Shown here: piece by piece, positions 1 through 64,000 of the stretch
Position numbering within the stretch: the stretch's first letter is position 1
How the letters are laid out: each line of letters begins with the position of its first letter
Assembly (NCBI GenBank): GCA_022823235.1
Contig: JAJDXO010000026.1
Location: 66,807 to 130,806 of the forward strand
Length of the DNA: 64,000 bases
Direction of reading: 5' to 3'
Source of the DNA: Rhodospirillales bacterium
Lineage (GTDB): Bacteria; Pseudomonadota; Alphaproteobacteria; Rhodospirillales; UBA2165
Position numbers and translations under genes: made by a program
Notes under the pieces: model-generated
Seen by the model: the letters and a program-made list of their open reading frames with translations, nothing else
Told to the model about the DNA's origin: nothing
Database searches by the model: none

Positions 1-3
1 GAA

Positions 4-915
4 TTACAGGACGATTTCGGCCTTCCAGAAATTCACCACCGGCGGCTCGTCCCAGTGGCGGGTCTCCCAATCGTCGTCCATGCGGTCCATGTCGGAGAAA
101 TACTCGATCTCGCCGCCCAGGGGACAGGCGAAGTACCAGTGCAGGTTCGATCCCAGATTGTGGCGGCCCGGACTGCGCGACGTGTCCCAGCCACGGTCCC
201 GCATCCATTTGCCGCCGATGACGATCTCCTCGAAATCGCGAACCTCGTAGGCGACGTGATTGAAGGCGATCCTTGCCGGCGCCCCGTCCCTGTCCCGGTG
301 AGCCAGAAACAGCACATGATGATAGGTCGAGCCGTCGGGCCGCATGAAATCGCCCATGCCGGTCACCGCGTCGGTGATCCGGAATCCCAGCCGGTCGGTA
401 TAAAACGAGACAGCCTTCTCCCGGATGGTACTCGGAATATTGAACACCACGTGGCCGATCCGCATGGGGCGGGGGCGGTCGATCTGATCGATGCGCGCAT
501 TGAGCCGCGGCACGTGCTCCTTGAAATTCTGCACCGGCTCCGAACCGGCGACATCGAACTCGTCCTTCAGCCGGAAGCCGATGCCCAGGCCCGCGTCGTC
601 CATGGAATGGAAGGTTCCGTTTCCGTCCTCGGCCACGTCCCGGTCCGATGACAGCTCGTCGACGATTGCTTTCAGGTGCGCCTCGTCGCTGACGCCCCAA
701 ACGGTCTCGCGAACCGTGGGACCCTCCTCGAGGTTCGGCGGCAGGGCCGGATCGTCAATTCCCAGCAGCACCACGTGCTGGTTTTCCGGCGTCTGGAATG
801 TCGCGCCGTGCAATCCCGCCTCGACCTGCTCCAAGCCCCAATCCTCCAGGAACCGGACACAGGCTTCCATGTCCTCGACGCCATAGACCAAGGATTCGAC
901 CCGATCGATGCTCAT
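4..915 (-). CDS. two-domain VOC-superfamily extradiol ring-cleavage dioxygenase-like protein
   Basis: ORF 4..948(-). N-terminal MSIDRVESLVYGVEDMEACVRFLEDWGL and a second module RIGHVVFNIPS..FYTDRLGF look like glyoxalase/extradiol dioxygenase repeats. Paralogous to 30316..31233 and 31354..32277. Start placed at ATG 915 (GGGGG 6 nt upstream); ATG 948 is also possible. Confidence 0.75.
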   Translation of the reverse strand: MSIDRVESLVYGVEDMEACVRFLEDWGLEQVEAGLHGATFQTPENQHVVLLGIDDPALPPNLEEGPTVRETVWGVSDEAHLKAIVDELSSDRDVAEDGNGTFHSMDDAGLGIGFRLKDEFDVAGSEPVQNFKEHVPRLNARIDQIDRPRPMRIGHVVFNIPSTIREKAVSFYTDRLGFRITDAVTGMGDFMRPDGSTYHHVLFLAHRDRDGAPARIAFNHVAYEVRDFEEIVIGGKWMRDRGWDTSRSPGRHNLGSNLHWYFACPLGGEIEYFSDMDRMDDDWETRHWDEPPVVNFWKAEIVL

Positions 916-1082
916 TCGCACCCCCGATTTTGTCATGTTTGCCGGCATTCTATCCGCTGGGACCGGGCAGGGAACAGCAAAATCGGCCCGGAAACTGCTC
1001 TATGGGCATCCCCGTCTTGACCTCAATCGCGCCGGCGGCGCAAAGTCGCATCAAAGAACGGCACCAATCCAGGGAGGATCAA

Positions 1083-2135
1083 ATGCCGGCACGGGAAATC
1101 CATTTATGCGGCAGCATTCCGTTGGCCGATGCCCGCGAAGTGTTCGAGACCGTCGCCGAGAAGCTTGGCGACGCCTGTAAACGAATCCCCGACGGCGAGA
1201 CCGGCGAGCGCCTCGCCTGGATCAGGTGGCAGGATCATGTCTTCGCCGATCACCCCCAGCTGGATGCGGTCCAGTCCGAGGGAGACTACCGCAATGCAAC
1301 GGCGGTGACCGGCACCGGGCGGGCCATGGCGCATACCACCTGGTTCCGGATCAAGGAAAACGTCTCACCCAAGGATTTGGAGATGCGGCCGCTCGGTTAC
1401 GCCGACTGCGCCATCGAGAGCTATGCCGAATTCGAAAAACTGAAGAAGGCGGGCAGGATCGGCGAAGGCATAAAGTTCCTGATCGCCGTGCCGTCACCCT
1501 TCAACGTGATCAATTCGGCCATCGCGCCCGACCATCGTATCCTGGTGGAACACGCTTACGAATCCCGCATGCTGCGGGAAATCGAACAGGTTGCCGACGC
1601 ATTGCCTCACGACCAGATCGCCTGGCAGTGGGACAACGCGCATGACATGCAGGCCTTCGACGGCGCGCGGCAGACCTACTTCCCGTTCCACCGGGACGGG
1701 ATCGCCGAGCGGTTGGTCAAGTGCGGCGACGCCGTCCCGGCGGACATCGAGATGGGCTATCACTTCTGCTACGGATCATTCGGCGGCAAGCATTTCATCG
1801 AGCCCCGCGACATGGCTCCCATGGTGGATCTCGCCAACCGCTTGTCCGCCGGCGTGGGCCGCAACATCGACTGGATTCACATGCCGGTTCCGGTCGAACG
1901 GGACGACGAGGCTTACTTCGAAGCGCTCGCCAACCTGTCATTGAAACCGGAGACGCGGCTGTTCCTTGGTCTCATCCACGACACCGACGGGGTCGAGGGC
2001 ACGCGCAGACGGATGACAACCGCCGACAAGTACGTGTCCGGCTACGGTGTCGCGACGGAATGCGGTTTTGGACGGCGTCCCGCCGAAACCGTGGGTCCGC
2101 TGCTCGACATCCATGCCGAGGTGGCGGCGGGGTAA
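1083..2135 (+). CDS. MetE C-terminal-like (UROD/MetE fold) Zn-dependent methyltransferase family protein
   Basis: In-frame ATG 1083 preceded by AGGGAGGA. The upstream part of ORF 798..2135 is Pro/Arg-rich junk. YHFCYG (His-x-Cys) and TECGFG resemble the Zn ligands of cobalamin-independent methionine synthase. Confidence 0.6.
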   Translation: MPAREIHLCGSIPLADAREVFETVAEKLGDACKRIPDGETGERLAWIRWQDHVFADHPQLDAVQSEGDYRNATAVTGTGRAMAHTTWFRIKENVSPKDLEMRPLGYADCAIESYAEFEKLKKAGRIGEGIKFLIAVPSPFNVINSAIAPDHRILVEHAYESRMLREIEQVADALPHDQIAWQWDNAHDMQAFDGARQTYFPFHRDGIAERLVKCGDAVPADIEMGYHFCYGSFGGKHFIEPRDMAPMVDLANRLSAGVGRNIDWIHMPVPVERDDEAYFEALANLSLKPETRLFLGLIHDTDGVEGTRRRMTTADKYVSGYGVATECGFGRRPAETVGPLLDIHAEVAAG

Positions 2136-2200
2136 GGTCTGGATTCCGAACCGGGGATTGGGCGAGCATCGCCCGCACGCTCCCCCGGAGAGGAAAAGGG

Positions 2201-3406
2201 CTAAACGTCCACCTCAATGATTTCCTGCGGGAATTCGTGGATCGAGGCGCCCGGCCCGTCATCGCCGATGATGTAGTTGTCGCAAATCCAGTTGAACGCC
2301 CCGTCGCCGACCCATCCGGGGTGGCAAACCAGGTTCATATCCTTCTCGATCTTCATCGGCTCATCGAAGCGGACCAGGGGCCGTTCCACCAGATCGTAGC
2401 CCTGGCCGTGGCAGTAGAGCCTGGACTCGTTCGGCTTCCCCCGCTCTTCGAGCCACGCGTTGTGGGCATCCCAGATTTCCTTGCAGTCGGCGCCCGGCTT
2501 CAGCCGGCCCAGTGTGTGCTTCTGGGCCTCGAGGACGAGTTCGAGATTGTCCTTCATTTCCTGGCTTGCCTTGCCGAGAACGATGGTGCGGCCGATTTCG
2601 GTGAAAAAGCCGCCGTCGCCGTTGTTCTCGACCAGCAGCGAGAACACATCGCCCTTCTCGATGACGCGATTCTGGTTGTGCCGCCCGCCGATGGTCGCGG
2701 GGGTTCCGAGCGGCGCCGATGAGCACAAATAGATTCCCTGCTCACTGGCCAGGTTTTCGCCCTTGTGGCGGGCCACGGCGGCAACATCCGAATCGCGCAT
2801 ACCGGGCTTGATCGCCTCGATGGCGGCCTTCATGGCTTCCACCTGCTGGGCCGCGCAACCCTTTACCCGCTCCTGTTCTTCCGGGCTCTTGATCACCTTG
2901 ATGCGGTCGACGGCATCCGAGAAGTCGACGAAGTTGGTGTTGGAGAAATTGCCCCGCTTCAAATAGTCGACCATGGCAAACGACATTTGATAGGTCCCCA
3001 GAAGGCCGATGGTCCCCCCCTGATAGGGTTCGAGCGCCTTAGCGGCGAGCTCGGGATCGTAATCCGCGGTGTAGGGAACCGAAGCAAAACTGGGGGTGGT
3101 CAACAAGCGCTTGATACCGCGGTGGATGCCGTCGCCTTCGACGGGAATTTCCCGGTCGCCGCCGAACGGACCCTGATGGATCAAGGTCATCGCATCGTCG
3201 CGCGGAAAAACGACCGTATGCGGATAGCCGTTCGTGGCTGGAAGGTCGGTAAAGTACTTGCAGTAGCCGCCCATGTGGTCGTTGTTGTTTTGCATGAGGA
3301 GGACATCGACGCCGGCATCCTCCATCGCGCTGCGAACAGCTGTCCAGCGACGCTCCATCTCGGCGTCGGACAACGGCATGTTAAGACGTTCGGACATTTC
3401 AACCAC
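2201..3406 (-). CDS. M24 family metallohydrolase (creatinase / Xaa-Pro aminopeptidase-like)
   Basis: 401-aa ORF with a creatinase-type N-domain (RWTAVRSAMEDAGVDVLLM) and a pita-bread C-domain. GTG 3406 or ATG 3397 as start, with GGAGA just upstream. Confidence 0.75.
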   Translation of the reverse strand: MVEMSERLNMPLSDAEMERRWTAVRSAMEDAGVDVLLMQNNNDHMGGYCKYFTDLPATNGYPHTVVFPRDDAMTLIHQGPFGGDREIPVEGDGIHRGIKRLLTTPSFASVPYTADYDPELAAKALEPYQGGTIGLLGTYQMSFAMVDYLKRGNFSNTNFVDFSDAVDRIKVIKSPEEQERVKGCAAQQVEAMKAAIEAIKPGMRDSDVAAVARHKGENLASEQGIYLCSSAPLGTPATIGGRHNQNRVIEKGDVFSLLVENNGDGGFFTEIGRTIVLGKASQEMKDNLELVLEAQKHTLGRLKPGADCKEIWDAHNAWLEERGKPNESRLYCHGQGYDLVERPLVRFDEPMKIEKDMNLVCHPGWVGDGAFNWICDNYIIGDDGPGASIHEFPQEIIEVDV

Positions 3407-3433
3407 GGTATTCTCCCTTCCCTGGACCGGCGC

Positions 3434-4381
3434 TCACCCGCCGGAAACGATATTGATCATCTTATCCCGTTCACCCGCCAAGTAGGCACGGAGATTGGGT
3501 TCCTGAATAGTCAGCAGGTTCTGCTCGTATTGATCGCTGCGTCCGCCGGTAAACGGCGTAATGAAGACGTTCTCCATATCCCAAAGCGGATTATCGTCGG
3601 GCAGCGGCGCCGTTTCGAATACGTCCAGACCCGCCCCGGATATCTTGCCGCCGTCGAGCGCGTCGATGAGAGCCGCCTCATCGACCACGCCGCCGCGGGC
3701 CACATTCACCAGCATTGCCGTCGGCTTCATGGCCTCGAACACGTCGGCGTTCACGATCTTGTCGTTCTCCGGCGTGAACGGCACGAGGACGATGAAGAAG
3801 TCCGCTTCGCCTGCCGCCTCGAGCAGCTCGTCACGGCCGTAAATCCGATCGAAGCCGGGCACGTCGCGCGGCGAAGCCGAGATGCCATGGACGGTCATCC
3901 CGAACGCTTTGAGGACACCGGCCAGATGCCCGGCGATGGCGCCGACGCCCAATATGACCGCCACGCGGTTGTCCAATACCCTGGGCAAAAACCGTTCCCA
4001 GACATGGTCCCGCTGGTTTCGCGCAAGCCGGCCGACCTGCCGGTACATGGCCATCATATGAAGAACCGTAATCTCCGACATTTGGGGTCCGTGAATGCCC
4101 CGGCCGTTGGTCAACAGAATGTCGGGCCGCGCCTCGAGCAGGTCGGTCAGGTGATCGGTGCCGGTTATGCTGCACTGAATCCATTTGAGCTTTCCGCACG
4201 CCGCAAGACGCTCCGGCGTCAGCCACCGGCCGATGGAAAACAGGATTTCGGCGGCCGGAAGATGCTCTTCCGCCGCATCGCCGTCAGGCGCCAAAAGAAA
4301 ATTGACGTCGGGAAAAAGCGGCGAGAGATGGCCGCGATAAAAGTCCGCCTCGGAATCGACAACCAGTAAATTGGTGACCAT
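3434..4381 (-). CDS. D-isomer-specific 2-hydroxyacid dehydrogenase, NAD-binding
   Basis: 315 aa. Rossmann stretch VAVILGVGAIAGHLAGVLKAFGM and NVARGGVVDE typical of the family. Sits 27 nt upstream of the M24 gene on the same strand. Confidence 0.8.
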   Translation of the reverse strand: MVTNLLVVDSEADFYRGHLSPLFPDVNFLLAPDGDAAEEHLPAAEILFSIGRWLTPERLAACGKLKWIQCSITGTDHLTDLLEARPDILLTNGRGIHGPQMSEITVLHMMAMYRQVGRLARNQRDHVWERFLPRVLDNRVAVILGVGAIAGHLAGVLKAFGMTVHGISASPRDVPGFDRIYGRDELLEAAGEADFFIVLVPFTPENDKIVNADVFEAMKPTAMLVNVARGGVVDEAALIDALDGGKISGAGLDVFETAPLPDDNPLWDMENVFITPFTGGRSDQYEQNLLTIQEPNLRAYLAGERDKMINIVSGG

Positions 4382-4393
4382 CCGCGGATTCTT

Positions 4394-4424
4394 CCTCCCC
4401 TTGGCCTCCCTTGGGCCTCCCCTG
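4394..4424 (-). repeat. three tandem ~11-nt Shine-Dalgarno-like units (GGGGAGG / GGGAGG / GGGGAGG on the minus strand)
   Basis: + strand CCTCCCCTTGG CCTCCCTTGGG CCTCCCCTGG, immediately upstream of ATG 4381. Confidence 0.6.
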
Positions 4425-4543
4425 GAAATCCGCCGCCGAAATGGCCGCGGATCATGCTCATTTTTATGAAATCAAGGCACCATGCGGAGAGATGAAAGTC
4501 AAGCGATCGGGCTTGCGCTTGCGGCCCAGGCCGGCGAGTAGGA

Positions 4544-4957
4544 TTACGTCGAATAGTAGTTGAGTTCGAGGATCACCCCGTTGGGATCCTTGATGAAGAT
4601 TTGATAGAGGCCGCGATCCGACAGGTCCCGGTCCCAATAGCCGATGTCGCGATCCTTCAGCAGGTTCAGGACCTCATCCGCGTCTTCGATGGTGAAGGCG
4701 ATGTGGTTGTCGATCCCGCTGTCTTCCATATCCTCCTTGGTGCCCTGGCCTTCGGGCAGCGGCGTGCCGTCCAGGTCCTCGCTCTCGTCCTTGACCAGAT
4801 GAATAATCGCCTTGTCCCCGGCATACATCCAATAGCCGGTGGATTTCAGTTTGGGCCGGAAGCCGGCCTCCAGGCCGAGAACGTCCTCGTAGAACTTTCT
4901 GCTGTCTTCCAATCGCTTGGACGCGATGGACCAGTGATCCAATGAATTAACGATCAT
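4544..4957 (-). CDS. small VOC/glyoxalase family protein
   Basis: ATG 4957 preceded by GGGGGAG. MIVNSLDHWSIASKRLEDSRKFYEDVLGL is a glyoxalase-type beta-alpha-beta-beta-beta module. The longer ORF to 5044 lacks an RBS. Confidence 0.75.
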   Translation of the reverse strand: MIVNSLDHWSIASKRLEDSRKFYEDVLGLEAGFRPKLKSTGYWMYAGDKAIIHLVKDESEDLDGTPLPEGQGTKEDMEDSGIDNHIAFTIEDADEVLNLLKDRDIGYWDRDLSDRGLYQIFIKDPNGVILELNYYST

Positions 4958-5277
4958 TTTGGGCTCCCCCCGAAATAGGCCCGCATATTGCCATGGGGGA
5001 TGAGCCTCATCCAGTCTGGGCGTTGAATTCCCGGCCAGGGTCATGGTCTGCGCGGCGCTGCCGGCCCGAGAGCGCCACCCTTCGGGTCGTGCGCCGAAAA
5101 CCCGTCCGGCGCCGCAAATATTTCCAAAGTCCGCATCATTTTGGAAAAAATGATAAAATTGTTTATTTTTAGATGTTTATTCCATATTTCGAGGTGCGCT
5201 CCCGGCCGATATCCCTCCCGATTATCCCCGGTTGGGCGAAAATTCTATGAAGTTATGAAAATAATTCAAAAAAACGC

Positions 5278-5307
5278 TTGCGACATATGCGACCGATATG
5301 GTATGGT
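5278..5307 (+). promoter_or_regulatory. candidate sigma70-type promoter (TTGCGA-18 nt-TATGGT)
   Basis: TTGCGA at 5278-5283 and TATGGT at 5302-5307, at the edge of an AT-rich tract. No downstream + strand CDS. Confidence 0.25.
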
Positions 5308-5313
5308 TTTTTC

Positions 5314-5382
5314 CTAGGATCGGGAGCTTTGCGCGCCGGTCCCGCCGTTCGAACCGCAGCCGCCGTTTCCGGCGGCATTTTT
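5314..5382 (+). ncRNA. candidate orphan small RNA (~70 nt)
   Basis: Bounded by the candidate promoter and an intrinsic terminator. Internal hairpin CGGGA..TCCCG. No coding potential supported. Purely structural prediction. Confidence 0.25.
5359..5382 (+). terminator. rho-independent terminator
   Basis: GCCGCCG-TTTC-CGGCGGC followed by ATTTTT on the + strand. The U-tract exists only in the + orientation. Confidence 0.55.
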
Positions 5383-5435
5383 ACGCCCGGCCTTTACCAC
5401 GCCGCGCAGACCATGACCCCGGTGAGACATGCGGG

Positions 5436-6560
5436 CTAAGCGCCGAATTCCCGGCGAAGCGCACTGCCGTGTTCGTCGAGAGACGGGACCGGCCCCGGTT
5501 CCCGGGGCGCGCCTGTCAGCCGCGCGGGCGGCGCGGGGATCGCGGCGGGCCCGGTCCCGGTGGCGACTTCGATCCGGCGCAGATCGGGATGACCGGAGAA
5601 CTCGGCCACCGAGTTGACCCGGCCGAACGCAATGCCCGCATTTAGAAGTTTTGCCGCCATCTCTTCGCGGTCATGTTGATCGAACACGGACTGGATCTCG
5701 GCCTCCAGCCGGTGGACGTTCTCCACCCGCAGCGCCGCGGTCGAATAGGGGCCGTCATTCGCATAGTCGGGACGGCCGAGAATGTCGGCGGCAAAGGATG
5801 CCCATTCCCGCTCGTTCTGTATGGACAGAACCAGCAGGCCGCCGTCGGCGCACCGGAAGTTCGAATAGGGGGCGATGGAGGGATGGCGAAGCCCCACCCG
5901 AGCCGGCGCCGCGCCGCCGTAGTCGTTGTGGAGCAGCGGCACCGCCATCCAGTCGGCCATGCCATCGAAAAGGGAGACCTTGATCCCCTGCCCCTTGCCC
6001 GTTTGCCGGCGGGAAATCACCGCCTCCAGGATGGCGGAATAGGCGTACATGCCCGCGGCGATATCGCAAACCGAGACTCCGACACGGCCGGGCGCCTCGG
6101 GCGTTCCGGTGATGGAGGCGAGCCCCGTCTCGGCCTGGACCAGCATGTCATAGGCCTTCATGTCCCTTGAGGGGCCCTCCTCCGCGTAGCCGGAAATGTC
6201 GGCGGTGATGAGATGCGGATGCGCCTCGCGGAGCGCCTCTCCGCCGAACCCGGCCCGATCGGCGGCCCCGGGGATCAGGTTTTGGACGAATACATCCGCT
6301 CCGGCGATCATCCGGTGAAGGAGCGCCTGGTCATCGTCATCCTTGATGTCGAGGACGATGCTTTCCTTCCCTCTGTTGAGCCATACGAAATAGGCGCTTT
6401 CACCATGAACGACACTGTCATAGGCGCGGGCGAAATCACCGCTTTCGCGCTCGATCTTGATGACCCGGGCGCCGGCATCCGCCAGCCGCGAGGTGCAATA
6501 GGGGGCGGCCACCGCCTGTTCCAGGGTGACCACCAATAGACCTTCCAGCGGACCCGTCAT
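5436..6560 (-). CDS. family III CoA-transferase (CaiB/BaiF type)
   Basis: 374 aa. N-terminus GLLVVTLEQAVAAPYCTSRLADAGARVIKIE is the family III CoA-transferase signature region. Confidence 0.85.
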   Translation of the reverse strand: MTGPLEGLLVVTLEQAVAAPYCTSRLADAGARVIKIERESGDFARAYDSVVHGESAYFVWLNRGKESIVLDIKDDDDQALLHRMIAGADVFVQNLIPGAADRAGFGGEALREAHPHLITADISGYAEEGPSRDMKAYDMLVQAETGLASITGTPEAPGRVGVSVCDIAAGMYAYSAILEAVISRRQTGKGQGIKVSLFDGMADWMAVPLLHNDYGGAAPARVGLRHPSIAPYSNFRCADGGLLVLSIQNEREWASFAADILGRPDYANDGPYSTAALRVENVHRLEAEIQSVFDQHDREEMAAKLLNAGIAFGRVNSVAEFSGHPDLRRIEVATGTGPAAIPAPPARLTGAPREPGPVPSLDEHGSALRREFGA

Positions 6561-6645
6561 GGTCCATCTCCTTCAATTGCCTTCGGCCTAGGGCTATCAG
6601 GAAACGACGGTGGAATCGAGGCACCCCGGCACTCATAATGGACGG

Positions 6646-7494
6646 ATGACTGAAACGGCCGTTCCCGTGCGCCGCACCCTGCTCTACATGCCGGGCGCCC
6701 GCATCGAGATTTATCCCAAGGCGCTCGCCAGCGGGGCCGACATCGTTTGCGTCGATCTGGAGGACGCGGTTGCCGCCGATGTGAAGGACAAGACCCGGAG
6801 CAACACACTCGCGGTCTTCGCCGACACCCATGACGGTTCCGTCGAGCGCCTGATGCGTATCAACGGGGTGGAAACCGGCGCCGGACGAGCCGATCTCGCC
6901 GCCCTCGCCGAAGCCGATGCGCCGCCGGACGGCGTGGTGATCCCCAAGTGCGGCGATCCGGACCACGTGCGTACCGTTGCCGATGCCACCAAGGGCCGCG
7001 AAATGCTCATCCACCCGCTGATCGAGTCCGCCCGCGGGCTCGAAGCGGCTTTCGAAATCGCGTCCGCCGACGAGCGGGTGGGTTTCATCATGCTGGGCTC
7101 CCAGGATATGGCCCTCGACCTCCGCGCCGAGCATGCTTGGGAACCGCTGCTCTACGCCCGGTCCCGGCTTGTCGCGGCGGCCCGCGCCGCCGGCGTCGAT
7201 GTGCTCGATGCGCCCTGGTTCCATATTCAGGACCTGGACGGGCTGGCCGCGGAAGCCCAGGCGGTACGGAAACTCGGCTTCACCGGCAAATCCTTGATCC
7301 ACCCCAAACACGTGGAGGCGGTCAACGGCGTGTTTTCACCCTCGGCGGAAGAGGTCGCCGAGGCCCGCGACCTGATCGCCAGGTTCGACGCCCAGGATCA
7401 GGCGGCGGTAATGATCGACGGCCAATTCCTGGAGCCGCCCATTATCGAGCGGCTGAAACGCATCGCGGCCGTTGGAGAAAGGATCGGTCTTTAG
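6646..7494 (+). CDS. HpcH/HpaI aldolase - citrate lyase beta (CitE)-like acyl-CoA lyase
   Basis: ATG 6646. RRTLLYMPGA..DIVCVDLEDAV matches the CitE/malyl-CoA lyase N-terminal motif. Divergent from the CoA-transferase. Confidence 0.8.
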   Translation: MTETAVPVRRTLLYMPGARIEIYPKALASGADIVCVDLEDAVAADVKDKTRSNTLAVFADTHDGSVERLMRINGVETGAGRADLAALAEADAPPDGVVIPKCGDPDHVRTVADATKGREMLIHPLIESARGLEAAFEIASADERVGFIMLGSQDMALDLRAEHAWEPLLYARSRLVAAARAAGVDVLDAPWFHIQDLDGLAAEAQAVRKLGFTGKSLIHPKHVEAVNGVFSPSAEEVAEARDLIARFDAQDQAAVMIDGQFLEPPIIERLKRIAAVGERIGL

Positions 7495-10400
7495 CTATTC
7501 CGCCGCCTCGGCCTCCGCGGGGTTCTGGTGGAACAGTTCACGAAGTGCCTTGGCCTTTTCCCGCGCCGCTTCGGCGTGCTTGTCCTTGACCGGACCATAC
7601 CCGCGGATCGACTGCGGCAGCGCGGCGAGCTCGACGGCGGTCTCATAATTGGCCGCATTCAGGTTCGACAGGATTTCGTCGAGCGTTCCCTGGTAGGCGG
7701 ACAGCAGCTTTCGCTCCATCTTGCGGTCTTCGGAGTAGCGGAAGATGTCGAGCGCCGTGCCCCGCAGGCACCTCAGTTTGGCCAGCAATTGGAGGGCAAA
7801 ATACCACGGCGCCGGATAGGCCATCTTCTCGGGCCGGCCGGTCACCGGATCGATCTTGGCGAACATCGGCGGCGCGAAGTTGAAGGCAATCTTGAAATCG
7901 CCCTCGAATTGTTCGCGAAGTTTCGCCTCGAAGCGGCCATCGGTGAACAGCCGGGCCACCTCGTACTCGTCCTTTACCGCCATCAGCTTGTAGAGGGACC
8001 GCGCGACGGCCTCGGTCAACTCGGTGCGGCCGGGCGCCACGGCGGCTTCGGCGTCGCGGACCCGTGCGACCGCTGAGCCATAGGTCTCGGCGAAGCCGGC
8101 ATTTTGATACGCCGTCAGCGATTCCACCCGCCGTTCGACGATCCGGTCGACGGTCTCGGGCGGTTGGGCATCATCCTCCCCGCCGGCCAGTTCCAGCACC
8201 CGGGACAGGTCCTCGGCGGCGACCCGTCCCCAGGCGAGCGCCCGAAGGTTGGCCTCCACCGCGACGCCATTGAGGCGGATCGCCTTTTCGAGCGAGCCGA
8301 GTGAAACCGGGAGATATCCCTTTTGGAGCGCAAAGCCGATCATGAAGATGTTGGACATGATCGTATCGCCCATAATCCGTTCCGCGAGATGTGTCGCGTT
8401 CAGCATCGTGGCGCGCTCGGCGCCGATCTGTGCCGAAATGGCATCCCGGTATCCGCCGCCGTCGATGGACATATCGGGCTGCTCCGCAAAGCTCGCCAGC
8501 GGCACCAGATGGGAATTCACGACCGCATGGCTGCGATCCCGCGACAGGGTGGAAATCATCTCCTGGCTGGCGGCGGTGATCATGTCGAACCCGAGAAGGA
8601 CATCCGTCATGCCGGCGCCGATGCGGGTCGCGGCCAAGTGCTCGACCGACCGGGCGATCCGCACGTGGGAGCCCACCGCACCGTTCTTCTGCGCCAGCCC
8701 CGTCTGATCGAGAACCGATACCGCGAGGCCGTCCAGGTGCGCGGCAACGCCGAGCAGCGCGCCGACGGTAATCACGCCGGTCCCCCCGATACCGCCCAAA
8801 AGCACATTGCAGGTGACATCGAATCCGGCGGCGGCGGGAATCGGAAGACCGGCCGCCGGATCGCCGCCTGACGCCGTTTCCGGCTTGGCGGCCTTCCTGA
8901 GCGTGCCGCCCCGGACCGTCACGAAGCTGGGGCAAAAGCCGTCGAGACAGGTGAAATCCTTGTTGCAGGAAGACTGGTCGATGGCCCGTTTGCGGCCGAA
9001 TGGCGTTTCGACCGGACGCACCGCCACGCAGTTGGACGTCTCGCCGCAATCGCCGCATCCCTCGCAGACCAGGTCGTTGATGAACATGCGCTGATCCGGA
9101 TCGGGAAACGTGCCGCGCTTGCGCCGCCGGCGCTTCTCCGCGGCGCACGTCTGGTCATAAACGATGGCCGTGGCGCCCGGCACCTCACGAAGCTCGCGCT
9201 GCAGCCGGTCCAACTCGTGGCGCTCATGAACCTCCACCCCGTCGGCGAAAGGGGTATCTTCGGGGTACTTTTCGGGCTCGTCGGTGACCACCAGGATGCG
9301 GCGCACGCCTTCGGCGCGAAGCTGACGGGTAATGTCCGCCGGCGTCAGATTGCCTTCGACCGCCTGGCCGCCGGTCAGCGCGACGGCATCATTGTACAGG
9401 ATCTTGTAGGTGATATTGACCCCGGCCCGGACCGCGGCGCGTACCGCCAGCAGGCCCGAGTGATAATAGGTGCCGTCGCCCATGTTCTGGAACATGTGCT
9501 CCGTCGTCGAGAACGGCGCCATGCCGATCCAGGTGCCGCCCTCGCCGCCCATGTGGGTATAGGCGCCGACCGAGCGGTCCATATAGACCGACAGCGTATG
9601 ACAGCCGATGCCCGCGAGGGCGCTGGACCCCTCCGGCACTTTGGTCGAGGTGTTGTGAGGACAGCCGGCGCAGAACCAGGGCTTTCGCTCGCCAAGATCG
9701 GCATTGCGGCCCTCTGCCTGGGTCCGCCGCGACAGCGCACTCAGGGCGTCGTTGAGACAGCTCCGCCGTTCCTCGTCCAGGAAGCGGCCGGCGATGATCC
9801 GCGCCAGCATCGTGCCGGTCAACTCGCCGGATTCCGGCACCAGCGCCCGGCCCTTCTCGTCCCGTTTGCCGACCAGCCGGGGCCGCCGGCCGTCGGGGAG
9901 ATCGAATAACATCCGGGCCAGCTGGTCTTCGATGATATTGCGCTTCTCCTCGACCACCAGGACCTCCTGGTGCCCGGCGCAGAACTCCCGCACCGGCTCG
10001 GGGACCAGCGGCCAGGGCATCGCCACCTTGAACACGCTGATGCCGAGGTCGGCCACCTGCCGGTCGGTCAGACCCAGCTCCTCGAAGGCCTGGCAGACAT
10101 CCGTCCATGCCTTGCCCGTCGCAACGATGCCGAGACGCTTGGTCCCGGAGGCGTGGGTCTGACGATCGAGCCTGTTCCAGCGGACGAAGGCCTGAGCCGC
10201 CTTGAGCTTGACGTCCACATGCCGGACCTCCTTGGCGACCGCCCCGTCCGGCCAACGGAAATGGACTCCATCCGGCGGAATATGAAAATCCCCGGGCTCG
10301 GTGAGTTGCATCCGGTCCAGGGAGCCGTCGACGGACGCGGCGCTCTCCACCGTATCGGCAACGCACTTGAGGCCGACCCAGCACCCCGAGTAGCGGCTGA

Positions 10401-10968
10401 GCGCGATTCCCGCCAAGCCGAAATCGAGTATTTCCTGGACGTTGGCCGGATTGAGGATGGGGATCATTGCGGCGATGAGCGCCTGTTCCGACTGGTGCGC
10501 CGTGGTCGAAGACTTGGCCATGTGGTCGTCGCCGGCAAGCACCAATACCCCGCCGTGGCTGGAGGAGCCCGCCAGGTTGCCGTGCTTGAGCGGATCGCCG
10601 GACCGGTCGACGCCGGGCCCCTTGCCGTACCAGATGGCGAACACACCGTCGTGTTTCGAGGGCTCGCTGACCCCCAACTGCTGCGTGCCCCAGCAGGCGG
10701 TCGCCGCCATATCCTCGTTGACGCCCGACTGGAAGGTGACCTGGTGTGCGTCCAGGTGCTGCTGCGCCTGCCACAGCGCCGTGTCGTATCCGCCGAGGGG
10801 CGAGCCCCGATATCCGGAAATGAACCCTGCCGTATCCAGCCCCGCGGCCTTGTCCCGGCGATGCTGAACCAACGGCAATCGAACGAGCGCCTGCACGCCG
10901 GTCACGTAAATGCGGCCGTCGTCGGAGGTGTATTTGTCGTCGAGGCTAAATGAGAATGACCCGTCCAT
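7495..10968 (-). CDS. fused indolepyruvate:ferredoxin oxidoreductase family protein (IorA-IorB type 2-oxoacid:ferredoxin oxidoreductase)
   Basis: 1157 aa. TPP motif MGDGTYYHSG, Fe-S motif CEGCGDCGETSNC, and a C-terminal IorB-like domain. Its stop abuts the CitE-like stop (7494/7495). Confidence 0.9.
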   Translation of the reverse strand: MDGSFSFSLDDKYTSDDGRIYVTGVQALVRLPLVQHRRDKAAGLDTAGFISGYRGSPLGGYDTALWQAQQHLDAHQVTFQSGVNEDMAATACWGTQQLGVSEPSKHDGVFAIWYGKGPGVDRSGDPLKHGNLAGSSSHGGVLVLAGDDHMAKSSTTAHQSEQALIAAMIPILNPANVQEILDFGLAGIALSRYSGCWVGLKCVADTVESAASVDGSLDRMQLTEPGDFHIPPDGVHFRWPDGAVAKEVRHVDVKLKAAQAFVRWNRLDRQTHASGTKRLGIVATGKAWTDVCQAFEELGLTDRQVADLGISVFKVAMPWPLVPEPVREFCAGHQEVLVVEEKRNIIEDQLARMLFDLPDGRRPRLVGKRDEKGRALVPESGELTGTMLARIIAGRFLDEERRSCLNDALSALSRRTQAEGRNADLGERKPWFCAGCPHNTSTKVPEGSSALAGIGCHTLSVYMDRSVGAYTHMGGEGGTWIGMAPFSTTEHMFQNMGDGTYYHSGLLAVRAAVRAGVNITYKILYNDAVALTGGQAVEGNLTPADITRQLRAEGVRRILVVTDEPEKYPEDTPFADGVEVHERHELDRLQRELREVPGATAIVYDQTCAAEKRRRRKRGTFPDPDQRMFINDLVCEGCGDCGETSNCVAVRPVETPFGRKRAIDQSSCNKDFTCLDGFCPSFVTVRGGTLRKAAKPETASGGDPAAGLPIPAAAGFDVTCNVLLGGIGGTGVITVGALLGVAAHLDGLAVSVLDQTGLAQKNGAVGSHVRIARSVEHLAATRIGAGMTDVLLGFDMITAASQEMISTLSRDRSHAVVNSHLVPLASFAEQPDMSIDGGGYRDAISAQIGAERATMLNATHLAERIMGDTIMSNIFMIGFALQKGYLPVSLGSLEKAIRLNGVAVEANLRALAWGRVAAEDLSRVLELAGGEDDAQPPETVDRIVERRVESLTAYQNAGFAETYGSAVARVRDAEAAVAPGRTELTEAVARSLYKLMAVKDEYEVARLFTDGRFEAKLREQFEGDFKIAFNFAPPMFAKIDPVTGRPEKMAYPAPWYFALQLLAKLRCLRGTALDIFRYSEDRKMERKLLSAYQGTLDEILSNLNAANYETAVELAALPQSIRGYGPVKDKHAEAAREKAKALRELFHQNPAEAEAAE

Positions 10969-11020
10969 CCGGACGCTGCTCCCGGTGTTTCGGTTATTTA
11001 ACCGCTTGCCGGGCCCGAGT

Positions 11021-11935
11021 TCAAACGGCGCCGGTCCGCCGTTCCTTCGCCAGCGCCTCGGCCCGCGCTTCGCGATGCACCATATACAGTCCGCTGCCGA
11101 CGATCAGCGCGGCGCCCGTCCAGACGAAGGCGTCCGGCACATCCCCCCAAATGATGAAGCCGAGAATGACCGCCCACAGGAGCACCGTATATTCGAAGGG
11201 CGCCACGGCGCCCACCGGGGCGACGACGAAGGCCTGGGTCATGCCCGCGTAGCCGATCAGGGTGAACACGCCCATGGCCGCGAAGACGGCCGCGTGCTCC
11301 AGCGTCATGGGCTTCCAGACCCAGGGGAGCGCGGCGCTTCCGATCAGCATCATCCCCAACATGACATAGAACACCAGCCGCAGCGTCGATTCGGTCTCCC
11401 TGAGCCAGCGCGCCGTGAGGTTGATGGTCGCAAAAGACAGCCCCGCCAGAAGCGCCAGGATGGCGGCCGGCTCGAAGACCCCCGCCCCCGGGCGCAGCGC
11501 GATGACCACGCCCGCGAACCCCATGAAGATGGCGAACCAGCGGTGGATACCGATGTGTTCCTTGAACAAGGGAACCGACAGCGCCGCGGTCATGAAGGTG
11601 GAGCCGAAGACGATCACCGTCACGTCGGCGAGCGGCATGTATATCAGCGCTGTGAACATCAGTGCGGGTCCCGGGAACGCCAGCAGCAGGCGGATGAAAT
11701 GACGGCCGGGGCGCCTGGTCGGCAATTCGGCGAGCCGGCCGGTCGCCGCCGCCCAAATGAGGAACGCCACGATAATGAACCAGCCCCGGACCGCCAGCAC
11801 CTGAAAGACATGATAGTCGGCGCCCACCAGCCATTTGCCGGAAGCATCGACGCCGCCCATGCCCAGCATGCCGATGATCATGCAGCCGATGCCGAACAGG
11901 CGCCGGTCGCGGGACGGCGCTTGGACGCCGGTCAT
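11021..11935 (-). CDS. DMT superfamily (EamA) permease
   Basis: 304 aa, about 10 hydrophobic segments, two EamA-like halves. Start lies 3 nt after the ligase stop. Confidence 0.8.
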   Translation of the reverse strand: MTGVQAPSRDRRLFGIGCMIIGMLGMGGVDASGKWLVGADYHVFQVLAVRGWFIIVAFLIWAAATGRLAELPTRRPGRHFIRLLLAFPGPALMFTALIYMPLADVTVIVFGSTFMTAALSVPLFKEHIGIHRWFAIFMGFAGVVIALRPGAGVFEPAAILALLAGLSFATINLTARWLRETESTLRLVFYVMLGMMLIGSAALPWVWKPMTLEHAAVFAAMGVFTLIGYAGMTQAFVVAPVGAVAPFEYTVLLWAVILGFIIWGDVPDAFVWTGAALIVGSGLYMVHREARAEALAKERRTGAV

Positions 11936-11938
11936 CGG

Positions 11939-13783
11939 TTATGCCACTTGAATGACATCGTCGCCGGGTCGGGCTTCGTAGAGCTTGGCGACGAGATCCG
12001 CCCGCCGGTCGAGGGTTGCCCGCTGATTGACGTAGCCCTTGTCGGTAATCTCGTTGGCATCGATCTGCGGCGGCTCGGTCATCAACAGGACCCGTTTCAC
12101 CGACCGGCTGGAGCCGCCCGCTTCCTTGTTGTGGGCCGCCAGCTTCCCGGCAATGAAATCGCGGACCGCCGAACTGGCGGCGATGTCGTCGGGCGATGCG
12201 TCCTCGGCCAGGCCGCCGATCTCACGGCAACCGACGGAATTGGGCCAGACCAGAAGGCCGATAAACGGCTTGTCGTGGCCGCAGACGACGGCGTCCTGGA
12301 TGGCCGGCGCCGCAGCAGCGATCAAATCCGGCCGCAGCACGCCGGGATGCACCCAGGTTCCCGTGTCCAGCTTGAAGTCCTCGGTTACCCGGCCGTCGAA
12401 CAGCAAACCCTTGGCCGGGTCGTCCGGGTCCTCGAACCGCATGCCGTCACCGAACCTGAAGAAGCCGTCCTCGTCGAACGCCGCCCGGGTGAGATCGGGG
12501 CGGCCAAGATAACCGGGGGTGATGGTCGGACCCTTGCCGCGAATCTCCATTTTCTCGGCCACCGGCGCAAGCTTCACCTCTACCCCCGGAGCCGGCACGC
12601 CCACATTGCCGGCGTGATCGATGATCCAATGGGTGGCGGTGATCATCGGCGCGGATTCGGTCGAGCCAAAGGCCGACGCCATGACGATCCGCTCGCCGAC
12701 CGTGTCCAATGCCAGCTTCTCCAGCCGCCGCCACAAATCCTGCGACAGCGCCGCGGCCGCATAAAAGATGAAGCCCAAATCCCTGAAGAAGGTCTCGCGC
12801 AGCTCCTGGTCCTGCTCCAGATACGGCACCAGCATGCCGTAACCGACGGGCACGTTGTAATGGGCGGTCGGTGAAATCTCCCGGAGATTGGCGACCGTCT
12901 TCTCGATCAGGCCGGGCGCAGGTTTCCCCTCGTCGACGTAGAAGGTCCCGCCCGTCTTCAACACCAATCCCTGGCAGAAGTTGCCCCCGAACGTGTGGTT
13001 CCAGGGCAGCCAGTCGACGAGCACCGGCGGAACCTCGGCATAGAACGGGATTTGCTGGATGTTCATCTGCTGATTGGCGCACAGCATCCGGTGGGTATTG
13101 ATTACCCCTTTCGGCATGCCGGTGGATCCGGAGGTGAAGAGGTATTTCGCCGCCGAATCGGGATCGACGGCGGCGAACGCGGCATCCACGGCTCCCGTCG
13201 CCGCGGTTCCCTGGAGCTCGCCGATTTGCGTGGCGTCTCTCCCCGGGGGAGCATCCTCGCTATAGAGGATTTCGGCGCCGCCAAAATCCACGGCGTTCAG
13301 AACCTTTTCGAACATCCCGCCGCCGGCCACGTAGACCAATCCCGGCTTCACCAACTCGTTGATCAGCTTCACCTTGGCGAAGTCCCGGCTCATCAGCGAA
13401 TAGGCCGGGGACACCGGCGCGACGGGAATGCCGACCTGCATGGCCGCCAGCGACAGAAGACCGTGATCGATGGAATTGCCCGACAACAGCATCACCGGCC
13501 TCTCCGGACCCAGGCCGCGATCGAGCAGAGCCTGGGACATGCTGTCGCAGATCGTCCGGGCCTCGGCGTATGTCACCTTCCGCCAGCCGCCGGCGGCATC
13601 GCGCTCGGCCAGATAGGTCTTGCCGGGGCGTTCCGCGGCCCAGCGACGGAGCATGTCGCCCCATTGAGTCTCATAGGCCCGCAGCGGGTCGCCATTGGTC
13701 AGCAAAACGCTCCCATCGGCGAGCGTTTCCATGCCGATGGACGGTTTTGCCAAATTTATTCGGCGAATTGGCGCGATGGCCAT
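11939..13783 (-). CDS. AMP-dependent acyl-CoA ligase, feruloyl/hydroxycinnamoyl-CoA synthase-like
   Basis: Start set at ATG 13783 (MAIAPIRRINLAKP). AMP-binding motif YLFTSGSTGMPKGV. About 614 aa, as for FCS-type ligases. The 73-codon N-terminal extension of ORF 11939..14002 overlaps the upstream SDR. Confidence 0.8.
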   Translation of the reverse strand: MAIAPIRRINLAKPSIGMETLADGSVLLTNGDPLRAYETQWGDMLRRWAAERPGKTYLAERDAAGGWRKVTYAEARTICDSMSQALLDRGLGPERPVMLLSGNSIDHGLLSLAAMQVGIPVAPVSPAYSLMSRDFAKVKLINELVKPGLVYVAGGGMFEKVLNAVDFGGAEILYSEDAPPGRDATQIGELQGTAATGAVDAAFAAVDPDSAAKYLFTSGSTGMPKGVINTHRMLCANQQMNIQQIPFYAEVPPVLVDWLPWNHTFGGNFCQGLVLKTGGTFYVDEGKPAPGLIEKTVANLREISPTAHYNVPVGYGMLVPYLEQDQELRETFFRDLGFIFYAAAALSQDLWRRLEKLALDTVGERIVMASAFGSTESAPMITATHWIIDHAGNVGVPAPGVEVKLAPVAEKMEIRGKGPTITPGYLGRPDLTRAAFDEDGFFRFGDGMRFEDPDDPAKGLLFDGRVTEDFKLDTGTWVHPGVLRPDLIAAAAPAIQDAVVCGHDKPFIGLLVWPNSVGCREIGGLAEDASPDDIAASSAVRDFIAGKLAAHNKEAGGSSRSVKRVLLMTEPPQIDANEITDKGYVNQRATLDRRADLVAKLYEARPGDDVIQVA

Positions 13784-13791
13784 GGGCGGAT

Positions 13792-14553
13792 CTACCTCGC
13801 CGCCATCCTCAGCGAGCCGTCCAGGCGGATCGTCTCGCCGTTCAGGTAGCGGTTCTCGCAAATGTGAAGCGCCAGCTCGGCATATTCCTCGGGCTTTCCG
13901 AGGCGCGCCGGGAACGGCACGCTCACGCCCAGCGACTCCTGCGCTTCGGGCGGGAGAATATCCATCAACGGGGTCAACAGAACGCCGGGCGCGATGGTGC
14001 ATACCCGTACGCCGCGCTGCGCGAGGTCGCGGGCGATGGGCAGCGTCATCGAGACCACGCCGCCCTTGGACGCCGAATAGGCCGCCTGGCCGATCTGACC
14101 GTCATAGGCGGCGACCGATGCGGTCATGATGACAACGCCCCGCTCGCCGTCCTCGAGCTCGTCGGCCTGGGTCGCATGGACCGCGAACAGGCGCGTTGCG
14201 TTGAAGGTGCCGATGAGGTTGATCGTGACGATCCTGGAGAACAGACCCAAATCGTGAGGACCATTGCGCCCGACCACCCGGGCCGCACCGCCGATGCCGG
14301 CGCAGTTGACCAAAATACGCGCCGGCCCGTGGGCGTCCATTCCGGCGTCCAGCGCAGCCTGAACGGCACTCTCGTCGGTGACGTCGCACGGCGCGAAAAC
14401 GCCGCCCAGTTCTTCGGCGACCTGCGTGCCGAGGTCTTCGTTCAGATCGGCGATCGTTATCTTCGCGCCCCTGGCGGCGAGAAGACGGGCCGCGGCCGCG
14501 CCCAGGCCCGATGCGCCGCCGGAGACAAAAGCGGCGTGTCCGTTGACGTCCAT
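13792..14553 (-). CDS. SDR family 3-hydroxyacyl-CoA dehydrogenase (HSD17B10-like)
   Basis: 253 aa. Cofactor motif FVSGGASGLG and catalytic YSASKGG. Overall resembles type-2 hydroxyacyl-CoA dehydrogenases. Confidence 0.85.
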   Translation of the reverse strand: MDVNGHAAFVSGGASGLGAAAARLLAARGAKITIADLNEDLGTQVAEELGGVFAPCDVTDESAVQAALDAGMDAHGPARILVNCAGIGGAARVVGRNGPHDLGLFSRIVTINLIGTFNATRLFAVHATQADELEDGERGVVIMTASVAAYDGQIGQAAYSASKGGVVSMTLPIARDLAQRGVRVCTIAPGVLLTPLMDILPPEAQESLGVSVPFPARLGKPEEYAELALHICENRYLNGETIRLDGSLRMAAR

Positions 14554-14570
14554 GTCGGTTCCTCGGAAGT

Positions 14571-16778
14571 TTACGTGCTGGCTCTCGGCTTATCCCAGAT
14601 GGCCGTGTTCTCGTCCGTCCGTTGGCCTTCGACCTCCGCCAACGCCGGCGTCGGATTATAATGTTCCGGTTTCGGCTTGCCGGCCGCGAGGCGCGCCTTG
14701 GCCTCTTCCGGCGTCTCCAACAGCGCCTTGGCCTCCAACGCTTCTTTCCGATCGACGGGCAACGGGTCCATGAGATTGCCCGGAGGCATCATGTCGGCAT
14801 GGTAGTACGCCATCTTCTGCTGGTCGGGATCGATCTTGTGGTCGAGATTGAGATCCCGTTGATTGACGCCCTTGCGGGGCTCGACGGCGACACCGTCGAC
14901 GATCTCCATATCAAGCCACCACTTCTTCACCGGGTTCCGGACCCCGTGGCGCAGGAAGTCGTCCAGCCACACGGCGATCGGCACCAGGAACGGTTTCGAC
15001 CAGCGCTGGTTAACCCCGAACCAGGAGGCAATGCGGGTCATGATCGGACCCTGGGCGGTCACCACCTTGTTCAAGGGGCAGGTCTTCATGCACCGCCCGC
15101 AGGCAAGACCCTTGGGATTGGTGACCCGGTAGCGGGTGCAGCGCTCCACATCCGGCTTCCACATTTCATAACCGTTGAACATCACCTTCTTGCCCCAGGA
15201 AATACTGTCGCAGGGGCATTCGCGGGCGCATTTCCAGCAATTTTCGCAGAAATACTGGAGGCCGAAATCGACCGGCCTGTCCACCTCGAGCGGGATATCG
15301 GTGGTCAGCACGACGGTCTTCAGGCGCGGACCGATAAAGGGATTGAGAATCACTTCGCCGATTCGGCTGAGTTCGCCAAGGCCCGCCCAAAGGGTTACCG
15401 GCGTGTGCAGCACGTCGGAATCCGCGTTGGTCTGGGAGCGGGACGAGAACCCGAGCTGGCGCAGCATATCGCCCATGATCCCGGCGATCTCGGCGCCCCG
15501 CATATAGGCGCGCATGGATTGCGCCCCGGAAATGAAATCGTCGCCGGAGGCCCCTTCCATGGTCTCATAGCCCTGGTCGATCAGCATCACCACCGCATAC
15601 TTGTGGTAAGGCGTGATTTCCGAACCGTCCTTCTTGTGGGAATACCAGGCGTACTCCGGCACTTCGCAAATGCCGGTTACCTCGGAGCCGAGAAAATAAC
15701 TCAGCGACTTGATGGCCCGCGCGTTCGCCGCCGGGTCGTCATAGCCGGGCGCCACCGGCGCCACGTCGCCGCCCTGGTGCGGCACCATGGACTTGATCAG
15801 GCTGACCATGGCCTGGGCGAAGGGGTGCTTGAAGGCGAACCGGTTGCGCTCGATGCGCGATTTGTCGCCGAGGTCGCCGCGGGCGGCCCGCTCGAAAAAC
15901 TCGGCGCGTTTCGGCACCCGGGGAACTTCTTCGTCGATGATCAGCGTCGTCGGTCTCTCGACCCGGTCGACCTGTTCCATCGGGAATATGCCAAGGTCGC
16001 TGCGGCGCTTCTTGCGCCGGTTCCACTCGATTCCCGGCACCGCGCCGCCGACACCAAGCCAATAGCCGAGACCCTTGGCGCTCCTCGCGCTGGCGTGCAG
16101 CGGCCGGTCGGTCTCCAGCTCGTATGCCGTCGTCACCACGGCGATCTCGAACTCCCTGCCCAGATAGGGATTGGTGATTCCGTCGCCGTCGCGCAGCGCC
16201 ACGCCGGCGATGACCGCCAACCGGTCCATATCCACGTCACCCTCGTAGGCGTCGTGGGCTCCGGACTCGAAGCCCATGAACTGGATGTGTTCGGCAACCG
16301 CGATGGCGACCTCGTAGGCCCGCAGGGACGCCGCCTCCTTTTCCAGATCGAGGCACCAGGCATGCGCCAGATTTTCAGGTTCGGGCATCCGTCCATGCGC
16401 CTGGACGATGACCACCGCATGGGTGTGGCCGGACGGCGCCGCATCGGCATACCACGCGTTCTCCGGAATTTCGCAAATGCCGACCTGAGCCACGTCCAGG
16501 AAGTAGGCGGCCCCCTTGATGTCCACTGAACGGCGATGAAGGTCATCGGGCACCGGCGCCTTGGGCGGCAACGGGTCGTTGACCCCCAACCCGCGGTAGA
16601 TGTCCATATACTTGGCAAGGGAGACGCCGAGCGGTCCCTTGTCGGCGCCGTTCGCGGCCGGCCTCGCCGCCTTGGGGCGCGCCGCTTCGCCGGCGAGCAC
16701 GCTCACATCCCGCTTCAACCGCTCGAGCGGGAACGGCCCGTATTCAAACGGCCGCTTGTCGTTGCCGAAGAAAATCAT
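14571..16778 (-). CDS. rdhA: cytoplasmic (Tat-less) reductive dehalogenase homologue, cobalamin / 2x[4Fe-4S] type
   Basis: 735 aa. FCENCWKCARECP (aa 510-522) and CGRCMKTCP (aa 560-568) are RdhA twin-cluster motifs. The core module is duplicated (aa ~80-226 and ~350-502). No RRxFLK motif and no rdhB gene. GGGAGAG RBS 6 nt upstream of ATG 16778. Confidence 0.75.
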   Translation of the reverse strand: MIFFGNDKRPFEYGPFPLERLKRDVSVLAGEAARPKAARPAANGADKGPLGVSLAKYMDIYRGLGVNDPLPPKAPVPDDLHRRSVDIKGAAYFLDVAQVGICEIPENAWYADAAPSGHTHAVVIVQAHGRMPEPENLAHAWCLDLEKEAASLRAYEVAIAVAEHIQFMGFESGAHDAYEGDVDMDRLAVIAGVALRDGDGITNPYLGREFEIAVVTTAYELETDRPLHASARSAKGLGYWLGVGGAVPGIEWNRRKKRRSDLGIFPMEQVDRVERPTTLIIDEEVPRVPKRAEFFERAARGDLGDKSRIERNRFAFKHPFAQAMVSLIKSMVPHQGGDVAPVAPGYDDPAANARAIKSLSYFLGSEVTGICEVPEYAWYSHKKDGSEITPYHKYAVVMLIDQGYETMEGASGDDFISGAQSMRAYMRGAEIAGIMGDMLRQLGFSSRSQTNADSDVLHTPVTLWAGLGELSRIGEVILNPFIGPRLKTVVLTTDIPLEVDRPVDFGLQYFCENCWKCARECPCDSISWGKKVMFNGYEMWKPDVERCTRYRVTNPKGLACGRCMKTCPLNKVVTAQGPIMTRIASWFGVNQRWSKPFLVPIAVWLDDFLRHGVRNPVKKWWLDMEIVDGVAVEPRKGVNQRDLNLDHKIDPDQQKMAYYHADMMPPGNLMDPLPVDRKEALEAKALLETPEEAKARLAAGKPKPEHYNPTPALAEVEGQRTDENTAIWDKPRAST

Positions 16779-16815
16779 TCCATCTCTCCCATCTCTTATT
16801 GTTATTCTTAATAAA

Positions 16816-16832
16816 TGTTCGGATTACGAACA
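16816..16832. promoter_or_regulatory. palindromic operator candidate TGTTCG-N5-CGAACA upstream of rdhA
   Basis: Perfect 6-bp arms nested inside ATTGTT(16798)..AACAAT(16834), in the AT-rich leader 38-54 nt upstream of the rdhA ATG. Confidence 0.35.
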
Positions 16833-16994
16833 ATATGCCGATTATGCACGATCATACCATAGACGCAATTACGGCGTTTGAATGGATTGCGACAAGTCCG
16901 ACTGGTGGAAAGTCGCCGGTTTGGAGTTGATGGGCAGGGGCATTGCTTGATCCGGCGCCCGTGCTATGACTTGGTTCAACCTCGGTAGCCGCGG

Positions 16995-18155
16995 ATGGCG
17001 CAGATGAGCCCGACTTCCAACCTCGGACCCAACCAAACCCTGATCGGCCGGCCCGGCTCGCGCCATCGGCTCGCAACGCCGGCGCTGATCGTCGAGCTGG
17101 GCGCGCTCGAACGCAACATTGCCAAAATGGCCCGGGATCATGCGGCGATCGGTCTCGATCTCCGGCCCCACGCCAAGACGCATAAATCCGCGGCCATAGC
17201 CCGCAAGCAGATCGATGCGGGTGCCCTGGGAGTCTGCTGCGCCACGCTCCGCGAGGCCGAAGCCATGGCGGCCGCCGATATTCCCGGCGTCCACCTCTCC
17301 TCGCCCGTGGTCGGCGACGGCAAGCTGCGCCGGCTCGCGGCACTCAACGCCGAAGCCGAGGGGCTGATGGTGGTGGCGGACAATCAGCAAAACCTGGCGC
17401 AACTCGATGAAGCCGCCGAAGCGAGCGGCGACTCCCTGAACGTGCTGGTCGATATTGATGTGGGCATGGCGCGAACCGGCGTCGGGACGGTGGAAGGCGC
17501 GGTGCGCCTGGCCCGGGCCGTATCGGATGCGGAATATCTAACCTACAGGGGAATCCAGGGATATTCCGGGAGGGTTCAGCACATCGAACGCCTCGGCGAG
17601 CGGACGGAAGTGTACGGGGCTCACCTCGATCACCTGCGCGATGTCGTCGAGGCGTTGAGAGATGCCGGTCTGGCGCCGGAAATCGTCTCGGGTGGCGGCA
17701 CCGGCACCCATGGGATCGACCGTGAGGCGGGCCTGTTCACCGAACACCAGGCGGGCTCCTACATCTTCATGGATGTGGAGTACAACGCGGTCGAATTCGA
17801 CGGAACCGGCGAGCCCCCCTTTGAAACCGCGCTGTTCGTCCAGTGCTCGGTGGTGAGCAACAACGCCGAGGGTTTCGTCACCATCGACGGCGGCTTCAAG
17901 TGTTTCGCCACCGACGGCCCCAAGCCCCGGATCGCCGCAACAAGTATCGAGGGCGCCGGGTTCGACCGGTTCGGCGACGAACACGGCAAGGTCATTCTCC
18001 CTGAGGGCGCAAACGAGAAGCCCGGTCTCGGCGACTCGATCCTGCTGATCACCCCCCACTGCGACCCGACGGTCAATCTCCACGACTACTATCACGTCGT
18101 CGACGGCGATACGCTGGTCGATATCTGGCCGGTGGACGCCCGGGGCGTTTTGTAG
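16995..18155 (+). CDS. DSD1-family PLP enzyme (D-serine dehydratase / D-threonine aldolase / D-3-hydroxyaspartate-type, alanine-racemase N-fold)
   Basis: 386 aa. PLP-lysine motif RPHAKTHKS. C-terminal HCDPTVNLHD is typical of the family. Confidence 0.8.
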   Translation: MAQMSPTSNLGPNQTLIGRPGSRHRLATPALIVELGALERNIAKMARDHAAIGLDLRPHAKTHKSAAIARKQIDAGALGVCCATLREAEAMAAADIPGVHLSSPVVGDGKLRRLAALNAEAEGLMVVADNQQNLAQLDEAAEASGDSLNVLVDIDVGMARTGVGTVEGAVRLARAVSDAEYLTYRGIQGYSGRVQHIERLGERTEVYGAHLDHLRDVVEALRDAGLAPEIVSGGGTGTHGIDREAGLFTEHQAGSYIFMDVEYNAVEFDGTGEPPFETALFVQCSVVSNNAEGFVTIDGGFKCFATDGPKPRIAATSIEGAGFDRFGDEHGKVILPEGANEKPGLGDSILLITPHCDPTVNLHDYYHVVDGDTLVDIWPVDARGVL

Positions 18156-18203
18156 CGGGTTCATCGAAGACGGGGAACGGATTCCCGGGGACGTGGATTA
18201 GGA

Positions 18204-19445
18204 TCACACCCCACCCCGTCGGCGCAAGGCGCCGTTGCGGTTGAGCCATAGGAAGTACGCCCAGGCGGCAAGGGCGAGCATCGCCGCGGTGATGATGGGC
18301 GCGGTCAGCCCGAAGGCCGAGGCGCCGAGCCCGAGAAACAAGGCCCCTAGCGCGGGAAATGCGCGGAAGGTCGTCCCCATGAGGCCCATGACCCTGGCCC
18401 TCATGTGGCCGGCGACGACACTCTGGACAATGATCTGCCCCGCGACCGACACGGTGTTGGTGCCGAACCCGGCGACCGCGACCAGGGCCAGTGCAATCCA
18501 GAAGTTCGCCGTCAGGCCGAAGGCGATCATCGCCAGCGCGCCGATGCATAGATTGACGCCAAATACCCGCGCGAGCCCGGTGGCCCGGCCCCTGACCGCC
18601 AGCCAGAGGGACGAGAAAACCGCACCCAAGCCGAACCCCGCCAGCAGCCAGGCGAGGCCGCTTTCGCCGCGTCCGAAAATGTCGACGGCGAACGCCGGCA
18701 TGAGTTCGGGCGCCGAGCGCAGGCAAATTCCCATGACGGCGGCGAACAGGATGAAGGTGCGAAGATGCAGATTGCCCGCCGCGTAGGAGAGGCCGTCCTT
18801 GAAGTCCGCAAGGATGCCCTGGGACGACTCCTGACGTTCCTCCGGCTCGATGGTCCGGACCAAATACAGCATGACGACGAAATAGACGAAGCCGACGGTG
18901 ATCAACGCGAAGACGACGCCCGGAGAATACGCCACCAACAACGGTCCGGTGACGGCGGGCCCGATAAACCGGCCGGTCTGAACGGACCCCGACTGCAAGG
19001 CGACCGCGGGAGAGATGTGGTCGCGGGGGACGACCTTGGCCACCAGCGCCAAGTGCGCGGGGTTGGAAAATCCGGCGACGCACCCCTGCCCGAACGAGAA
19101 AACCAACAGCAGGACGGGCGTCATGATGCCGCCGAGGGTCGCAATGGCGATCAACGCGATACTCAGCGCCCACACCATTTGAGCGAGGCGGCCGACGCGC
19201 AGCGAGCCGTACTTGTCGACCACCGCGCCGGCGATGGGCCCCAGGAGGATCATCGGCACCATCTCGGTGAAGACGACGAAGCCGAGCCATTTCGGATCTT
19301 CAGTCAGCTGCCAGGTCAGCCAGCCGAGCGCCGTCCGGTAAGCCCAGAAGCACACCGTAATGACCGACATGCCGTACCAGTAGCGCCGGAAATTGACGTT
19401 GGACATGGCCCGGCTGATGCCGCCGAGCGCCTCTGGTCCGGCCAT
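18204..19445 (-). CDS. MFS transporter (MFS_3 / enterobactin-exporter-like)
   Basis: 413 aa, about 12 TM segments. N-terminal NFRRYWYGMSVI and GPIAGAVVDKY motifs. Confidence 0.8.
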   Translation of the reverse strand: MAGPEALGGISRAMSNVNFRRYWYGMSVITVCFWAYRTALGWLTWQLTEDPKWLGFVVFTEMVPMILLGPIAGAVVDKYGSLRVGRLAQMVWALSIALIAIATLGGIMTPVLLLVFSFGQGCVAGFSNPAHLALVAKVVPRDHISPAVALQSGSVQTGRFIGPAVTGPLLVAYSPGVVFALITVGFVYFVVMLYLVRTIEPEERQESSQGILADFKDGLSYAAGNLHLRTFILFAAVMGICLRSAPELMPAFAVDIFGRGESGLAWLLAGFGLGAVFSSLWLAVRGRATGLARVFGVNLCIGALAMIAFGLTANFWIALALVAVAGFGTNTVSVAGQIIVQSVVAGHMRARVMGLMGTTFRAFPALGALFLGLGASAFGLTAPIITAAMLALAAWAYFLWLNRNGALRRRGGV

Positions 19446-19481
19446 CGTTCCCCCTCAACGTTGTGGGCAGTCTAGGCGGTC

Positions 19482-19510
19482 GGCGGGACGGCGGCGAACA
19501 CCGTCCCGCC
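19482..19510 (-). terminator. stable GC hairpin downstream of purC (possible terminator without U-tract)
   Basis: GGCGGGACGG-N9-CCGTCCCGCC, a 10-bp perfect stem between the purC stop (19539) and the MFS start (19445). Confidence 0.35.
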
Positions 19511-19538
19511 CCTGTCCGGCAATCGGTCGCTGAGCGCT

Positions 19539-20516
19539 TCAAAAGTACTCGGGCAGCGCGCGCGCGAGTGCGGCCCGGATTCGTTCCTTGACCGGCAGCT
19601 CGGCCCGCGGCCGCTCGAATGCGCGGCCGGTGACGCGCTCGTAGAGGGCGATGTAGCGGCCGGAGAACTCCATCAAGGTTTCCGCCGGAATTTCCGGGAT
19701 CGGTTCCGAATAGGGATCGCACCGTTCCGACACCCACAACCGAAGGAATTCCTTGTCCAGACTGTCCGGGTTCTCCCCGGCGGCGAACCGGTTTTCGTAG
19801 GTCTCCGCAATCCAGTAGCGGCTGGAATCCGGCGTGTGAATCTCATCGGCCAACGTGACGGCGCCGTTCCCGTCGACACCGAACTCATACTTGGTGTCGA
19901 CAAGGATGAGCCCGTTCCGGGCGGCGATCTCCTGACCGCGGGCAAATAGCGCCAGGCTCTTGCCCGCCAGTTCGTCCCATTGAGCTTGGGACACGAGCCC
20001 CCGCGCCACCGCGTCCGCCGGCGTGACCGGAACGTCGTGCGCCCCCGCCGCCCCCTTGGTGGTGGGCGTCAGGATGGTCTCGTCGAGCCGCTGGTTCTTC
20101 TTCATGCCGTCGGGGAAAGCGTGTCCGTAGAGCACCCGCCCGCCCCGCTCATACATGGGCCAGATGGCCGTGTCGGTGGAACCGGTGAGATAGGACCGGA
20201 CCACCATCTCCACCGGCAGCATCTCCAGCCGCCTGACGATGGCGACGTTGGGGTCGGGGTCGTCGATCACGTGGTTGGGGCAAATGCCGCGGGTCCGGTC
20301 AAACCAGAACCGGGCGGTTTGATTGAGAACCTGCCCCTTGAAGGGAACCGCGGCCAGCACCTGATCGAAAGCCGATTGCCGGTCGGTGGTGATGAACACG
20401 CTCCGCCCGTCGTCGAGCGCGTAGGTGTCCCGCACCTTGCCCCGGTAGAAATTCGGGAGCTCCGGAAACTCGGCCTCGGTGAGGCAGCCGGCGATGAGGG
20501 TCTCGGCGTCGGTCAT
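19539..20516 (-). CDS. purC: phosphoribosylaminoimidazole-succinocarboxamide (SAICAR) synthase, long form
   Basis: 325 aa. YRGKVRDTY, TDRQSAFD and LVDTKYEFG motifs. Confidence 0.85.
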   Translation of the reverse strand: MTDAETLIAGCLTEAEFPELPNFYRGKVRDTYALDDGRSVFITTDRQSAFDQVLAAVPFKGQVLNQTARFWFDRTRGICPNHVIDDPDPNVAIVRRLEMLPVEMVVRSYLTGSTDTAIWPMYERGGRVLYGHAFPDGMKKNQRLDETILTPTTKGAAGAHDVPVTPADAVARGLVSQAQWDELAGKSLALFARGQEIAARNGLILVDTKYEFGVDGNGAVTLADEIHTPDSSRYWIAETYENRFAAGENPDSLDKEFLRLWVSERCDPYSEPIPEIPAETLMEFSGRYIALYERVTGRAFERPRAELPVKERIRAALARALPEYF

Positions 20517-20519
20517 GGG

Positions 20520-21299
20520 CTAGAGATACGGTGCAAGCCAGTCGAGCGAGTCATCGGTGGCCGTCCTGGGGTGGTACTCGGCGCCCAGGAATCCCTTCCA
20601 GCCGACCCGGTCCATGGCCTCGAAGACGTAAGCATAATTGATCTCGCCGGTGCCGGGCTCATGGCGGCCCGGCGTGTCGGCGAACTGGATATGGCCGATA
20701 TGTTCCAGGTTCGCCTCGACCGTTCGGACCAAATCGCCCTCCATTATCTGCATGTGGTAGAGGTCGTGCTCGATGCCCAGATTGGGGTGCCCCGCCGCCT
20801 TGATCAGACCCACCGCCTGCTCGGTGGAATGCAGCAAAAAGCCCGGCCGGTCGAACGTGTTCACCGCCTCCGTGATAACCCGCACCCCGATCCCGCTCAT
20901 GGCGTCCGCCGCCAGATTGAGGTTTCCGGCAAGAGTTTCCAGACAGGCGTCCCGCGTGAATTCCTCCATGGCGGGCCACCCGGCCAGTACGTTGACGTTC
21001 ATGGGCCGCAACGCCTCCGCATACCGGAAGGTCTCCTCGAGATACGCCTTGAACGTATCCTCCGCGCCGGGCATGGCGGCGGCGCCCGGCTCTCCCTGGT
21101 CCAGCGCCCCCACCTTGTGATTGAACACGGCGAGGGGCAATCCGATGCCGTCGATTGTCGCTTTCAAGTCATCGAGGCCGGTTTCATAGGGGAACTGAAA
21201 CTCGACCGCTTGGAATCCGGCATCCCTGGCCGCCGCGAACCGCTCGAGAAACGGCAGTTCGGTGAACATGGTCGAAAGATTGGTCGAAAAGCGCGGCAT
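20520..21299 (-). CDS. hyi: hydroxypyruvate isomerase family TIM-barrel protein
   Basis: 259 aa. MPRFSTNLSTMFTELPFLERFAAARDAGFQAVEF is Hyi/OtnI-like. Lies 3 nt upstream of purC. Confidence 0.8.
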   Translation of the reverse strand: MPRFSTNLSTMFTELPFLERFAAARDAGFQAVEFQFPYETGLDDLKATIDGIGLPLAVFNHKVGALDQGEPGAAAMPGAEDTFKAYLEETFRYAEALRPMNVNVLAGWPAMEEFTRDACLETLAGNLNLAADAMSGIGVRVITEAVNTFDRPGFLLHSTEQAVGLIKAAGHPNLGIEHDLYHMQIMEGDLVRTVEANLEHIGHIQFADTPGRHEPGTGEINYAYVFEAMDRVGWKGFLGAEYHPRTATDDSLDWLAPYL

Positions 21300-21314
21300 C
21301 CGCCGGGGCCTTCC

Positions 21315-22343
21315 CTAGTCGGGTGGTTCGAAGCGCAATCTTCGCTGTACGGGGAAGAATCGCAAGTCCCAACGCTCGGCGACCAGCCCCCAGATGCCCT
21401 GGGGCGCCTTCAACATGATGACCACGGCGACGAGGCCGAGGAGGATCAGATACCACGTGCCGAACTGCGCCAGCGGTTCGCGGAGCAGGAAGAAAATCAG
21501 CGTGCCGATGATCGGGCCCTCGATGGTGCCGATGCCGCCGATAACGACGATGAAGATCACCGTCGTCGTCCAGTTGATGTCAAAGGCCGCCGCGGGGCTG
21601 ATCCGCAGCTTGGTGAGGAAGATCAAGGCGCCGATGGCCGTCGTCCCGAAGGCGACGAAGATGTAGATCATCAGCTTGGCGCGGAAATTGTCGACGCCCA
21701 GGCTCGCCGACGCCTCCTCCGAATCCCGGATGGCCGTCAGGGCGAGGCCGTGGCGCGACCGCAACAGCCCGTAGACGATGGCGATGATGCAGATCACCAC
21801 CGCCAGGGCGACGAGGTAGATCACCGCATCCCGGCCCGAGCGCGACGCGGCGATATCGCGCACCACGCTCACCGGCAGGCTGATGCCCGAGCCGCCGCCG
21901 AGGGTCTGAATCTGCGCGAAGCCCAGGAGGAACACTTCGGCCACCACCCATGTGCCGATGGCGAAGTAATGACCCCGCAATCGGAATACCAGGAAGGCCA
22001 CGGGCAGGGACACCACGGCGCCTATGAGACCGGCGAGCGGGATGCTCCAGGCCGCCCCCACCGGCGTGAATATGGCCAGGGCGAACAGCATATAACCGCC
22101 GAGACCGACGAAGGCCTGCTGCCCCACCGAGACCAGCCCGGCGTACCCGGCGAGCAGGTTCCACATCTGGGCGAGCGCCAGAATATAGAAAATCTCCACC
22201 AGCAGCCGCATGGTCGCCCGGTCGGCCCACCACGGCGCCGCGGCAAGGAACAGAAGCAGGAGAATGCCGGCGATCGCCCCGCCCCGGCTGGCACGGGTCG
22301 ACCGGATCACCGAATAGCGGCCCTGGGCCGTCGCCTCAGTCAT
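21315..22343 (-). CDS. livM: branched-chain amino acid (HAAT family) ABC transporter permease
   Basis: ATG 22343 overlaps the livH stop by 8 nt (ATGACTGA). Polytopic LivM-like protein. Confidence 0.8.
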   Translation of the reverse strand: MTEATAQGRYSVIRSTRASRGGAIAGILLLLFLAAAPWWADRATMRLLVEIFYILALAQMWNLLAGYAGLVSVGQQAFVGLGGYMLFALAIFTPVGAAWSIPLAGLIGAVVSLPVAFLVFRLRGHYFAIGTWVVAEVFLLGFAQIQTLGGGSGISLPVSVVRDIAASRSGRDAVIYLVALAVVICIIAIVYGLLRSRHGLALTAIRDSEEASASLGVDNFRAKLMIYIFVAFGTTAIGALIFLTKLRISPAAAFDINWTTTVIFIVVIGGIGTIEGPIIGTLIFFLLREPLAQFGTWYLILLGLVAVVIMLKAPQGIWGLVAERWDLRFFPVQRRLRFEPPD

Positions 22344-23208
22344 CGCGAGTCCTCGGGAACAGGCCGTTGGGCCGGATGGCGAGTACGACCAGGAAAGCGA
22401 TATGGCCGGCGAGAATCTGAAATCCGGGATCGATCTTCGCGCCAATGTTCTGGGCAACGCCCAGGATGATCCCGCCGGCGAGGGTTCCCCAGAGGGAGCC
22501 GAGGCCGCCCATGATCACGGCTTCGAAGGCAAACAGCAGGCGCGACGGCCCGACCGATGGATCGAAATTGGTGCGGACACCGAGAAACACGCCGGCGATG
22601 GCCACCAGCACCAGGGCCAGCGCCATGGCCAGGCCATAGACGTGGCGGTGGTCGATCCCCATCAATTGCGCCGTCACCGGATCGTCGGAGGTGGCGCGGA
22701 ACGCACGGCCCAAACTGGTCCGGTTGAACACCACCTGAATGGCGAAGATCAGCACGACCGCGGTCACGAAGATGATCAGGGGGAAGACCCCGACGGCGAG
22801 ATCCTCGGTGAGATTGATGCTGAGGGTCTCGAACGCGCCGATCTTCAGGCGCTGGGAATCGGCGGAGAAAACCTCCAGCAGCAAATTCTGGATAACGATG
22901 GAAAGCCCGAAGGTGACCAGCAAGGGGGGCAGCAGATCGGGACCCAGTGTCGGGTTCAGAACGCCCCGCTGAAGGATATAGCCGAACACCGCCATTATCG
23001 GGATGACCGCGATCAGGCTGACGAACGGCCCGACGCCGGTGCCCTCCACCACGACCAGGGCGACAAAGGCCGCCAGGACGATGAAATCGCCATGGGTAAT
23101 GTTCACCAACCGCATGACCCCGAAGATGATCGCCAGGCCGGTGGCGAACAGGGCATAGAGACCGCCCGTCAGCACGCCCTGGAGGATGGAGTTCACCCAC
23201 TCGATCAT
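22336..23208 (-). CDS. livH: branched-chain amino acid (HAAT family) ABC transporter permease
   Basis: 290 aa. LivH-like MIEWVNSILQGVLTGGLYALFATGLAIIFGV. Confidence 0.85.
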   Translation of the reverse strand: MIEWVNSILQGVLTGGLYALFATGLAIIFGVMRLVNITHGDFIVLAAFVALVVVEGTGVGPFVSLIAVIPIMAVFGYILQRGVLNPTLGPDLLPPLLVTFGLSIVIQNLLLEVFSADSQRLKIGAFETLSINLTEDLAVGVFPLIIFVTAVVLIFAIQVVFNRTSLGRAFRATSDDPVTAQLMGIDHRHVYGLAMALALVLVAIAGVFLGVRTNFDPSVGPSRLLFAFEAVIMGGLGSLWGTLAGGIILGVAQNIGAKIDPGFQILAGHIAFLVVLAIRPNGLFPRTRDD

Positions 23209-23909
23209 TGGGATTTCCCCAGATAGGCGTTGGCGATGTCGTCGCGGCTCATCTGCGCCGGGTCGCCTTCCAGGGAAATCCGCCCTTCTTGAAAGCAGTA
23301 GACCCGGTCGGCGACCTCAAGGGCCTGGTTGATATCCTGCTCGACAATCAGCAACGACACGCCCTCGGCCTTGATGGCGGGGACGGATTCGTAAATATCC
23401 TTGATGATGATGGGCGCCAGGCCGAGGGACAGTTCGTCGCACAGCAGGAGCTTCGGGTTGGCCATCAGCGCCCGGCCGATGGCAACCATCTGCTGTTCGC
23501 CGCCCGACAGCGCGGTGCCTGGATTGTCGCGCCGCTCCTTCAGGCGCGGGAACATTCCGTACACCCGGTCCAGGGACCACGTGCCCGGACGGCCGTCGTA
23601 GCCGCCGATCACCAGGTTTTCCTCGACCGACAGGCTGGGAAACAGCTTCCGGCCCTCGGGCACCATGGCGATGCCGAGGCCCGGAATGTCGGACGCCTTG
23701 CGCCCGGCGATCGACCGGCCGTTATAGCTGAATTCGTCGGCGGCGTATTTGACCAGCCCGGTGACCGAGCGGAGGAAAGTGGATTTCCCGGCGCCGTTTG
23801 CGCCGATCACCGCCACCGTTTCACCCTCGTCGAGGGCAAAATCGATCCCGAACAGGGCCTGAAAATCGCCGTAAAAGGCGGTGAGATTTCGGACGGCTAG
23901 AAGGCTCAT
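23205..23909 (-). CDS. livF: HAAT-family ABC transporter ATP-binding protein
   Basis: 234 aa. Walker A GANGAGKST and signature LSGGEQQM. 4-nt overlaps with both neighbours. Confidence 0.9.
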   Translation of the reverse strand: MSLLAVRNLTAFYGDFQALFGIDFALDEGETVAVIGANGAGKSTFLRSVTGLVKYAADEFSYNGRSIAGRKASDIPGLGIAMVPEGRKLFPSLSVEENLVIGGYDGRPGTWSLDRVYGMFPRLKERRDNPGTALSGGEQQMVAIGRALMANPKLLLCDELSLGLAPIIIKDIYESVPAIKAEGVSLLIVEQDINQALEVADRVYCFQEGRISLEGDPAQMSRDDIANAYLGKSQ

Positions 23910-24628
23910 TCGACCGAGATCCCCATATAGACCTTCTGGACCTCGGGCGAATTGATCACCGCCTCGGGGTCGCCGTCGTCGAGCTTTTCGCCGAAATTGA
24001 TGACGATCAGCCGATCGACCACGGAAAGAAGCGCATGAACGATATGCTCGATCCAGATGATCGACATGTTTTCCGCGCGTATGCCGTTAATGGTCGCCAC
24101 CAGATCGACCACCTCGGGCTCGGTCAGGCCGCCGGCGATTTCGTCCAGCAAAAGCACCCGCGGCTTGGTGGCGAGCGCGCGCGCGAGTTCAAGCCGCTTG
24201 CGCTCCAGAAGCGTCAGGGAACCGGCAAGCGCATTGGCCTTGGGCGCAAGCCCGGTGCGTTCGAGGATCGCCGCGCAATGATCGGTGCTCTCGGCTTCGC
24301 CGTCGCCGCCGCCGAATGCCGCGCCGACGAGCAGGTTTTCGAATACGGTCATGCCGCCGAAGGGATGGGGGATTTGATAGGACCGGCTGATGCCCGCCCG
24401 GCAGCGGTCGAAGGCCGAGGCCTTGGTAATGTCCCGCCCGTCATACCTGATGACGCCCTGATCGCTGCCCAGCGTGCCGGTGATCAGATTGAACAGCGTC
24501 GACTTGCCGGCCCCGTTCGGACCGATGATTCCCAACGCCTCCCCTTCCTCCAGATGAAGGAAGAAGGAATTGATCACCTGCAGTGACCCGAAGCTCTTGC
24601 CAAGATTCTCGACGTCGAGAAGCGGCAC
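23906..24628 (-). CDS. livG: HAAT-family ABC transporter ATP-binding protein
   Basis: 240 aa, GTG start. Walker A GPNGAGKST and Walker B LLLDEIAGGL. Confidence 0.9.
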   Translation of the reverse strand: MPLLDVENLGKSFGSLQVINSFFLHLEEGEALGIIGPNGAGKSTLFNLITGTLGSDQGVIRYDGRDITKASAFDRCRAGISRSYQIPHPFGGMTVFENLLVGAAFGGGDGEAESTDHCAAILERTGLAPKANALAGSLTLLERKRLELARALATKPRVLLLDEIAGGLTEPEVVDLVATINGIRAENMSIIWIEHIVHALLSVVDRLIVINFGEKLDDGDPEAVINSPEVQKVYMGISVE

Positions 24629-25067
24629 CCTGGTCTCCCCGTTTCGGCCCGCCGCCCCGGAATTATATCCAATGTCATGGACGGGTCACTCCGTAGTGCG
24701 GGGATGGGACTCGGAAGTCAAGGGCCGCCCATGCCCAGCATCAAATTGACATACAGGTTTGATCAGGCGGGCTGTGAAGCTTTTCGCCGCATGATCAACT
24801 CGCGAAGGACCAGCAAGGCGGCAATGGCCACCGGCGGCGCGATCATCGATATCATGCGGAAATAGAGGATGAACCGATGGACGCCGCCCAGCTGGACCGG
24901 AAAAGGGGTGAGCCCGATGCCGAGCCGGAAATTGAGTCAAAGAAAAAATGATCGTGATCCGTTTCCTGCATATGGGGTTCGTCCGCCGATGAGGAATTGG
25001 ATTGTTCATTACCGGCCCGCTCGCCATGATGCCCGCCATGAATTTCATACTCATCAAGGAGGAACGA

Positions 25068-25469
25068 ATGGGAGATGCACCTGACCTGAGCTGGCAGGGA
25101 CTCGTCGGCATGTGCCGGGACAAGGGATTGTTGGCCAAGGAGCTCTATGTCGTGTTCACCAGGCCGGCCGGCGGCCTGGAGGCCATCTTCGAAAACCTGG
25201 AGGAGCACCTCGCGTTCCAGGGCGAGTTGGAAGCCAAGGGCATCATGTTCGGCGCGGGTCCGTTCCCCAACGACGCGGGCGACGAATGGGGCGGCGAAGG
25301 TATGGTAATCATCCGCGCCGACAGCCTGGAAGAGGCCAGGAAGATCGCGGATTCGGATCCCATGCACGCGAGCGGTGCGCGGACCTACACGATCCGGCCG
25401 TGGCTGCTGAACGAAGGCCGGGTCATGGTCGACCTCACATATTCCAGCGGCCGCTACAAGATGGACTGA
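25068..25469 (+). CDS. YciI-like domain protein
   Basis: ATG 25068 with AAGGAGG 5 nt upstream. YVVFTRP..HLAFQGELEAKGIMFGAGPF..DPMH resembles the YCII fold. Confidence 0.65.
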   Translation: MGDAPDLSWQGLVGMCRDKGLLAKELYVVFTRPAGGLEAIFENLEEHLAFQGELEAKGIMFGAGPFPNDAGDEWGGEGMVIIRADSLEEARKIADSDPMHASGARTYTIRPWLLNEGRVMVDLTYSSGRYKMD

Positions 25470-25490
25470 ACGAACCTTAAGTTGGACGTG

Positions 25491-25520
25491 AAAACGCCCG
25501 GGCGGAGACCCGGGCGTTTC
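25491..25520. terminator. bidirectional rho-independent terminator
   Basis: AAACGCCCGGG-CGGAGA-CCCGGGCGTTT, an 11-bp perfect stem with A/T runs on both sides, between the convergent YciI-like and SBP genes. Confidence 0.8.
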
Positions 25521-25541
25521 CAATTCTAGGCCGCTAAGCGC

Positions 25542-27140
25542 CTATTTCTTGCGCCACAGGCGGTGATAGCCGAGGTTGGCGTCGTTCGGCGTGCGCACAC
25601 CGCCCACATGCTTCTGAGCCATCATCGCGGCAGGCGCATACTGGAACGGCATGTAGGCCACCACTTCCGTCTTCGCCTTTTCGAAAGCGCAGTGCGCGGC
25701 CTTGACTTCGGCATCGCCCCGCGCCGCCTTCACCTTGGCGATGGCCGCATCCAGCTTCGGCGAATTGATTCGCCAGATGTTGTTCTTGTGCTTGGAATGC
25801 AGATCCATGTTGAACACCGTCGGATGGATCAGCGGCCCGCGCGGGTTCATCCACGCCGGGGTCTCGCCCTTGACGATCTTGAACACCACACCGGTGGGCC
25901 CGCGGCCGCCGACCTTGATCTCGCTTTCGACACCGACCTTCTTCCACATGGCCTGAATGATCTCGATGGTCTTGCGGAAGGACGGAATATTCAGTGTCCA
26001 GATCTCGATCTTCGGCACCGGCTTGCCGAAGTCGGCCAGCAGCGCCTTGGCCTTCTCGACATTGAACTCAGGGTATGCGATTCCCTCGCAGTGCCATGGT
26101 GAACCGGGCGGGAACGACTGATCGGCGAAGATCGGGGAGTTCCGGCCGACGATCCGGATGATCGCCTTGCGGTCGATGGCGTGGGACAGCGCGCGGCGTA
26201 CCCGGACATCTTCCAGCGGCGCATGGCTGGATTGGAAGTTGATCGAGAAATGCAGCTGGCCGCGCGTGCCGTTGGCGATATTGAACTTGTCGCCTTCCTT
26301 GCGGGCGCGCGCCAGGCCGGAGCCGTTCAGCGACCACATCACATCCAGATCGCCCGCCGCGAACGCATTCCATGCCGCCGCAGTCTCGGGACCGGTGGTG
26401 ATGCGATAGAAAATCTCGTCCAGATGCTGCGAACCGGGATCCCAGTAATTCGGATTCTTGACCAGAGTCACGCCCTTGCCCGGTACCCACTCCTTGACCA
26501 TGTAGGGGCCGGCGCCGGCGGACATGCGGTTATAGTTCGGGTCTTCCTGGAACTTCCTGGCGAAGCTCGGGGCGTTGGTGAACCACACGTAGACACCGCC
26601 GTCCGCCATCACGTCGCGGAAGGCCAGATTCGGTTCACCGAACTGGAATTCGACGGTGTGCTTGTCGATCGCCACGACCTTTTGAAGGTTGGAGCCCAAT
26701 TGCGCCCGGAAACGGCCGGCGAGGCTGCTGCCCAGCAGGCGGTTCCAGTGATGGACATAGGCCTCGGAGGTCAGCTCTTCCGCAGGATTGGCCGCATGCG
26801 GGGCGAACTTCACGCCCTTGCGCAACTCGACCCGCCAACGCTTGAAATCGTCGGCGGCCGTTGCCTTGACGGCCAGCTTGGGCACGATCTTGCCGTCGGC
26901 ATCCTTCTCGAACAGCTTGTCGTGAACCGCATTGAGGACCTGAAACCGGCCCATGCCGCCCTGCGGCACCTTGATGTGGTCGAACCCGCCGATGTCGCGG
27001 TTGATATGAACCGTCAGTTTGCCGCCTTTGACCGGCTGCTCCTGACCGACGGCGCCGGTCGCGGCAACAGCCAAGGCAATCGCCGCCGCCGAGCCGGCAA
27101 GCAGCGCCTTCAAACCCATGGATTGTGTAATTGTCGGCAT
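25542..27140 (-). CDS. ABC transporter substrate-binding protein, family 5 (Dpp/Opp/Nik-like), paralog 1
   Basis: ATG 27140 with GGGAG upstream. Signal peptide MGLKALLAGSAAAIALAVAATGAVG. By eye about three-quarters identical to 27355..28935. Confidence 0.85.
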   Translation of the reverse strand: MPTITQSMGLKALLAGSAAAIALAVAATGAVGQEQPVKGGKLTVHINRDIGGFDHIKVPQGGMGRFQVLNAVHDKLFEKDADGKIVPKLAVKATAADDFKRWRVELRKGVKFAPHAANPAEELTSEAYVHHWNRLLGSSLAGRFRAQLGSNLQKVVAIDKHTVEFQFGEPNLAFRDVMADGGVYVWFTNAPSFARKFQEDPNYNRMSAGAGPYMVKEWVPGKGVTLVKNPNYWDPGSQHLDEIFYRITTGPETAAAWNAFAAGDLDVMWSLNGSGLARARKEGDKFNIANGTRGQLHFSINFQSSHAPLEDVRVRRALSHAIDRKAIIRIVGRNSPIFADQSFPPGSPWHCEGIAYPEFNVEKAKALLADFGKPVPKIEIWTLNIPSFRKTIEIIQAMWKKVGVESEIKVGGRGPTGVVFKIVKGETPAWMNPRGPLIHPTVFNMDLHSKHKNNIWRINSPKLDAAIAKVKAARGDAEVKAAHCAFEKAKTEVVAYMPFQYAPAAMMAQKHVGGVRTPNDANLGYHRLWRKK

Positions 27141-27297
27141 AAAGAACTCCCATAAATGTATGACGCTTGTTTTTTGTTCTGCGTCGATTGCTTCCCAGTG
27201 CTTAATGTCAGGCGACACGCTGAAACGAGGAAAAAACCCTACGAAGCACTCTTATATAAGTCAAGAAATCCGGAGCATGATCCAGTGGGAAATCAGC

Positions 27298-27330
27298 AAA
27301 AAACGAGGCCCGCGCCGAACGGCACGGGCC
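27298..27330 (-). terminator. rho-independent terminator after SBP paralog 2
   Basis: Minus-strand RNA GGCCCGUGCC-GUUC-GGCGCGGGCC followed by UCGUUUUUU, 25 nt after the stop at 27355. Confidence 0.75.
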
Positions 27331-27354
27331 CCGTCGTCTCACAACACGGTTGGG

Positions 27355-28935
27355 CTATTTTTTGCGCCAGAAACGATGATATCCGAGCAGCGGATCGTGA
27401 GGCGGCACCACGCCACCCACGTGCTTCTGCGCCATGATGGCATTCGGCGCGTACTGGATGGGCATGTAGGGCACCACTTCGGTCTTGGCCTGCTCGAATG
27501 CGCAGTGCGCGGCCTTGATCTCGGCGTCGGTGCGCGCGGCACGGACCTTGGCAATCGCCGCATCGAGCTTCGGCGATTTGATGCGCCAGATATTGTTTTT
27601 GCTCTGCGAGTGCAGATCCATATTGAACACCGTCGGGTGAACCAGGGAACCGCGCGGATTGGCCCAGGTCGGGGTCTCGCCCTTCACGATCTTGAACACC
27701 ACGCCGGTTGGGCCGCGGCCGCCGACCTTGAGCTCGGATTCGACGCCCACCTTCTTCCACATGGCCTGAATGATCTCGGCGGTCTTGCGCATCGCCGGAA
27801 TGTTCAGCGTCCAAATGGGCAGTACGGGTATGGGCTGGCCGAACTCGGCAAGCAGCTTCTTCGCTTTCTCCGGGTTGAACTCCGGATAGGCGATATTGTC
27901 GCAGAACCACTTGCTGCCCGGCGGGAAGGATTGATCGGCGAAAGTCGGGGCATTGCGGCCGACGATCTTGATAATTGCCTTGCGGTCGATTGCGTGGGCC
28001 AACGCCAGACGAACCCGGTTGTCCTCGAGCGGCTTATGGATGGTCTGGAAATTGATCGACATGTGCAGCTGACCGCGATGCCCATTGGCGATGTTGTACT
28101 TGTCGCCTTCTTTGCGGGCGCGGGCCAGACCGGACCCGTTCAGCGACCACATGACATCGAGATCACCCGCCGCAAATGCGTTCCACGCCGCCGCCGTTTC
28201 CGGCCCGGTGGTGATGCGATAGAAAAGTTCGTCAAGATGCTGTTCCTTGGGATTCCAGTAGTTGGGGTTTTTGACCAGAGTCACGCCCTTGCCGGGAACC
28301 CACTCCTTGACCATGTAGGCGCCGGCACCCGCCGACATCCGGTTGTAGTTCGGATCGTTTTCGTTCTTCTTGGCGAAGCCCGGCGCGTTCAGGTACCAAA
28401 TATAGTTGCCGCCGGTGGCCATGGCCTCGATGAACGCCAGATTTGATTCGGCAAACTGGAACTCCACTGTGTACTTGTCGGGCCCGGTCACCTTCTGAAG
28501 GTTGGAGCCGAGCTGGGCTTTGAACCGGCCCGCGAGACCGCTCCCCAACAGCCGTGCGAAGTGATGGGTATAGGCTTCGGAGGTCAACTCCTCGCCGTTC
28601 GAGAACTTCACACCCTTCCGGAGTTCGACCCGCCAGGTTTTGAAGTTATCGCTTGGGCTTGCCTTGACGGCGAGTCGCGGCACCGGATTTCCCCCTGCAT
28701 CGAGCTCGAACAAGCGCTCGTGCACCGCCCAAAGCACTTGATAACGGCCCATGCCGCCCTGCGGCACCTTGATGTGGTCGAACCCGCCGATATCTCGGTT
28801 GATATGAACCGTCAGTTTGCCGCCCTTGACCGGCTGGTCCTGGGCCGCGACATCACCGGCGGCAAACGCAACCGCCGCCGCGACACCGGCAAGCAGCGAC
28901 AGCTTAAACTTGTGATGTGAAATAGCTAAATACAT
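27355..28935 (-). CDS. ABC transporter substrate-binding protein, family 5 (Dpp/Opp/Nik-like), paralog 2
   Basis: 526 aa. Signal peptide LSLLAGVAAAVAFAAGDVAA. GGGAGAGG RBS. Has its own terminator downstream. Confidence 0.85.
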   Translation of the reverse strand: MYLAISHHKFKLSLLAGVAAAVAFAAGDVAAQDQPVKGGKLTVHINRDIGGFDHIKVPQGGMGRYQVLWAVHERLFELDAGGNPVPRLAVKASPSDNFKTWRVELRKGVKFSNGEELTSEAYTHHFARLLGSGLAGRFKAQLGSNLQKVTGPDKYTVEFQFAESNLAFIEAMATGGNYIWYLNAPGFAKKNENDPNYNRMSAGAGAYMVKEWVPGKGVTLVKNPNYWNPKEQHLDELFYRITTGPETAAAWNAFAAGDLDVMWSLNGSGLARARKEGDKYNIANGHRGQLHMSINFQTIHKPLEDNRVRLALAHAIDRKAIIKIVGRNAPTFADQSFPPGSKWFCDNIAYPEFNPEKAKKLLAEFGQPIPVLPIWTLNIPAMRKTAEIIQAMWKKVGVESELKVGGRGPTGVVFKIVKGETPTWANPRGSLVHPTVFNMDLHSQSKNNIWRIKSPKLDAAIAKVRAARTDAEIKAAHCAFEQAKTEVVPYMPIQYAPNAIMAQKHVGGVVPPHDPLLGYHRFWRKK

Positions 28936-29078
28936 TGATCCTCTCCCAAATTAATTGTGGACGGCGATGGCCATCGGCCATCATTCGCGTCGCCTCAGAT
29001 AAATCCTTGAGCGGTTATTTGCCTCCCCGCCGACTTGAGGTTAGGAACGTCTCGCCCGCCTGTCAAATCACGGGCAGT

Positions 29079-30062
29079 CTAAACCGTGTAGATAACTGAG
29101 CCTTTCGTCTTCCTTCCTTCAAGATCGATGTGCGCCTGGCGCGCCTCCCGAAGCGGGTAGGTCCCGCCGATCTCGATGTCGATGGTGCCGTCCCGAACCA
29201 GGCCGAACATCTCATTGATGGTCGAAAGGAGCGTTTCGCGCGTGGTGTTGAAGTGGTTGCCGCTGATCCGTTGGAAATAGAGTGATCCCTTGTGCATAAG
29301 ATCGAGCGGCTCGACCTTGGGAAAATTCCCCGACGCATTCCCATAGCCGATGAGGAAGCCCAGCGGCGCAAGACATTCCAGGTCGCCCTCGTAGGTGGCG
29401 GCGCCGACCCCATCGAAAATAACCGGTACGCCCGCGCCGCCGGTGATTTCGTTCACGCGCTCGGCGAAGTTCTCGGTGGTGTAGTCGATAATGTGATGAC
29501 ACCCATGGGCGCGGGCAATCTCCGCCTTCTCGTCGCTCGACGTGGTGCCGATGACGGTTGCGCCCAATGCCGCGGCCCACTGGCAGGCGATCAGTCCCAC
29601 ACCGCCGGCAACGGCGTGAATGAGGATGGTCTCGCCGGCCTTCACCTCGTAGCACGTCCGAATGAGATTATGAGCGGTCAGGCTCTTGACGATCATCGCC
29701 GCGGCGACCCGATCGTCGATATCATCGGGAATAGGCAACGCGAAGCGTTCCGGAAAATTCCGCACTTCGGCATATGAGCCCATCGGCCCGGTCCCGTAGG
29801 CCACCCGGTCCCCGACCTTGATTTCACTCACATTGGGGCCGACCGCCTCGACGACGCCCGCGCCGTCGGACCCGATCACCGCCGGAAATTCGTCACCGGG
29901 AACCCCGTAGGAGCCATTGCGGTGGTAGACGTCGCGAAAGTTGAGCCCCATGGCGTTGTGCCGGATGCGCAGCTCGCCGGGTCCCGGCTCACCGGGATCA
30001 TGGTCCTCCCATTTGAGAACCTCGGGCCCTCCGTATTCATGGATGACAATCGCTTTCGGCAT
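29079..30062 (-). CDS. NADPH:quinone oxidoreductase / zinc-type alcohol dehydrogenase superfamily (MDR)
   Basis: ATG 30062 with GGGGAG RBS. MPKAIVIHEYGGPEVLKWED and AVAGGVGLIACQWA are Qor-like. Confidence 0.8.
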   Translation of the reverse strand: MPKAIVIHEYGGPEVLKWEDHDPGEPGPGELRIRHNAMGLNFRDVYHRNGSYGVPGDEFPAVIGSDGAGVVEAVGPNVSEIKVGDRVAYGTGPMGSYAEVRNFPERFALPIPDDIDDRVAAAMIVKSLTAHNLIRTCYEVKAGETILIHAVAGGVGLIACQWAAALGATVIGTTSSDEKAEIARAHGCHHIIDYTTENFAERVNEITGGAGVPVIFDGVGAATYEGDLECLAPLGFLIGYGNASGNFPKVEPLDLMHKGSLYFQRISGNHFNTTRETLLSTINEMFGLVRDGTIDIEIGGTYPLREARQAHIDLEGRKTKGSVIYTV

Positions 30063-30315
30063 TAGGTCTCCCCGCAAATTATGTTGAGCAAAATGAGCCG
30101 GCTGAACATTGGATGCCCGAGACCGTAGTCAAATCGATCGTCAATTTCACGCCAAAACTCCGGCGCGGCGAAGCCCCAGGACCGCACGGACCGCGTGGTT
30201 GATAATCCTCTTCAAATCTCTCATCCTTTCCGCGTCCGATCCGGACTGAATTTTTTTGCGGCTGTCGCGGGGGTCCTATTTCGGGCCCAAGGCAAGAGCG
30301 ACAAGCAGGGGGAAG

Positions 30316-31233
30316 ATGGAGATGATCAAAGTTGCGGACGTCAAATACATTCGATTACGCGCTCCCGACCTCGACAGGATGGAGACGTTTCTCACCGATT
30401 TCGGGTTGGTCCGTTCCGATCGCACGGACACCGCCCTCTATATGCGGGGCACCGACGACGAGCACCACATCCATGTGACGGAATTGGGCGAACCCGGCTT
30501 CATCGGCATGGCCTTCGATGCCGCCGGCGCGGCCGATCTGGATACCATCTCCCGGTCGGACGGCGCCGGCGACGTTCACGAGATAGATGAACCCGGCGGC
30601 GGAAAACGGGTCATATTGCATGACCCCGACGGCCTCCGGATCGAGATCGTCTCGGGTATGGAAACGGTCGAGCCGATCGAGGTGAAGGAGGTTTTCGAAT
30701 TCAATTCCGGCTCTCGGCGCCGCCGCGTCGGACCATTCGTCCGGTCCGGCCCCCGGCCTTCGCAAGTCAAGCGATTGGGCCACATCGTCCTGAGCTGCGG
30801 AAAGTTCAAGGAGTGCCAGGACTTCTACATGGGCACATTGGGGATGCTGACGTCTGATTTCCTTCACGACGACAACGACGACAGCATCATCAAGGCGAAC
30901 TTCATGCGCTGCAACCGCGGTCAGGAATATGTCGACCATCATACGGTGCTGATTACCGACCGGGGCGAGGCCGCCCTCGGGCACGTGGCCTTCGAGGTCG
31001 AGGACTGGAACGACCTCAACGTCGGTCACTGGTACCTCCAGACCAAGGACTACGTCCACAACTTCGGCATGGGACGGCATATTCTCGGCAGCCAGCTATT
31101 CGACTATTGGGCCGATCCCTGGGGCCACAATCACGAACATTGGACCGATGGGGACCTGCTGAACGAGGATACGCCCTACGGGAAGTACCCCCTGCACACC
31201 GCCCGCGACATTCAGTGGGGGCCCGGCCGATAG
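30316..31233 (+). CDS. two-domain VOC-superfamily extradiol dioxygenase-like protein, paralog A
   Basis: ATG 30316 with AGGGGGAAG upstream. MIKVADVKYIRLRAPDLDRMETFLTDFGL, and a second module with LGHIVLSC..FYMGTLGM. Confidence 0.75.
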   Translation: MEMIKVADVKYIRLRAPDLDRMETFLTDFGLVRSDRTDTALYMRGTDDEHHIHVTELGEPGFIGMAFDAAGAADLDTISRSDGAGDVHEIDEPGGGKRVILHDPDGLRIEIVSGMETVEPIEVKEVFEFNSGSRRRRVGPFVRSGPRPSQVKRLGHIVLSCGKFKECQDFYMGTLGMLTSDFLHDDNDDSIIKANFMRCNRGQEYVDHHTVLITDRGEAALGHVAFEVEDWNDLNVGHWYLQTKDYVHNFGMGRHILGSQLFDYWADPWGHNHEHWTDGDLLNEDTPYGKYPLHTARDIQWGPGR

Positions 31234-31263
31234 GCCCGGACGCCGGTTCCGGGCCCGGACAAA

Positions 31264-31300
31264 TTCTACAATAATTTCATATATTGAGATTTTTGTAGAA
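31264..31300. promoter_or_regulatory. inverted repeat TTCTACAA-N21-TTGTAGAA in the AT-rich spacer between the VOC dioxygenase paralogs
   Basis: Perfect 8-bp arms, 54 nt upstream of ATG 31354. Confidence 0.35.
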
Positions 31301-31353
31301 ATACGGATAATCGCCGTCGAGATCAAATGACGGTCGAAATGGGGAGAGGACAG

Positions 31354-32277
31354 ATGATCAAAGTCCGCGATATTGCCTATGGGCGGTTTCGGGTGCCCGA
31401 TTTGGACGTGGCCGAAACGTTTCTTCTCGACTTCGGGATGGTCCGCAGCGCCCGCACGGATACGGCGCTCTACATGAGAGGGACGGATCCCCATCACCAT
31501 CTCTACATCGCCGAACTCGGTGAGCCGGAGTACGTCGGAACGGGCTACTACGCCGATAGCGAGCAGGACCTCGCCATTATCGCGGCCGCCGATGGCGCCG
31601 GCGAGATCGAGGACATCGGCGAGCCCGGCGGCGGCAAGCGGGTTTGCCTGACCGATCCCGAGGGGTTCCGGGTGGAAATCGTTCACGGCATCGAAGGCGT
31701 CGATCCGTTGCCCGTCGGCAATGTATTCGACCACAATTTCGGTACCGCGCAGAGCCGCAAGGGAGACGTGGTGCGCCTGCAAAAGGGACCCGCACAGGTG
31801 AAACGCTGCGGACATGTGGTGTTGAACGTAAGCGACCCCATGGCCTGCGATGCCTGGTACAAGGAACACCTCGGATTCATCAGCTCCGACGAAATGTATG
31901 ACGGGGACGAGGACAATGTGGTGTTCACCTTCAACCGGTTGGACCGGGGCAAGGAATTCGTCGATCACCACGTCCTGCTGACCGTGCCCCGGCAGCCCAA
32001 GGGCCTCGGGCACCTCGCCTTCGAGGTTGAGGATGTGAACGCGGTCTATCTCGGCCACGAATGGCTCAAGGCCAAGGGCTACAAACATTCATGGGGTATC
32101 GGCCGCCACATATACGGATCGCAGATTTTCGATTATTGGTACGACCCGTTCGATTTCAGGGTCGAACACTGGACCGACGGCGATTTGTTGAACGCTGATA
32201 TTCCTCCGAACCGGGAACCGGCCAACGAGGCGCTGAAGGTTCAATGGGGAACCGGCCCGGAATCCCGGCTGGAATAG
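31354..32277 (+). CDS. two-domain VOC-superfamily extradiol dioxygenase-like protein, paralog B
   Basis: ATG 31354 with GGGGAGAGG upstream. MIKVRDIAYGRFRVPDLDVAETFLLDFGM. Collinear with paralog A and with 4..915. Confidence 0.75.
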   Translation: MIKVRDIAYGRFRVPDLDVAETFLLDFGMVRSARTDTALYMRGTDPHHHLYIAELGEPEYVGTGYYADSEQDLAIIAAADGAGEIEDIGEPGGGKRVCLTDPEGFRVEIVHGIEGVDPLPVGNVFDHNFGTAQSRKGDVVRLQKGPAQVKRCGHVVLNVSDPMACDAWYKEHLGFISSDEMYDGDEDNVVFTFNRLDRGKEFVDHHVLLTVPRQPKGLGHLAFEVEDVNAVYLGHEWLKAKGYKHSWGIGRHIYGSQIFDYWYDPFDFRVEHWTDGDLLNADIPPNREPANEALKVQWGTGPESRLE

Positions 32278-32308
32278 TCGAGCCGTTCCGTGCGCTATTG
32301 AGGCTTGC

Positions 32309-32560
32309 TCAGCTGGCCTGGCGAAGTTCTCCGCCGGCCTTTCTGATCAGAAAAGAGTAGACACCGTCGGCTTCCCGCGAGCGTTCGAGCGTGTGGCCCG
32401 CCCGTCGGCAGAAGGCCGGGATATCCCGCGTGGAGGCCGGGTCGGTGGCTAAGATGCAGATCAGTTCTCCGGACGCCAGCGCTTTGATCGCCTTTTTGGC
32501 CTTGAGCACCGGTAGCGGGCAAAGAAGCCCTTTGGTGTCGATCTCGGTGAACTGTCCCAA
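32309..32560 (-). CDS. TusA/SirA-like sulfurtransferase domain protein
   Basis: CPxP active-site motif GLLCPLPVLKAKKA. Start proposed at TTG 32560 (GGGGGGAGA 3 nt upstream), giving 83 aa, typical for TusA. The ATG at 32641 would add 27 non-conserved residues. Confidence 0.65.
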   Translation of the reverse strand: MGQFTEIDTKGLLCPLPVLKAKKAIKALASGELICILATDPASTRDIPAFCRRAGHTLERSREADGVYSFLIRKAGGELRQAS

Positions 32561-32736
32561 CTGTCTCCCCCCAAAAGATGCTCTTGAACTCACCGCCGAA
32601 GGTCTTTTGATGAATGATATTTTCCGGTCCTGCAAGCCCATAAAGCGTATGAGAACAAATCGGAATTTGATTGCAAAGCGTGGACCAAGCCTCCTGCCGC
32701 GGGCCCGTCTTGAAATATCACGTCGCGATGACTGCT

Positions 32737-33693
32737 CTAGGTCTTTGCCATCCCATGCTCCAAGCCCACGCCCTCCAGCGCCCCGAACAACTCGACGAGG
32801 CGGCGCCGGTCCGCGTCGGGCAGGGGCGGGCGGGTCAGCGATTCGATATTCCGCTTGAGATGATCAAGGTCGCCGGTGCCGAACAACGTCACGTCAACCC
32901 CGGGTTCATGACGGCAAAATCTGTAGGCCGCCTCGATGATGTCGCCGGCGCCCTCGGGATGGATCAGAAATCCCAACGGGTCCTTTTCCGCCGCCAGCCA
33001 ATCCGGCACCTCGCCCCTGTCGGCAAGCTCCCCGAGAGCGGCCTGCAACCGGCCGGGAAAGGAGAAAATATTCCTGACGGCGAACATGATCAGTGTCCCG
33101 ATCCGGTATTTTCGGGTCCCCCGAAAACCATGGGCCCGAGCATTCTGATTGAGCATCGAGAACGCCAGCATCGCGACATCGAACCAATCGTCTTCGAAGG
33201 CTTGCCGCAGCATCTCGTGCCGGTGATCGCCCGGCGGGTATTCGGTTATCCCCAGCCACCGGATCTTTCCCTTTTCCTGTTCCCTCAGAAGTGCCGGCAG
33301 GACTTTGACCGCATCGGCATAGTCGCCGGGAGCGACGCCGTGGAGGTGAAATACGTCGATGTAATCGGTCTTGAGATCTCTCAACGACCGGTCGAGAGAG
33401 GCGATTGTCTGGGCATCCGCGTCGCGTGAACGCCAATTCTCCCAGGCTTTCGTCGACACCACGACACGGTCCCGGGGGATTGCGGCCAGCGCCGCGCCGA
33501 CTATCGGCTCGGTTCCGTAGATCGGCGCCGTGTCGATGAAATTGACCCCGAGATCGACGGCGGCATGCACGAGCCGCACGGATTCGTCGAAGCTCTTCCC
33601 CGTCTTGCGGCCGAGCCGGCTTCCACCCCCGGCGCCCAACCCGGCGACACTGACTTCCAGCCCGGTGCGGCCCAATACGGTCCTGTCCATCAT
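32737..33693 (-). CDS. aldo/keto reductase
   Basis: 318 aa. RTVLGRTGLEVSVAGLG..GVNFIDTAPIYG is an AKR N-terminal signature. Confidence 0.85.
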   Translation of the reverse strand: MMDRTVLGRTGLEVSVAGLGAGGGSRLGRKTGKSFDESVRLVHAAVDLGVNFIDTAPIYGTEPIVGAALAAIPRDRVVVSTKAWENWRSRDADAQTIASLDRSLRDLKTDYIDVFHLHGVAPGDYADAVKVLPALLREQEKGKIRWLGITEYPPGDHRHEMLRQAFEDDWFDVAMLAFSMLNQNARAHGFRGTRKYRIGTLIMFAVRNIFSFPGRLQAALGELADRGEVPDWLAAEKDPLGFLIHPEGAGDIIEAAYRFCRHEPGVDVTLFGTGDLDHLKRNIESLTRPPLPDADRRRLVELFGALEGVGLEHGMAKT

Positions 33694-33827
33694 TCCTCCA
33701 ACATCAACCCGGGCGAAGACTAGACGTCGCCGGACAGGAACTAAAGACGGCGAACGAAAGTAGGCTCGTCAATCCGTCGTCCGGTGCTACCATGCGGAAC
33801 CATGCCGGTATGACAGGGATGTAAGCT

Positions 33828-34343
33828 ATGGATGGAACAACGGCATCAACACGCGCGGCCGCGGAATTGGGTCCGCCGGTCTTCAAATCGCTCGATCACG
33901 TGAGCTTCCCGTGCCGGGACCTTGAAGAAGGCAAGAAGTTTTATATGGGCGTCCTCGGCGGCAAGATAATTGTCGAGGAGCCGGCTTTTGTCCTGTTCGA
34001 CATAAACGGCGCCCACATCGGCATCGGCTCCGTCGGTACCACCTTCATTGAGCCGGGAAACGAATACCCGCATATCGGCTTCGATTGCGATGCGGAGGCG
34101 CTGGTCCATACCAAGGCGTGGCTGGCGGCCTGCGGCATACCGTCGTCGCCCTATTGGACCCGTGCGGGTGTCGAGGCCATGATGTTCTTCAGGGATCCCT
34201 CGGGCAACGTCATCGAGCTTTACTGCCACGAAGGATACGAGGACGCGCCCAACCTGCCCCGCGGACCGGCGCAAGGTCATGGCAACGCCATTGATATCGA
34301 CGCAATCAGGTACGACACCTGGCATTTGCCGGGCGAAGGCTGA
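33828..34343 (+). CDS. VOC/glyoxalase family protein
   Basis: 171 aa. LDHVSFPCRDLEEGKKFYMGVLGG and FRDPSGNVIELY motifs. Confidence 0.75.
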   Translation: MDGTTASTRAAAELGPPVFKSLDHVSFPCRDLEEGKKFYMGVLGGKIIVEEPAFVLFDINGAHIGIGSVGTTFIEPGNEYPHIGFDCDAEALVHTKAWLAACGIPSSPYWTRAGVEAMMFFRDPSGNVIELYCHEGYEDAPNLPRGPAQGHGNAIDIDAIRYDTWHLPGEG

Positions 34344-34360
34344 GCGTACGGGGGACAAGC

Positions 34361-35137
34361 ATGCTGGAATTATACTTCTTTCACGGCGCGACCTGCGGGT
34401 TGAAAGCCCGCCTGGCGCTTGCGGAAAAGCAGCTGGATTACGATGGCCATGCCGTGACCAGGGATTACCTCCGCACCGAGGCGTATCGCAAGCTCAACCC
34501 GCAGGGCGTGGTGCCGACCCTGATCCATGACGGCGAGATCATCCTCGAGAGCTCGGTGATACTGAACTATGCCGACGATGCCTTCGACGGCCCGCCGCTG
34601 AAAATCGACGGACCCCTTGGAACGGCGCGCGCCTGGTGGTGGATGAAGCGGGCCGACGAATGCCTGCCGTTTATCGGCACGTTCACCTACACGGTCTCCA
34701 TGCGGCCGAAATTTCTGAAAATGACCCCGGAAGAGCTGGAAGCCCATATCGAGGGAATTCCGCGGCCCGAGAATCGGGCACGCCGCCGGGCGATCATCGA
34801 ACAGGGCTATGACAGCCCGTATTTCCCGCTGGCGGCCGAAGGCCTGACCCGGATGCTCTCGGACATGGAGAGCGCGCTCTCGAAAAACAAGTGGCTCGCC
34901 GGCGACGGGTATTCTCTCGCCGACACGGCCATGTCGCCCTTGGTCGAGCGCCTGCACGAACTGGCGTTCCACGGCATGTGGGAAGACCGGCCGGGGGTCG
35001 CGGATTGGTGGGAGCGAATTCGCGCCCGCCCGTCTTACGGCGCGTGCCTCGCCGATACCCCGAATCCCGAGGGGCCCCAGCATCGGGCCGCCGGCGAGAA
35101 GGCGTGGCCGGAAGTCAGAGAGGTGCTGTCGATCTAG
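34361..35137 (+). CDS. glutathione S-transferase family protein
   Basis: 258 aa. Thioredoxin-like N-domain with NPQGVVPTLIHDGEIILESSVI. C-domain WLAGDGYSLADTAM. Confidence 0.8.
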   Translation: MLELYFFHGATCGLKARLALAEKQLDYDGHAVTRDYLRTEAYRKLNPQGVVPTLIHDGEIILESSVILNYADDAFDGPPLKIDGPLGTARAWWWMKRADECLPFIGTFTYTVSMRPKFLKMTPEELEAHIEGIPRPENRARRRAIIEQGYDSPYFPLAAEGLTRMLSDMESALSKNKWLAGDGYSLADTAMSPLVERLHELAFHGMWEDRPGVADWWERIRARPSYGACLADTPNPEGPQHRAAGEKAWPEVREVLSI

Positions 35138-35219
35138 GGGATAAGCGGCTCGAGCTCGCCGTCCGTCGCCATGAGCCCGGCATGCTCCTCAAGTTCCATC
35201 AATTCGGCAGGCGCCCTGA

Positions 35220-36506
35220 TCACCCCTCGTTGATGCCCGCATAGCGGCGAAGGCGGATGTCGGCCTGCTCCTTGTGGCCGGCGAAGCCTTCGAGCGCGCA
35301 GAGCCGCGAGCAGTACTTGCCGATTTCCACCGAGGCTTCCTCGGTAACCCGCTGGTAGGTGTGGGTCTTGATGAACATGCCCACCCACAGGCCGCCGGTG
35401 TATCGCCCCGCCCGCTTGGTCGGCAGCGTGTGGTTCGTGCCGATCACCTTGTCGCCGTAGGAAACATTGGTCTCGGGCCCGAGAAACAGCGCGCCGTAAT
35501 TGGTCAGGTTGTCGAGGAAATATTGTGGGTCCCTGGTCATGACCTGAACGTGCTCCGAAGCGATGTCGTCGGCCACCCGGACCATCTCGTCGTAGTCGTC
35601 GCAGACGATCACCTGACCGTAGTCGCGCCACGCGGCGCCCGCGGTCTCGCCGGTCGGCAGGATTTTCAACTGGCGCTCGATCTCGGCCATGGTGTCGCCG
35701 GCCAGCGCCTCGGAATTGGTGAGCAGGACGGCCGGCGAGGTGGGGCCGTGCTCCGCCTGACCCAGCAGGTCCGCGGCGCACAACTCGCCGTCCACCGTCT
35801 CGTCGGCGATCACCAGGGTCTCCGTCGGGCCGGCGAGCAGATCGATGCCGACGCGGCCGAAGAGTTGGCGCTTGGCCTCGGCGACATAGGCGTTCCCGGG
35901 CCCGACCAGCATGTCGACCGGCCGGAGATCGCCCGCGCCGAGGGCCATGGCGCCCATGGCCTGCACACCGCCGAGACAATAGATTTCGTCGGCGCCCGCG
36001 AGGTCCTGGGCGACGACGATGGCGGGCGACGGCTTGCCTTCGTAGGGCGGCGCGCAGGCGGCGATGCGCTTCACGCCCGCCACATTGGCGGTCACCACCG
36101 ACATGTGCGCCGACGCCACCATGGGATACCGTCCGCCCGGCACGTAACAGCCGACCGCGTTTACCGGCACGTTCTTGTGGCCCAGGACGACGCCGGGATA
36201 GGTCTCTTCCTCCACATCGGCCAGGGCGGCCTTCTGAATTTCGGCGAAGTTGCGGATTTGCGCCTGGGCGAATTTGATGTCCTCGATGTTCCGCTCGGTC
36301 ACCTGATCGTAGCAGGCGTCGATGTCGGCCCGGTTCATCCGGAAGTCATCGGGCGCATAATTGTCGAATTTTTCGGCATACTCCCGAACCGCATCCATGC
36401 CGCGGGCTTCGATTTGGGCGAGAATATCCTCGACGATCTTGCGAACCTTGGCGTCCTGTTCCCTGGCCTCTTCGGCGGTGAGGCCTTCCTTGAGATAGCG
36501 GGCCAT
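35220..36506 (-). CDS. histidinol dehydrogenase family oxidoreductase outside a his context (HisD paralog; HpsN-like candidate)
   Basis: 428 aa. QAEHGPTSP and GTNHTLPT metal/substrate motifs of the HisD fold. No other his genes nearby. Confidence 0.75.
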
Positions 36507-36594
36507 TGTGGTCTCCCTGGATCGGTGGCTTTAATGTCGCTGGACTTTACGGGATGCCGATCCGGACATAAAGACGCGAACAGGGAGAACGGGT

Positions 36595-37341
36595 ATGAGC
36601 GCGGAGGGACTCTCAGTGGACCTGTCGGGCCGGACGGCCCTGGTGACCGGCGCCGGCAAGGGCCTCGGCCGGGCGAGCGCGCTGGCGCTGGCCGACGCGG
36701 GCGCGGATGTGATCGGCGTCTCGCGGACCGAAGAGGATCTCAAGAGCCTTCAGGCCGAAAATCCGGACCGGATCGGCTACTGGGCCGAGGATGTTCTCGC
36801 CGACGGCCTTTACCCCAGGATCGAAGGCCTGGAGAGACTGGATATCCTCGTCACATCGGCGGGCGGCAACAAGCCGGAGCCGGTCACCGATATCACCGCC
36901 GAAACGCTTCAATGGATGACCGGACTCAACCTGACATCGGTGATCCGCACCTGTCAGAGCGCCGTCCGGGTGATGCGCCGGGGCGGATACGGCTCGATCG
37001 TCAATATCTCGTCTCAGATGGGACATGTCGGCGCGCCCAACCGCACCCTCTACTGCGCCACCAAGCATGGGGTCGAGGGATTCACCAAGGCCCTCGGCGT
37101 GGAAGTCGCGCCCGACGGCATTCGCGCCAATACGGTCGCCGCGACCTTCGTCGATACGCCCATGACCCGACCCATGTTCGAGAACCCGGAGTTCAAGGCC
37201 ACCGTGCTCAACAACATCGCGTCCGGCAGGCTGGCGGACCTCTCGGACGTGGCCGGCGCGGTTCTCTACCTCTGCTCGCCCGCCGCCGCCATGGTGACCG
37301 GCACCTCGATCCGGGTCGACGGCGGCTGGACCGCCTGGTAG
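36595..37341 (+). CDS. SDR family oxidoreductase
   Basis: 248 aa. TGAGKGLG cofactor motif and YCATKHG catalytic motif. Divergent from the HisD-like gene. Confidence 0.85.
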   Translation: MSAEGLSVDLSGRTALVTGAGKGLGRASALALADAGADVIGVSRTEEDLKSLQAENPDRIGYWAEDVLADGLYPRIEGLERLDILVTSAGGNKPEPVTDITAETLQWMTGLNLTSVIRTCQSAVRVMRRGGYGSIVNISSQMGHVGAPNRTLYCATKHGVEGFTKALGVEVAPDGIRANTVAATFVDTPMTRPMFENPEFKATVLNNIASGRLADLSDVAGAVLYLCSPAAAMVTGTSIRVDGGWTAW

Positions 37342-37399
37342 CCGGCCGTTGGACCGCCGGGGCCCTACCCGCTATCATTCCGCCAGGCGGAAAACCAAA

Positions 37400-38206
37400 A
37401 TGCCGGAAACAAAACGCATCCGGGCGCTGGAGCGCGGCCTTGAGGTGATGGAGGCGCTTCAGGATCGGCGCGCCGCGTCCCTCAAGGACCTCTACGAGGC
37501 AACCGGACTGCCGCGCCCAACGCTGATCAGAATACTCCATACCCTCGAAACCGCCGGCGTGGTTCGGCGGTCCATCGGCGACGGGCTTTATCGCGCGACC
37601 TACCGGCTTCAACGGCTGGCGGGCGACGGAGACGAGGGCGACCGTCTGGCCGATATCGCCGCGCCGGTCATCGATGCCCTGTGCCGGCGGCTGACCTGGC
37701 CGTCCGATCTCGCGGTACTCGAACCGGAGCGCCGCGAAAGCATGATCCTCAAGGAGACCAGCCGGCCCACCTCACCGATCATGCTCAACCGGGATCGGCT
37801 GGGATACGAAATCTGCATGAGCCTGTCGTCGGTGGGCCGGGCCTATCTGGCCTTCTGCCCCGAGGACGAACGGCGGGACATCATCGCCCGCCTCAAGAAA
37901 TCCGCCGATCCTCTCAACCGCCGGATCGGCGGCGGTGGGGAGTTTCAAGCGACCCTGGATGCCGTCCGCGAAGCGGGATATGCGGTGCGCGACCCCGCCT
38001 TCGGCGGCGGGCAGGGACAACTGCGCAGCGCGTATGACGACGGGCTGGAGGCCATGGCCGTGCCGCTGGCCGGCGAGAGCAGGGTGCATGGGACCGTGTC
38101 GATGGTCTGGCCCCGCAAGGCGCTCACCGTCGAGGCGTTCGCCGCCGAACACCTGACCGCCCTTCAAGGTGCCGCACTGGAGATCGTCGCCGCGGTTGAA
38201 ACCTGA
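37400..38206 (+). CDS. IclR family transcriptional regulator
   Basis: ATG 37400. RALERGLEVMEAL..LKDLYEATGLPRPTLIRILHTLE is a winged HTH, followed by an IclR effector domain. Confidence 0.8.
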   Translation: MPETKRIRALERGLEVMEALQDRRAASLKDLYEATGLPRPTLIRILHTLETAGVVRRSIGDGLYRATYRLQRLAGDGDEGDRLADIAAPVIDALCRRLTWPSDLAVLEPERRESMILKETSRPTSPIMLNRDRLGYEICMSLSSVGRAYLAFCPEDERRDIIARLKKSADPLNRRIGGGGEFQATLDAVREAGYAVRDPAFGGGQGQLRSAYDDGLEAMAVPLAGESRVHGTVSMVWPRKALTVEAFAAEHLTALQGAALEIVAAVET

Positions 38207-38327
38207 TCCGGCCAGTCCGCTTCTTCGAGTCCACGGCAAGGTTCATGCCGGGAATTTGCAAGGGACTCCCGCATATCCGCGGAAGATGCGAAAATCCGAG
38301 GCTAAGTCCACAAGAAAGGCAAGGATC

Positions 38328-38825
38328 ATGCAGGGAATGGCGCTGGATGCCGCCGATGTCCGCATACTCAATCATTTGCAAACCCATGGACGAGCCTCGA
38401 ATGCGGAGCTGGCCGAGATTGCGTTCCTCTCGGCGTCCCAATGCCACCGCCGGGTGAAGCGCCTGGAAGCCGAGGGTATCATCAACGGGTACCGGGCCGA
38501 GGTAAACCCGGCAGCCGTGGGCCTGGACATCTCCGCGTTCATCCATGTCTCCCTGAGTGCGCATGGAGAAAACCCGGCGATCGCGTTCGTCGAGGCCGTC
38601 GAAAATCTGCCGGAGGTAACCGAGTGCTATTCGCTGGCCGGAGACACCGACTATCTGCTCCGGGTGGCCATGCCCACCCTGCAGGCGTTCTCCGAGTTTC
38701 TGATGAACGCACTCATTCCCCTTCCCGGGATCGGCAGCGTCAAATCCTATGTGGTGCTGGAGGAAATTCGCCGCAGCCGGGCGCTCCCCATTGCCGAGAA
38801 CTCCGGCTCCCGGGTCAGAGAGTAG
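38328..38825 (+). CDS. Lrp/AsnC family transcriptional regulator
   Basis: ATG 38328. LDAADVRILNHLQTHGRASNAELAEIAFLSASQCHRRVKRLEAEGII. Its 3' end overlaps the convergent thiolase-like gene by 11 nt. Confidence 0.8.
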   Translation: MQGMALDAADVRILNHLQTHGRASNAELAEIAFLSASQCHRRVKRLEAEGIINGYRAEVNPAAVGLDISAFIHVSLSAHGENPAIAFVEAVENLPEVTECYSLAGDTDYLLRVAMPTLQAFSEFLMNALIPLPGIGSVKSYVVLEEIRRSRALPIAENSGSRVRE

Positions 38826-39960
38826 AGGCGGTCCCCAACAGTGCCGTGACCTGGGTCGACAGGGTGCCGCCATTGCCGTGCACCAACGCCGCTTCGGCGC
38901 CCGGCACCTGCCGGTCGCCGGCAATGCCCCGAAGCTGCTCGACGGCTTCGACGATCAGAAACAGGCCGTACATTCCGGGGTGCACGCAGCTCAGGCCGCC
39001 GCCGTTGGTATTGACGGCCAGGGTTCCGCCGGGCGCTATGGTGCCGCCGTCAAGGAAATTTCCGCCTTCGCCCTTCGGGCAGTATCCGAGGTCTTCCAGA
39101 AACAGCAGCGTGTTAATGGTGAAGGCGTCGTACAGCGCCAGCACATCGACATCCCCGGGCGCCATGCCCGCCATTTCGAAGGCGCGGGGACCGGACCGCG
39201 CCGCGGCGGTCACCGTCAGGTCTTCCATTTGCGCAATCTGTTGATGAGAGGTCTCGGCGGCGACGCCCAGAACATAGGCGGGGGATTGGGGAAAATCCCT
39301 TGCCCGCTCCGTTCGAACCATAATCACCGCCCCGGCGCCATCGGTAATCAGGCAGCAATCGCGAACCGTCAACGGGTCGGAGACCATGCGCGAGGAAACG
39401 ACATCTTCGATGGTCAGCGGATCCCGTTCCACGGCGCGCGGATTCAGCTGCGCCCACCTCCTGGCGGCGACCGCCACTTCGGCCAACTGTTCCCGTGAGG
39501 TGCCGTAGACGTCCATGTGCCGGGCCGCGGCAAGGGCATAGGAATTGACCAACCGTACCCCGTAGACCGCCTCATGGGGCGTCCGGATGGCCCCGCCCGG
39601 CCGGCGGCGTCCGCTCCGGGCATTGCTGCCATAGGTAATCAGGGCCGTGTCGCACAAGCCGGCGTCGAGCGCCAGCACCGCCCACTGCAGGAAGTTGACG
39701 AAAGACGATCCGCCGAGCATCGTTCCCTCGAGGACTTTTGGCCGCAGTCCAAGATATTCGCTGACCGCCGTCGCCGGCAGCGAGGCCGGCTCCATAACCG
39801 AAAAGACGCCATCGATGTCCGATTTGGAAAGCCCCGCATCGGCGAGGGCGCGGTCCACGGCCTGACCCATCAGTTCGAAATGCGACCAGCCCGGCACTTC
39901 GCCGAATTCAGATGTCGCGGCGCCGACAATCGCCGCCTTTCCCCGCAGGCTGGTGGTCAT
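38815..39960 (-). CDS. thiolase-like (SCP-x/DitF-type) acetyl-CoA acyltransferase family protein
   Basis: ATG 39960 with GGGGGAAAGGGA upstream. GKAAIVGAATSEFG N-terminus and C-terminal NTNGGGLS..HGNGG motifs. Confidence 0.75.
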   Translation of the reverse strand: MTTSLRGKAAIVGAATSEFGEVPGWSHFELMGQAVDRALADAGLSKSDIDGVFSVMEPASLPATAVSEYLGLRPKVLEGTMLGGSSFVNFLQWAVLALDAGLCDTALITYGSNARSGRRRPGGAIRTPHEAVYGVRLVNSYALAAARHMDVYGTSREQLAEVAVAARRWAQLNPRAVERDPLTIEDVVSSRMVSDPLTVRDCCLITDGAGAVIMVRTERARDFPQSPAYVLGVAAETSHQQIAQMEDLTVTAAARSGPRAFEMAGMAPGDVDVLALYDAFTINTLLFLEDLGYCPKGEGGNFLDGGTIAPGGTLAVNTNGGGLSCVHPGMYGLFLIVEAVEQLRGIAGDRQVPGAEAALVHGNGGTLSTQVTALLGTASTL

Positions 39961-40126
39961 TCCCTTTCCCCCTGAAGCATCACGATAGGCATCGGCATGC
40001 CGCAATATCAATGACTTTCAGGACGCCATTCCGCCGGTTCGACAGGTTAATGGCGTGTCGTAACGAATTCACGGATCGTATAGGCTGGATTCCACCAAAT
40101 CAGCGATTCCTCACCGGGGGCCGGGG

Positions 40127-40750
40127 ATGGCCGTATCATCCAACGATGCCTTGCTGGACAAGGCCGAAATCAACGACGTTCTGCTGACCTGGGGTCAGGC
40201 CCGGGACCGGGGCGAATGGGACACGCTCAGGGCCTGCTTCCAGCCCGATGCGACAATTCACATTGCCTGGATTTCCGATACCGCCGAGGAATTCGTCCGG
40301 CGATCGGCGGATATGCTCGCCGAGTGGAAAGAGGGCGAGTCGAGCAAGCACTTCATCGGCGGCGGCCAGGTGACGCTCAACGGAAATCGCGCCTACAGCA
40401 GGTGTCATGTGAATTTGATTTCACGGCTGTCCGCGGACGGCATTCCGTTCGACTGGGAATTCTGGGGCCAGTTCCACGATCTTTTCGAGCGCCGCGAAGA
40501 CGGCGTGTGGCGGATATTCAAGCGAACGATGGTTTACGAGAAGGACCGACTCGACCCGGTCATCGCCGGTCGGCTGCCGGACGACTATTTTGACGCGGCG
40601 GCCCTGGACTCCCATCCCCATCAGATCAGGTTTCTGGCCTGGCGGCTTTCGCTCACCGGCAGGAAGCCCGTCGAGGACATCGTCTTGGCGCGAACCGAAG
40701 GCGAAACCGGCCTGATCGACGAATGCCGAAACTGGATCAAGAGTTCCTGA
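40127..40750 (+). CDS. SnoaL-like / NTF2-fold protein
   Basis: 207 aa. INDVLLTWGQARDRGEWDTLRACFQPDATIHIAW is typical of the SnoaL_4 type. Confidence 0.6.
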   Translation: MAVSSNDALLDKAEINDVLLTWGQARDRGEWDTLRACFQPDATIHIAWISDTAEEFVRRSADMLAEWKEGESSKHFIGGGQVTLNGNRAYSRCHVNLISRLSADGIPFDWEFWGQFHDLFERREDGVWRIFKRTMVYEKDRLDPVIAGRLPDDYFDAAALDSHPHQIRFLAWRLSLTGRKPVEDIVLARTEGETGLIDECRNWIKSS

Positions 40751-40830
40751 ACCACGGGTGATGCGCGGGGTGTCTGTGCGCCCTCCGTCTTTTGCTCTAG
40801 AATCGGCCCAAGCGATGTGATTGTTCGCAC

Positions 40831-42549
40831 ATGAAAATGGACCGGATCGTTCCCAGATACACGGCTATCGGCGTCCTCTTCGGATGCCTGTTTCCGATTA
40901 CCGCCTGGATTTTGGATTTGAGTTTGGGCGGGATGACGCCGAGCGCCCAGGCGATCATCGACATCCATCGGGCCTCGCCCGTCCACTTCATCGTCGATTT
41001 GGCCCCGATCGTCCTTGGCGCCGCGTTTTTCTTCTTGGCCGCCAAGCAGCGGCATGTCGTGGCCGCGAGCGAGGCGCTCCGAGGCGATGCCGTCGAGCGC
41101 GCCGAAGCCCTCAACCAAAGCGAAGCCCGAATCAAGGATTTCACCAACATTCCCAACCAGCGCTTCTGGGAAACCGATGAGGACCACGTTTTCACCTATG
41201 TGTCGGGCGGTATCGGACGAACATTCATGAACACCATCGACGACGCCGTCGGGAAGAAGCGCTGGGAGCTTCCGGGGGTCACCGCATCGGAGGCGGCTTG
41301 GAAGGCGCACAAGGCCGATATAGCCGCCCGGCGCCCGATCAATGATTTCCGTTGTACCCAGACGGACACGGCCGGGAACATCACGCACCTGAACATCAAC
41401 GGCCATCCCTTTTATGACGAGAATGGCAGTTTCCGCGGCTATCGGGGCACCACGACAAACATTACCCAACAGGTTGAAGCCGCGAGAGCGGTCGAACAGT
41501 CCGAGGAGAAATACCGGCACTTGTTCGAATTCGCCGAAGACTCGATCTTTATCGTCGATACGGACACATTCAGATTTCTGGATGTCAACCGCGCGGCCGC
41601 ACGGCGCCTTGGGTACACCACCGGGGAACTCATCGGCAAACTTGTGGTGGACATCAACGCGGAGGACTTCAGGCCGGAAGAAACCGCCCGCCGGCTTGAA
41701 CGCATCCGGGAGGAAGGCAGCCTGACCTTCGAAACCGTGCACGTTCGCAAGGACGGGTCCAAGCTGCCGGTCGAAATCAGTTCGCGGTTCGTCAGCTACG
41801 GCAACCGGGAAGTTCTGGAGAGTATCGTCCGCGATATCACCGAACGAAAGGAAATCGAGCGTCTCAAGAACGAGTTCATTTCGACGGTCAGTCATGAGCT
41901 CCGCACGCCGTTGACTTCAATCATCGGCTCCCTCGGACTGATGCGCGGAAACGGCTTGGGCGAAGATCCCGGGCAGGTTCGGCAACTCATCGAGGTCGCC
42001 CACGGCAATTCGGAACGGCTGGTCCGGCTGATCAACGACATACTCGACATCGAAAAAATCGAATCCGGCAGCATGGAATTCGAGATGCAGCCGGTGGACC
42101 TCAATGCATTGGTGGAACAGGCCATCGCCGACAACGAGGGCTACGCGGACCGGTTCGGCGTCATTCTGGTCAAGGAGCGCGGTGTGCCCGATGCATCGAT
42201 CACCGGGGATTGGCATCGGTTACTGCAGGTTATGGCGAACCTGATATCCAATGCGTCGAAATTTTCGCCCGCGGGCAGCCGCGTCGACGTCAAGCTAACG
42301 CCGAACGGCAGAACGGTCCGGGTCGCCGTCAAGGACAATGGGCCCGGGGTTCCGTTGGACTTTCGGGACACCATTTTCGACAAGTTTACCCAGTCGGACA
42401 TGTCGGATAGCCGCGAGAAAGGCGGCACCGGTCTGGGCCTCTCGATTTCAAAGGCGATCGTCGAGGTCCACGGCGGCCGGATCGGGTTTCGGAACAACGC
42501 GGAAGGCGGCGCCACGTTCTATTTCGATCTCCCTCGTGAAGCGGCCTAG
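40831..42549 (+). CDS. membrane-associated PAS-domain sensor histidine kinase
   Basis: 572 aa. N-terminal hydrophobic segments, two PAS-like regions, H-box STVSHELRTPL, N/G boxes NLISNASKFSP, DNGPGVP and GGTGLGLSI. No response regulator adjacent. Confidence 0.85.
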   Translation: MKMDRIVPRYTAIGVLFGCLFPITAWILDLSLGGMTPSAQAIIDIHRASPVHFIVDLAPIVLGAAFFFLAAKQRHVVAASEALRGDAVERAEALNQSEARIKDFTNIPNQRFWETDEDHVFTYVSGGIGRTFMNTIDDAVGKKRWELPGVTASEAAWKAHKADIAARRPINDFRCTQTDTAGNITHLNINGHPFYDENGSFRGYRGTTTNITQQVEAARAVEQSEEKYRHLFEFAEDSIFIVDTDTFRFLDVNRAAARRLGYTTGELIGKLVVDINAEDFRPEETARRLERIREEGSLTFETVHVRKDGSKLPVEISSRFVSYGNREVLESIVRDITERKEIERLKNEFISTVSHELRTPLTSIIGSLGLMRGNGLGEDPGQVRQLIEVAHGNSERLVRLINDILDIEKIESGSMEFEMQPVDLNALVEQAIADNEGYADRFGVILVKERGVPDASITGDWHRLLQVMANLISNASKFSPAGSRVDVKLTPNGRTVRVAVKDNGPGVPLDFRDTIFDKFTQSDMSDSREKGGTGLGLSISKAIVEVHGGRIGFRNNAEGGATFYFDLPREAA

Positions 42550-42622
42550 ATCAAACCCGTAAGCAACCGGACCGGCTTCGCCGGTCGGAGGACAAGCCGT
42601 GTCCCAGCCATATTTCCAGTTC

Positions 42623-42737
42623 TTGAACCACAGAGACGGTGAGACGGTGAGGAGCACCGGAATTGAAACCTCTCCTCTCGACCTCTGTGTCTCTGTGGTG
42701 AATATCCTGGATGCCCCGAACAAGTCGGGGCATGACG
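42623..42737 (+). repeat. REP-like intergenic element R1 (long imperfect hairpin plus terminal 9-bp hairpin)
   Basis: CCACAGAGAC..GTCTCTGTGG arms and ATGCCCCGA-N5-TCGGGGCAT. About 90% identical to the reverse complement of 62135..62250. Confidence 0.85.
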
Positions 42738-42746
42738 ATTTGCGGG

Positions 42747-42807
42747 TGAGGCCTAAAGTGATTTCGTCATACCCCGGCGCAAGTCCGGGGTATCCACGTG
42801 TACCGCC
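42747..42807 (+). repeat. REP-like element R2 (TGAGGCCTAAA..GTCAT-hairpin-CCACGTGTACCG)
   Basis: Hairpin ATACCCCGG-N7-CCGGGGTAT. Shares flanks with 52828..52894. Confidence 0.75.
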
Positions 42808-42837
42808 GGCTGCCCAGCCTGATGGGCAGCGCAATGG

Positions 42838-43599
42838 TCAATAAGTCGCGCGGCCGCCCGAGACGTCGAACACCCCGCCGGTGGCGAACGAGCATTCCTC
42901 GGAGGCCAGCCACGCCACCATGGCGGCGATTTCCTCCACCAGGCCGAACCGGTTCATGGGAATCTTCGAGAGCATGAAATCGATATGCTCCTGGGTCATC
43001 TGATCGAAGATCGCGGTGCGCACCGCCGCCGGCGTCACGCAGTTGACCATCACGTTGGTCTGCGCCAGTTCCTTGCCAAGCGCCTTCGTCAAGCCGATGA
43101 CGCCTGCCTTGGTCGCCGAATAGGCCGGCGCCTTGGGGTTTCCCTCCTTGCCGGCGATGGACGCGACATTGACGATGCGCCCGTAATCGTTCTCCAGCAT
43201 GTGGGGAATGGCCGTCCGGCTGACATAGAACGTCCCGGACAAATTGATATCGACCACCTTGTCCCAGGCATCGATCGGGTATTCCCACGACGTGACGTTG
43301 GGGCCCGAAATTCCGGCGTTGTTGACCACAATGTCGACCTTGCCGAGATCGCCGACCGAACCGGCGAAGGCGGCTTCCACCGCCGAATTGTCGGAAATAT
43401 CGGCAACCCGGCCGGTCACCTTCGTGCCGTCGGCCCCCGCCGACAGGTCTTCCACCGCCCGGGCCAGGCCGTCTTCGTTGACGTCCCAGATGCAGGTATC
43501 GGCGCCGGATTCCACCAACCGTCTGGCGATGCCGAGGCCCAGTCCCGCCGCACCGCCGGTGACGACGGCGGCGCGGCCGTCGAGGTCGATCCGGTTCAC
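42838..43599 (-). CDS. SDR family oxidoreductase
   Basis: 253 aa. TGGAAGLG and YSATKAG motifs. Confidence 0.85.
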   Translation of the reverse strand: MNRIDLDGRAAVVTGGAAGLGLGIARRLVESGADTCIWDVNEDGLARAVEDLSAGADGTKVTGRVADISDNSAVEAAFAGSVGDLGKVDIVVNNAGISGPNVTSWEYPIDAWDKVVDINLSGTFYVSRTAIPHMLENDYGRIVNVASIAGKEGNPKAPAYSATKAGVIGLTKALGKELAQTNVMVNCVTPAAVRTAIFDQMTQEHIDFMLSKIPMNRFGLVEEIAAMVAWLASEECSFATGGVFDVSGGRATY

Positions 43600-43603
43600 G
43601 GGA

Positions 43604-44374
43604 TCAGCCCTTCACCTTGAAACCGACGGACCCGAGGCCCTGCACCGTATTGCGGACCGAAACGCCCTTCTCCAGGGCGACCGCCTCGGTGACTCCGCCC
43701 GCCATGACCACCCAGCCGGCTTCGAGTATTTCACCCGCTTCGGCGGCCATCCGGGACGCCGCGGCGAGCGACCGCCCGGGATGTCCGAGTATCGCGGCGG
43801 ACGAGCCGATGGTCGCCGGACGGCCGTTCACTTCCATGACCACGCCGAGGTTGTCCAGATCCATATCCGGCGGGCACCAGGGCCCGATCACGTAGCCGGA
43901 CGACGATGCGTTGTCGGCCACCACGTCCTGCAGATTGAACTTGAACGCCCGGTAGCGGCTATCGATGATCTCGAGCGCCGGGGCGACCGCCTCCACCGCC
44001 GCCATCGCCTCCATGGGCGTGGTCGGGCCGGCCAATGGCGCGCCCAGCAGGTAGGCGATTTCCGGCTCGACCCGCGGGTGCACGTAATCCTTGAGGTTGA
44101 TGACCGCGCCGTCCTCGACCAACATGCCGTCGGTCAAGCGGCCCCAGATCATGTCGGACAGGCCCATCTGGACCATCTTGGCCCGGCTGGTGAAACCCAT
44201 CTTCATGCCCGAGCGCTCTTCGCCACGCTCCAGGCGCCGGTCGATACTCGCCGCCTGGATTCTGTAGGCCTGTTTGAGCGTCATCCTGCTCTTCTTGGAG
44301 AGCTGTGGGATTGCCGTCGCCTTCACCGCCGCATCGTCGACCGTCTTGGCGAGTTTTTGAATATCGACTGCCAT
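43604..44374 (-). CDS. 2-oxopent-4-enoate hydratase / 4-oxalocrotonate decarboxylase family protein (XylI/DmpH-like member of the pair)
   Basis: ATG 44374 with GGGGAGAA upstream. KMGFTS..PRVEPEIAYLL..ALEIIDSR motifs of the MhpD/XylJ/XylI family. Confidence 0.7.
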   Translation of the reverse strand: MAVDIQKLAKTVDDAAVKATAIPQLSKKSRMTLKQAYRIQAASIDRRLERGEERSGMKMGFTSRAKMVQMGLSDMIWGRLTDGMLVEDGAVINLKDYVHPRVEPEIAYLLGAPLAGPTTPMEAMAAVEAVAPALEIIDSRYRAFKFNLQDVVADNASSSGYVIGPWCPPDMDLDNLGVVMEVNGRPATIGSSAAILGHPGRSLAAASRMAAEAGEILEAGWVVMAGGVTEAVALEKGVSVRNTVQGLGSVGFKVKG

Positions 44375-44387
44375 CTTCGTTCTCCCC

Positions 44388-45176
44388 TTACGCGCCGAAC
44401 ACGGCCCGGACCGAACCCAGCCCGTTGATCCGCGCCTCGTAAACCTCACCCTTGGCCGCCGGCACCATCGGCCCCAAAGCGCCGGACATGACGATGTCGC
44501 CGGCCGACAACGGCCGGCCCCGCGCGGTCATGACCTCCGCCAGCCAGCGCACCGCATTGACGGGATGGCCGAGGCAGGCGGCCCCGGCGCCGACCGAAAC
44601 CGGCTCGCCGCGGTTTTCCACCACCATGCCGCACATGCGGCCGTCGAAGTCGTCCAGCGCAACCTTGTCGTTGCCCAGGATGAAGAGCCCCGACGAGGCA
44701 TTGTCGGCCACCGTGTCGACGATGGTGATGTCGAAATTCGCGATCCGGCTGTCGACGACCTCGATCGCCGGGGCGGCATAGGCGACGGCGCGGATCACGT
44801 CCGCGGTGGTCGGCTTATCCAGATGCAGGTCCCTGTCCAGGATGTAGGCCACCTCCGCCTCGACCCGCGGCTGAGAAACCCGGCTCGCCGGGATTTCCTC
44901 GCCGTCCGGCACCGCCATGTCGTCGAACAGCATGCCGTAGTCCGGCTGATCGACCCCCAATTGGGTTTGAACGGCCTTGGCGGTCAGGCCGATCTTGCGG
45001 CCCACCATGCGGGCGCCTTCGCGCAATCGCCACAGGGTCACGTTCTCCTGAACCGCATAGGCGCCGTCGATGTCGCCGCGGTCGAGAAGATCCCGGACCG
45101 GCTTGTCCGCCTTCCCGCTCTTGTAGGCGTTGATAATCCTCTCGGACGCCTGATGAATGGCTGAAGCTGAGGTCAT
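44388..45176 (-). CDS. 2-oxopent-4-enoate hydratase family protein (MhpD/XylJ-like member of the pair)
   Basis: ATG 45176 with AGGGAGGA upstream. GRKIGLTAKAVQ..PRVEAEVAYIL..AIEVVDSRI motifs. Confidence 0.75.
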   Translation of the reverse strand: MTSASAIHQASERIINAYKSGKADKPVRDLLDRGDIDGAYAVQENVTLWRLREGARMVGRKIGLTAKAVQTQLGVDQPDYGMLFDDMAVPDGEEIPASRVSQPRVEAEVAYILDRDLHLDKPTTADVIRAVAYAAPAIEVVDSRIANFDITIVDTVADNASSGLFILGNDKVALDDFDGRMCGMVVENRGEPVSVGAGAACLGHPVNAVRWLAEVMTARGRPLSAGDIVMSGALGPMVPAAKGEVYEARINGLGSVRAVFGA

Positions 45177-45320
45177 CGAGACGGTTCCTCCCTGGGAATT
45201 TCCGGTGATTGCCGGCGATTGCGTGCCGGCGAGCCTATCCGACGGCGGATGCCTAGACAATCGCCCGGGATCGGGCAACCCGGGCCCAACCGGTGTCCGA
45301 CGCTCGGACGAGAAATTGTC

Positions 45321-46763
45321 CTAGACGGGCGCCGGCGTGGCGCCCTTGGTGCCCGTGCCGAACGCCGCCTCCGGTCCGCCGAATTTGGCGGTGAGTTCGT
45401 TTTGGTCGTCCTTGGCGCGGCGGTCGACGGCCTCGGGGTCGACCAGGTCGCGCAGCGCCGCATGCATCGCATCGAGATGCGCCTTGGCGCCCGGATCGCC
45501 CGCCATATTGGTCGTTTCCTCGGGGTCGTCTTCCAGATCGAACAGCTCGGGCTCGAAGCCCACATAGTAAATGTACTTCCACCGGCCGCGGCGGATCATG
45601 AACGCGCCGGAGGGCGAACCCGCGGCGTGATATTCGGAAAATGCGATCCGCCCGGGCTCGTCGTTTTCGCCGGCCAGTTGGAACCATGAACGCCCCGGCA
45701 GATCCCGGGCGTCGTCGGGAACCTCCACGCCGACGCCGTCCAGGATGGTCTGGTAGCTGTCCACAAGGCTGACGGGCGTCGTACAGATCCGGCCTTCGGG
45801 AACGTCCGGCCCGGCGACCATCAGCGGAATACCGGCCGCCTCCTCGTACATGTTGGATTTGCCCCACAGGCCCCGGGCGCCGACATTGTCGCCGTGGTCC
45901 GAGGTGTAGACGATGCGGGTGTCTTCGGCGAGGCCGGATGATTTGAGGGTGTCCAGCACCCGCCCGATTTGCGCATCGACGTAACTGCAGAGGCCGAAAT
46001 AAGCGGCCTGGGCAACCTTGCGGTCGTCCGGGGTCAGCGCATCGTCGGTGCCGTGAAACCGCGCCATGGTATCCGTCCACGGGTGGCGCTCGTATCCGTC
46101 CTCGGGCCGCAGTTTCATGGGCGGCAGGTCGCCGATCGGATACATGTCGTAATATTCCCGCGGCACCACCAGCGGAAAATGCGGCGCCACAAAGCCGAGA
46201 TACAGCACCCAGGGCCGGTCCGCCGGCCGGGCGGCCACGGCCTCCAGCCATTCGCAGGCCGTGTCGGCGATGGTCCGGTCATAGATATTGTACTTGGACT
46301 CTCCGGGGCCGAGGGTTTCGCCCAGCATTTTCTGTCCGCGCGGGTTGCCCAGCGGCAACGGATCCCGCACCGACCCCCATACCTGGCCGACCCCGCCCAT
46401 GATGTGCATGGGGTGGCGCTGCGCGCTGAACCCGGTGGGGTCGGTCTCGTTGCGGTAATGGAGCTTGCCGACGGATTCGACGGCGAACCCGAGGTCGATC
46501 AGATGGTGTCCCCATCCCCGGACCCGGCCGTCATAGGCCAGGGCGTTGTCCCAATAGCCGGTGTCATGCACGTAGCGGCCGGTGGCCCACGCGGCCCGCG
46601 CGGGAATGCAGATCGGCGAATTGGTATAGGCGGCGGTAAAGCGGGTCCCCGCCACGGCCAGCGCGTCCAGGTTCGGGGTCTTCACGTGCGAATGGCCGGC
46701 GCACCCCAGCATCCTGGGGTTGTGCTCGTCGGACATGATGAACAGCAGGTTCTTTGGATTCAT
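45321..46763 (-). CDS. Cys-type sulfatase (S1 family), no signal peptide
   Basis: 480 aa. MNPKNLLFIMSDEHN and formylglycine motif SPICIPARAAWATGR (C-x-P-x-R). ATG 46763 directly abuts the tctA stop (46764). Confidence 0.85.
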   Translation of the reverse strand: MNPKNLLFIMSDEHNPRMLGCAGHSHVKTPNLDALAVAGTRFTAAYTNSPICIPARAAWATGRYVHDTGYWDNALAYDGRVRGWGHHLIDLGFAVESVGKLHYRNETDPTGFSAQRHPMHIMGGVGQVWGSVRDPLPLGNPRGQKMLGETLGPGESKYNIYDRTIADTACEWLEAVAARPADRPWVLYLGFVAPHFPLVVPREYYDMYPIGDLPPMKLRPEDGYERHPWTDTMARFHGTDDALTPDDRKVAQAAYFGLCSYVDAQIGRVLDTLKSSGLAEDTRIVYTSDHGDNVGARGLWGKSNMYEEAAGIPLMVAGPDVPEGRICTTPVSLVDSYQTILDGVGVEVPDDARDLPGRSWFQLAGENDEPGRIAFSEYHAAGSPSGAFMIRRGRWKYIYYVGFEPELFDLEDDPEETTNMAGDPGAKAHLDAMHAALRDLVDPEAVDRRAKDDQNELTAKFGGPEAAFGTGTKGATPAPV

Positions 46764-48338
46764 CTAACCAAGGGCCTTTTTATTGCGGGCGAAGAACACC
46801 ACGACGATGACGGCGATCGCAATAAATGCGATTGAGATCGGACTGTCGAAGAGGAACCACGGGTTGCCGCCGGTCGCCGAAAAGGCCTGCCGCATCGCTT
46901 CCTCCAGGCGGTTCGCGAGAATAAAGGCGATCACGAACGGAAGCACCGAGATATCCAGTTTTCGCATGAGATACCCGATGAAGCCGAAAAACAGCGTGAA
47001 GTAGATGGCGAACATATCGGTGTTTTGCACATATATGGCTGTCGGCGTCAGCAGCAGAACCACCGCCAGCAGACGCTGTTTCGGCACCTTCACCATCACG
47101 CCGGTCGCCCGCATGAAGATACCGCCCAAGGTCCAATTCAGGATATTGGCGCAGATCATTGTCGTGAACAGGCCGAAGACAATGACCATTTCGGGATTTA
47201 TCTGATCTGGAATCACCCGGAAGACGGTCGGGCCGGGGTTGAAACCGCCGATGGATTCGGCGGCCAGGATTATGAAAACCGCCGAGACGTTGCCCGGGAT
47301 TCCCAGTGACAGGACCGGTATCAAATTGGCGCCCGCGACCGAGGAATTGGCCGCCTCGGTCGCCGCGACCCCCTCGGGCACACCCTCTCCAAAGGATTTG
47401 TCGCCCTTGTACATTTTCTTGCCGCTGGCATAGCCGAGGGTCGCCGCCAGGACCGAGCCAATACCCGGGAGCGCGCCGATCGCGGTGCCGATCACCGCCG
47501 ACAAGCCGACAAACGGCAGAATGCGGCGAATGTCGGCCAACCGCAGTTTGTTGTCCCCTTTTTCCTCGATCATGGTGATTTCCGAGCGCTCGCGCATTTC
47601 GCGCCACATGTCTTCCATGGATTTGAAGACTTCGCCCAGGATAAGAACGCCGACGACCGCGCTGACGAGCGGAAATCCATTCCCCAGTTCCTCGCTCCCC
47701 ATGGAAAGCCTGGGATATCCGTCTTCGCCGGTCCCGATATAGGCGAAAAACAGGCCAAGGAGCGCGCCGAGAATCCCCTTCCAAACGGACCTTCCGACGA
47801 CGGCGGATATGAAGGCGAGCGATAGGATGATCAGCGCCGCTTTCTCGGGAAAGTCGAGGAACCGCTCGACCATGATTGCCAGGAACGGCGCCGAGGTGAT
47901 CAGAACAATGTCGGAAAACGTATCGCCGGTAACCGACGAAAAGTGCGCCACCCGCAGCGCCTTTCCCGATTGGCCGTTCCGCGTCATGGGATAGCCGTCG
48001 AACGTCGTCAGCACGGAATCCGGCGTGCCCGGCGTGTTGAACAGGATCGCCGGCACCGCGCCGCCGATTGTCGAACCCTTCATGATGCCGACCAAAAAGC
48101 CGAGAACCGGCAACAGGGCATCGGGCGTGAACCCGAATACCGAAATCAGGATGGGCAGGGATACGGCCATGGCAAACGGGCCGCCGAGACCCGGGGTCGC
48201 GCCGACCACGATGCCGCCGACGAACCCGCTGAAGACCATTACCAAGGTGATCGAGATCGGCAGCCCGAATATGGAGAATGCGGGCTCGGCGGTGAATACC
48301 GCCAATACGCCCAGCCAGACGTGATCCAGCACACCCAC
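46764..48338 (-). CDS. tctA: tripartite tricarboxylate transporter (TTT) large permease
   Basis: GTG 48338 overlaps the tctB TAG by 1 nt. Polytopic TctA-like sequence. The upstream 122 codons of ORF 46764..48704 overlap tctB out of frame. Confidence 0.85.
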   Translation of the reverse strand: MGVLDHVWLGVLAVFTAEPAFSIFGLPISITLVMVFSGFVGGIVVGATPGLGGPFAMAVSLPILISVFGFTPDALLPVLGFLVGIMKGSTIGGAVPAILFNTPGTPDSVLTTFDGYPMTRNGQSGKALRVAHFSSVTGDTFSDIVLITSAPFLAIMVERFLDFPEKAALIILSLAFISAVVGRSVWKGILGALLGLFFAYIGTGEDGYPRLSMGSEELGNGFPLVSAVVGVLILGEVFKSMEDMWREMRERSEITMIEEKGDNKLRLADIRRILPFVGLSAVIGTAIGALPGIGSVLAATLGYASGKKMYKGDKSFGEGVPEGVAATEAANSSVAGANLIPVLSLGIPGNVSAVFIILAAESIGGFNPGPTVFRVIPDQINPEMVIVFGLFTTMICANILNWTLGGIFMRATGVMVKVPKQRLLAVVLLLTPTAIYVQNTDMFAIYFTLFFGFIGYLMRKLDISVLPFVIAFILANRLEEAMRQAFSATGGNPWFLFDSPISIAFIAIAVIVVVFFARNKKALG

Positions 48339-48907
48339 TATTGATCGCCGTTCGGCGGCAGCAACAGGTTGTCGAACGGTACGTCGTAGATGAATCCCAG
48401 TACCACGACGGCGCCGATGGCGACCCCTGCCGCCGCCATTGAGAAACGGTTCTCGACCACCCGAATGGCGCCGAACACCAGCACGAATCCGCCGGCGGCA
48501 AATCCCAGATACTTGTATGGAACGGTATCCCGAAGCTGGCGGTAGGTTCCGATCTCGCCGCCCAGTCCATTGATGGACTCGACGACGACAGGACCGGTGA
48601 AAACCATCAGCACCAGGCCAAGCACAAGCACCACGGCCATTCGCAGGAGGAACGCGATGCTTTGGCGATCGGGGGTATCGTCGAACGGGTCCGGGCGAAA
48701 CCACGAGGTGGCGCCAAGCGCAAGCGCGGCAATGAGGACGCCGACGGCGGCGCCGGTCGGGGCGAGGGCGTCACCGATCATTACCTCACGCCGAAACCGC
48801 TCGATCAGGCCGGTTTCGATGTCGTTCGGAATCCAGACCGCGAGCGTCAGAACCGCCGCCAGAACGAAAAGCGCGGCGAGCGCGAGTGTCCAGCGGTCCT
48901 GTTGCAT
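48338..48907 (-). CDS. tctB: TTT small membrane subunit
   Basis: 189 aa, 4 hydrophobic segments, positioned between tctC and tctA. Confidence 0.75.
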   Translation of the reverse strand: MQQDRWTLALAALFVLAAVLTLAVWIPNDIETGLIERFRREVMIGDALAPTGAAVGVLIAALALGATSWFRPDPFDDTPDRQSIAFLLRMAVVLVLGLVLMVFTGPVVVESINGLGGEIGTYRQLRDTVPYKYLGFAAGGFVLVFGAIRVVENRFSMAAAGVAIGAVVVLGFIYDVPFDNLLLPPNGDQ

Positions 48908-48955
48908 GACCTCCCCCTAAGCGAAAGGGCGGAGCACTGCCCCGCCCCGATCAGC

Positions 48956-49918
48956 CTAGTTGGTTACGCTCATAAGTGTCTTGGATTCTTTCAGTCCGTT
49001 TTTGATGAAATCGTCCAAGGCCTTGCCGGAAATCAGATCCGGGCCTGTGTATCGGGCAGTGACGAACTTGTTCACTTCGCTGTTCTTGTCCGAAATAACC
49101 TCGGCAAAGGCGGCGGCGAGTGTGTTCCGCGCGTCCGCGGACATTCCCTTCGGTCCCACGACGATGAACTTGGCGCCGATGTCATAGGGAATGCCGAGCT
49201 CGATCAGGGTCGGCGCGTTCGGCGAATACGGAATCCGCTTTCCAACTCCCGAAACGAGATTGATCATATCCCCTGATTTGACGGCCTTGGCCTGGATTCC
49301 GGCACCGTATCCGATATCAATGTCCCCGGCGTTCAACGCGTTCATGACGGCGCGTCCGCCGCGAAGAATGACGGTATTGAATTTCACGCCGTATTTCTGT
49401 TCGAGCAGGTAGTTCACATCGGCATGCTTTTGGCTCATGCCGCCGAACTTCACCGTGCCGGCCCGAGCCGCTTTGAGGAAATCGTCCCAAGTCTTCCAGC
49501 CTTTGGAGGCCTTTACCACGAGGCCCATCTGGGAGCCGGTTGTGGTGGTAATGTAGGTGAAGTCGTCCGCCGTGTAGCCCGGGTTTTTCGACGCGAGCAT
49601 GTTGTAGCCAAAGGACTCGGTCACCGCCATGCCGATGGCGGTTCCGTCATTCGGAAGACTCTTGAGCTTGCGCGCCATCAAGGCGCCGCCGCGGCCGGCA
49701 ACGTTCGAGGGGATAACCTTCCACCCCTTGCGTTTTTGCAGTTCGGACGCAATCAGGCGTGCTTGCGTATCGGTGCCGCCGCCGGCGGCAAATCCGATCA
49801 TCAGGCTGATCGGTCCCTTGGGTTTCCATTCCGCGGCCGCGGAACCGGCCATCAGGCCGACAGCCGCCACGCCCAGCGCGGCGGAAACGAGAACTTTCTT
49901 GGCAGTTTTGAGGGTCAT
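48956..49918 (-). CDS. tctC: TTT periplasmic substrate-binding protein (Bug family)
   Basis: 320 aa. Signal peptide VLVSAALGVAAVGLMAGSAAA. Bug motif FAAGGGTDTQARL. Confidence 0.85.
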   Translation of the reverse strand: MTLKTAKKVLVSAALGVAAVGLMAGSAAAEWKPKGPISLMIGFAAGGGTDTQARLIASELQKRKGWKVIPSNVAGRGGALMARKLKSLPNDGTAIGMAVTESFGYNMLASKNPGYTADDFTYITTTTGSQMGLVVKASKGWKTWDDFLKAARAGTVKFGGMSQKHADVNYLLEQKYGVKFNTVILRGGRAVMNALNAGDIDIGYGAGIQAKAVKSGDMINLVSGVGKRIPYSPNAPTLIELGIPYDIGAKFIVVGPKGMSADARNTLAAAFAEVISDKNSEVNKFVTARYTGPDLISGKALDDFIKNGLKESKTLMSVTN

Positions 49919-49967
49919 CTGACGTCCTCCCAGTTGAAAACAAGTTACGTGATCGTTCCAGTCGAAT

Positions 49968-49985
49968 TAGTTGTTATAACAACTA
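49968..49985. promoter_or_regulatory. perfect 18-bp palindrome TAGTTGTTATAACAACTA (operator copy 1, upstream of tctC)
   Basis: Reverse complement equals itself. Lies 50 nt upstream of the tctC ATG (49918). Confidence 0.6.
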
Positions 49986-50017
49986 TATTGATTTTCGGTT
50001 CGTGATGCAAGCGCTTC

Positions 50018-51367
50018 TCACCCCGGCGGCTCATACGGATCGAGGGTACCGGGCGGGATGGGCGGATGCGCCTTCAGGCTTTCCCGGAAGTCGCGAACCA
50101 TCTGCGAAATCGGCCCCATGACCCAGGAATTCAGGATCGCCACATTGGTCTCTTCCTTGGGGTCCTGGATGAGGTTGAACAGGTACGGGGCTTCGAGTTT
50201 GCCCTTCCCCTCGTTGACTTCCGGCTCCCAGTAGAAATGCAGCTTCCAGTCCCGCCACTTGGCCGCCCGCATGTCTTCCTTGATGAAGAAGACGAAGCCC
50301 TCGCGCGCGGAATGTTCCGCGCCTTCGAACAGAAACGCGGTCTGGTCGATTCCGTCGACGGGCCGGTCCGCCGGTATGCCGTCGCCGGCGCCCGCGAGCT
50401 TGGCGAGGGTGACGTAAAAGTCGGAGATATGGAGCATCTCGTCGCTGACCGCGCCGGTCGGCACCTTGCCCGGCCAGCGCAAAATACACGGCACCCGGAG
50501 GCTGCCCTCCATCGCCGTGTGGTAAGTGCCGCGCCAGTAGCCCGCCGTCCCGCGCCAGGGGTCGCGAAACTCCGGGCCATTGTCGGACGCGAAGATCACC
50601 AGCGTATCGTCGGCGATCCCCAACCGGCCGATCTCGTCCAGAATCTGGCCGACCCGGTGATCCAGTTCCACGAGGCTGTCGGCCATCTCCCCGTGACCGG
50701 TGACGCCCTTGAAATCCGGATGGGGCAGGTTGGGAAAGTGCATCTGGGTGACCGGCGCATACAGAAAGAACGGCTTTTCGTCCGCCACCGCCTTGCCCAT
50801 GAAGTCAATGGAGCGCCGGACGATCTCGCCGTCGATCAGCCGGCGGCTCTCCATGTCGAAGACCTGAAGGTCGCGGGACTCCTCGCCCGCCTTGCCTTCC
50901 ATCAGGTGCGGAACCTGAACCACCCGGTCGTCGAACCCCTGCGCCGTCGTGAAGTAGGCTTCGTTGAGGGTGCGCGGCAGGCCGTACCAATCATCGAATC
51001 CGCGGGCATTCGGCAGACGATGCGGGGCGTCCCCCAGGTGCCACTTGCCGTAATGGGCCGTCGCATAGCCTGCCCCGGAGATCAGCTCGGACAGCAGCAC
51101 CTCCCATGTGGTGAGGCCATGGGGCACGCCCGCCGGCATGGATTGATAGGCGCCGGTACGGATCGCGTGACGGCCGGTCATCAGGGCGGTCCGGGTCGGT
51201 ACGCAATCGCTTTCCACGTTGAAGTTGGTGAGCCTGAGGCCCTCTTCGGCGAAGGCGTCGATTCGCGGCGTCGGCGCGCCGCGCAAGACCCCGCCGCCGT
51301 AGCAGCCAAGCTCGCCCCAACCAAGATTGTCGGCGAGAATGAGCACGATGTTCGGCCGCCCGCTCAT
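50018..51367 (-). CDS. Cys-type arylsulfatase-like sulfatase (S1 family), no signal peptide
   Basis: ATG 51367 overlaps the MarR stop (ATGA). RPNIVLILADNLGWGELGCYG and SDCVPTRTALMTGR motifs. Confidence 0.85.
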   Translation of the reverse strand: MSGRPNIVLILADNLGWGELGCYGGGVLRGAPTPRIDAFAEEGLRLTNFNVESDCVPTRTALMTGRHAIRTGAYQSMPAGVPHGLTTWEVLLSELISGAGYATAHYGKWHLGDAPHRLPNARGFDDWYGLPRTLNEAYFTTAQGFDDRVVQVPHLMEGKAGEESRDLQVFDMESRRLIDGEIVRRSIDFMGKAVADEKPFFLYAPVTQMHFPNLPHPDFKGVTGHGEMADSLVELDHRVGQILDEIGRLGIADDTLVIFASDNGPEFRDPWRGTAGYWRGTYHTAMEGSLRVPCILRWPGKVPTGAVSDEMLHISDFYVTLAKLAGAGDGIPADRPVDGIDQTAFLFEGAEHSAREGFVFFIKEDMRAAKWRDWKLHFYWEPEVNEGKGKLEAPYLFNLIQDPKEETNVAILNSWVMGPISQMVRDFRESLKAHPPIPPGTLDPYEPPG

Positions 51368-51858
51368 CCGCCGCCGGTCTCGCCGGTTTCGTCCAAAAGC
51401 GTTATCGCCTGGCCTTCTATCTTGCGGAGCAGGCGGTCGAACTCTCTCCGCTCCGCCGCCGTCAGCACACTGATCAGCCGGTCCTGCCTGTCCTGGGACG
51501 TGGCGGACATGGCGTCGTAGAGCGATCGGCCTTCGGGGGTGAGTTCGACAACCATCCGCCGCCGATCCGCCGCATCCGGCGTCCGGCGGACCAGTCTCCG
51601 GTCGATAAGGCGCTGGACCGCCCTTGAGACATTGCTCTTGTCCATCACCGTCTCTTCGGAAATCCGGCTGGCGCTCATCGGCCCGCCGCGTCCCAGGGGC
51701 GCCAATGTCCGCCACTCCACCGACGTCATCCCGAATTTGTTCCCGTACGTGCGGGTCGCCCAGAGGGTCAAGCGGTTGGACAAAAGCGAGAAACGGTAAG
51801 CCAAGATATTCCGCAGCTCGAATTTCTCCGGCCCCGCCGGTGCCGCCAAGTCGTCCAT
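51364..51858 (-). CDS. MarR family transcriptional regulator
   Basis: ATG 51858 with GGGAGG 10 nt upstream. Winged-helix SASRISEETVMDKSNVSRAVQRLIDRRLV. Translationally coupled to the downstream sulfatase. Confidence 0.8.
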   Translation of the reverse strand: MDDLAAPAGPEKFELRNILAYRFSLLSNRLTLWATRTYGNKFGMTSVEWRTLAPLGRGGPMSASRISEETVMDKSNVSRAVQRLIDRRLVRRTPDAADRRRMVVELTPEGRSLYDAMSATSQDRQDRLISVLTAAERREFDRLLRKIEGQAITLLDETGETGGG

Positions 51859-51895
51859 GCGAACGTCGCCTCCCACCGGAAATCATCTCAAATTT

Positions 51896-51913
51896 TAGTT
51901 GCTATAACAACTA
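51896..51913. promoter_or_regulatory. operator copy 2, TAGTTGCTATAACAACTA, in the marR / comA-like divergent region
   Basis: 17/18 match to copy 1. 38 nt from the MarR ATG and 52 nt from the ComA-like ATG. Confidence 0.6.
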
Positions 51914-51964
51914 AGATTTGAAAACGTTCGGACCGGAAAGCACAGGCCGGGAAGAGGCACGACG

Positions 51965-52759
51965 ATGGCTGACACGGCATTTGAATTCATTGACTTCCCC
52001 ATGCGCCCGTCCAAGCCGCGGCGCGACGGGCTGACCATGATGATCGATTGGGGCCTGCCCCTCGCACTCCAGTCCGATGTGGTGGCGGGAGCAAACCGGT
52101 ACATCGATATGGCCAAGATCGCGGGTTCGATAGCAGGCGTGATGTCCCGCGGGCTGCTGGAGGAAAAAATCGCCGCCTACAGGTCAGCCGGGATCAGCAC
52201 CTCGCAAGGCGGGCTGTTTACGGAAATGGCCTATATGCAGGGAAAAATCGAACCCTTCTTCGAGCGCATTGCCGAACTGGGTTTCGATGCGGTCGAAATC
52301 TCGGACAATCTGCTGAACTGGAGCCTCACCGACAAGGAACGAACGATTCGGCTGGCGATCGAGCAATTCGGACTGAAAGTCCTTGGCGAGGTGGGCCGCA
52401 AGGATGCGGCCATGGACGACGACGCCTTGCTCGAGGATCTTCGGATCACCGTGGATGCCGGCGTCACGTCGGTATTCGTGGAGGCATACGAACTATTCGC
52501 GGGCGATTCCATTCGCGACGACCTGATCGCGAAGATCGCCGGGCAGCACCCGTCGGACACCATCATCTACGAACTGCCGGTGGTCGTATTGCCCGGGGTC
52601 ACGCGCGAGTTCAAGCACAAGGTCACCGTCTGGATGGTGGATGCGCTCGGCTCCAACGTGAACCTGGCCAACGTGGAGTGGGACGAGATCTGGATGACCG
52701 AAATCATCCGGTGCCGCGGCGCCGACAACCTCGAAGAACCGGATAATACGCAGGCCTAG
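51965..52759 (+). CDS. comA: phosphosulfolactate synthase (ComA, coenzyme-M pathway type) family protein
   Basis: 264 aa. Blocks KPRRDGLTMMIDWGL, GFDAVEISDN, LGEVGRK and GSNVNLANVEWDEI match, from memory, the conserved blocks of archaeal (2R)-phospho-3-sulfolactate synthase. Confidence 0.7.
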   Translation: MADTAFEFIDFPMRPSKPRRDGLTMMIDWGLPLALQSDVVAGANRYIDMAKIAGSIAGVMSRGLLEEKIAAYRSAGISTSQGGLFTEMAYMQGKIEPFFERIAELGFDAVEISDNLLNWSLTDKERTIRLAIEQFGLKVLGEVGRKDAAMDDDALLEDLRITVDAGVTSVFVEAYELFAGDSIRDDLIAKIAGQHPSDTIIYELPVVVLPGVTREFKHKVTVWMVDALGSNVNLANVEWDEIWMTEIIRCRGADNLEEPDNTQA

Positions 52760-52827
52760 GGTCCGGCCTCGATTGAGCCGCCATAGGAGTGTTGGGCGAT
52801 GGGGACCGCGCCGGCTAAGGCGTCAGC

Positions 52828-52930
52828 TGAGGCCTAAATTGATTGCGTCATGGCCGGGCCCAGACCCGGCCATCCACGTGTACCGTACACCGCCAGACGT
52901 GGATCACCGGGTCCAGGCCCGGTGATGACG
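52828..52930 (+). repeat. REP-like element R2 copy followed by a second hairpin module
   Basis: ATGGCCGGG-N6-CCCGGCCAT, then CCACGT..ACGTGG, then ATCACCGGG-N6-CCCGGTGAT. Matches the classic alphaproteobacterial intergenic hairpin family. Confidence 0.75.
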
Positions 52931-52937
52931 ACTCTTG

Positions 52938-52980
52938 TTCCCCCGCCCCCATCACGGGAGCGGGACAGGGGGAGGGGGAA
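52938..52980. repeat. C-rich/G-rich inverted repeat TTCCCCCGCCCCC..GGGGGAGGGGGAA
   Basis: 13-nt arms with one mismatch, followed by AGGGGGCGAGGG. Located just after the convergent sulfatase stop (52996). Confidence 0.6.
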
Positions 52981-52995
52981 AGGGGGCGAGGGCCC

Positions 52996-54531
52996 CTAGG
53001 CCTCGTGTTCGGGCAGGTCCGCCATCATCGGGCCCGGCCGGGCCCGGATCATGTCCGTGAGCTCCTTTTGCAGCGCGGCGTACCCGGGATCGCCGAAGAG
53101 ATTGTCCATCTCCAGGGGGTCGTTCCCCAGATCGTACATCTCCCCCGCCCCCGAGATCAGCTCGAGCGTCAACTTGGCATCCCGGGTGCGCACGGTTCTG
53201 AGATTGAGCTCCACGCCGGTGCGGCTCGGCTGTTGGTTCCACTCGGAATAGGAAACGTCGCGGCTTTGCCCGCCGCCCTCCGCCAGCGGCCGGACCGACG
53301 TGCTTTGATCCATGCTGCCGCACTCGACCCCCGCCCAGTCATAAAAGCTGGCGGCGAGATCCACCGTCGAGACCGGCGCATCGACAATCGCGCCGCCGGG
53401 GACATGGGGGCCCTTGACGATGAACCCGAGTTTGAGCAGGGCGTCATACGGCGTCGGTCCCTTCAGATAGAGCCCGTGATCTCCCAGCAGGTCGCCGTGG
53501 TCCATGGTGAAGACGACGATGGTGTTGCCGGCGAGGCCCGTATCATCGAGGGTCTTCATGATCCGGCCGACGCCGTCGTCGATGAAGGCGATCTCGCCGT
53601 AATAATTGGCGGTCATTTGCCTCAACTGCCTGTCGGTCTGGGGCTGGATGCGCGAATACTCCTTGCGCAGCGTCTGCTCCCGCTGCCGTTTGGCTCGCGG
53701 CTCGTTCTCCAGGGACGCCCGATGCCACCAGGGACGCCGGTCCAGGTCCCTTTCGTGGGTCCGGGAAATATCCACTTCGTCTTCGTGGTGGAGACGGCTC
53801 CAAGGCTCGGGACAGTCGAACGGATGGTGAGGATCGGGATAGGATGTCCAGAGGCAGAATGGCTCGTCGGCGCCTTTTCGGCTTTCGAGAAACGACTTCG
53901 TGCGCTCGGTTACCCAATGGGTCGAGTGCCACTCCGCCGGCAGGCCCGAGAACCAGGTCTGGGCCGCCTCCTGTTCGGGACCCAAATCCTCGGCCCAGCG
54001 CCGCCACGCCTCCCCCTCCCCGCCGTTGCCCCAGAACCAGCGCTCAAAATGATGGCCGCGGGGCGGTTTCTCACAGGGAAGCAGGTCGTGCCAATGGCCG
54101 AGGATCATCAGCTCCACATGGTCGAACCCCATATAAGGCCCGGACCAGTCATCCGGAAATTCCGCCGACCGGGCCCGGGATTCCGGGGCGCCGAAGGGCG
54201 TGTTGCCGGGGTTCTCGCCGAAATGCCCCTTGCCGATGAAGGCGCTCCGGTATCCCGCATTCGCCAATGTCCGCGCCCAGCCGGTTTCGCCGACGGCGGG
54301 GTCCAGGCTGACATGATTGTCGTAGACCCCATGGGTCAGCGGCAGCAGTCCCGTCAGGATGGAGGCGCGCGCCGGCTGACAAACCAGGTTCGGGGTAATG
54401 GCATTCGAGAATCGGGTTCCCGACGCGGCCAGGGCATCGAGGTGCGGGGTCTTGATCTTCCGGCCTTCGAAGCCGAAGCAGTCCCAGCGATGCTGGTCGG
54501 AGGTGATGAGCAGAATATTGGGTCGGGTCAT
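52996..54531 (-). CDS. Cys-type sulfatase (S1 family), no signal peptide
   Basis: ATG 54531. MTRPNILLITSDQHRWD and NLVCQPARASILTG motifs. Paralogous to 59398..61044. Confidence 0.85.
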   Translation of the reverse strand: MTRPNILLITSDQHRWDCFGFEGRKIKTPHLDALAASGTRFSNAITPNLVCQPARASILTGLLPLTHGVYDNHVSLDPAVGETGWARTLANAGYRSAFIGKGHFGENPGNTPFGAPESRARSAEFPDDWSGPYMGFDHVELMILGHWHDLLPCEKPPRGHHFERWFWGNGGEGEAWRRWAEDLGPEQEAAQTWFSGLPAEWHSTHWVTERTKSFLESRKGADEPFCLWTSYPDPHHPFDCPEPWSRLHHEDEVDISRTHERDLDRRPWWHRASLENEPRAKRQREQTLRKEYSRIQPQTDRQLRQMTANYYGEIAFIDDGVGRIMKTLDDTGLAGNTIVVFTMDHGDLLGDHGLYLKGPTPYDALLKLGFIVKGPHVPGGAIVDAPVSTVDLAASFYDWAGVECGSMDQSTSVRPLAEGGGQSRDVSYSEWNQQPSRTGVELNLRTVRTRDAKLTLELISGAGEMYDLGNDPLEMDNLFGDPGYAALQKELTDMIRARPGPMMADLPEHEA

Positions 54532-54543
54532 GGGCGGACAAGA

Positions 54544-54561
54544 TAGTTGTTTTAACAACCA
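54544..54561. promoter_or_regulatory. operator copy 3, TAGTTGTTTTAACAACCA, in the sulfatase / lldD-like divergent region
   Basis: 16/18 match to copy 1. 13 nt upstream of the sulfatase ATG 54531. Confidence 0.5.
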
Positions 54562-54660
54562 AAATAAAAGCCCTAATTTCGGCACCCCCCCGGCCCGGAT
54601 TGCCAATTCCGGCCAAAAACGGTAGGGATAAAAATACAGCACCGTTACGGGGAGTCAGCC

Positions 54661-55803
54661 GTGGACCCGCTGCGGAAATACCCGGCCATAGAAGATCTGC
54701 ACCGGCGCGCGCGAAAGCGCATACCGAGATTCGCCTTCGACTATCTGGAAGGCGGCGCGGGCGATGAATCCGGTATTGACCGCAACCGGGAGGCGCTGCT
54801 GGAGATCCGGCTGATCGCCGACTACCTGGAGGAGCGCAGCCCGCCCGACCTCGGCGTCGAGGTGTTCGGCCGCAAGGTCGATCTCCCATTCGGCATTGCG
54901 CCGGTGGGATTGAGCGGCTTGATCTGGCCCCGGGCCGCCGAGTATCTGGCGAGCGCGGCGAAGGACGCCAACGCGGTCTATTGCCTTTCGACCGTCGCCA
55001 GTTCGGGCATCGAGCGCATCGGCGGTCTGATGCAGGAAGGCAGCTGGTTTCAGCTCTACCCGATTCGCGAAGTCGAAAAGGAAGACGATCTCCTGAAACG
55101 GGCCTGGGATGCCGGATTCCAAGTGCTCACGCCGACGATCGATATTCCGGCGGCGGCCCGCCGCCTTCGGGATTTCCGCAACGGCCTGACGGTGCCGCCC
55201 GAGATGACCATCGGCAATATCGTCTCGATCTTCGCCCACCCCACATGGGCCCTCGCAACCCTGGCGGCCGGCCCGCCGAAATTCGAGAGCCTGATGCCGT
55301 ATTTCCCAAAGGGGGTCACCTACAAATCCGTCGGCCAAATGATCGAAACCCTCGCCGAGGGGCAGATCGACTGGCGGCGCATCGAACGCTACCGGAAGAT
55401 TTGGCCGGGCGCCCTAGCGGTGAAAGGCGTTCTCAGCGCCGGGGATGCCCGCCGCGCCCGGGAGGCCGGCTGTGACGGGTTGCTCGTGTCCAACCATGGC
55501 GGCCGGCAACTGGATGGACTGGTGTCTCCCATCGACGTCCTGCCGGTCATACGTGAGACCGTCGGACCCGACATGACCCTGGTGGTCGACAGCGGCCTGC
55601 GGTCGGGCACGGACATCGTCCGGGCCTATGCCAAGGGGGCCGACTTCACGCTCCTCGGCCGGGCATTCTTCTATGGGGTCGGCGCGCTGGGGCGGCCGGG
55701 AGCAGCACACGCCATCGAAGTACTGAAGGCCGAGGTCTTTGCCGCCCTCCATCAATTGGGCTGCCCGAACATGGCGGCGACACCGCGCTACCTGGCGAAT
55801 TAA
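54661..55803 (+). CDS. FMN-dependent alpha-hydroxy acid dehydrogenase/oxidase (LldD / glycolate oxidase family)
   Basis: GTG 54661 with GGGGAG 6 nt upstream. RIPRFAFDYLEGGAGDE and SNHGGRQLD motifs. Confidence 0.85.
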   Translation: MDPLRKYPAIEDLHRRARKRIPRFAFDYLEGGAGDESGIDRNREALLEIRLIADYLEERSPPDLGVEVFGRKVDLPFGIAPVGLSGLIWPRAAEYLASAAKDANAVYCLSTVASSGIERIGGLMQEGSWFQLYPIREVEKEDDLLKRAWDAGFQVLTPTIDIPAAARRLRDFRNGLTVPPEMTIGNIVSIFAHPTWALATLAAGPPKFESLMPYFPKGVTYKSVGQMIETLAEGQIDWRRIERYRKIWPGALAVKGVLSAGDARRAREAGCDGLLVSNHGGRQLDGLVSPIDVLPVIRETVGPDMTLVVDSGLRSGTDIVRAYAKGADFTLLGRAFFYGVGALGRPGAAHAIEVLKAEVFAALHQLGCPNMAATPRYLAN

Positions 55804-55806
55804 GCC

Positions 55807-56301
55807 TTACGCGTTTCCGTCCCGAACCATGGGCGAGACATATTGGGGCGACGTATCCCAGGGAAAGAAAACCCAGACATTCTGCGCCACGTCGTGAACG
55901 TAGGTGTCGACGAATTCCAACCCGCCCGGCTTGGCGTAGACCGTCGCCACATGAGCATCGGGGAGGAGCTTCCGCGCCTCCCTCATGGTCGCACCGGTAT
56001 CGACGAGATCGTCGACCAGCAGCCAGCCCTCGCCCTTGTCGGCGCAGGCCTCTTCCGGCGCCTTGATCAGATTGATGTCGCCTATGTTCTTTTCGTCGTA
56101 GGTGGCGATGCACAGGGTGTCGACGTACCGCAGTTCCAGTTCGCGGGCGAGGATCGTTGCGGGGACCAGACCGCCCCGGGTGATCGCGACAATACCCTTC
56201 ATCGGGCCAAGCGCCATGAGACGGCGCACCAAATCCTTGGTGTCCCGGTGCACCTCGTCCCAGGTCACCACGAGGTCGATTTGATAGCTATTCTCGGCCA
56301 T
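55807..56301 (-). CDS. gpt: xanthine-guanine phosphoribosyltransferase
   Basis: ATG 56301. VTWDEVHRDTKDLVRRL..IVAITRGGLVPATILARELE..LLVDDLVDTGAT is collinear with E. coli Gpt. Confidence 0.85.
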   Translation of the reverse strand: MAENSYQIDLVVTWDEVHRDTKDLVRRLMALGPMKGIVAITRGGLVPATILARELELRYVDTLCIATYDEKNIGDINLIKAPEEACADKGEGWLLVDDLVDTGATMREARKLLPDAHVATVYAKPGGLEFVDTYVHDVAQNVWVFFPWDTSPQYVSPMVRDGNA

Positions 56302-56336
56302 GAACCGCCGTTCTCCCCTGATGCGGACCAAGCCGT

Positions 56337-56789
56337 CTATTCGCGGAAATTCTCAACCCAAACCGTGTTATGGCGCGCGGCAACTTCCCTGCCGGTCTCG
56401 AAATCCGCCCGCTGCTCCGGCGTCAGCGCCGTCATGTCCTTGAACATGGCTTCGGTCTCACCCGGGCTATAGACCATCAGGACCCGGACCCCGTCATCGC
56501 CGGCGATCATCTGATGGGGGACGCCCGGCGGAATATGAAACAGATCGCCCGGTTTGCCCTCGTAGGTGTCGTTTTCGCCCATCAAGAAGGTGGCGCTTCC
56601 CTCGATGACGAAGAAGGTCTCGTGATTTTGCACATGCATGTGCGGACGGGACGCAAAGCCGGCCGGGCAGCGTTCTTCGCAAACTTCGTAGGCGCCCGAC
56701 GTATCCTCCGCGGTCACCTTGACGAACATGTCGTTGGCGCGCTCGTAGAGATTGCCGCCGTCCGGATTGATCTTCTTGGCCTGAGCCAT
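56337..56789 (-). CDS. cupin domain protein
   Basis: ATG 56789. Cupin motifs RPHMHVQNHETFFVIEG and GDLFHIPPGVPH. Confidence 0.7.
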   Translation of the reverse strand: MAQAKKINPDGGNLYERANDMFVKVTAEDTSGAYEVCEERCPAGFASRPHMHVQNHETFFVIEGSATFLMGENDTYEGKPGDLFHIPPGVPHQMIAGDDGVRVLMVYSPGETEAMFKDMTALTPEQRADFETGREVAARHNTVWVENFRE

Positions 56790-56865
56790 ATCGATGTCTC
56801 CCGAAAATTCCTTGCGATGAATCCCCAATGGTACCGGGGAGCCGGCCAGAGTCCAATCCCAAAGG

Positions 56866-59232
56866 TTATGTGGCTTTCGCCGCGTTCAATGCCCGCCAGA
56901 TCCGCGCGGCGGTATAGGGCATGTCGAAGTATTCGGCGCCTGCCGGTGCGAGGGCATCCATGACGGCGTTGCCGATGACCGCAAGCGCCGGCACCGTGCC
57001 CGCTTCGCCGCCCGCCTTGATGCCCAGCGGGTTGCCCTTGGTCGGCACCTCCAGCGGCGCGATGTCGAACATGGGATATTCATCCGCCCGGGGCATGACG
57101 TAGTCCATGAAGGAACCGGCAAGAAGCTGACCCGATCCGTTGTCGAATTGCGCCCATTCGCCGATCGCCTGGCCCACCCCCTGGACGATCCCGCCGGCCG
57201 TCTGGCCGTGAACGATCATCGGATTCACCGCCCGGCCGCAATCGTCGACAATGGCGTAATCGACAATCTCCATCGCGCCGGTATCGGGATCGATCTCGAC
57301 TTCCGCCGCGGCCGCGCCGAACGGAAACGCGGGGATGCGTCCTTCCTGCCTGTCGTCGAATGCCGCCCGGCCGCCGCCCTTCTTCTCGATGTAGCGAGCC
57401 ATGGCGTCGGCGAAACCCGTCTCCTGGCCCGTGGCCTTGATGCGGAACACGCCGTCCGCGAACGCCAGTTCGCCGGCGTCCGATTGCAGAAGCTCTCCGG
57501 CGACGGGCCTGAGTTCGGCCACCACCTCTTCGCAGATTCGATAGAGGATCGTCCCGATCATGCGCATCGACCTGTCGGAGTGCGTGCCCCCGCCGATGGG
57601 CAGTTGGTCGGTGTCGCCCCCGGCGAGACGGATACGCTCGAACGGCACGCCGAGAAGATCGCTGATGACCTGAGCGTAGGTGGTCTCGTGCCCCTGCCCA
57701 TGAACCTGGGTGCCGGCGAACAGGACAATATCGCCGTCGGCATCGAACTCCAGCCGCGCCATGTCGAACGGCGCGCCGACCGGGGTCTCGACGAACGGGG
57801 CGGCGGCGATGCCGCGTAGCTTGCCGGTTTCCGCGGCCGCCTTGCGCCGCGCTTCGAAACCCGGCCAGTCGATCATGCCGGCGGCCATGTCCAGCGCCTT
57901 CGGGAAATCGCCGACGTCGTAGGTCATTCCCATTGCCGTGGTCTTCGGCATATCGGCGGACGGGATCATGTTCCTGCGTCTTATTTCAATGCGGTCGATG
58001 CCGGTCTCCGCCGCCGCGGCATCGATCAGGCGCTCGATCGCGAACGTCGTTTCCGGCCGCCCGGCGGCCCGGTACGGCAGCACCGGCACGGTGTTGGTGA
58101 GATAGACCGTGAGATCGAGACAGGCGTTGGGAATGTCGTAAACGGTGGTCACCAGCCGGGACAGGTTCGCCGGCGGCGCATAGCACACCGTATGGGCGCC
58201 GTTATTGCACCGGACGGTGAGTTCATAGGCCTCGATTTTGCCCTCACGGGACACGCCGAGGCGGCCATTGAGGACCATGTCCCGGCCCTGCCAGTCGCTG
58301 ATGAAGGCCTCGGTGCGCCCGCCCGTCCACTTGACCGGCCGGCCAAGCCGCTTCGCGGCCCAGGCGAGCACCGAATATTCGGGCCCGGCGTGGGAACGGG
58401 AACCGAACCCGCCGCCGACATCGGGACAGATCACGCGCACCATGTCGCTTTCGACGCCCAGCGCGCTTGCCACCATATCCCGGTGCCGGTGAACTCCCTG
58501 AGTGCCGTGGGTCAGCGTGTACCGCCCGGTTGCCGCATCGTACTCCGCGACGCCGGCCCGGGGCTCCATTTGGCAGCAGACGGTCCTCGGAACGAAGAAC
58601 TCGCCCTCGACAACCACGTCCGCCGCCTGCATCGCCGCCAGGGTCTCTTCCCGGGGACCCCTTTTGCATTCGACGACGATATTGCCGGGCGCGCCGTCGT
58701 TGATGATCGGCGCATCCGCCGCCCCCGCCTGAAACACGTCGACCACCGGGCTCAACAGGTCCAGCTCCGCGCTGACCAGACCGGCCGCGTCCGCCGCCGC
58801 ATCGGCGGTTTCTGCGATGACGACGGCATAGGGCTCGCCGACATGGCGCACCCTGTCGGTCGCCAGCGGCCACTGCTTCAGGTCGAGGCCATACCCGCCC
58901 TCGGAGAACATCCGGGTTTTCCAGTCGGCCGGGTCGGCTTCGACGGCCCGGTTGACGACCGGCCCGTGGCCGTCGGCGGCATAGTCCTCTCCCGTGAGAA
59001 CGGCGACGACACCCGGCATCGACGCGGCGGCCGAAATATCGACGGATTTGAGAATTCCGTGCGCGTAATCCGAACGCACAAAGGCGGCGTGGAGCTGGCC
59101 CGGGACATTGACGTCGTCGGCGTATCGTCCCCGGCCCCGGATATAGCGGTCATCCTCCTTGCGCAGGACCGACTCGCCGATCCTTCGAATTCCCCGGCCC
59201 GGGACTGTTTCGTGGTGTTCGCCGTCCGGCAT
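56866..59232 (-). CDS. xanthine dehydrogenase / aldehyde oxidase family molybdopterin-binding large subunit
   Basis: ATG 59232 with GGGGAG upstream. IGESVLRKEDDRYIRGRGRY N-terminus. Active-site loop PYRAAGRPE is the non-CO-dehydrogenase type. No Fe-S or FAD subunit genes adjacent. Confidence 0.85.
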   Translation of the reverse strand: MPDGEHHETVPGRGIRRIGESVLRKEDDRYIRGRGRYADDVNVPGQLHAAFVRSDYAHGILKSVDISAAASMPGVVAVLTGEDYAADGHGPVVNRAVEADPADWKTRMFSEGGYGLDLKQWPLATDRVRHVGEPYAVVIAETADAAADAAGLVSAELDLLSPVVDVFQAGAADAPIINDGAPGNIVVECKRGPREETLAAMQAADVVVEGEFFVPRTVCCQMEPRAGVAEYDAATGRYTLTHGTQGVHRHRDMVASALGVESDMVRVICPDVGGGFGSRSHAGPEYSVLAWAAKRLGRPVKWTGGRTEAFISDWQGRDMVLNGRLGVSREGKIEAYELTVRCNNGAHTVCYAPPANLSRLVTTVYDIPNACLDLTVYLTNTVPVLPYRAAGRPETTFAIERLIDAAAAETGIDRIEIRRRNMIPSADMPKTTAMGMTYDVGDFPKALDMAAGMIDWPGFEARRKAAAETGKLRGIAAAPFVETPVGAPFDMARLEFDADGDIVLFAGTQVHGQGHETTYAQVISDLLGVPFERIRLAGGDTDQLPIGGGTHSDRSMRMIGTILYRICEEVVAELRPVAGELLQSDAGELAFADGVFRIKATGQETGFADAMARYIEKKGGGRAAFDDRQEGRIPAFPFGAAAAEVEIDPDTGAMEIVDYAIVDDCGRAVNPMIVHGQTAGGIVQGVGQAIGEWAQFDNGSGQLLAGSFMDYVMPRADEYPMFDIAPLEVPTKGNPLGIKAGGEAGTVPALAVIGNAVMDALAPAGAEYFDMPYTAARIWRALNAAKAT

Positions 59233-59397
59233 GCCGCTCCCCAATTATGTGATCAAGCCCGGTCCTTTGCCGATCATAGGTCTCCGGCGCGGACCGGCAA
59301 CACCATTTGAGCCGTCATCCGGGCGAAAACCGATCCATGGCCGTTGGCATTGGGATACACCCCCTGAAGACGGCTTGCCCAATCCGGGGGGCGCATT

Positions 59398-61044
59398 ATG
59401 CTCGGCGGGTCTTCCATGGAACAACCGTCCCCCGATATGCCCGAGCGCCGTCCGAATTATCTTTTCATCATCACCGACCAGCACCGCGCCGATCATATGG
59501 GCGCTTACGGAAACAGCATCGTCAGGACGCCCAACATGGACGCCTTGGCGGCGCGCGGCCTGACATTCGACAGGTTCTATGTCGCCTCGCCCACGTGCAT
59601 GCCCAACCGGGCGGCCCTCGCGACCGGGCGCATGCCGTCGGCGACCGGCGTCACGACCAACGGCTACCCCCTGTCCCTCGACTCGGTCACCCTGATGGAC
59701 CTGCTGGCCGCCGCCGGCTACCGCACGGCCCTGATGGGCAAATCCCATCTTCAGAACTTCACCGACCGGACGGTCCGCGAGCGGACTTTCGCGGTTCGGG
59801 CCGATGGGGCGGCGCCGCCGGAGGACCTCTCCCAGGCGCTTCGCCGCCGCATCGACGGGCCGGAGTACCGGAACGAGCTGCGCAGCACCTGGGACGCCGA
59901 CCCGAACCGGGGCGTCAATCTCCCCTACTACGGATTTCAGGAAGCCAAGATCGCGCTGTTCCATGCCGACCGGGTGGGCGGCGACTACACCGCCTGGCTG
60001 ATGGAAAATCACCCGGACCACGCATCCCTCCGCGGTCCGGAAAACGCACTGGACAACGCCGGCGAGATTCGCGCGCCCCAGGCCTGGCGTACGCGAATTC
60101 CGGAAGAGCTCTATCCGACGACCTGGATCACCGACCTCACCATCGATTGCCTGGAGCGCTGCGCCGCCGATCCGGAGACGCCGTTCTATATTCAGTGCGG
60201 CTATACGGATCCCCATCACCCGTTCACGCCGCCCGGCAAATATTGGGACATGTACGACCCGGCCGACATTCCCGCGCCGGCGTCGCTGGGCGCGGAACAC
60301 ACGGACCCGCCGCCGTTCATCGGCATGCTGCAAAAGGCGCTGGCCGACGGCTCGGCCGACCGGAGCTACGTCCACCCCTACGCGGTGGACGAGGAGGAGG
60401 CGCGCCAAACCATCGCCCTTACCTACGGCATGATCACCATGGTCGATGACGGCATCGGCCGAATCCTCGCCAAGCTCGAAGAGCTGGGCCTCGCCGGCAA
60501 CACCATCGTGGTCTACACCTCCGACCATGGCGACGTGATGGGCGATCACGGGGTCATGTTGAAGCACGGCCTGCACACCGAGGGCGTGATCCGCATGCCG
60601 TTCATCTGGGCCGATCCCACGGGCGCCAAGGGCGAGCGAAGCGATGTCCTCGCGGGCGCCGTGGACTACATGCCGAGTGTTCTGGCGCGCGCCGGATTGC
60701 AGCCGTTCAGCGGCGTGCAGGGGGTCGATATCGTCGGCGCCGCCCGATCCGGGGAAACGCCGGCGCGCGCCGGTCTCATCGTCGAGGCGGACGAACTGCC
60801 GGAGAACGTCGACGTCGAGGATTTCTTCAAGGTTCGCACCTTCGTCGACGGGCGGTGGCGGCTGACCCTCTGGGTCGAAGAGCAATTCTGGGAAATGTAC
60901 GACCGGGACGCCGATCCCGACGAAATCCGCAATCTTTGGAACGACTCCGCCCATGCGGCGGACCGGGCGCGGCTGACCGAAGCGATGCTTCAAGAACAGT
61001 ACCGGTACAGCGACCTCATGCCCCGGCCGGTCTACATGGGCTAG
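59398..61044 (+). CDS. Cys-type sulfatase (S1 family), no signal peptide
   Basis: 548 aa. PNYLFIITDQHRADHMG and SPTCMPNRAALATGR motifs. ATG 59398 has GGGGGG 7 nt upstream; ATG 59416 and 59437 are alternatives. Confidence 0.85.
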   Translation: MLGGSSMEQPSPDMPERRPNYLFIITDQHRADHMGAYGNSIVRTPNMDALAARGLTFDRFYVASPTCMPNRAALATGRMPSATGVTTNGYPLSLDSVTLMDLLAAAGYRTALMGKSHLQNFTDRTVRERTFAVRADGAAPPEDLSQALRRRIDGPEYRNELRSTWDADPNRGVNLPYYGFQEAKIALFHADRVGGDYTAWLMENHPDHASLRGPENALDNAGEIRAPQAWRTRIPEELYPTTWITDLTIDCLERCAADPETPFYIQCGYTDPHHPFTPPGKYWDMYDPADIPAPASLGAEHTDPPPFIGMLQKALADGSADRSYVHPYAVDEEEARQTIALTYGMITMVDDGIGRILAKLEELGLAGNTIVVYTSDHGDVMGDHGVMLKHGLHTEGVIRMPFIWADPTGAKGERSDVLAGAVDYMPSVLARAGLQPFSGVQGVDIVGAARSGETPARAGLIVEADELPENVDVEDFFKVRTFVDGRWRLTLWVEEQFWEMYDRDADPDEIRNLWNDSAHAADRARLTEAMLQEQYRYSDLMPRPVYMG

Positions 61045-61092
61045 CCCGTTTCATGGCGGGCGGCGCAAAACGAGACAGGGACGGAACGCCTC

Positions 61093-62076
61093 ATGACCAC
61101 CATCGACATCCATACCCATAATTTCGGCCACGGCTGGCTGGACATGATCCGGAAGCACGGCGCGCCGGCGTACGAGATCAGGGACTGCGAAGACGGTCGG
61201 GAATATCTCGTCGAGTACGGCACGCCCGCCTGCGCGCTCGAGGCCGAAGCGTTTGATTATGCCAAGCGCATGGAGATGATGGACAAACACGGCATTGATA
61301 TCTCGGTGGTCTCCGTCACCTCGCCGAACGTGCATTTCGGGGATGAAGCGGTCAGCGTCGAAACCGCGCGCCTCGCCAACGACGAGATGGCCGCCGGTCA
61401 AACGGCCTATCCGGACCGCATCCGGTGGTTCGCCTCATTGCCCTGGGAATACCCCGATGCGGCCATCGCCGAACTGGAGCGGTGCATCGGCAAGGGCGCG
61501 GTCGGGGTCATGTGCGTCGCCCATATCGGAGACCGGCACCTCATCGACCCGCTCTTCGAGCCGGTGTGGAAGGCATTGGACGACATGGCTTTCCCGGTCC
61601 TGGTTCATCCCACGGCGCCCCTCGGCGCCAAGGACGTCGACTTCGGTCACGAACGGATTCTGATGCCGTCCGTGGGCTTCATGTACGACACCACCATCGC
61701 CATCGCGCGCATGGCTATCGACGGGTTCTTCGAACGCTTCTCCGACGTGAAAATCATCGCCAGCCACGGCGGCGGCTACATTCCGTTCGTCAACGGCCGG
61801 GTCGATATGTTCTTCGGCGTCGAGACGCTGGCCAGGTTCGATATTCCGACGCTGCCCAGCGACTACTTCAGCCGGATCTATTACGACGCCATCGTCTACG
61901 ATCAGGCCGCGCTGCAACTGGTCATCGACGTCGCGGGTCCGGAGAAGGTGCTGTTCGGCAGCGATCTTCCGATGCCCGCGGATATGCCCAGGCTGTTCGA
62001 TCTCATCGACGGGCGGCCGGCGGACGAAGCCCGCGCCATCCGCGGCGCCAACGCGGAGCGGGTGTTCGGGCTGTAG
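61093..62076 (+). CDS. amidohydrolase_2 family protein (ACMSD / LigW / gamma-resorcylate decarboxylase-like)
   Basis: 327 aa. MTTIDIHTHNF metal-binding HxH. VLVHP and ASHGGG motifs typical of non-oxidative aromatic acid decarboxylases. Confidence 0.75.
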   Translation: MTTIDIHTHNFGHGWLDMIRKHGAPAYEIRDCEDGREYLVEYGTPACALEAEAFDYAKRMEMMDKHGIDISVVSVTSPNVHFGDEAVSVETARLANDEMAAGQTAYPDRIRWFASLPWEYPDAAIAELERCIGKGAVGVMCVAHIGDRHLIDPLFEPVWKALDDMAFPVLVHPTAPLGAKDVDFGHERILMPSVGFMYDTTIAIARMAIDGFFERFSDVKIIASHGGGYIPFVNGRVDMFFGVETLARFDIPTLPSDYFSRIYYDAIVYDQAALQLVIDVAGPEKVLFGSDLPMPADMPRLFDLIDGRPADEARAIRGANAERVFGL

Positions 62077-62134
62077 GCGATGGGGTCCGTGCCCGATTAG
62101 GGGCAACGCCGCCGCTCCCCGCTCAGCCGCAAGC

Positions 62135-62250
62135 CGTCATGCCCCGCCTCCGTGCGGGGCATCCAGGATATTCACCACGGAGACACGGAGGTCGGGAGAA
62201 GAGGTTTCGATCCCCGTGCTCCTCACCGCCTCACCGTCTCTGTGGTTCAA
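62135..62250 (-). repeat. REP-like intergenic element R1, inverted copy
   Basis: The reverse complement aligns with 42623..42737: about 8 substitutions in the first ~96 nt, plus a divergent terminal-hairpin loop carrying a 1-nt indel. Confidence 0.85.
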
Positions 62251-62267
62251 TTCGGCCGGAAACCGCT

Positions 62268-64000
62268 CTAGATAATCAGCCAGTCCGGGAACCAGTCCGG
62301 GAGCAGGTCCTCCAACCAGTCGGCGAAGAGGGTCGGATACCAGAACAGGTTCATCACCCGGTCGTAGAACGCCACCAACACCAGCCAGCCGCCGGCCGCA
62401 TATGTCAGCGCGGCGCGCCAGCTGTACCTGCCCCAGCGGATGAGATAGGTGGCAATGTATATGGGTATGGCGATCTTCTGGCCGACGAGCATGGTCAGCA
62501 ACAGCATTCCGATCAGGTAGACGAAGAATATGACCGTCGACCGGACGGCGACATCGTCCGCCGTCTGCGCCCAAGCGGCATCGATACTTCCGAATTCCCG
62601 GCGCGAAGCGGCCAGATGCCGCAGGTCCATGTAGACGATATACAGGGCAAACAGGATTCCCGGGACGGCAATGGTGAAGGGAAACTGCTGCGCGTTGGTA
62701 GGCCACTCCTGAGACGCGAAAAAAGCGTAAGCGAACAAGATCAGCAGGAATACGGAGAGCGGCAGCGAGATGATCGGATTTCGTTCATTGCCTTCTCCGG
62801 TGGTCGGGCCGTCCTCTCCCGCCTGCTTGTTCTTGATCACGCCGCGGGTCGCGAGAAAAACGGTCAGGAGGCAAAGAACCGCGATAGCGATGACCACGGG
62901 ACGTTCCCAGAGCCACGACGGGCCGCGGTGCGCGGCCATGGATATCTGGAACGTCTGTTCCATGATGGCGCCCAGGATCAGCGCCAGGACAAACGGCGGG
63001 CGCGGCCATCCCCCGCGCTTCATGACGTAGCCGATCAGGCCGAAGACCATCATGGTGATCCAGTCGCCGACCGAGGTCCGGCCTATCCACGAGCCCATGG
63101 CGACGAATGCGATGACGCCGGGGATCAGCATGTGGCCGGGAATGAAAGCCAGCTTGGAAATCTGCTTGCTCCACGCCATCAGGAGCGCCGCGCCGATGAT
63201 ATTGGCGACGACGATGGTCCACACGAGGCTGAAGGTGATGTGCAGATTGATCGTCAGCATATCCGGGCCGGGCTGCATGCCCTGGATGACCAGAGCGCCC
63301 AGGAGAATGGCCGCACCCAGACTTCCGGGTATGCCGAAGGCGACGGTCGGCACCAACGCACCGCCCTTGATGGCGTTGTTGGCGGCCTCGGGCGCAATGA
63401 CGCCGCGGATATCACCCTGGCCGAACTTGGATTTGTCCTTGGCGCTCTGCACCGCGTGTCCATAGGCCACCCAGTCGACGATGGCGCCGCCGAGACCCGG
63501 CAGCATGCCGACATAAGTTCCGATGACGCTGCAGCGAATGGTCAGCCACCAATGGCGGCAGGCGTCTTTCACGCCTTCGAACATGTTGCCGCCTTCGGCG
63601 TCCTTCTGGGGGATTCTGGAAATCGACGTATTGCGATTGGCCAACTCGATGAGTTCGGGCAGCGCGAACAGGCCCAGCACCATGGGGATCAGCGGCAGGC
63701 CGTCGAGCAGGTAATCGACGCCGAAATCGAACCGCGGGACGGGCAGCGTTTCGCCATAGCCGACGGTGGAGACCATCAAACCGAACAATGCGACCGTCAG
63801 ACCCTTGGCCACGGACTGGCCGGTCAGCGAGCCGACCATGGTCAGGCCGAGAACGCCGAGCATGAACAGTTCAGCCTTGGAAAAGGCCAGGATGATCGGC
63901 AGAACGATCGGGAGGGACGCCGAAAGAACCACGGCGCCGAACACCCCGCCGAACGCGGAGACCGTGAAGGCGGCGCCGAAGGCGCGGGCCGCGTGCCCCA
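62268..64000 (-). CDS. tctA: TTT large permease TctA (5' end outside the window) with a C-terminal TctB-like extension
   Basis: The reading frame stays open to the window edge (..HAARAFGAAFTVSAFGGVFGAVV..). The TctA core ends near aa 370 of the listed ORF. About 168 further residues carry 4 hydrophobic segments. Confidence 0.75.
   Translation of the reverse strand, partial: GHAARAFGAAFTVSAFGGVFGAVVLSASLPIVLPIILAFSKAELFMLGVLGLTMVGSLTGQSVAKGLTVALFGLMVSTVGYGETLPVPRFDFGVDYLLDGLPLIPMVLGLFALPELIELANRNTSISRIPQKDAEGGNMFEGVKDACRHWWLTIRCSVIGTYVGMLPGLGGAIVDWVAYGHAVQSAKDKSKFGQGDIRGVIAPEAANNAIKGGALVPTVAFGIPGSLGAAILLGALVIQGMQPGPDMLTINLHITFSLVWTIVVANIIGAALLMAWSKQISKLAFIPGHMLIPGVIAFVAMGSWIGRTSVGDWITMMVFGLIGYVMKRGGWPRPPFVLALILGAIMEQTFQISMAAHRGPSWLWERPVVIAIAVLCLLTVFLATRGVIKNKQAGEDGPTTGEGNERNPIISLPLSVFLLILFAYAFFASQEWPTNAQQFPFTIAVPGILFALYIVYMDLRHLAASRREFGSIDAAWAQTADDVAVRSTVIFFVYLIGMLLLTMLVGQKIAIPIYIATYLIRWGRYSWRAALTYAAGGWLVLVAFYDRVMNLFWYPTLFADWLEDLLPDWFPDWLII

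Follow-up and report, generated by a model that had tools for sequence, protein, structure and literature searches.

The window, that is, the whole stretch of 64,000 nucleotides that was analysed, carries an island of sulfatase and transporter genes in which an 18-bp palindrome occurs three times (Table 1). The question raised by this locus is which protein reads the palindrome and which genes are thereby joined. In the preliminary description, the palindrome was taken for the probable operator of the island's own MarR-family regulator, and the genes behind it for one regulon. The three copies do lie where they had been placed, the first being perfect, and the gene assignments (sulfatases, TctCBA, MarR, ComA-like and LldD-like) hold by Pfam. 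The translational coupling of marR to a sulfatase gene is also real, the stop codon of marR (51366-51364) overlapping the ATG of sulfB (51367-51365) in the form of ATGA, and the start of marR kept in the orthologues is the ATG at 51858. Besides MarR there is no regulator between 43.6 and 56.3 kb; within this range the statement that MarR is the only one of the island is correct, and an IclR gene, an AsnC/Lrp gene and a histidine kinase gene are located further upstream. The comA-like product scores below the NCBIfam equivalog cut-off. The island sulfatases are only distantly near the choline sulfatase and phosphonate-monoester hydrolase types (NCBIfam, PDB), all below the equivalog cut-offs, and therefore no substrate is named for them.

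Table 1. Candidate operator sites and genes in and around the sulfatase island of the window.
Feature	Position	Strand	Remarks
IclR gene	37349-38206		outside the island, further upstream
AsnC/Lrp gene	38169-38825		outside the island, further upstream
PAS histidine kinase gene	40831-42549		outside the island, further upstream
tctC, tctB-like, tctA, sulfA operon	45321-49918	-	Pfam; tripartite tricarboxylate-type transporter, then 480-aa sulfatase; downstream of site 1
sulfA, sulfatase with CxPxR motif	45321-46763	-	Pfam
TctA, TctB-like gene, TctC	46764-49918	-	Pfam
Candidate operator site 1	49968-49985	.	TAGTTGTTATAACAACTA, perfect palindrome
sulfB, Cys-type sulfatase (CVPTR)	50018-51367	-	Pfam; co-transcribed with marR
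marR, MarR-family regulator	51364-51858	-	164 aa from ATG 51858; ORF reaches GTG at 51876
Candidate operator site 2	51896-51913	.	TAGTTGCTATAACAACTA, divergent marR/comA intergenic region
comA-like (PF02679, phosphosulfolactate synthase family)	51965-52759	+	divergent from marR; site 2 common to both
sulfC, 511-aa Cys-type sulfatase (CQPAR)	52996-54531	-	directly behind site 3
Candidate operator site 3	54544-54561	.	TAGTTGTTTTAACAACCA, one mismatch to TAGTTG-N6-CAACTA
lldD-like, FMN-dependent alpha-hydroxy-acid dehydrogenase (FMN_dh)	54661-55803	+	divergent from sulfC

First of all, the three copies in the window are not due to chance. When the 64 kb were searched with TAGTTGN6CAACTA at up to two mismatches, exactly three matches were obtained, namely sites 1-3, and with three mismatches allowed there was one more, at 48957, which is non-palindromic. 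In dinucleotide shuffles the pattern was matched 0.19 times on average, and three or more matches were reached in 0 of 100 shuffles. The other sulfatase and transporter genes of the window (a fourth sulfatase, a second Tct system) are without a site. The inverted-repeat consensus is wrGTTG-N6-CAACyw (18 bp) with the core GTTG-N6-CAAC, and its half-sites GTTG and CAAC are 10 bp apart from centre to centre, a spacing that is compatible with a MarR dimer. Site 2 is embedded in a longer imperfect palindrome of 34 bp. As for position, 49 nt lie between site 1 and the tctC ATG (49918), 37 nt between site 2 and the marR ATG (51858), 51 nt between site 2 and the comA ATG (51965), and 12 nt between site 3 and the sulfC ATG (54531), so that the earlier claim of a distance of 13-52 nt from all start codons stands for these four genes; it does not for the lldD-like gene, 99 nt separating site 3 from its GTG (54661).

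The conservation of the palindrome was then followed with MarR relatives of 35-67% identity, drawn from eight additional independent lineages that are for the most part uncultured Rhodospirillales. All eight have the same inverted repeat at 32-52 nt in front of the marR-containing operon, of tctCBA-sulfatase, or of both, and it persists while the flanking intergenic DNA has diverged; that is to say, the palindromes co-occur with this MarR clade and its target operons across nine lineages. Seven close relatives (L001-L006, L020) have sites at equivalent positions; L020 was the only further close relative returned by a scan of metagenomes with a MarR alignment. The palindrome is not singled out among L001-L006, because their intergenic regions are 93-95% identical throughout. 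Among these relatives, sulfC and lldD are both missing from L002, and so is site 3, and in L001 and L005 site 1 is still present in front of a diverged tctCBA allele (64/56/80% aa). In L015 (MarR 67%), which has the same comA/marR-ATGA-sulfB layout as the window, the marR/comA intergenic DNA has diverged except for TTAGTTGTTATCGCAACCAA, which precedes the RBS by 21 nt, as against 22 nt in the window, and site 2 is the sole conserved block in the alignments with L015, L032 (41%) and L025 (38%). The more distant MarRs that carry a site have identities of 52% (L028), 47% (L030), 44% (L031), 42% (L035), 41% (L032) and 38% (L025 and L037). Ahead of tctC, at 32-38 nt, an equivalent of site 1 is present in L025, L028, L030, L032 and L037, and sulfC orthologues with a site 38-52 nt upstream are found in L028, L030, L031, L035 and L037. 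In the 35% relative of L007, a locus without sulfatases, two boxes occupy the promoter region of marR itself.

Upstream of the marR-containing operon, an equivalent site is present in all nine lineages that have the promoter on the contig, with an exact GTTG-N6-CAAC in six of them and one changed base in the right half-site (CAAG or CAAT) in the other three; the site of L025 between marR and comA is degenerate, with four mismatches to the window consensus. The regions upstream of the target operons, which make up 2.4% of the DNA compared in seven lineages, contain 10 of the 11 matches (binomial P ~6e-16). In addition, a blind count of all 4-mer inverted repeats in the operon upstream regions ranked GTTG-N6-CAAC first, with presence in 6/9 marR-operon and 6/6 tctC upstream regions. 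L037, a locus examined afterwards as a prediction test, contains only two matches, both at the predicted places. Taken as comparative evidence, the cross-lineage conservation, the enrichment, the blind search and this prediction strongly support what had been proposed from the window, and it is very probable that the 18-bp inverted repeat is the operator of the MarR encoded at 51364-51858.

It might be asked whether the palindrome acts as RNA, as a leader hairpin or as a terminator after sulfB, or else represents a dispersed repeat element, the latter having been raised in the preliminary description itself. Site 2 with its flanks does fold at -14 to -15 kcal/mol (z about -5 to -6), and site 1 lies 32 nt past the sulfB stop. 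However, site 1 gives only a weak hairpin with no U-tract behind it (-5.8 kcal/mol, z -1.05); across lineages it is the sequence of the half-sites that is kept, not a pairing maintained by compensatory changes, and the 6-nt centre is free to vary. Nothing relevant was returned by an Rfam search of 49500-55000, where one chance-level match inside comA was the only hit and the palindrome regions gave none, and terminators between 49850 and 54750 were not above expectation. An element of the REP or MITE type was rejected, since the three copies in 64 kb are all at promoters and conservation between lineages does not extend into their flanks; the related loci, about 250 kb in all, contain no copy away from a promoter. 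Either reading, as RNA or as repeat, is thus extremely improbable.

With a protein-binding site preferred, the identity of the protein has to be considered. The window MarR exceeds the gathering scores of both PF12802 (MarR_2, 1.9e-16) and PF01047 (3.4e-10), and 59 MarR-family entries matched it in a PDB search, with 2fa5 at the top (E 8.2e-28, residues 9-148). The recognition helix of the window MarR is MDKSNVSRAV, and a DK[S/G]NVSR helix is common to the site-carrying MarRs and conserved only among them. MarR paralogues with other recognition helices have no site, none being present near marR in L018 (41% identity, different helix), L008 and L021, and the loci of ComA homologues without a site-carrying MarR (L022-L024), serving as a negative control, have none either. 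A different transcription factor, such as the IclR or AsnC/Lrp protein encoded 12-14 kb upstream (37349-38825) or a global regulator, could also bind the palindrome, marR then being merely one target; L021, where comA is preceded at 48 nt by a good site but no MarR of the site-carrying clade is encoded within the 14.7 kb examined, would suit such a factor, and the regulator there would need to act from elsewhere. Against this, an IclR or AsnC gene adjoins the sites in none of the eight other lineages (0/8), MarR is the one gene always adjoining a site, including in L031, L035 and L007, and the presence of a site tracks the MarR recognition helix, which makes another binding factor improbable. 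Sites of the GntR, LexA, CtrA and sigma-54 types were rejected as well: the palindrome departs from them in spacing and half-sites, and none of these regulators accompanies it.

As to the sensing by this protein, the translated window MarR contains zero cysteine residues, and the cysteines in the MarRs of L025 and L032 are not conserved. The lack of cysteine argues against thiol-based redox sensing, and an OhrR/MgrA-type sensor, which has a conserved reactive N-terminal cysteine, was rejected.

The same comparison bears on the extent of the regulon. Orthologues of sulfC (67-76% identity) adjoin marR in L016, L028, L030, L031, L033, L035 and L037, and in L031 and L035 only sulfC-marR is shared with the window; sulfC is the sulfatase most constantly linked to the site-carrying MarR clade. 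Orthologues of tctA and sulfA (TctA 75-78%, sulfA 63-70%) stand behind a site in L025, L030, L032 and L037. The comA/marR arrangement recurs in L015, L025 and L032-34, sulfB is present solely in the lineage of the window and L015, and the lldD-like gene adjoins sulfC only in the window's own lineage. These distributions point to a conserved core regulon of sulfC, marR, tctCBA and sulfA, to which sulfB, the comA-like gene and the lldD-like gene are lineage-specific additions. The lldD-like gene is the weakest member of the proposed regulon, being separated from site 3 by 99 nt and adjoining sulfC only in the window's lineage; its membership is possible but unproven.

In the mechanism that may be proposed, each subunit of a MarR homodimer would seat its winged-helix recognition helix (DKSNVSR) in one half-site, GTTG or CAAC; the two half-sites, being 10 bp apart from centre to centre, would be presented on one face of the DNA. 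Operators at 12-51 nt from the start codons would overlap or closely follow the core promoters, positions that are deduced from the start-codon distances alone. The bound MarR would then block marR-sulfB transcription (autoregulation), the divergent comA-like gene, tctCBA-sulfA and sulfC, perhaps also the divergent lldD-like gene, until the repressor is released from the DNA by a small anionic ligand, which would probably be the sulfate ester that is taken up or a compound formed from it. Direct binding by the window MarR, repression rather than activation, and release by a ligand are what we infer here.

Some MarR-family proteins are activators, and MarR could bind these sites and act as an activator or dual regulator at some of the promoters. 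Sites 1 and 2 are 37-51 nt from the starts, and a leader of 20-30 nt could centre them near -35 to -45, a typical activator position that site 2 in particular fits towards comA (51 nt); moreover, a scan for E. coli-type consensus promoters from 49850 to 54750 mapped no promoter. By eye, -10-like TAnnnT hexamers that begin with the final two bases of the palindrome can be read at about half of the sites, a sign too weak for reliance. However, just 12 nt separate site 3 from the sulfC ATG, too few for a promoter to fit between them, and the classic layout for a MarR repressor is one in which the autoregulatory sites occupy a divergent promoter region. Activation is therefore judged quite unlikely, and repression is retained as the preferred mode.

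Going beyond regulation, it may tentatively be speculated that this MarR clade and the GTTG-N6-CAAC operator mark a conserved, undescribed pathway of Rhodospirillales from varied environmental metagenomes, in which a small anionic sulfate ester is taken up by the TTT system and desulfated in the cytoplasm by the two conserved sulfatases sulfC and sulfA. If so, the operator would be a handle, as reporter or biosensor, for finding the substrate. The division into core and lineage-specific genes narrows the search for substrate and effector. The lineage-specific modules seen on the core include the ComA-like phosphosulfolactate-synthase homologue, the LldD-like dehydrogenase, DUF3604 and an MBL-fold hydrolase. 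The ComA-like and LldD-like modules give a hint of a link to sulfolactate-type organosulfur metabolism. Literature searches yielded nothing pertinent on a MarR that controls sulfatases, nor on phosphosulfolactate synthase in combination with sulfatase, part of them being swamped by matches to 'marrow'. In any case, a defined and testable predicted regulon is now available for cytoplasmic sulfatases that recur in uncultured Rhodospirillales, and wrGTTG-N6-CAACyw together with the DK[S/G]NVSR helix allows regulon prediction in any genome with the site-carrying MarR clade.

Among known systems, the closest solved structure, PDB 2fa5 (MarR/EmrR family), has a similar recognition helix (MDKVAVSRAV); it is a structural-genomics entry whose depositors state neither function nor operator, and it is uninformative on DNA specificity or ligand. 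The catabolic, ligand-responsive repressors of the HpaR, PcaV and HcaR/CouR type resemble the window in that a small cysteine-free MarR lies inside its catabolic or transport cluster and palindromic operators, predicted ones in the window, stand at several promoters of the cluster. HpaR is also the best-scoring named NCBIfam model for the window MarR (4e-13, far below the cut-off). However, the window MarR is not orthologous to HpaR, PcaV, HcaR or CouR, with scores well below the family cut-offs, and the targets of HpaR/PcaV-type repressors are aromatic-acid pathways, whereas its own predicted targets encode sulfatases.

The nearest likeness in DNA is offered by MexR of Pseudomonas aeruginosa, whose operator has the half-site GTTGA-N5-TCAAC, for example in TTTTAGTTGACCTTATCAACC (bioRxiv 10.1101/2024.04.02.587325). 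The half-site of its PI/PII boxes in the mexR-mexA intergenic region is almost identical to that of the window, the spacer of the latter being one base shorter (GTTG-N6-CAAC versus GTTG-N7-CAAC). Each window promoter has one box, unlike PI/PII, and it is the two side-by-side boxes of L007 that resemble them. The MexR protein is only distantly related to the window MarR (PDB 1lnw, E 1.4e-4), and it controls an efflux pump, whereas sulfatases and a TTT transporter are predicted for the window. Both proteins nevertheless belong to the MarR family and have a site for autoregulation between divergent promoters, MexR as a repressor and the window protein as an inferred one. In summary, the regulatory mechanism would be a conventional one, in which a MarR protein represses from a palindromic operator that resembles the MexR box.

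The 18-bp palindrome TAGTTG-N6-CAACTA (core GTTG-N6-CAAC) lies at three places in the sulfatase island, where its sequences agree exactly with the preliminary description, which took it for the probable operator of the island's MarR protein, uniting the sulfatase, tct, comA-like and lldD-like genes in one regulon. When the 64-kb window was searched with up to two mismatches, sites 1-3 were the only matches, and the bare core is likewise confined to them; dinucleotide-preserving shuffles gave a mean of 0.19 matches, and none of 100 reached three. Since the G+C content of the window is about 63%, the occurrence of an A+T-rich 18-mer three times inside 4.6 kb is not an effect of composition. The gap from site to start codon is 49 nt for tctC, 37 nt for marR, 51 nt for comA, 12 nt for sulfC and 99 nt for the lldD-like gene. 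Site 2 is nested in a longer, imperfect palindrome of 34 bp (51881-51928; TCAAATnTTAGTTG...CAACTAAnATTTGA), whose RNA fold has -15 kcal/mol and a z of -6; this extension is not kept in L015, a distant relative, and may represent a symmetric pair of -10-like elements, TAAAAT and TAAGAT, that diverge from each other.

The gene calls of the preliminary description were borne out by Pfam. The start of marR was placed by orthologue alignments at the ATG at 51858, giving a product of 164 aa, and marR ends where sulfB begins, in an overlapping ATGA, as the preliminary description has it. MarR is indeed the sole regulator of the island, no other regulator gene being present within 43.6-56.3 kb; genes for an IclR regulator, an AsnC/Lrp regulator and a PAS histidine kinase are located at 37.3-42.5 kb. 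Many of the neighbouring genes have functions typical of aromatic meta-cleavage (Glyoxalase-fold dioxygenases, DmpE/DmpH-like proteins, HpcH aldolase and CoA ligase).

Genes and palindromic sites of the sulfatase island, in window coordinates
Feature	Position	Strand	Basis
Two DmpE/DmpH-like hydratase/decarboxylase genes	43604-45278	-	Pfam
sulfA, sulfatase (CIPAR)	45321-46763	-	Pfam
tctA	46764 to about 48302	-	Pfam
tctB-like	48338-48907	-	Pfam
tctC	48956-49918	-	Pfam
Site 1	49968-49985		palindrome
sulfB (CVPTR)	50018-51367	-	Pfam
marR	51364-51858	-	Pfam
Site 2	51896-51913		palindrome
comA-like	51965-52759	+	Pfam
sulfC (CQPAR)	52996-54531	-	Pfam
Site 3	54544-54561		palindrome
lldD-like FMN dehydrogenase	54661-55803	+	Pfam

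A protein search with MarR yielded six loci from Rhodospirillales MAGs with 90-96% identity (L001-L006), to which L020 was added later. All seven are syntenic with the window and carry the palindrome at each equivalent position, and L002, which lacks sulfC and lldD, likewise lacks site 3. As the intergenic regions of these close relatives are 93-95% identical overall, a footprint drawn from them alone is weak. In L001 and L005 the tctCBA allele is strongly diverged (64, 56 and 80% amino acid identity for tctC, tctB and tctA), and site 1 is nevertheless kept. Outside the diverged stretch (9959-13151 in L001 and 9969-13135 in L005, against 46764-49918 in the window), identity is 93-98%, also in sulfB and sulfA on either side, and the pattern looks like a transporter allele swapped by recombination with the operator kept. 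The convergent genes sulfC and comA are 236 bp apart in the window; at this point L001 has an amidase-signature gene of 475 aa (5582-7009) and L003 two transposase-like ORFs (5005-6717), and the gap is apparently a hot spot for insertions inside the island.

The decisive evidence for the predicted operator is the comparison with distant relatives, in which protein searches and contig look-ups added eight further lineages. In the closest, L015, the intergenic DNA has diverged except for the site itself. In L030, the 557 bp upstream of tctC (8379-8935) contain several long repeats and inverted repeats, e.g., GGACTTGTTCC and CCCGGGGTGACAGCGGGG motifs, and the operator forms the very end of this region.

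Distant lineages with a related MarR (identity to the window protein), and the sites that they carry
Loci	MarR	Gene arrangement	Sites
L015	67%	comA <> marR-ATGA-sulfB	TTAGTTGTTATCGCAACCAA, 21 nt ahead of the RBS (window: 22 nt)
L028/29	52%	sulfC-marR-MBL	TGGTTGCGCGGCCAACCA, 38 nt upstream; second site ahead of tctC
L030	47%	sulfC-marR-MBL, then tctCBA-sulfA	TGGTTGCCTAGACAACTA, 40 nt upstream of sulfC; AGGTTGCCATGACAACTA, 32 nt upstream of tctC
L031 and L035/36	44% and 42%	sulfC-marR	AAGTTGCGATG(T/C)CAACTA, 52 nt upstream
L032-34	41%	sulfC<-comA <> marR-DUF3604-tctCBA-sulfA	one between comA and marR, one ahead of tctC
L025-27	38%	as in L032	TAGTTGTTGGTACAACTT, 38 nt upstream of tctC; degenerate copy between marR and comA
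L007 (Burkholderiales)	35%	no sulfatase	two boxes inside the 135-bp region upstream of marR
L037-39 (further lineage, outside the enrichment count)	38%	sulfC-marR-DUF3604-tctCBA-sulfA	TAGTTGTATTTACAATCA, 44 nt ahead of sulfC; TAGTTGTATCAACAACTA, 36 nt ahead of tctC, perfect to the pattern

When the window consensus was used as the sole query against seven independent lineages with up to two mismatches, 10 of 11 matches fell within the 2.4% of the DNA that lies upstream of a marR-containing operon or of tctC (binomial P 6e-16), and shuffles led to an expectation of 1.3 matches in total. For L037-39 the prediction was fixed beforehand, that is, one site in each of the two upstream regions; with up to three mismatches, their 12.5 kb gave two matches in all, both exactly at the predicted places. 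In a blind count of all 4-mer inverted repeats with spacers of 2-10 nt, GTTG-N6-CAAC ranked first both upstream of marR operons (6/9) and upstream of tctC (6/6), and in the other three marR-operon regions the right half-site is altered by one base (CAAG or CAAT).

The site also follows this MarR clade. The recognition helix DK(S/G)NVSR is common to the site-carrying MarRs, that of L007 being DKGHASR. No such site accompanies the MarR paralogue L018 (helix DADKVTR), which adjoins Rieske oxygenase genes, or lies near the marR of the L021 paralogue (helix SSGNITA), and none was found at the ComA-homologue loci without this MarR (L022-24). In L021, a comA homologue (65% identity) is preceded, at a distance of 48 nt, by a good site (TGGTTGTACACACAACAA, 6875-6892), and a MarR of this clade is absent from the 14.7 kb covered. 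The sole MarR nearby, with 23% identity, is unrelated, and the palindrome at its promoter is another one, TTACGC...GCGTAA; the cognate regulator presumably acts from another part of that genome.

The half-sites GTTG and CAAC are 10 bp apart from centre to centre, i.e., one helical turn, which is the spacing required by a MarR dimer; the 6-bp centre varies freely, and there is a bias (T/A, A/G) immediately next to the core. Apart from the lldD-like gap, the operators of the window and of the other lineages are 12-52 nt from start codons, which leaves no room for a promoter downstream, so they should overlap or directly follow core promoters, and this position would be that of a repressor. A scan of 49850-54750 for E. 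coli-type consensus promoters found nothing. Since MarR contains no cysteine, induction by a ligand is likelier than thiol oxidation. The 12-nt gap at sulfC (TCTTGTCCGCCC, within 54520-54545), which is 38-52 nt in other lineages, is without a Shine-Dalgarno sequence, and its length suggests that the sulfC mRNA may have little or no leader. As for a role of the palindrome in RNA, it is unlikely, because the hairpin that site 1 would form is weak and lacks a U-tract, conservation of the half-sites is one of sequence and not of compensatory changes, and Rfam found no RNA family at the palindrome regions.

The distribution of genes across lineages points to sulfC, marR, tctCBA and sulfA as the core regulon. 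Orthologues of sulfC (67-76% identity) accompany MarR in every sulfatase-linked lineage but L015, whose contig of only 1.2 kb is too short, and L025, where the DNA covered stops before the expected position; tctCBA and the sulfA orthologue (63-70%) do so in most lineages, comA in four, sulfB only in the window's group and L015, and lldD adjoins sulfC in the window's group only. The wider regulon list proposed earlier is right for this organism, except that lldD is linked only by a site 99 nt upstream. The 99 nt between site 3 and lldD (54562-54660) are strongly conserved among relatives, contain a G+C-rich inverted repeat CCGGCCCGGATTGCCAATTCCGGCC and a block GGCCAAAAACGGTAGGG, had no match in Rfam, and may serve lldD as a promoter or regulatory element of its own. 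Immediately beyond the island (59398-63944), the genes for a fourth sulfatase (548 aa; 59398-61044), an Amidohydro_2 protein and a second TctA have no copy of the palindrome and are therefore probably under different control. The four sulfatases are all apparently cytoplasmic enzymes of the Cys type and would need a maturase; a Pfam scan of 50 selected ORFs across the window found no formylglycine-generating enzyme or anSME-type maturase.

In summary, the strong cross-lineage comparison upholds the palindrome as the predicted operator of the island MarR and supports a conventional repressor/operator pair. No description of a MarR-controlled sulfatase regulon was found in the literature, and no NCBIfam equivalog was reached by the MarR, sulfatase, ComA-like or LldD-like proteins. 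The predicted pair defines a regulon for uncharacterised cytoplasmic sulfatases, which are related only distantly to choline sulfatases and phosphonate-monoester hydrolases, and offers a route toward their substrate. The closest solved structure to the MarR is 2fa5, which is without assigned function. Among described operators, the one of MexR, only distantly related as a protein, comes nearest and consists of two boxes, each GTTGA-N5-TCAAC (bioRxiv 10.1101/2024.04.02.587325); the half-site is the same, and the MexR spacer is one base longer.

What the first reader, a model, noticed from the sequence alone, without database searches (positions are those of the whole stretch)
51965..52759. ComA-type phosphosulfolactate synthase homologue embedded in a sulfatase regulon
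The 264-aa product shares the conserved blocks I remember from archaeal (2R)-phospho-3-sulfolactate synthase: KPR..GLT...D.GL, GF.AVEISD, EVG(K/R)K and GS.VNLAN....E.

That enzyme adds sulfite to PEP in coenzyme M biosynthesis, a pathway not expected here. The gene is transcribed divergently from marR-sulfatase and shares the palindromic operator.

Sulfatases release sulfate, not sulfite, so the functional link is unexplained. Possibilities are a new C3-sulfonate or sulfate-ester reaction, or a reverse (desulfonating) role.
Basis: partly seen in the sequence, partly recalled or inferred. Interest (0 to 1): 0.65.

Follow-up and report, generated by a model that had tools for sequence, protein, structure and literature searches.

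The report
Divergent ComA-like enzyme wired to sulfatases
The gene is a real but atypical relative of the enzyme that makes phosphosulfolactate; it sits under the same predicted repressor as several sulfatases and a carboxylate importer, an association repeated in distant bacteria, so it probably does an undescribed step in using organic sulfur compounds rather than making coenzyme M.

Summary
Observation confirmed. ORF 51965-52759 (+) is a ComA-family (PF02679, E 1.8e-49) TIM barrel. The AF2 model superposes on M. jannaschii ComA at TM 0.82-0.86.

It is not an orthologue of proven phosphosulfolactate (PSL) synthases:
- It scores 141 bits against a cut-off of 280 for the archaeal equivalog model.
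- It falls outside the clade holding ComA, YitD and XcbB.
- It keeps every family-wide catalytic residue, including the ComA Lys137 equivalent.
- It has lost the polar, glycine-rich positions shared by those three enzymes (T48, T76, G107, R170, G173). They are replaced by I/L/N/Y/F, and a conserved basic loop is inserted.

The sulfatase link is real:
- A conserved palindrome occurs three times, in front of marR-sulfatase/comA-like, tctCBA-sulfatase, and sulfatase/FMN 2-hydroxyacid dehydrogenase.
- 24 of 34 dereplicated clade members, from Alpha-, Beta- and Deltaproteobacteria and Actinobacteria, have a sulfate-ester enzyme within 5 kb; 23 have a TTT transporter gene.
- Conversely, most orthologues of the partner sulfatase lack the gene, so it is an optional add-on.

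Best reading: an enolate-forming lyase or isomerase acting on an imported organosulfur carboxylate or its desulfated product. This is inferred, not shown. The reaction is unknown, and no literature was found on this linkage.

The parts
51965..52759 (+). ComA-like gene (264 aa), a non-canonical member of the ComA/PF02679 TIM-barrel family. No signal peptide.
51895..51914 (.). Operator O1: perfect palindrome TTAGTTG-N6-CAACTAA between marR and the ComA-like gene. It lies 51-70 nt upstream of the ComA-like ATG and 37-56 nt upstream of the marR ATG.
   Evidence: Identical in L001, L006 and L008-L011; one mismatch in L007.
51364..51858 (-). MarR-family regulator (164 aa), the predicted repressor of the regulon.
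   Evidence: Pfam MarR_2 1.9e-16. Best NCBIfam hit is HpaR, sub-threshold. Start inferred and the 164-aa orthologue in L001.
50018..51367 (-). SULF1: cytoplasmic type I (formylglycine) sulfatase, 449 aa, with motif C-V-P-T-R. Translationally coupled to marR through an ATGA overlap.
   Evidence: closest PDB 7aj0 'Arylsulfatase', 9e-77. The orthologue group is 62-66% identical between Rhodospirillales and Burkholderiales.
49967..49986 (.). Operator O2 (TTAGTTGTTATAACAACTAT, 1 mismatch), 49 nt upstream of tctC.
   Evidence: Same position in L001, L002, L006-L010 and L014-L019.
48956..49918 (-). TctC, the periplasmic binding protein of a tripartite tricarboxylate (TTT) transporter.
   Evidence: Pfam TctC 4.1e-19.
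46764..48907 (-). TctB (48338-48907) and TctA (46764-48338), the membrane subunits of the TTT transporter.
   Evidence: Pfam TctA 2.9e-98. The split follows the gene calls in L001 and the ORF list.
45321..46763 (-). SULF0: cytoplasmic type I sulfatase, 480 aa, motif C-I-P-A-R, choline-sulfatase-like.
   Evidence: 6fny, 1.8e-58. Orthologues lie next to ComA-like genes in many taxa.
52996..54531 (-). SULF2: third type I sulfatase (motif C-Q-P-A-R), convergent with the ComA-like gene.
   Evidence: The 511-aa start follows L001.
54543..54562 (.). Operator O3 (ATAGTTGTTTTAACAACCAA, 2 mismatches), between SULF2 and the FMN dehydrogenase gene.
   Evidence: Conserved in L001 and L006-L010.
54661..55803 (+). 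FMN-dependent (S)-2-hydroxy-acid dehydrogenase, a predicted regulon member.
   Evidence: Pfam FMN_dh 3.4e-112. LldD subfamily hit is below cut-off. Closest PDB is (S)-mandelate dehydrogenase 6bfg, 5.7e-69.

Best explanation
**Shown**
- The gene encodes a cytoplasmic, non-canonical ComA-family TIM barrel.
- It keeps the family's conserved acidic and basic residues. These include K146, which aligns with Lys137 of M. jannaschii ComA.
- It has replaced the polar, glycine-rich loop residues common to the enzymes called phosphosulfolactate synthase with bulky hydrophobic ones, and it has gained a conserved basic loop.
- It lies in a predicted three-operator MarR regulon together with three cytoplasmic formylglycine sulfatases, a TctCBA importer and an FMN 2-hydroxy-acid dehydrogenase.

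**Inferred**
- It is not a coenzyme M or sulfolactate biosynthetic enzyme. It is an optional catabolic accessory of an organosulfate-utilisation module.
- A small sulfated carboxylate is imported by the TTT system and desulfated in the cytoplasm.
- The ComA-like enzyme then abstracts the C-alpha proton of the same carbon skeleton, a non-phosphorylated 2-oxygenated carboxylate, through a metal-stabilised enolate.
- My preferred outcome is a beta-elimination, that is ComA chemistry run backwards, with sulfite, sulfate or hydroxide leaving from C3. This would give an enol that ketonises to a 2-oxo acid.
- MarR would release the three operators when the substrate or an intermediate is present.

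**Unknown**
- The actual substrate.

**How the confidence splits**
- The stated confidence (0.4) is for the whole reading, including the same-pathway accessory role and beta-elimination as the outcome.
- The narrower claim that it is not a PSL synthase but an enolate-forming enzyme tied to organosulfur use I would put at about 0.7.
For: **Family, fold and retained core**
- establish family and fold.
- K17, R19, D28, D48, K51, K68, E87, E111, S113, E142, K146, E173, E176, E203, N233, N236, E246 and R249 are the family-wide conserved columns, and all are kept.

**Changed pocket**
- Positions identical in M. jannaschii ComA, B. subtilis YitD and Xanthobacter XcbB, and at least 88% conserved in their tree-defined clade, are G47, T48, T76, G107, R170, G173, G177, G183 and Q212.
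- In the window clade several are replaced by other conserved residues: I56, L84, N115 and F178.
- Position 175 is variable (Y/H/S/A). G177 is deleted. The positions matching G47, G183 and Q212 are variable.
- The loop 205-PVVVLPGVTREFKHK-219 is inserted.
- These residues lie in the loops after beta-strands 2, 3, 4, 6 and 7 of the model.

**Separate clade**
- The protein falls in a clade separate from the canonical one.
- It scores 140.7 bits against a TIGR03849 cut-off of 280.

**Regulon**
- There are three operator copies against 0.18 expected.
- They are positionally conserved across loci down to about 60% protein identity.

**Conserved linkage**
- 24 of 34 dereplicated clade members have a type I sulfatase, an MBL alkylsulfatase-like protein or an arylsulfotransferase within 5 kb. 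23 of 34 have a TTT gene.
- Tight operons occur in Pseudacidovorax, Variovorax and Thermodesulfobacteriota.
- In Variovorax, tctC and the ComA-like gene form a pair divergent from lysR-SULF1, so the binding protein is shared.
- The sulfatases keep C-x-P-x-R and have no room for a signal peptide.

**Hints towards elimination, enol and 2-oxo-acid chemistry**
- A non-canonical member is fused or adjacent to a 4-oxalocrotonate tautomerase domain.
- Other non-canonical members sit with PrpD/PrpF or beside FAA-hydrolase-family (2-oxo-enoate hydratase-like) genes.
- Distant clades sit with TauD, SsuA-like and NtaA/DmoA genes.

**ComB fusions**
- All five ComA-ComB fusions seen are of the canonical type only.
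Against: **No chemistry observed**
- No substrate or reaction has been observed. The roles I assign to the lost residues (anion binding) rest on analogy and on my memory of the 2003 ComA structure paper, which I could not read.
- If the lost residues bind only sulfite, PEP could still be the substrate.

**Evidence pointing to a phospho-ester product**
- One locus (L094/L018, ComA-like 60% identical) has a ComB-family phosphatase 1.5 kb upstream.
- In three Desulfobacterales loci the adjacent 'sulfatase' has T-x-P-x-R, a Thr nucleophile typical of phosphoesterases.
- In L014-L019 the partner is a DUF3604 protein with only a weak, sub-threshold match (25 bits against a cut-off of 80) to a metallohydrolase domain (CehA/McbA).
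- These would fit a phospho-ester product.

**Weak or missing links**
- Most SULF1 orthologues lack a ComA-like neighbour: 3-4 of about 55 have one. The two enzymes are therefore not obligate partners.
- About a quarter of clade members have no sulfatase nearby.
- No sulfite exporter or sulfite oxidase was recognised in the neighbourhoods examined. They were not systematically annotated.
- The hydrophobic replacements also argue against a sulfonate at C3.
- The tautomerase fusion rests on one 1.4-kb contig.
Confidence: 0.4

Rival explanations
1. It is a 2-hydroxy-acid (or 2-sulfooxy-acid) racemase or epimerase. The same enolate chemistry would be used to invert C2, so that a stereospecific sulfatase or the (S)-specific FMN dehydrogenase of the regulon can use both enantiomers. 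This would be analogous to the mandelate racemase / (S)-mandelate dehydrogenase pair.
For: - The catalytic Lys and acidic residues are retained.
- The pocket is hydrophobic or aromatic: I56, L84, Y175, L177, F178.
- Conserved new basic residues K217 and H218 could provide a second base.
- An FMN dehydrogenase whose closest solved relative is (S)-mandelate dehydrogenase sits behind operator O3.
- The regulators' best hits are aromatic-acid types (HpaR, PcaQ, PcaR/PobR), though all are sub-threshold.
- AspC/TyrB-type aminotransferases lie in some SULF1 operons.
- An optional add-on fits the asymmetry seen.
Against: - The FMN dehydrogenase accompanies only the window clade (7 loci).
- No racemase has ever been reported in this fold.
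- It does not explain the tautomerase, PrpD/PrpF or TauD contexts of relatives.
Confidence: 0.2
2. It is still a phosphosulfolactate synthase, or adds another nucleophile to PEP. The neighbouring alkaline-phosphatase-superfamily, DUF3604 or ComB proteins would then remove the phosphate. The pathway would make sulfolactate, or scavenge sulfite that would otherwise inhibit formylglycine sulfatases.
For: - Family annotation and a retained catalytic core.
- A ComB-family gene lies near the 60%-identical homologue in L094.
- Thr-type AP-superfamily hydrolases are directly upstream in L046, L047 and L088.
- DUF3604 has a weak, sub-threshold metallohydrolase match.
- From my own knowledge, sulfite is an inhibitor of arylsulfatases.
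Against: - It scores half the equivalog cut-off.
- All residues shared by the three enzymes called PSL synthase, apart from the family-wide core, are changed.
- ComA-ComB fusions are canonical only.
- ComB is found in 1 of about 85 loci and not in the window.
- The partners include an MBL alkylsulfatase-like protein and arylsulfotransferases, which do not suggest phosphatase work.
- The setting is catabolic in style: importer plus MarR, LysR or IclR regulators.
- SULF1 is a widespread stand-alone module with LysR and TctC.
Confidence: 0.13
3. It is co-regulated but acts in a separate pathway. The locus would be a general organosulfur-scavenging island, like ats/ssu/tau islands. The ComA-like enzyme would desulfonate its own imported sulfonate, independently of the sulfatases.
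For: - In Burkholderiales each enzyme often has its own LysR and TctC.
- Relatives sit with TauD, SsuA-like and NtaA/DmoA genes.
- SULF1 usually occurs without it.
- From my own knowledge, TTT transporters are the known sulfolactate importers (SlcHFG).
Against: - In compact operons one transporter serves all the enzymes (L035, L088).
- The binding protein is shared in Variovorax.
- The polar residues expected for a sulfonate pocket are lost.
- No sulfite-handling genes were noticed.
Confidence: 0.15
4. There is no functional link. The adjacency would be chance in a sulfatase-rich genome, or the gene would be decaying.
For: The window carries four sulfatases within 16 kb, which raises the prior for chance adjacency here.
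Against: - The same linkage occurs in distant phyla with orthologous sulfatases.
- The operator is conserved.
- The subfamily alignment has 64 invariant columns.
- The ORF is intact and the model has high confidence.
Confidence: 0.02

Closest known systems
(2R)-phospho-3-sulfolactate synthase: ComA of Methanocaldococcus jannaschii (PDB 1qwg), XcbB of Xanthobacter autotrophicus Py2, YitD of Bacillus subtilis (PDB 1u83)
   Same: - Same Pfam family and fold.
- All family-wide conserved residues are shared, including the equivalent of Lys137.
- Similar length. Whether it forms the same trimer was not tested.
   Different: - 30-33% identity.
- Separate clade.
- Below the equivalog cut-off.
- T48, T76, G107, R170 and G173 are replaced, G177 is deleted, and a 10-15-residue basic loop is inserted after strand 7.
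- Catabolic-style context with an importer, sulfatases and a MarR regulator, rather than comB-E or xcbA-E.
(R)-sulfolactate sulfo-lyase SuyAB with the SlcHFG TTT importer (sulfolactate degradation)
   Same: - It is what the gene might work like. SuyAB eliminates sulfite from a 2-hydroxy-3-sulfo carboxylate to give pyruvate (PMC12421959).
- The SlcHFG transporter role is my own recollection and was not checked here.
   Different: - Unrelated fold.
- No suyAB, slcC or comC genes were recognised here.
- Activity was not tested.
- The hydrophobic pocket does not obviously suit sulfolactate.
Enolase-superfamily enzymes (enolase, acid-sugar dehydratases, mandelate racemase) and the MdlA/MdlB mandelate pair
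   Same: - Metal-stabilised enolate from a carboxylate with a Lys base. [quoted passage not shown]
- An MdlB-like FMN dehydrogenase is in the regulon.
   Different: - Different fold and no sequence relationship.
- The analogy is mechanistic only.
Sulfate-starvation and organosulfur islands (ats, ssu and tau genes under LysR-type control)
   Same: - Clusters of sulfatases, TauD-type and luciferase-like desulfonating enzymes with binding-protein-dependent importers and LysR regulators.
   Different: - TTT transporters rather than ABC transporters in most loci.
- MarR or IclR control in some lineages.
- No ComA-family member is part of the described islands (searches found no literature).
[quoted passage not shown]
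   Same: Another ComA-family member whose molecular function is unknown and not tied to coenzyme M (bioRxiv 10.1101/2024.10.15.618377).
   Different: - Eukaryotic, with a chaperone-related phenotype.
- No sulfatase context.
- Its position in my tree was not determined.

Membership tests
ComA family (Pfam PF02679) | Full-length match to the family profile above the gathering score. | tested here: met
   168.8 bits against 25.2, profile positions 2-239 of 243.
ComA family (Pfam PF02679) | (beta/alpha)8 barrel superposable on solved ComA structures. | tested here: met
   AF2 pLDDT 90.3. Foldseek 1qwg TM 0.82/0.86, rmsd 2.1; 1u83 TM 0.76/0.88.
ComA family (Pfam PF02679) | Family-wide conserved acidic and basic residues (D20, D40, K43, K60, E79, E103, S105, E133, K137, E168, E171, E205, N224, N227, R240 in M. 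jannaschii numbering). | tested here: met
   All are present in the window protein.
Phosphosulfolactate synthase proper (EC 4.4.1.19; NCBIfam TIGR03849 equivalog) | Score above the curated equivalog cut-off. | tested here: not met
   140.7 bits against a cut-off of 280.
Phosphosulfolactate synthase proper (EC 4.4.1.19; NCBIfam TIGR03849 equivalog) | Membership of the clade containing ComA, YitD and XcbB. | tested here: not met
   NJ tree of 191 sequences. The window protein lies in the separate E-A-x-E-[LF]-[FL] group. The tree is a rough distance tree without support values.
Phosphosulfolactate synthase proper (EC 4.4.1.19; NCBIfam TIGR03849 equivalog) | Residues shared by the three enzymes called PSL synthase beyond the family core (G47, T48, T76, G107, R170, G173, G177, G183, Q212). 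| tested here: not met
   All are changed or deleted. That these residues define specificity is my inference.
Phosphosulfolactate synthase proper (EC 4.4.1.19; NCBIfam TIGR03849 equivalog) | Pathway partners nearby (comB/comC/comDE, or xcbA, C, D, E). | tested here: not met
   No ComB-like sequence is in the 64-kb window, and one occurs in only 1 of about 85 related loci. The xcb-type neighbours of XcbB are absent from the window clade. The rest of the genome was not available.
Phosphosulfolactate synthase proper (EC 4.4.1.19; NCBIfam TIGR03849 equivalog) | Catalysis of PEP + sulfite -> (2R)-phospho-3-sulfolactate. | not testable with these tools
   Needs an enzyme assay.
MarR-type repressor regulon | Winged-helix MarR protein plus a palindromic site in its own promoter region, repeated before other target genes and conserved in orthologous loci. 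| tested here: met
   Binding itself was not tested.
Type I (formylglycine) sulfatases: the neighbours SULF0, SULF1, SULF2 | Sulfatase domain with the C/S-x-P-x-R motif. | tested here: met
   Pfam PF00884. Motifs CIPAR, CVPTR and CQPAR. A maturation enzyme (FGE or anSME) was not searched for.
Tripartite tricarboxylate transporter | TctC, TctB and TctA genes present together. | tested here: met

The most novel reading that the evidence does not exclude
The non-canonical ComA clade is a new, oxygen-independent class of carbon-sulfur or carbon-oxygen-sulfur lyase. It would be a ComA barrel running 'backwards' on non-phosphorylated substrates. It would release sulfite or sulfate from small sulfo-carboxylates imported by TTT transporters. 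Aerobic soil and marine bacteria would use it for sulfur or carbon acquisition, and sulfate-reducing Desulfobacterales would use it to feed respiration. The DUF3604 protein that substitutes for the partner sulfatase would then be a further, unrecognised organosulfate hydrolase.
Probability: 0.2. Interest if true: 0.8.

Novelty: new variant of a known kind. Interest (0 to 1): 0.6.

Why it matters
**Annotation error.** Automated pipelines call every member of this family 'phosphosulfolactate synthase'. This has been read as evidence for coenzyme M or methane-related metabolism in metagenomes; one example is a sponge metatranscriptome (PMC4412061). The data here show that a large bacterial part of the family, including this gene, lacks the features of the proven enzymes. 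It sits instead in organosulfate and organosulfonate utilisation loci. That is a correctable, systematic annotation error.

**Testable handle.** The finding defines a compact set of genes: regulator, TTT binding protein, one or two cytoplasmic sulfatases, and the ComA-like enzyme. The set is present in culturable Variovorax, Pseudacidovorax, Bordetella and Candidimonas strains.

**Open question it addresses.** Small-molecule sulfate esters are a large but poorly characterised pool of sulfur in soil and sea. The substrates of cytoplasmic bacterial sulfatases are mostly unknown. Identifying the ligand of this module would give both a sulfatase substrate and a new reaction for an old fold.

Tried and rejected
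**Sulfatase-maturating enzyme (Cys to formylglycine).** Rejected. The chemistry is oxidative and no cofactor site is evident. Many partners are MBL-type or Thr-type hydrolases that need no formylglycine.

**comB partner.** One hit in about 85 loci and none in the window.

**4-oxalocrotonate tautomerase genes next to other ComA-like genes.** Nothing significant beyond the single P0128 contig.

**Literature.**
- No paper mentions PF02679.
- One unrelated paper holds both 'phosphosulfolactate synthase' and 'sulfatase'.
- DUF3604 is uncharacterised.
- Nothing was found on sulfatase plus TTT modules.
- The 2003 ComA structure paper is not held. A search for active-site descriptions led nowhere.

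**Sigma-70 promoter and terminator scan of 51780-53050.** No matches.

**Reciprocal test from the sulfatase side.** I expected tight coupling. I found that ComA-like is a minority add-on to a very common LysR-SULF1-TctC module.

**An error of mine.** In the first tblastn I used a mis-framed SULF1 query (50018-51366). This weakened SULF1 detection there. It was corrected and by ORF clustering.

**Plasmid search.** It found only distant relatives (under 34% identity), so the window clade is not plasmid-borne in that collection.
Full report
**1. The observation**

The ORF 51965-52759 (+) is real: ATG start, 264 aa.

- It matches Pfam ComA (PF02679) over essentially the whole profile, with E 1.8e-49.
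- It matches the solved ComA of Methanocaldococcus jannaschii (1qwg, 1.3e-25) and the Bacillus subtilis protein deposited as PSL synthase (1u83, 2.8e-19).
- An AlphaFold2 model built on 22 homologues has mean pLDDT 90.3 and eight strand-helix units.
- Foldseek returns 1qwg and 1u83 as by far the best structures, at TM 0.82/0.86 and 0.76/0.88.

**2. The surroundings**

Gene content comes from Pfam and NCBIfam scans. A 94%-identical contig with precomputed gene calls (L001) fixes the map as follows.

| Coordinates | Strand | Gene |
|---|---|---|
| 45321-46763 | - | sulfatase SULF0 |
| 46764-48338 | - | TctA |
| 48338-48907 | - | TctB |
| 48956-49918 | - | TctC |
| 50018-51367 | - | sulfatase SULF1 |
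| 51364-51858 | - | marR |
| 51965-52759 | + | ComA-like |
| 52996-54531 | - | sulfatase SULF2 |
| 54661-55803 | + | FMN-dependent 2-hydroxy-acid dehydrogenase |
| 55807-59244 | - | phosphoribosyltransferase, cupin and molybdenum hydroxylase genes |
| 59398-61044 | + | sulfatase SULF3 |

- marR and SULF1 overlap by ATGA.
- All four sulfatases carry C-x-P-x-R.
- The sulfatase domains of SULF0 and SULF1 start within five residues of the N-terminus. They are therefore cytoplasmic formylglycine-type enzymes acting on something imported.
- The closest solved relative of SULF0 is choline sulfatase (6fny, 1.8e-58). For SULF1 it is an entry named arylsulfatase (7aj0, 9e-77).

**3. The regulon**

- The 106-bp marR/ComA-like spacer holds the perfect palindrome TTAGTTG-CTATAA-CAACTAA at 51895-51914.
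- Allowing three mismatches, the pattern occurs three times in 64 kb. The expectation is 0.18, and no shuffle of 100 reached three.
- The second copy (49967-49986) lies 49 nt upstream of tctC.
- The third copy (54543-54562) lies between SULF2 and the FMN dehydrogenase gene.
- All three sit at the same relative positions in the orthologous loci L001 and L006-L010.
- Recognisably related sites sit before tctC and in the marR/ComA-like spacer of a clade whose ComA-like proteins are only about 60% identical (L014, L015, L017, L019).
- This is phylogenetic footprinting, not binding data. It supports one MarR regulon comprising marR-SULF1, tctCBA-SULF0, the ComA-like gene, SULF2 and the FMN dehydrogenase.
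- The dehydrogenase's closest solved relative is (S)-mandelate dehydrogenase (6bfg, 5.7e-69). It falls below the LldD cut-offs.

**4. Is it a phosphosulfolactate synthase?**

Three lines of evidence say it is not an orthologue.

*First, the equivalog score.* It reaches only 140.7 bits against the 280-bit cut-off of the NCBIfam equivalog model.

*Second, the tree.*
- I built a neighbour-joining tree from 191 family members. These came from 80 genome loci, 150 representatives of a search of 1.84 billion cluster representatives, and the two PDB sequences.
- ComA and YitD fall in one clade of 26 sequences.
- The window protein falls in a separate, larger group.
- The tree is a simple distance tree without support values, so only this coarse split should be trusted.

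*Third, the pocket residues.*
- I compared the three enzymes called PSL synthase: ComA, YitD, and Xanthobacter XcbB. XcbB's activity is reported in PMC9457059, and I took its sequence from plasmid pXAUT01.
- Positions identical in all three and at least 88% conserved in their clade are G47, T48, T76, G107, R170, G173, G177, G183 and Q212.
- In the window clade (56 sequences at 44% identity or more) the replacements are:
  - I at position 56 (95%).
  - L at 84 (96%).
  - N at 115 (100%).
  - Y/H/S/A at 175.
  - F at 178 (96%).
  - A deletion at G177.
  - Variable residues at the other positions.
- A conserved loop, PVVVLPGVTREFKHK (205-219), is inserted.
- In the model these positions lie in the loops that follow strands 2, 3, 4, 6 and 7, the catalytic face of a TIM barrel.
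- By contrast, every column conserved across the whole family is kept, including K146, the counterpart of Lys137.
- I recall from the 2003 structure paper that Lys137 was proposed as the proton donor and that the glutamates bind Mg2+. I could not re-read that paper.

My inference is as follows.
- The machinery that forms and protonates a metal-bound enolate at C2 of a carboxylate is intact.
- The polar, glycine-rich anion-binding environment needed for a phosphate and a sulfonate has been replaced. The new pocket is bulkier and more hydrophobic, with a new basic loop.

**5. Is the sulfatase link more than coincidence?**

Yes, from the side of the ComA-like gene.

- A scan of one genome per GTDB species gave 80 loci.
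- Neighbour analysis used tblastn with the window's proteins and de novo ORF clustering. Pfam-annotated contigs were used as well.

Recurrent arrangements are listed below.

| Lineage (loci) | Gene order | Note |
|---|---|---|
| Rhodospirillales (window clade) | SULF0-TctABC-SULF1-MarR, then divergent ComA-like | |
| Related Rhodospirillaceae | same order | SULF1 replaced by a 780-aa DUF3604 protein |
| Burkholderiales (Variovorax, Pseudacidovorax, Bordetella, Candidimonas, Thiomonas, Rhodoferax) | LysR-SULF1-(TctC)-ComA-like-(LysR)-SULF0-TctC | mostly one strand |
| Desulfobacterales and Thermodesulfobacteriota | IclR-(sulfatase-like)-ComA-like-TctCBA | followed by an MBL-fold alkylsulfatase-like protein (PF14863 3.6e-26), a second MBL protein and an arylsulfotransferase |
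| Arthrobacter mangrovi; an unclassified alphaproteobacterium | further variants | |

- After dereplication at 85% identity, 24 of 34 clade members have a sulfate-ester enzyme within 5 kb, and 23 have a TTT gene.
- Two more members have SULF0 at 7.5 kb in the same operon.
- SULF0 and SULF1 next to the gene are true orthologue groups. SULF1 is 62-66% identical between Alpha- and Betaproteobacteria.
- In Variovorax the pair tctC-ComA-like is divergent from lysR-SULF1. The only nearby binding protein for SULF1 is therefore the one co-transcribed with the ComA-like gene.
- More distant non-canonical clades (31-36% identity) sit with GntR, an SsuA-like binding protein, ABC permeases, a TauD-like dioxygenase and DUF3604. 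Others sit with an NtaA/DmoA-type monooxygenase.

**6. The link is asymmetric**

- Starting from SULF1, a metagenome scan found at least 505 relatives.
- In the 80 best (62-96% identity) the usual module is LysR-SULF1-TctC.
- Only 3-4 of about 55 loci with enough flank carry a ComA-like gene.
- The sulfatase therefore works without it. The ComA-like gene is an optional addition to a common import-and-desulfate module.
- About a quarter of ComA-like clade members have other neighbours. Examples are a glutamate-mutase-like cluster with PrpD, an M20 peptidase, or no clear pattern.

**7. Clues to the chemistry**

All of these clues are weak.

*Gene fusions.*
- Five ComA-ComB fusions and one adenylation-carrier-ComA fusion all carry the canonical motifs.
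- One non-canonical member (40% identical to the window protein) is fused to, or read through from, a 4-oxalocrotonate tautomerase domain. This rests on a single 1.4-kb contig.
- That is what one would expect if the product is a free enol of a 2-oxo acid. It can arise only if the 2-oxygen is not phosphorylated.

*Other non-canonical members.*
- Some follow PrpD and PrpF genes with a TctC on Bradyrhizobium plasmids.
- Others lie beside FAA-hydrolase-family genes resembling 2-oxopent-4-enoate hydratase.

*Partners in the window and in Burkholderiales.*
- In the window the regulon holds an FMN 2-hydroxy-acid dehydrogenase.
- In three Burkholderiales loci an AspC/TyrB-type aminotransferase lies in the SULF1 operon.
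- The best, though sub-threshold, NCBIfam matches of the MarR, LysR and IclR regulators are HpaR, PcaQ and PcaR/PobR, all aromatic-acid regulators.

Together these point to a 2-hydroxy, 2-oxo or 2-amino carboxylate skeleton, possibly aromatic. They also point to addition-elimination or proton-transfer chemistry next to the carboxylate.

**8. Evidence pulling the other way**

- One locus (L094, the same as L018; ComA-like 60% identical) has a ComB-family phosphatase 1.5 kb upstream. It is the only one among about 85 loci.
- In three Desulfobacterales loci the sulfatase-family gene directly upstream has T-L-P-F-R where the formylglycine cysteine should be. From my own knowledge, a threonine nucleophile is typical of phosphoesterases of this superfamily.
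- DUF3604 has only a faint match to a metallohydrolase domain.
- These facts keep alive the reading that the ComA-like product is a phospho-ester that the neighbour hydrolyses. That would be a PSL-synthase-like reaction, perhaps with another nucleophile.
- I rate this reading lower for four reasons: the lost glycine-rich R-E-S-G-x-G-x-G loop; the stand-alone life of SULF1; the alkylsulfatase and arylsulfotransferase partners; and the catabolic-style regulation.

**9. Verdict**

*Shown.*
- A well-conserved, non-canonical ComA-family clade.
- Its predicted co-regulation with sulfatases, a TTT importer and a 2-hydroxy-acid dehydrogenase in this window.
- Recurrence of the sulfatase/TTT association across phyla.

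*Inferred.*
- It is not a PSL synthase.
- It uses enolate chemistry on a non-phosphorylated carboxylate belonging to an organosulfate pathway.

*Committed guess, about one in three.*
- A beta-elimination giving a 2-oxo acid.
- C2 racemisation, genuine PSL-type synthesis and an independent desulfonation role are the rivals.

No paper in the searchable library connects this family with sulfatases.

*Origin of the window.*
- The nearest relatives of the window are Rhodospirillales MAGs, at 90-95% protein identity.
- One related record is explicitly named after the sponge Spongia (L026).
- I did not verify where the window itself comes from.

Noticed in passing
L014, L015, L017, L019 (about 0.5-2.9 kb upstream of the ComA-like gene); also L060, L061, L068, L070, L071, L073-L075, L078, L080, L084: A 780-aa DUF3604 protein takes exactly the operon position of sulfatase SULF1 (marR-DUF3604-tctCBA-SULF0). 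It also accompanies distant ComA-like clades. The family is uncharacterised. This positional swap suggests it may be an unrecognised ester hydrolase.
   Followed up: partly
L097-L176 (metagenome loci): LysR-SULF1-TctC is a very common three-gene module, with at least 505 relatives in the metagenome scan. The sulfatase is unusually conserved (62-72% identity across classes). This implies a specific, widespread and still unknown small-molecule sulfate ester.
   Followed up: partly
P0189, P0196, P0203, P0229, P0215; P0185: Canonical ComA occurs fused to ComB (about 500 aa). Once it is fused to an adenylation domain plus carrier protein (966 aa), which suggests sulfonate-containing natural-product assembly.
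   Followed up: partly
P0128 / L096 56-1099: A non-canonical ComA-like domain is preceded in the same reading frame by a 4-oxalocrotonate tautomerase domain. This rests on a single short contig.
   Followed up: partly
L092 (Bradyrhizobium guangxiense plasmid p53363) 5328-8756: A PrpD-PrpF-ComA-like operon lies next to a TctC and an IclR gene. The same hit recurs in seven Bradyrhizobium plasmids. This is a different, non-sulfur-looking context for the family.
   Followed up: no
L012 9924-9943: A palindrome resembling the window's operator (AAAGTTGTCTGTACAACTAT) lies 56 nt upstream of a 65%-identical ComA-like gene. This locus has no recognised marR or sulfatase nearby.
   Followed up: no
L046, L047, L088 (sulfatase-family gene directly upstream of ComA-like): This sulfatase-family protein has T-x-P-x-R instead of C/S-x-P-x-R, so it cannot form formylglycine. 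It may be a phosphoesterase, or a sulfatase with an unusual nucleophile.
   Followed up: partly
window 55807-59244 (-): A phosphoribosyltransferase, a cupin and a molybdenum hydroxylase large subunit (best match glyceraldehyde or CO dehydrogenase type, below cut-off) are wedged between the regulon and a fourth sulfatase at 59398-61044. The block is conserved in L001 and L006-L010.
   Followed up: no
window 43604-45278 (-): Two FAA-hydrolase-family genes (best hits 2-keto-4-pentenoate hydratase, below cut-off) and an SDR lie directly downstream of SULF0 on the same strand. A PAS histidine kinase is at 40831-42549. A homologous FAA-hydrolase gene also lies beside the ComA-like gene in L093.
   Followed up: no
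window 7495-14002 (-): An indolepyruvate-ferredoxin-oxidoreductase-like protein (TPP, POR and DUF6537 domains; 1157 aa) lies next to an AMP-binding ligase. This looks like an aromatic 2-oxo-acid activation pair. It was not linked to the regulon.
   Followed up: no
PDB entries 24fo/24gz: Newer M. jannaschii ComA entries differ from 1qwg by an unknown or modified residue (X) at Lys26. They may contain information on the active site that I could not access.
   Followed up: no
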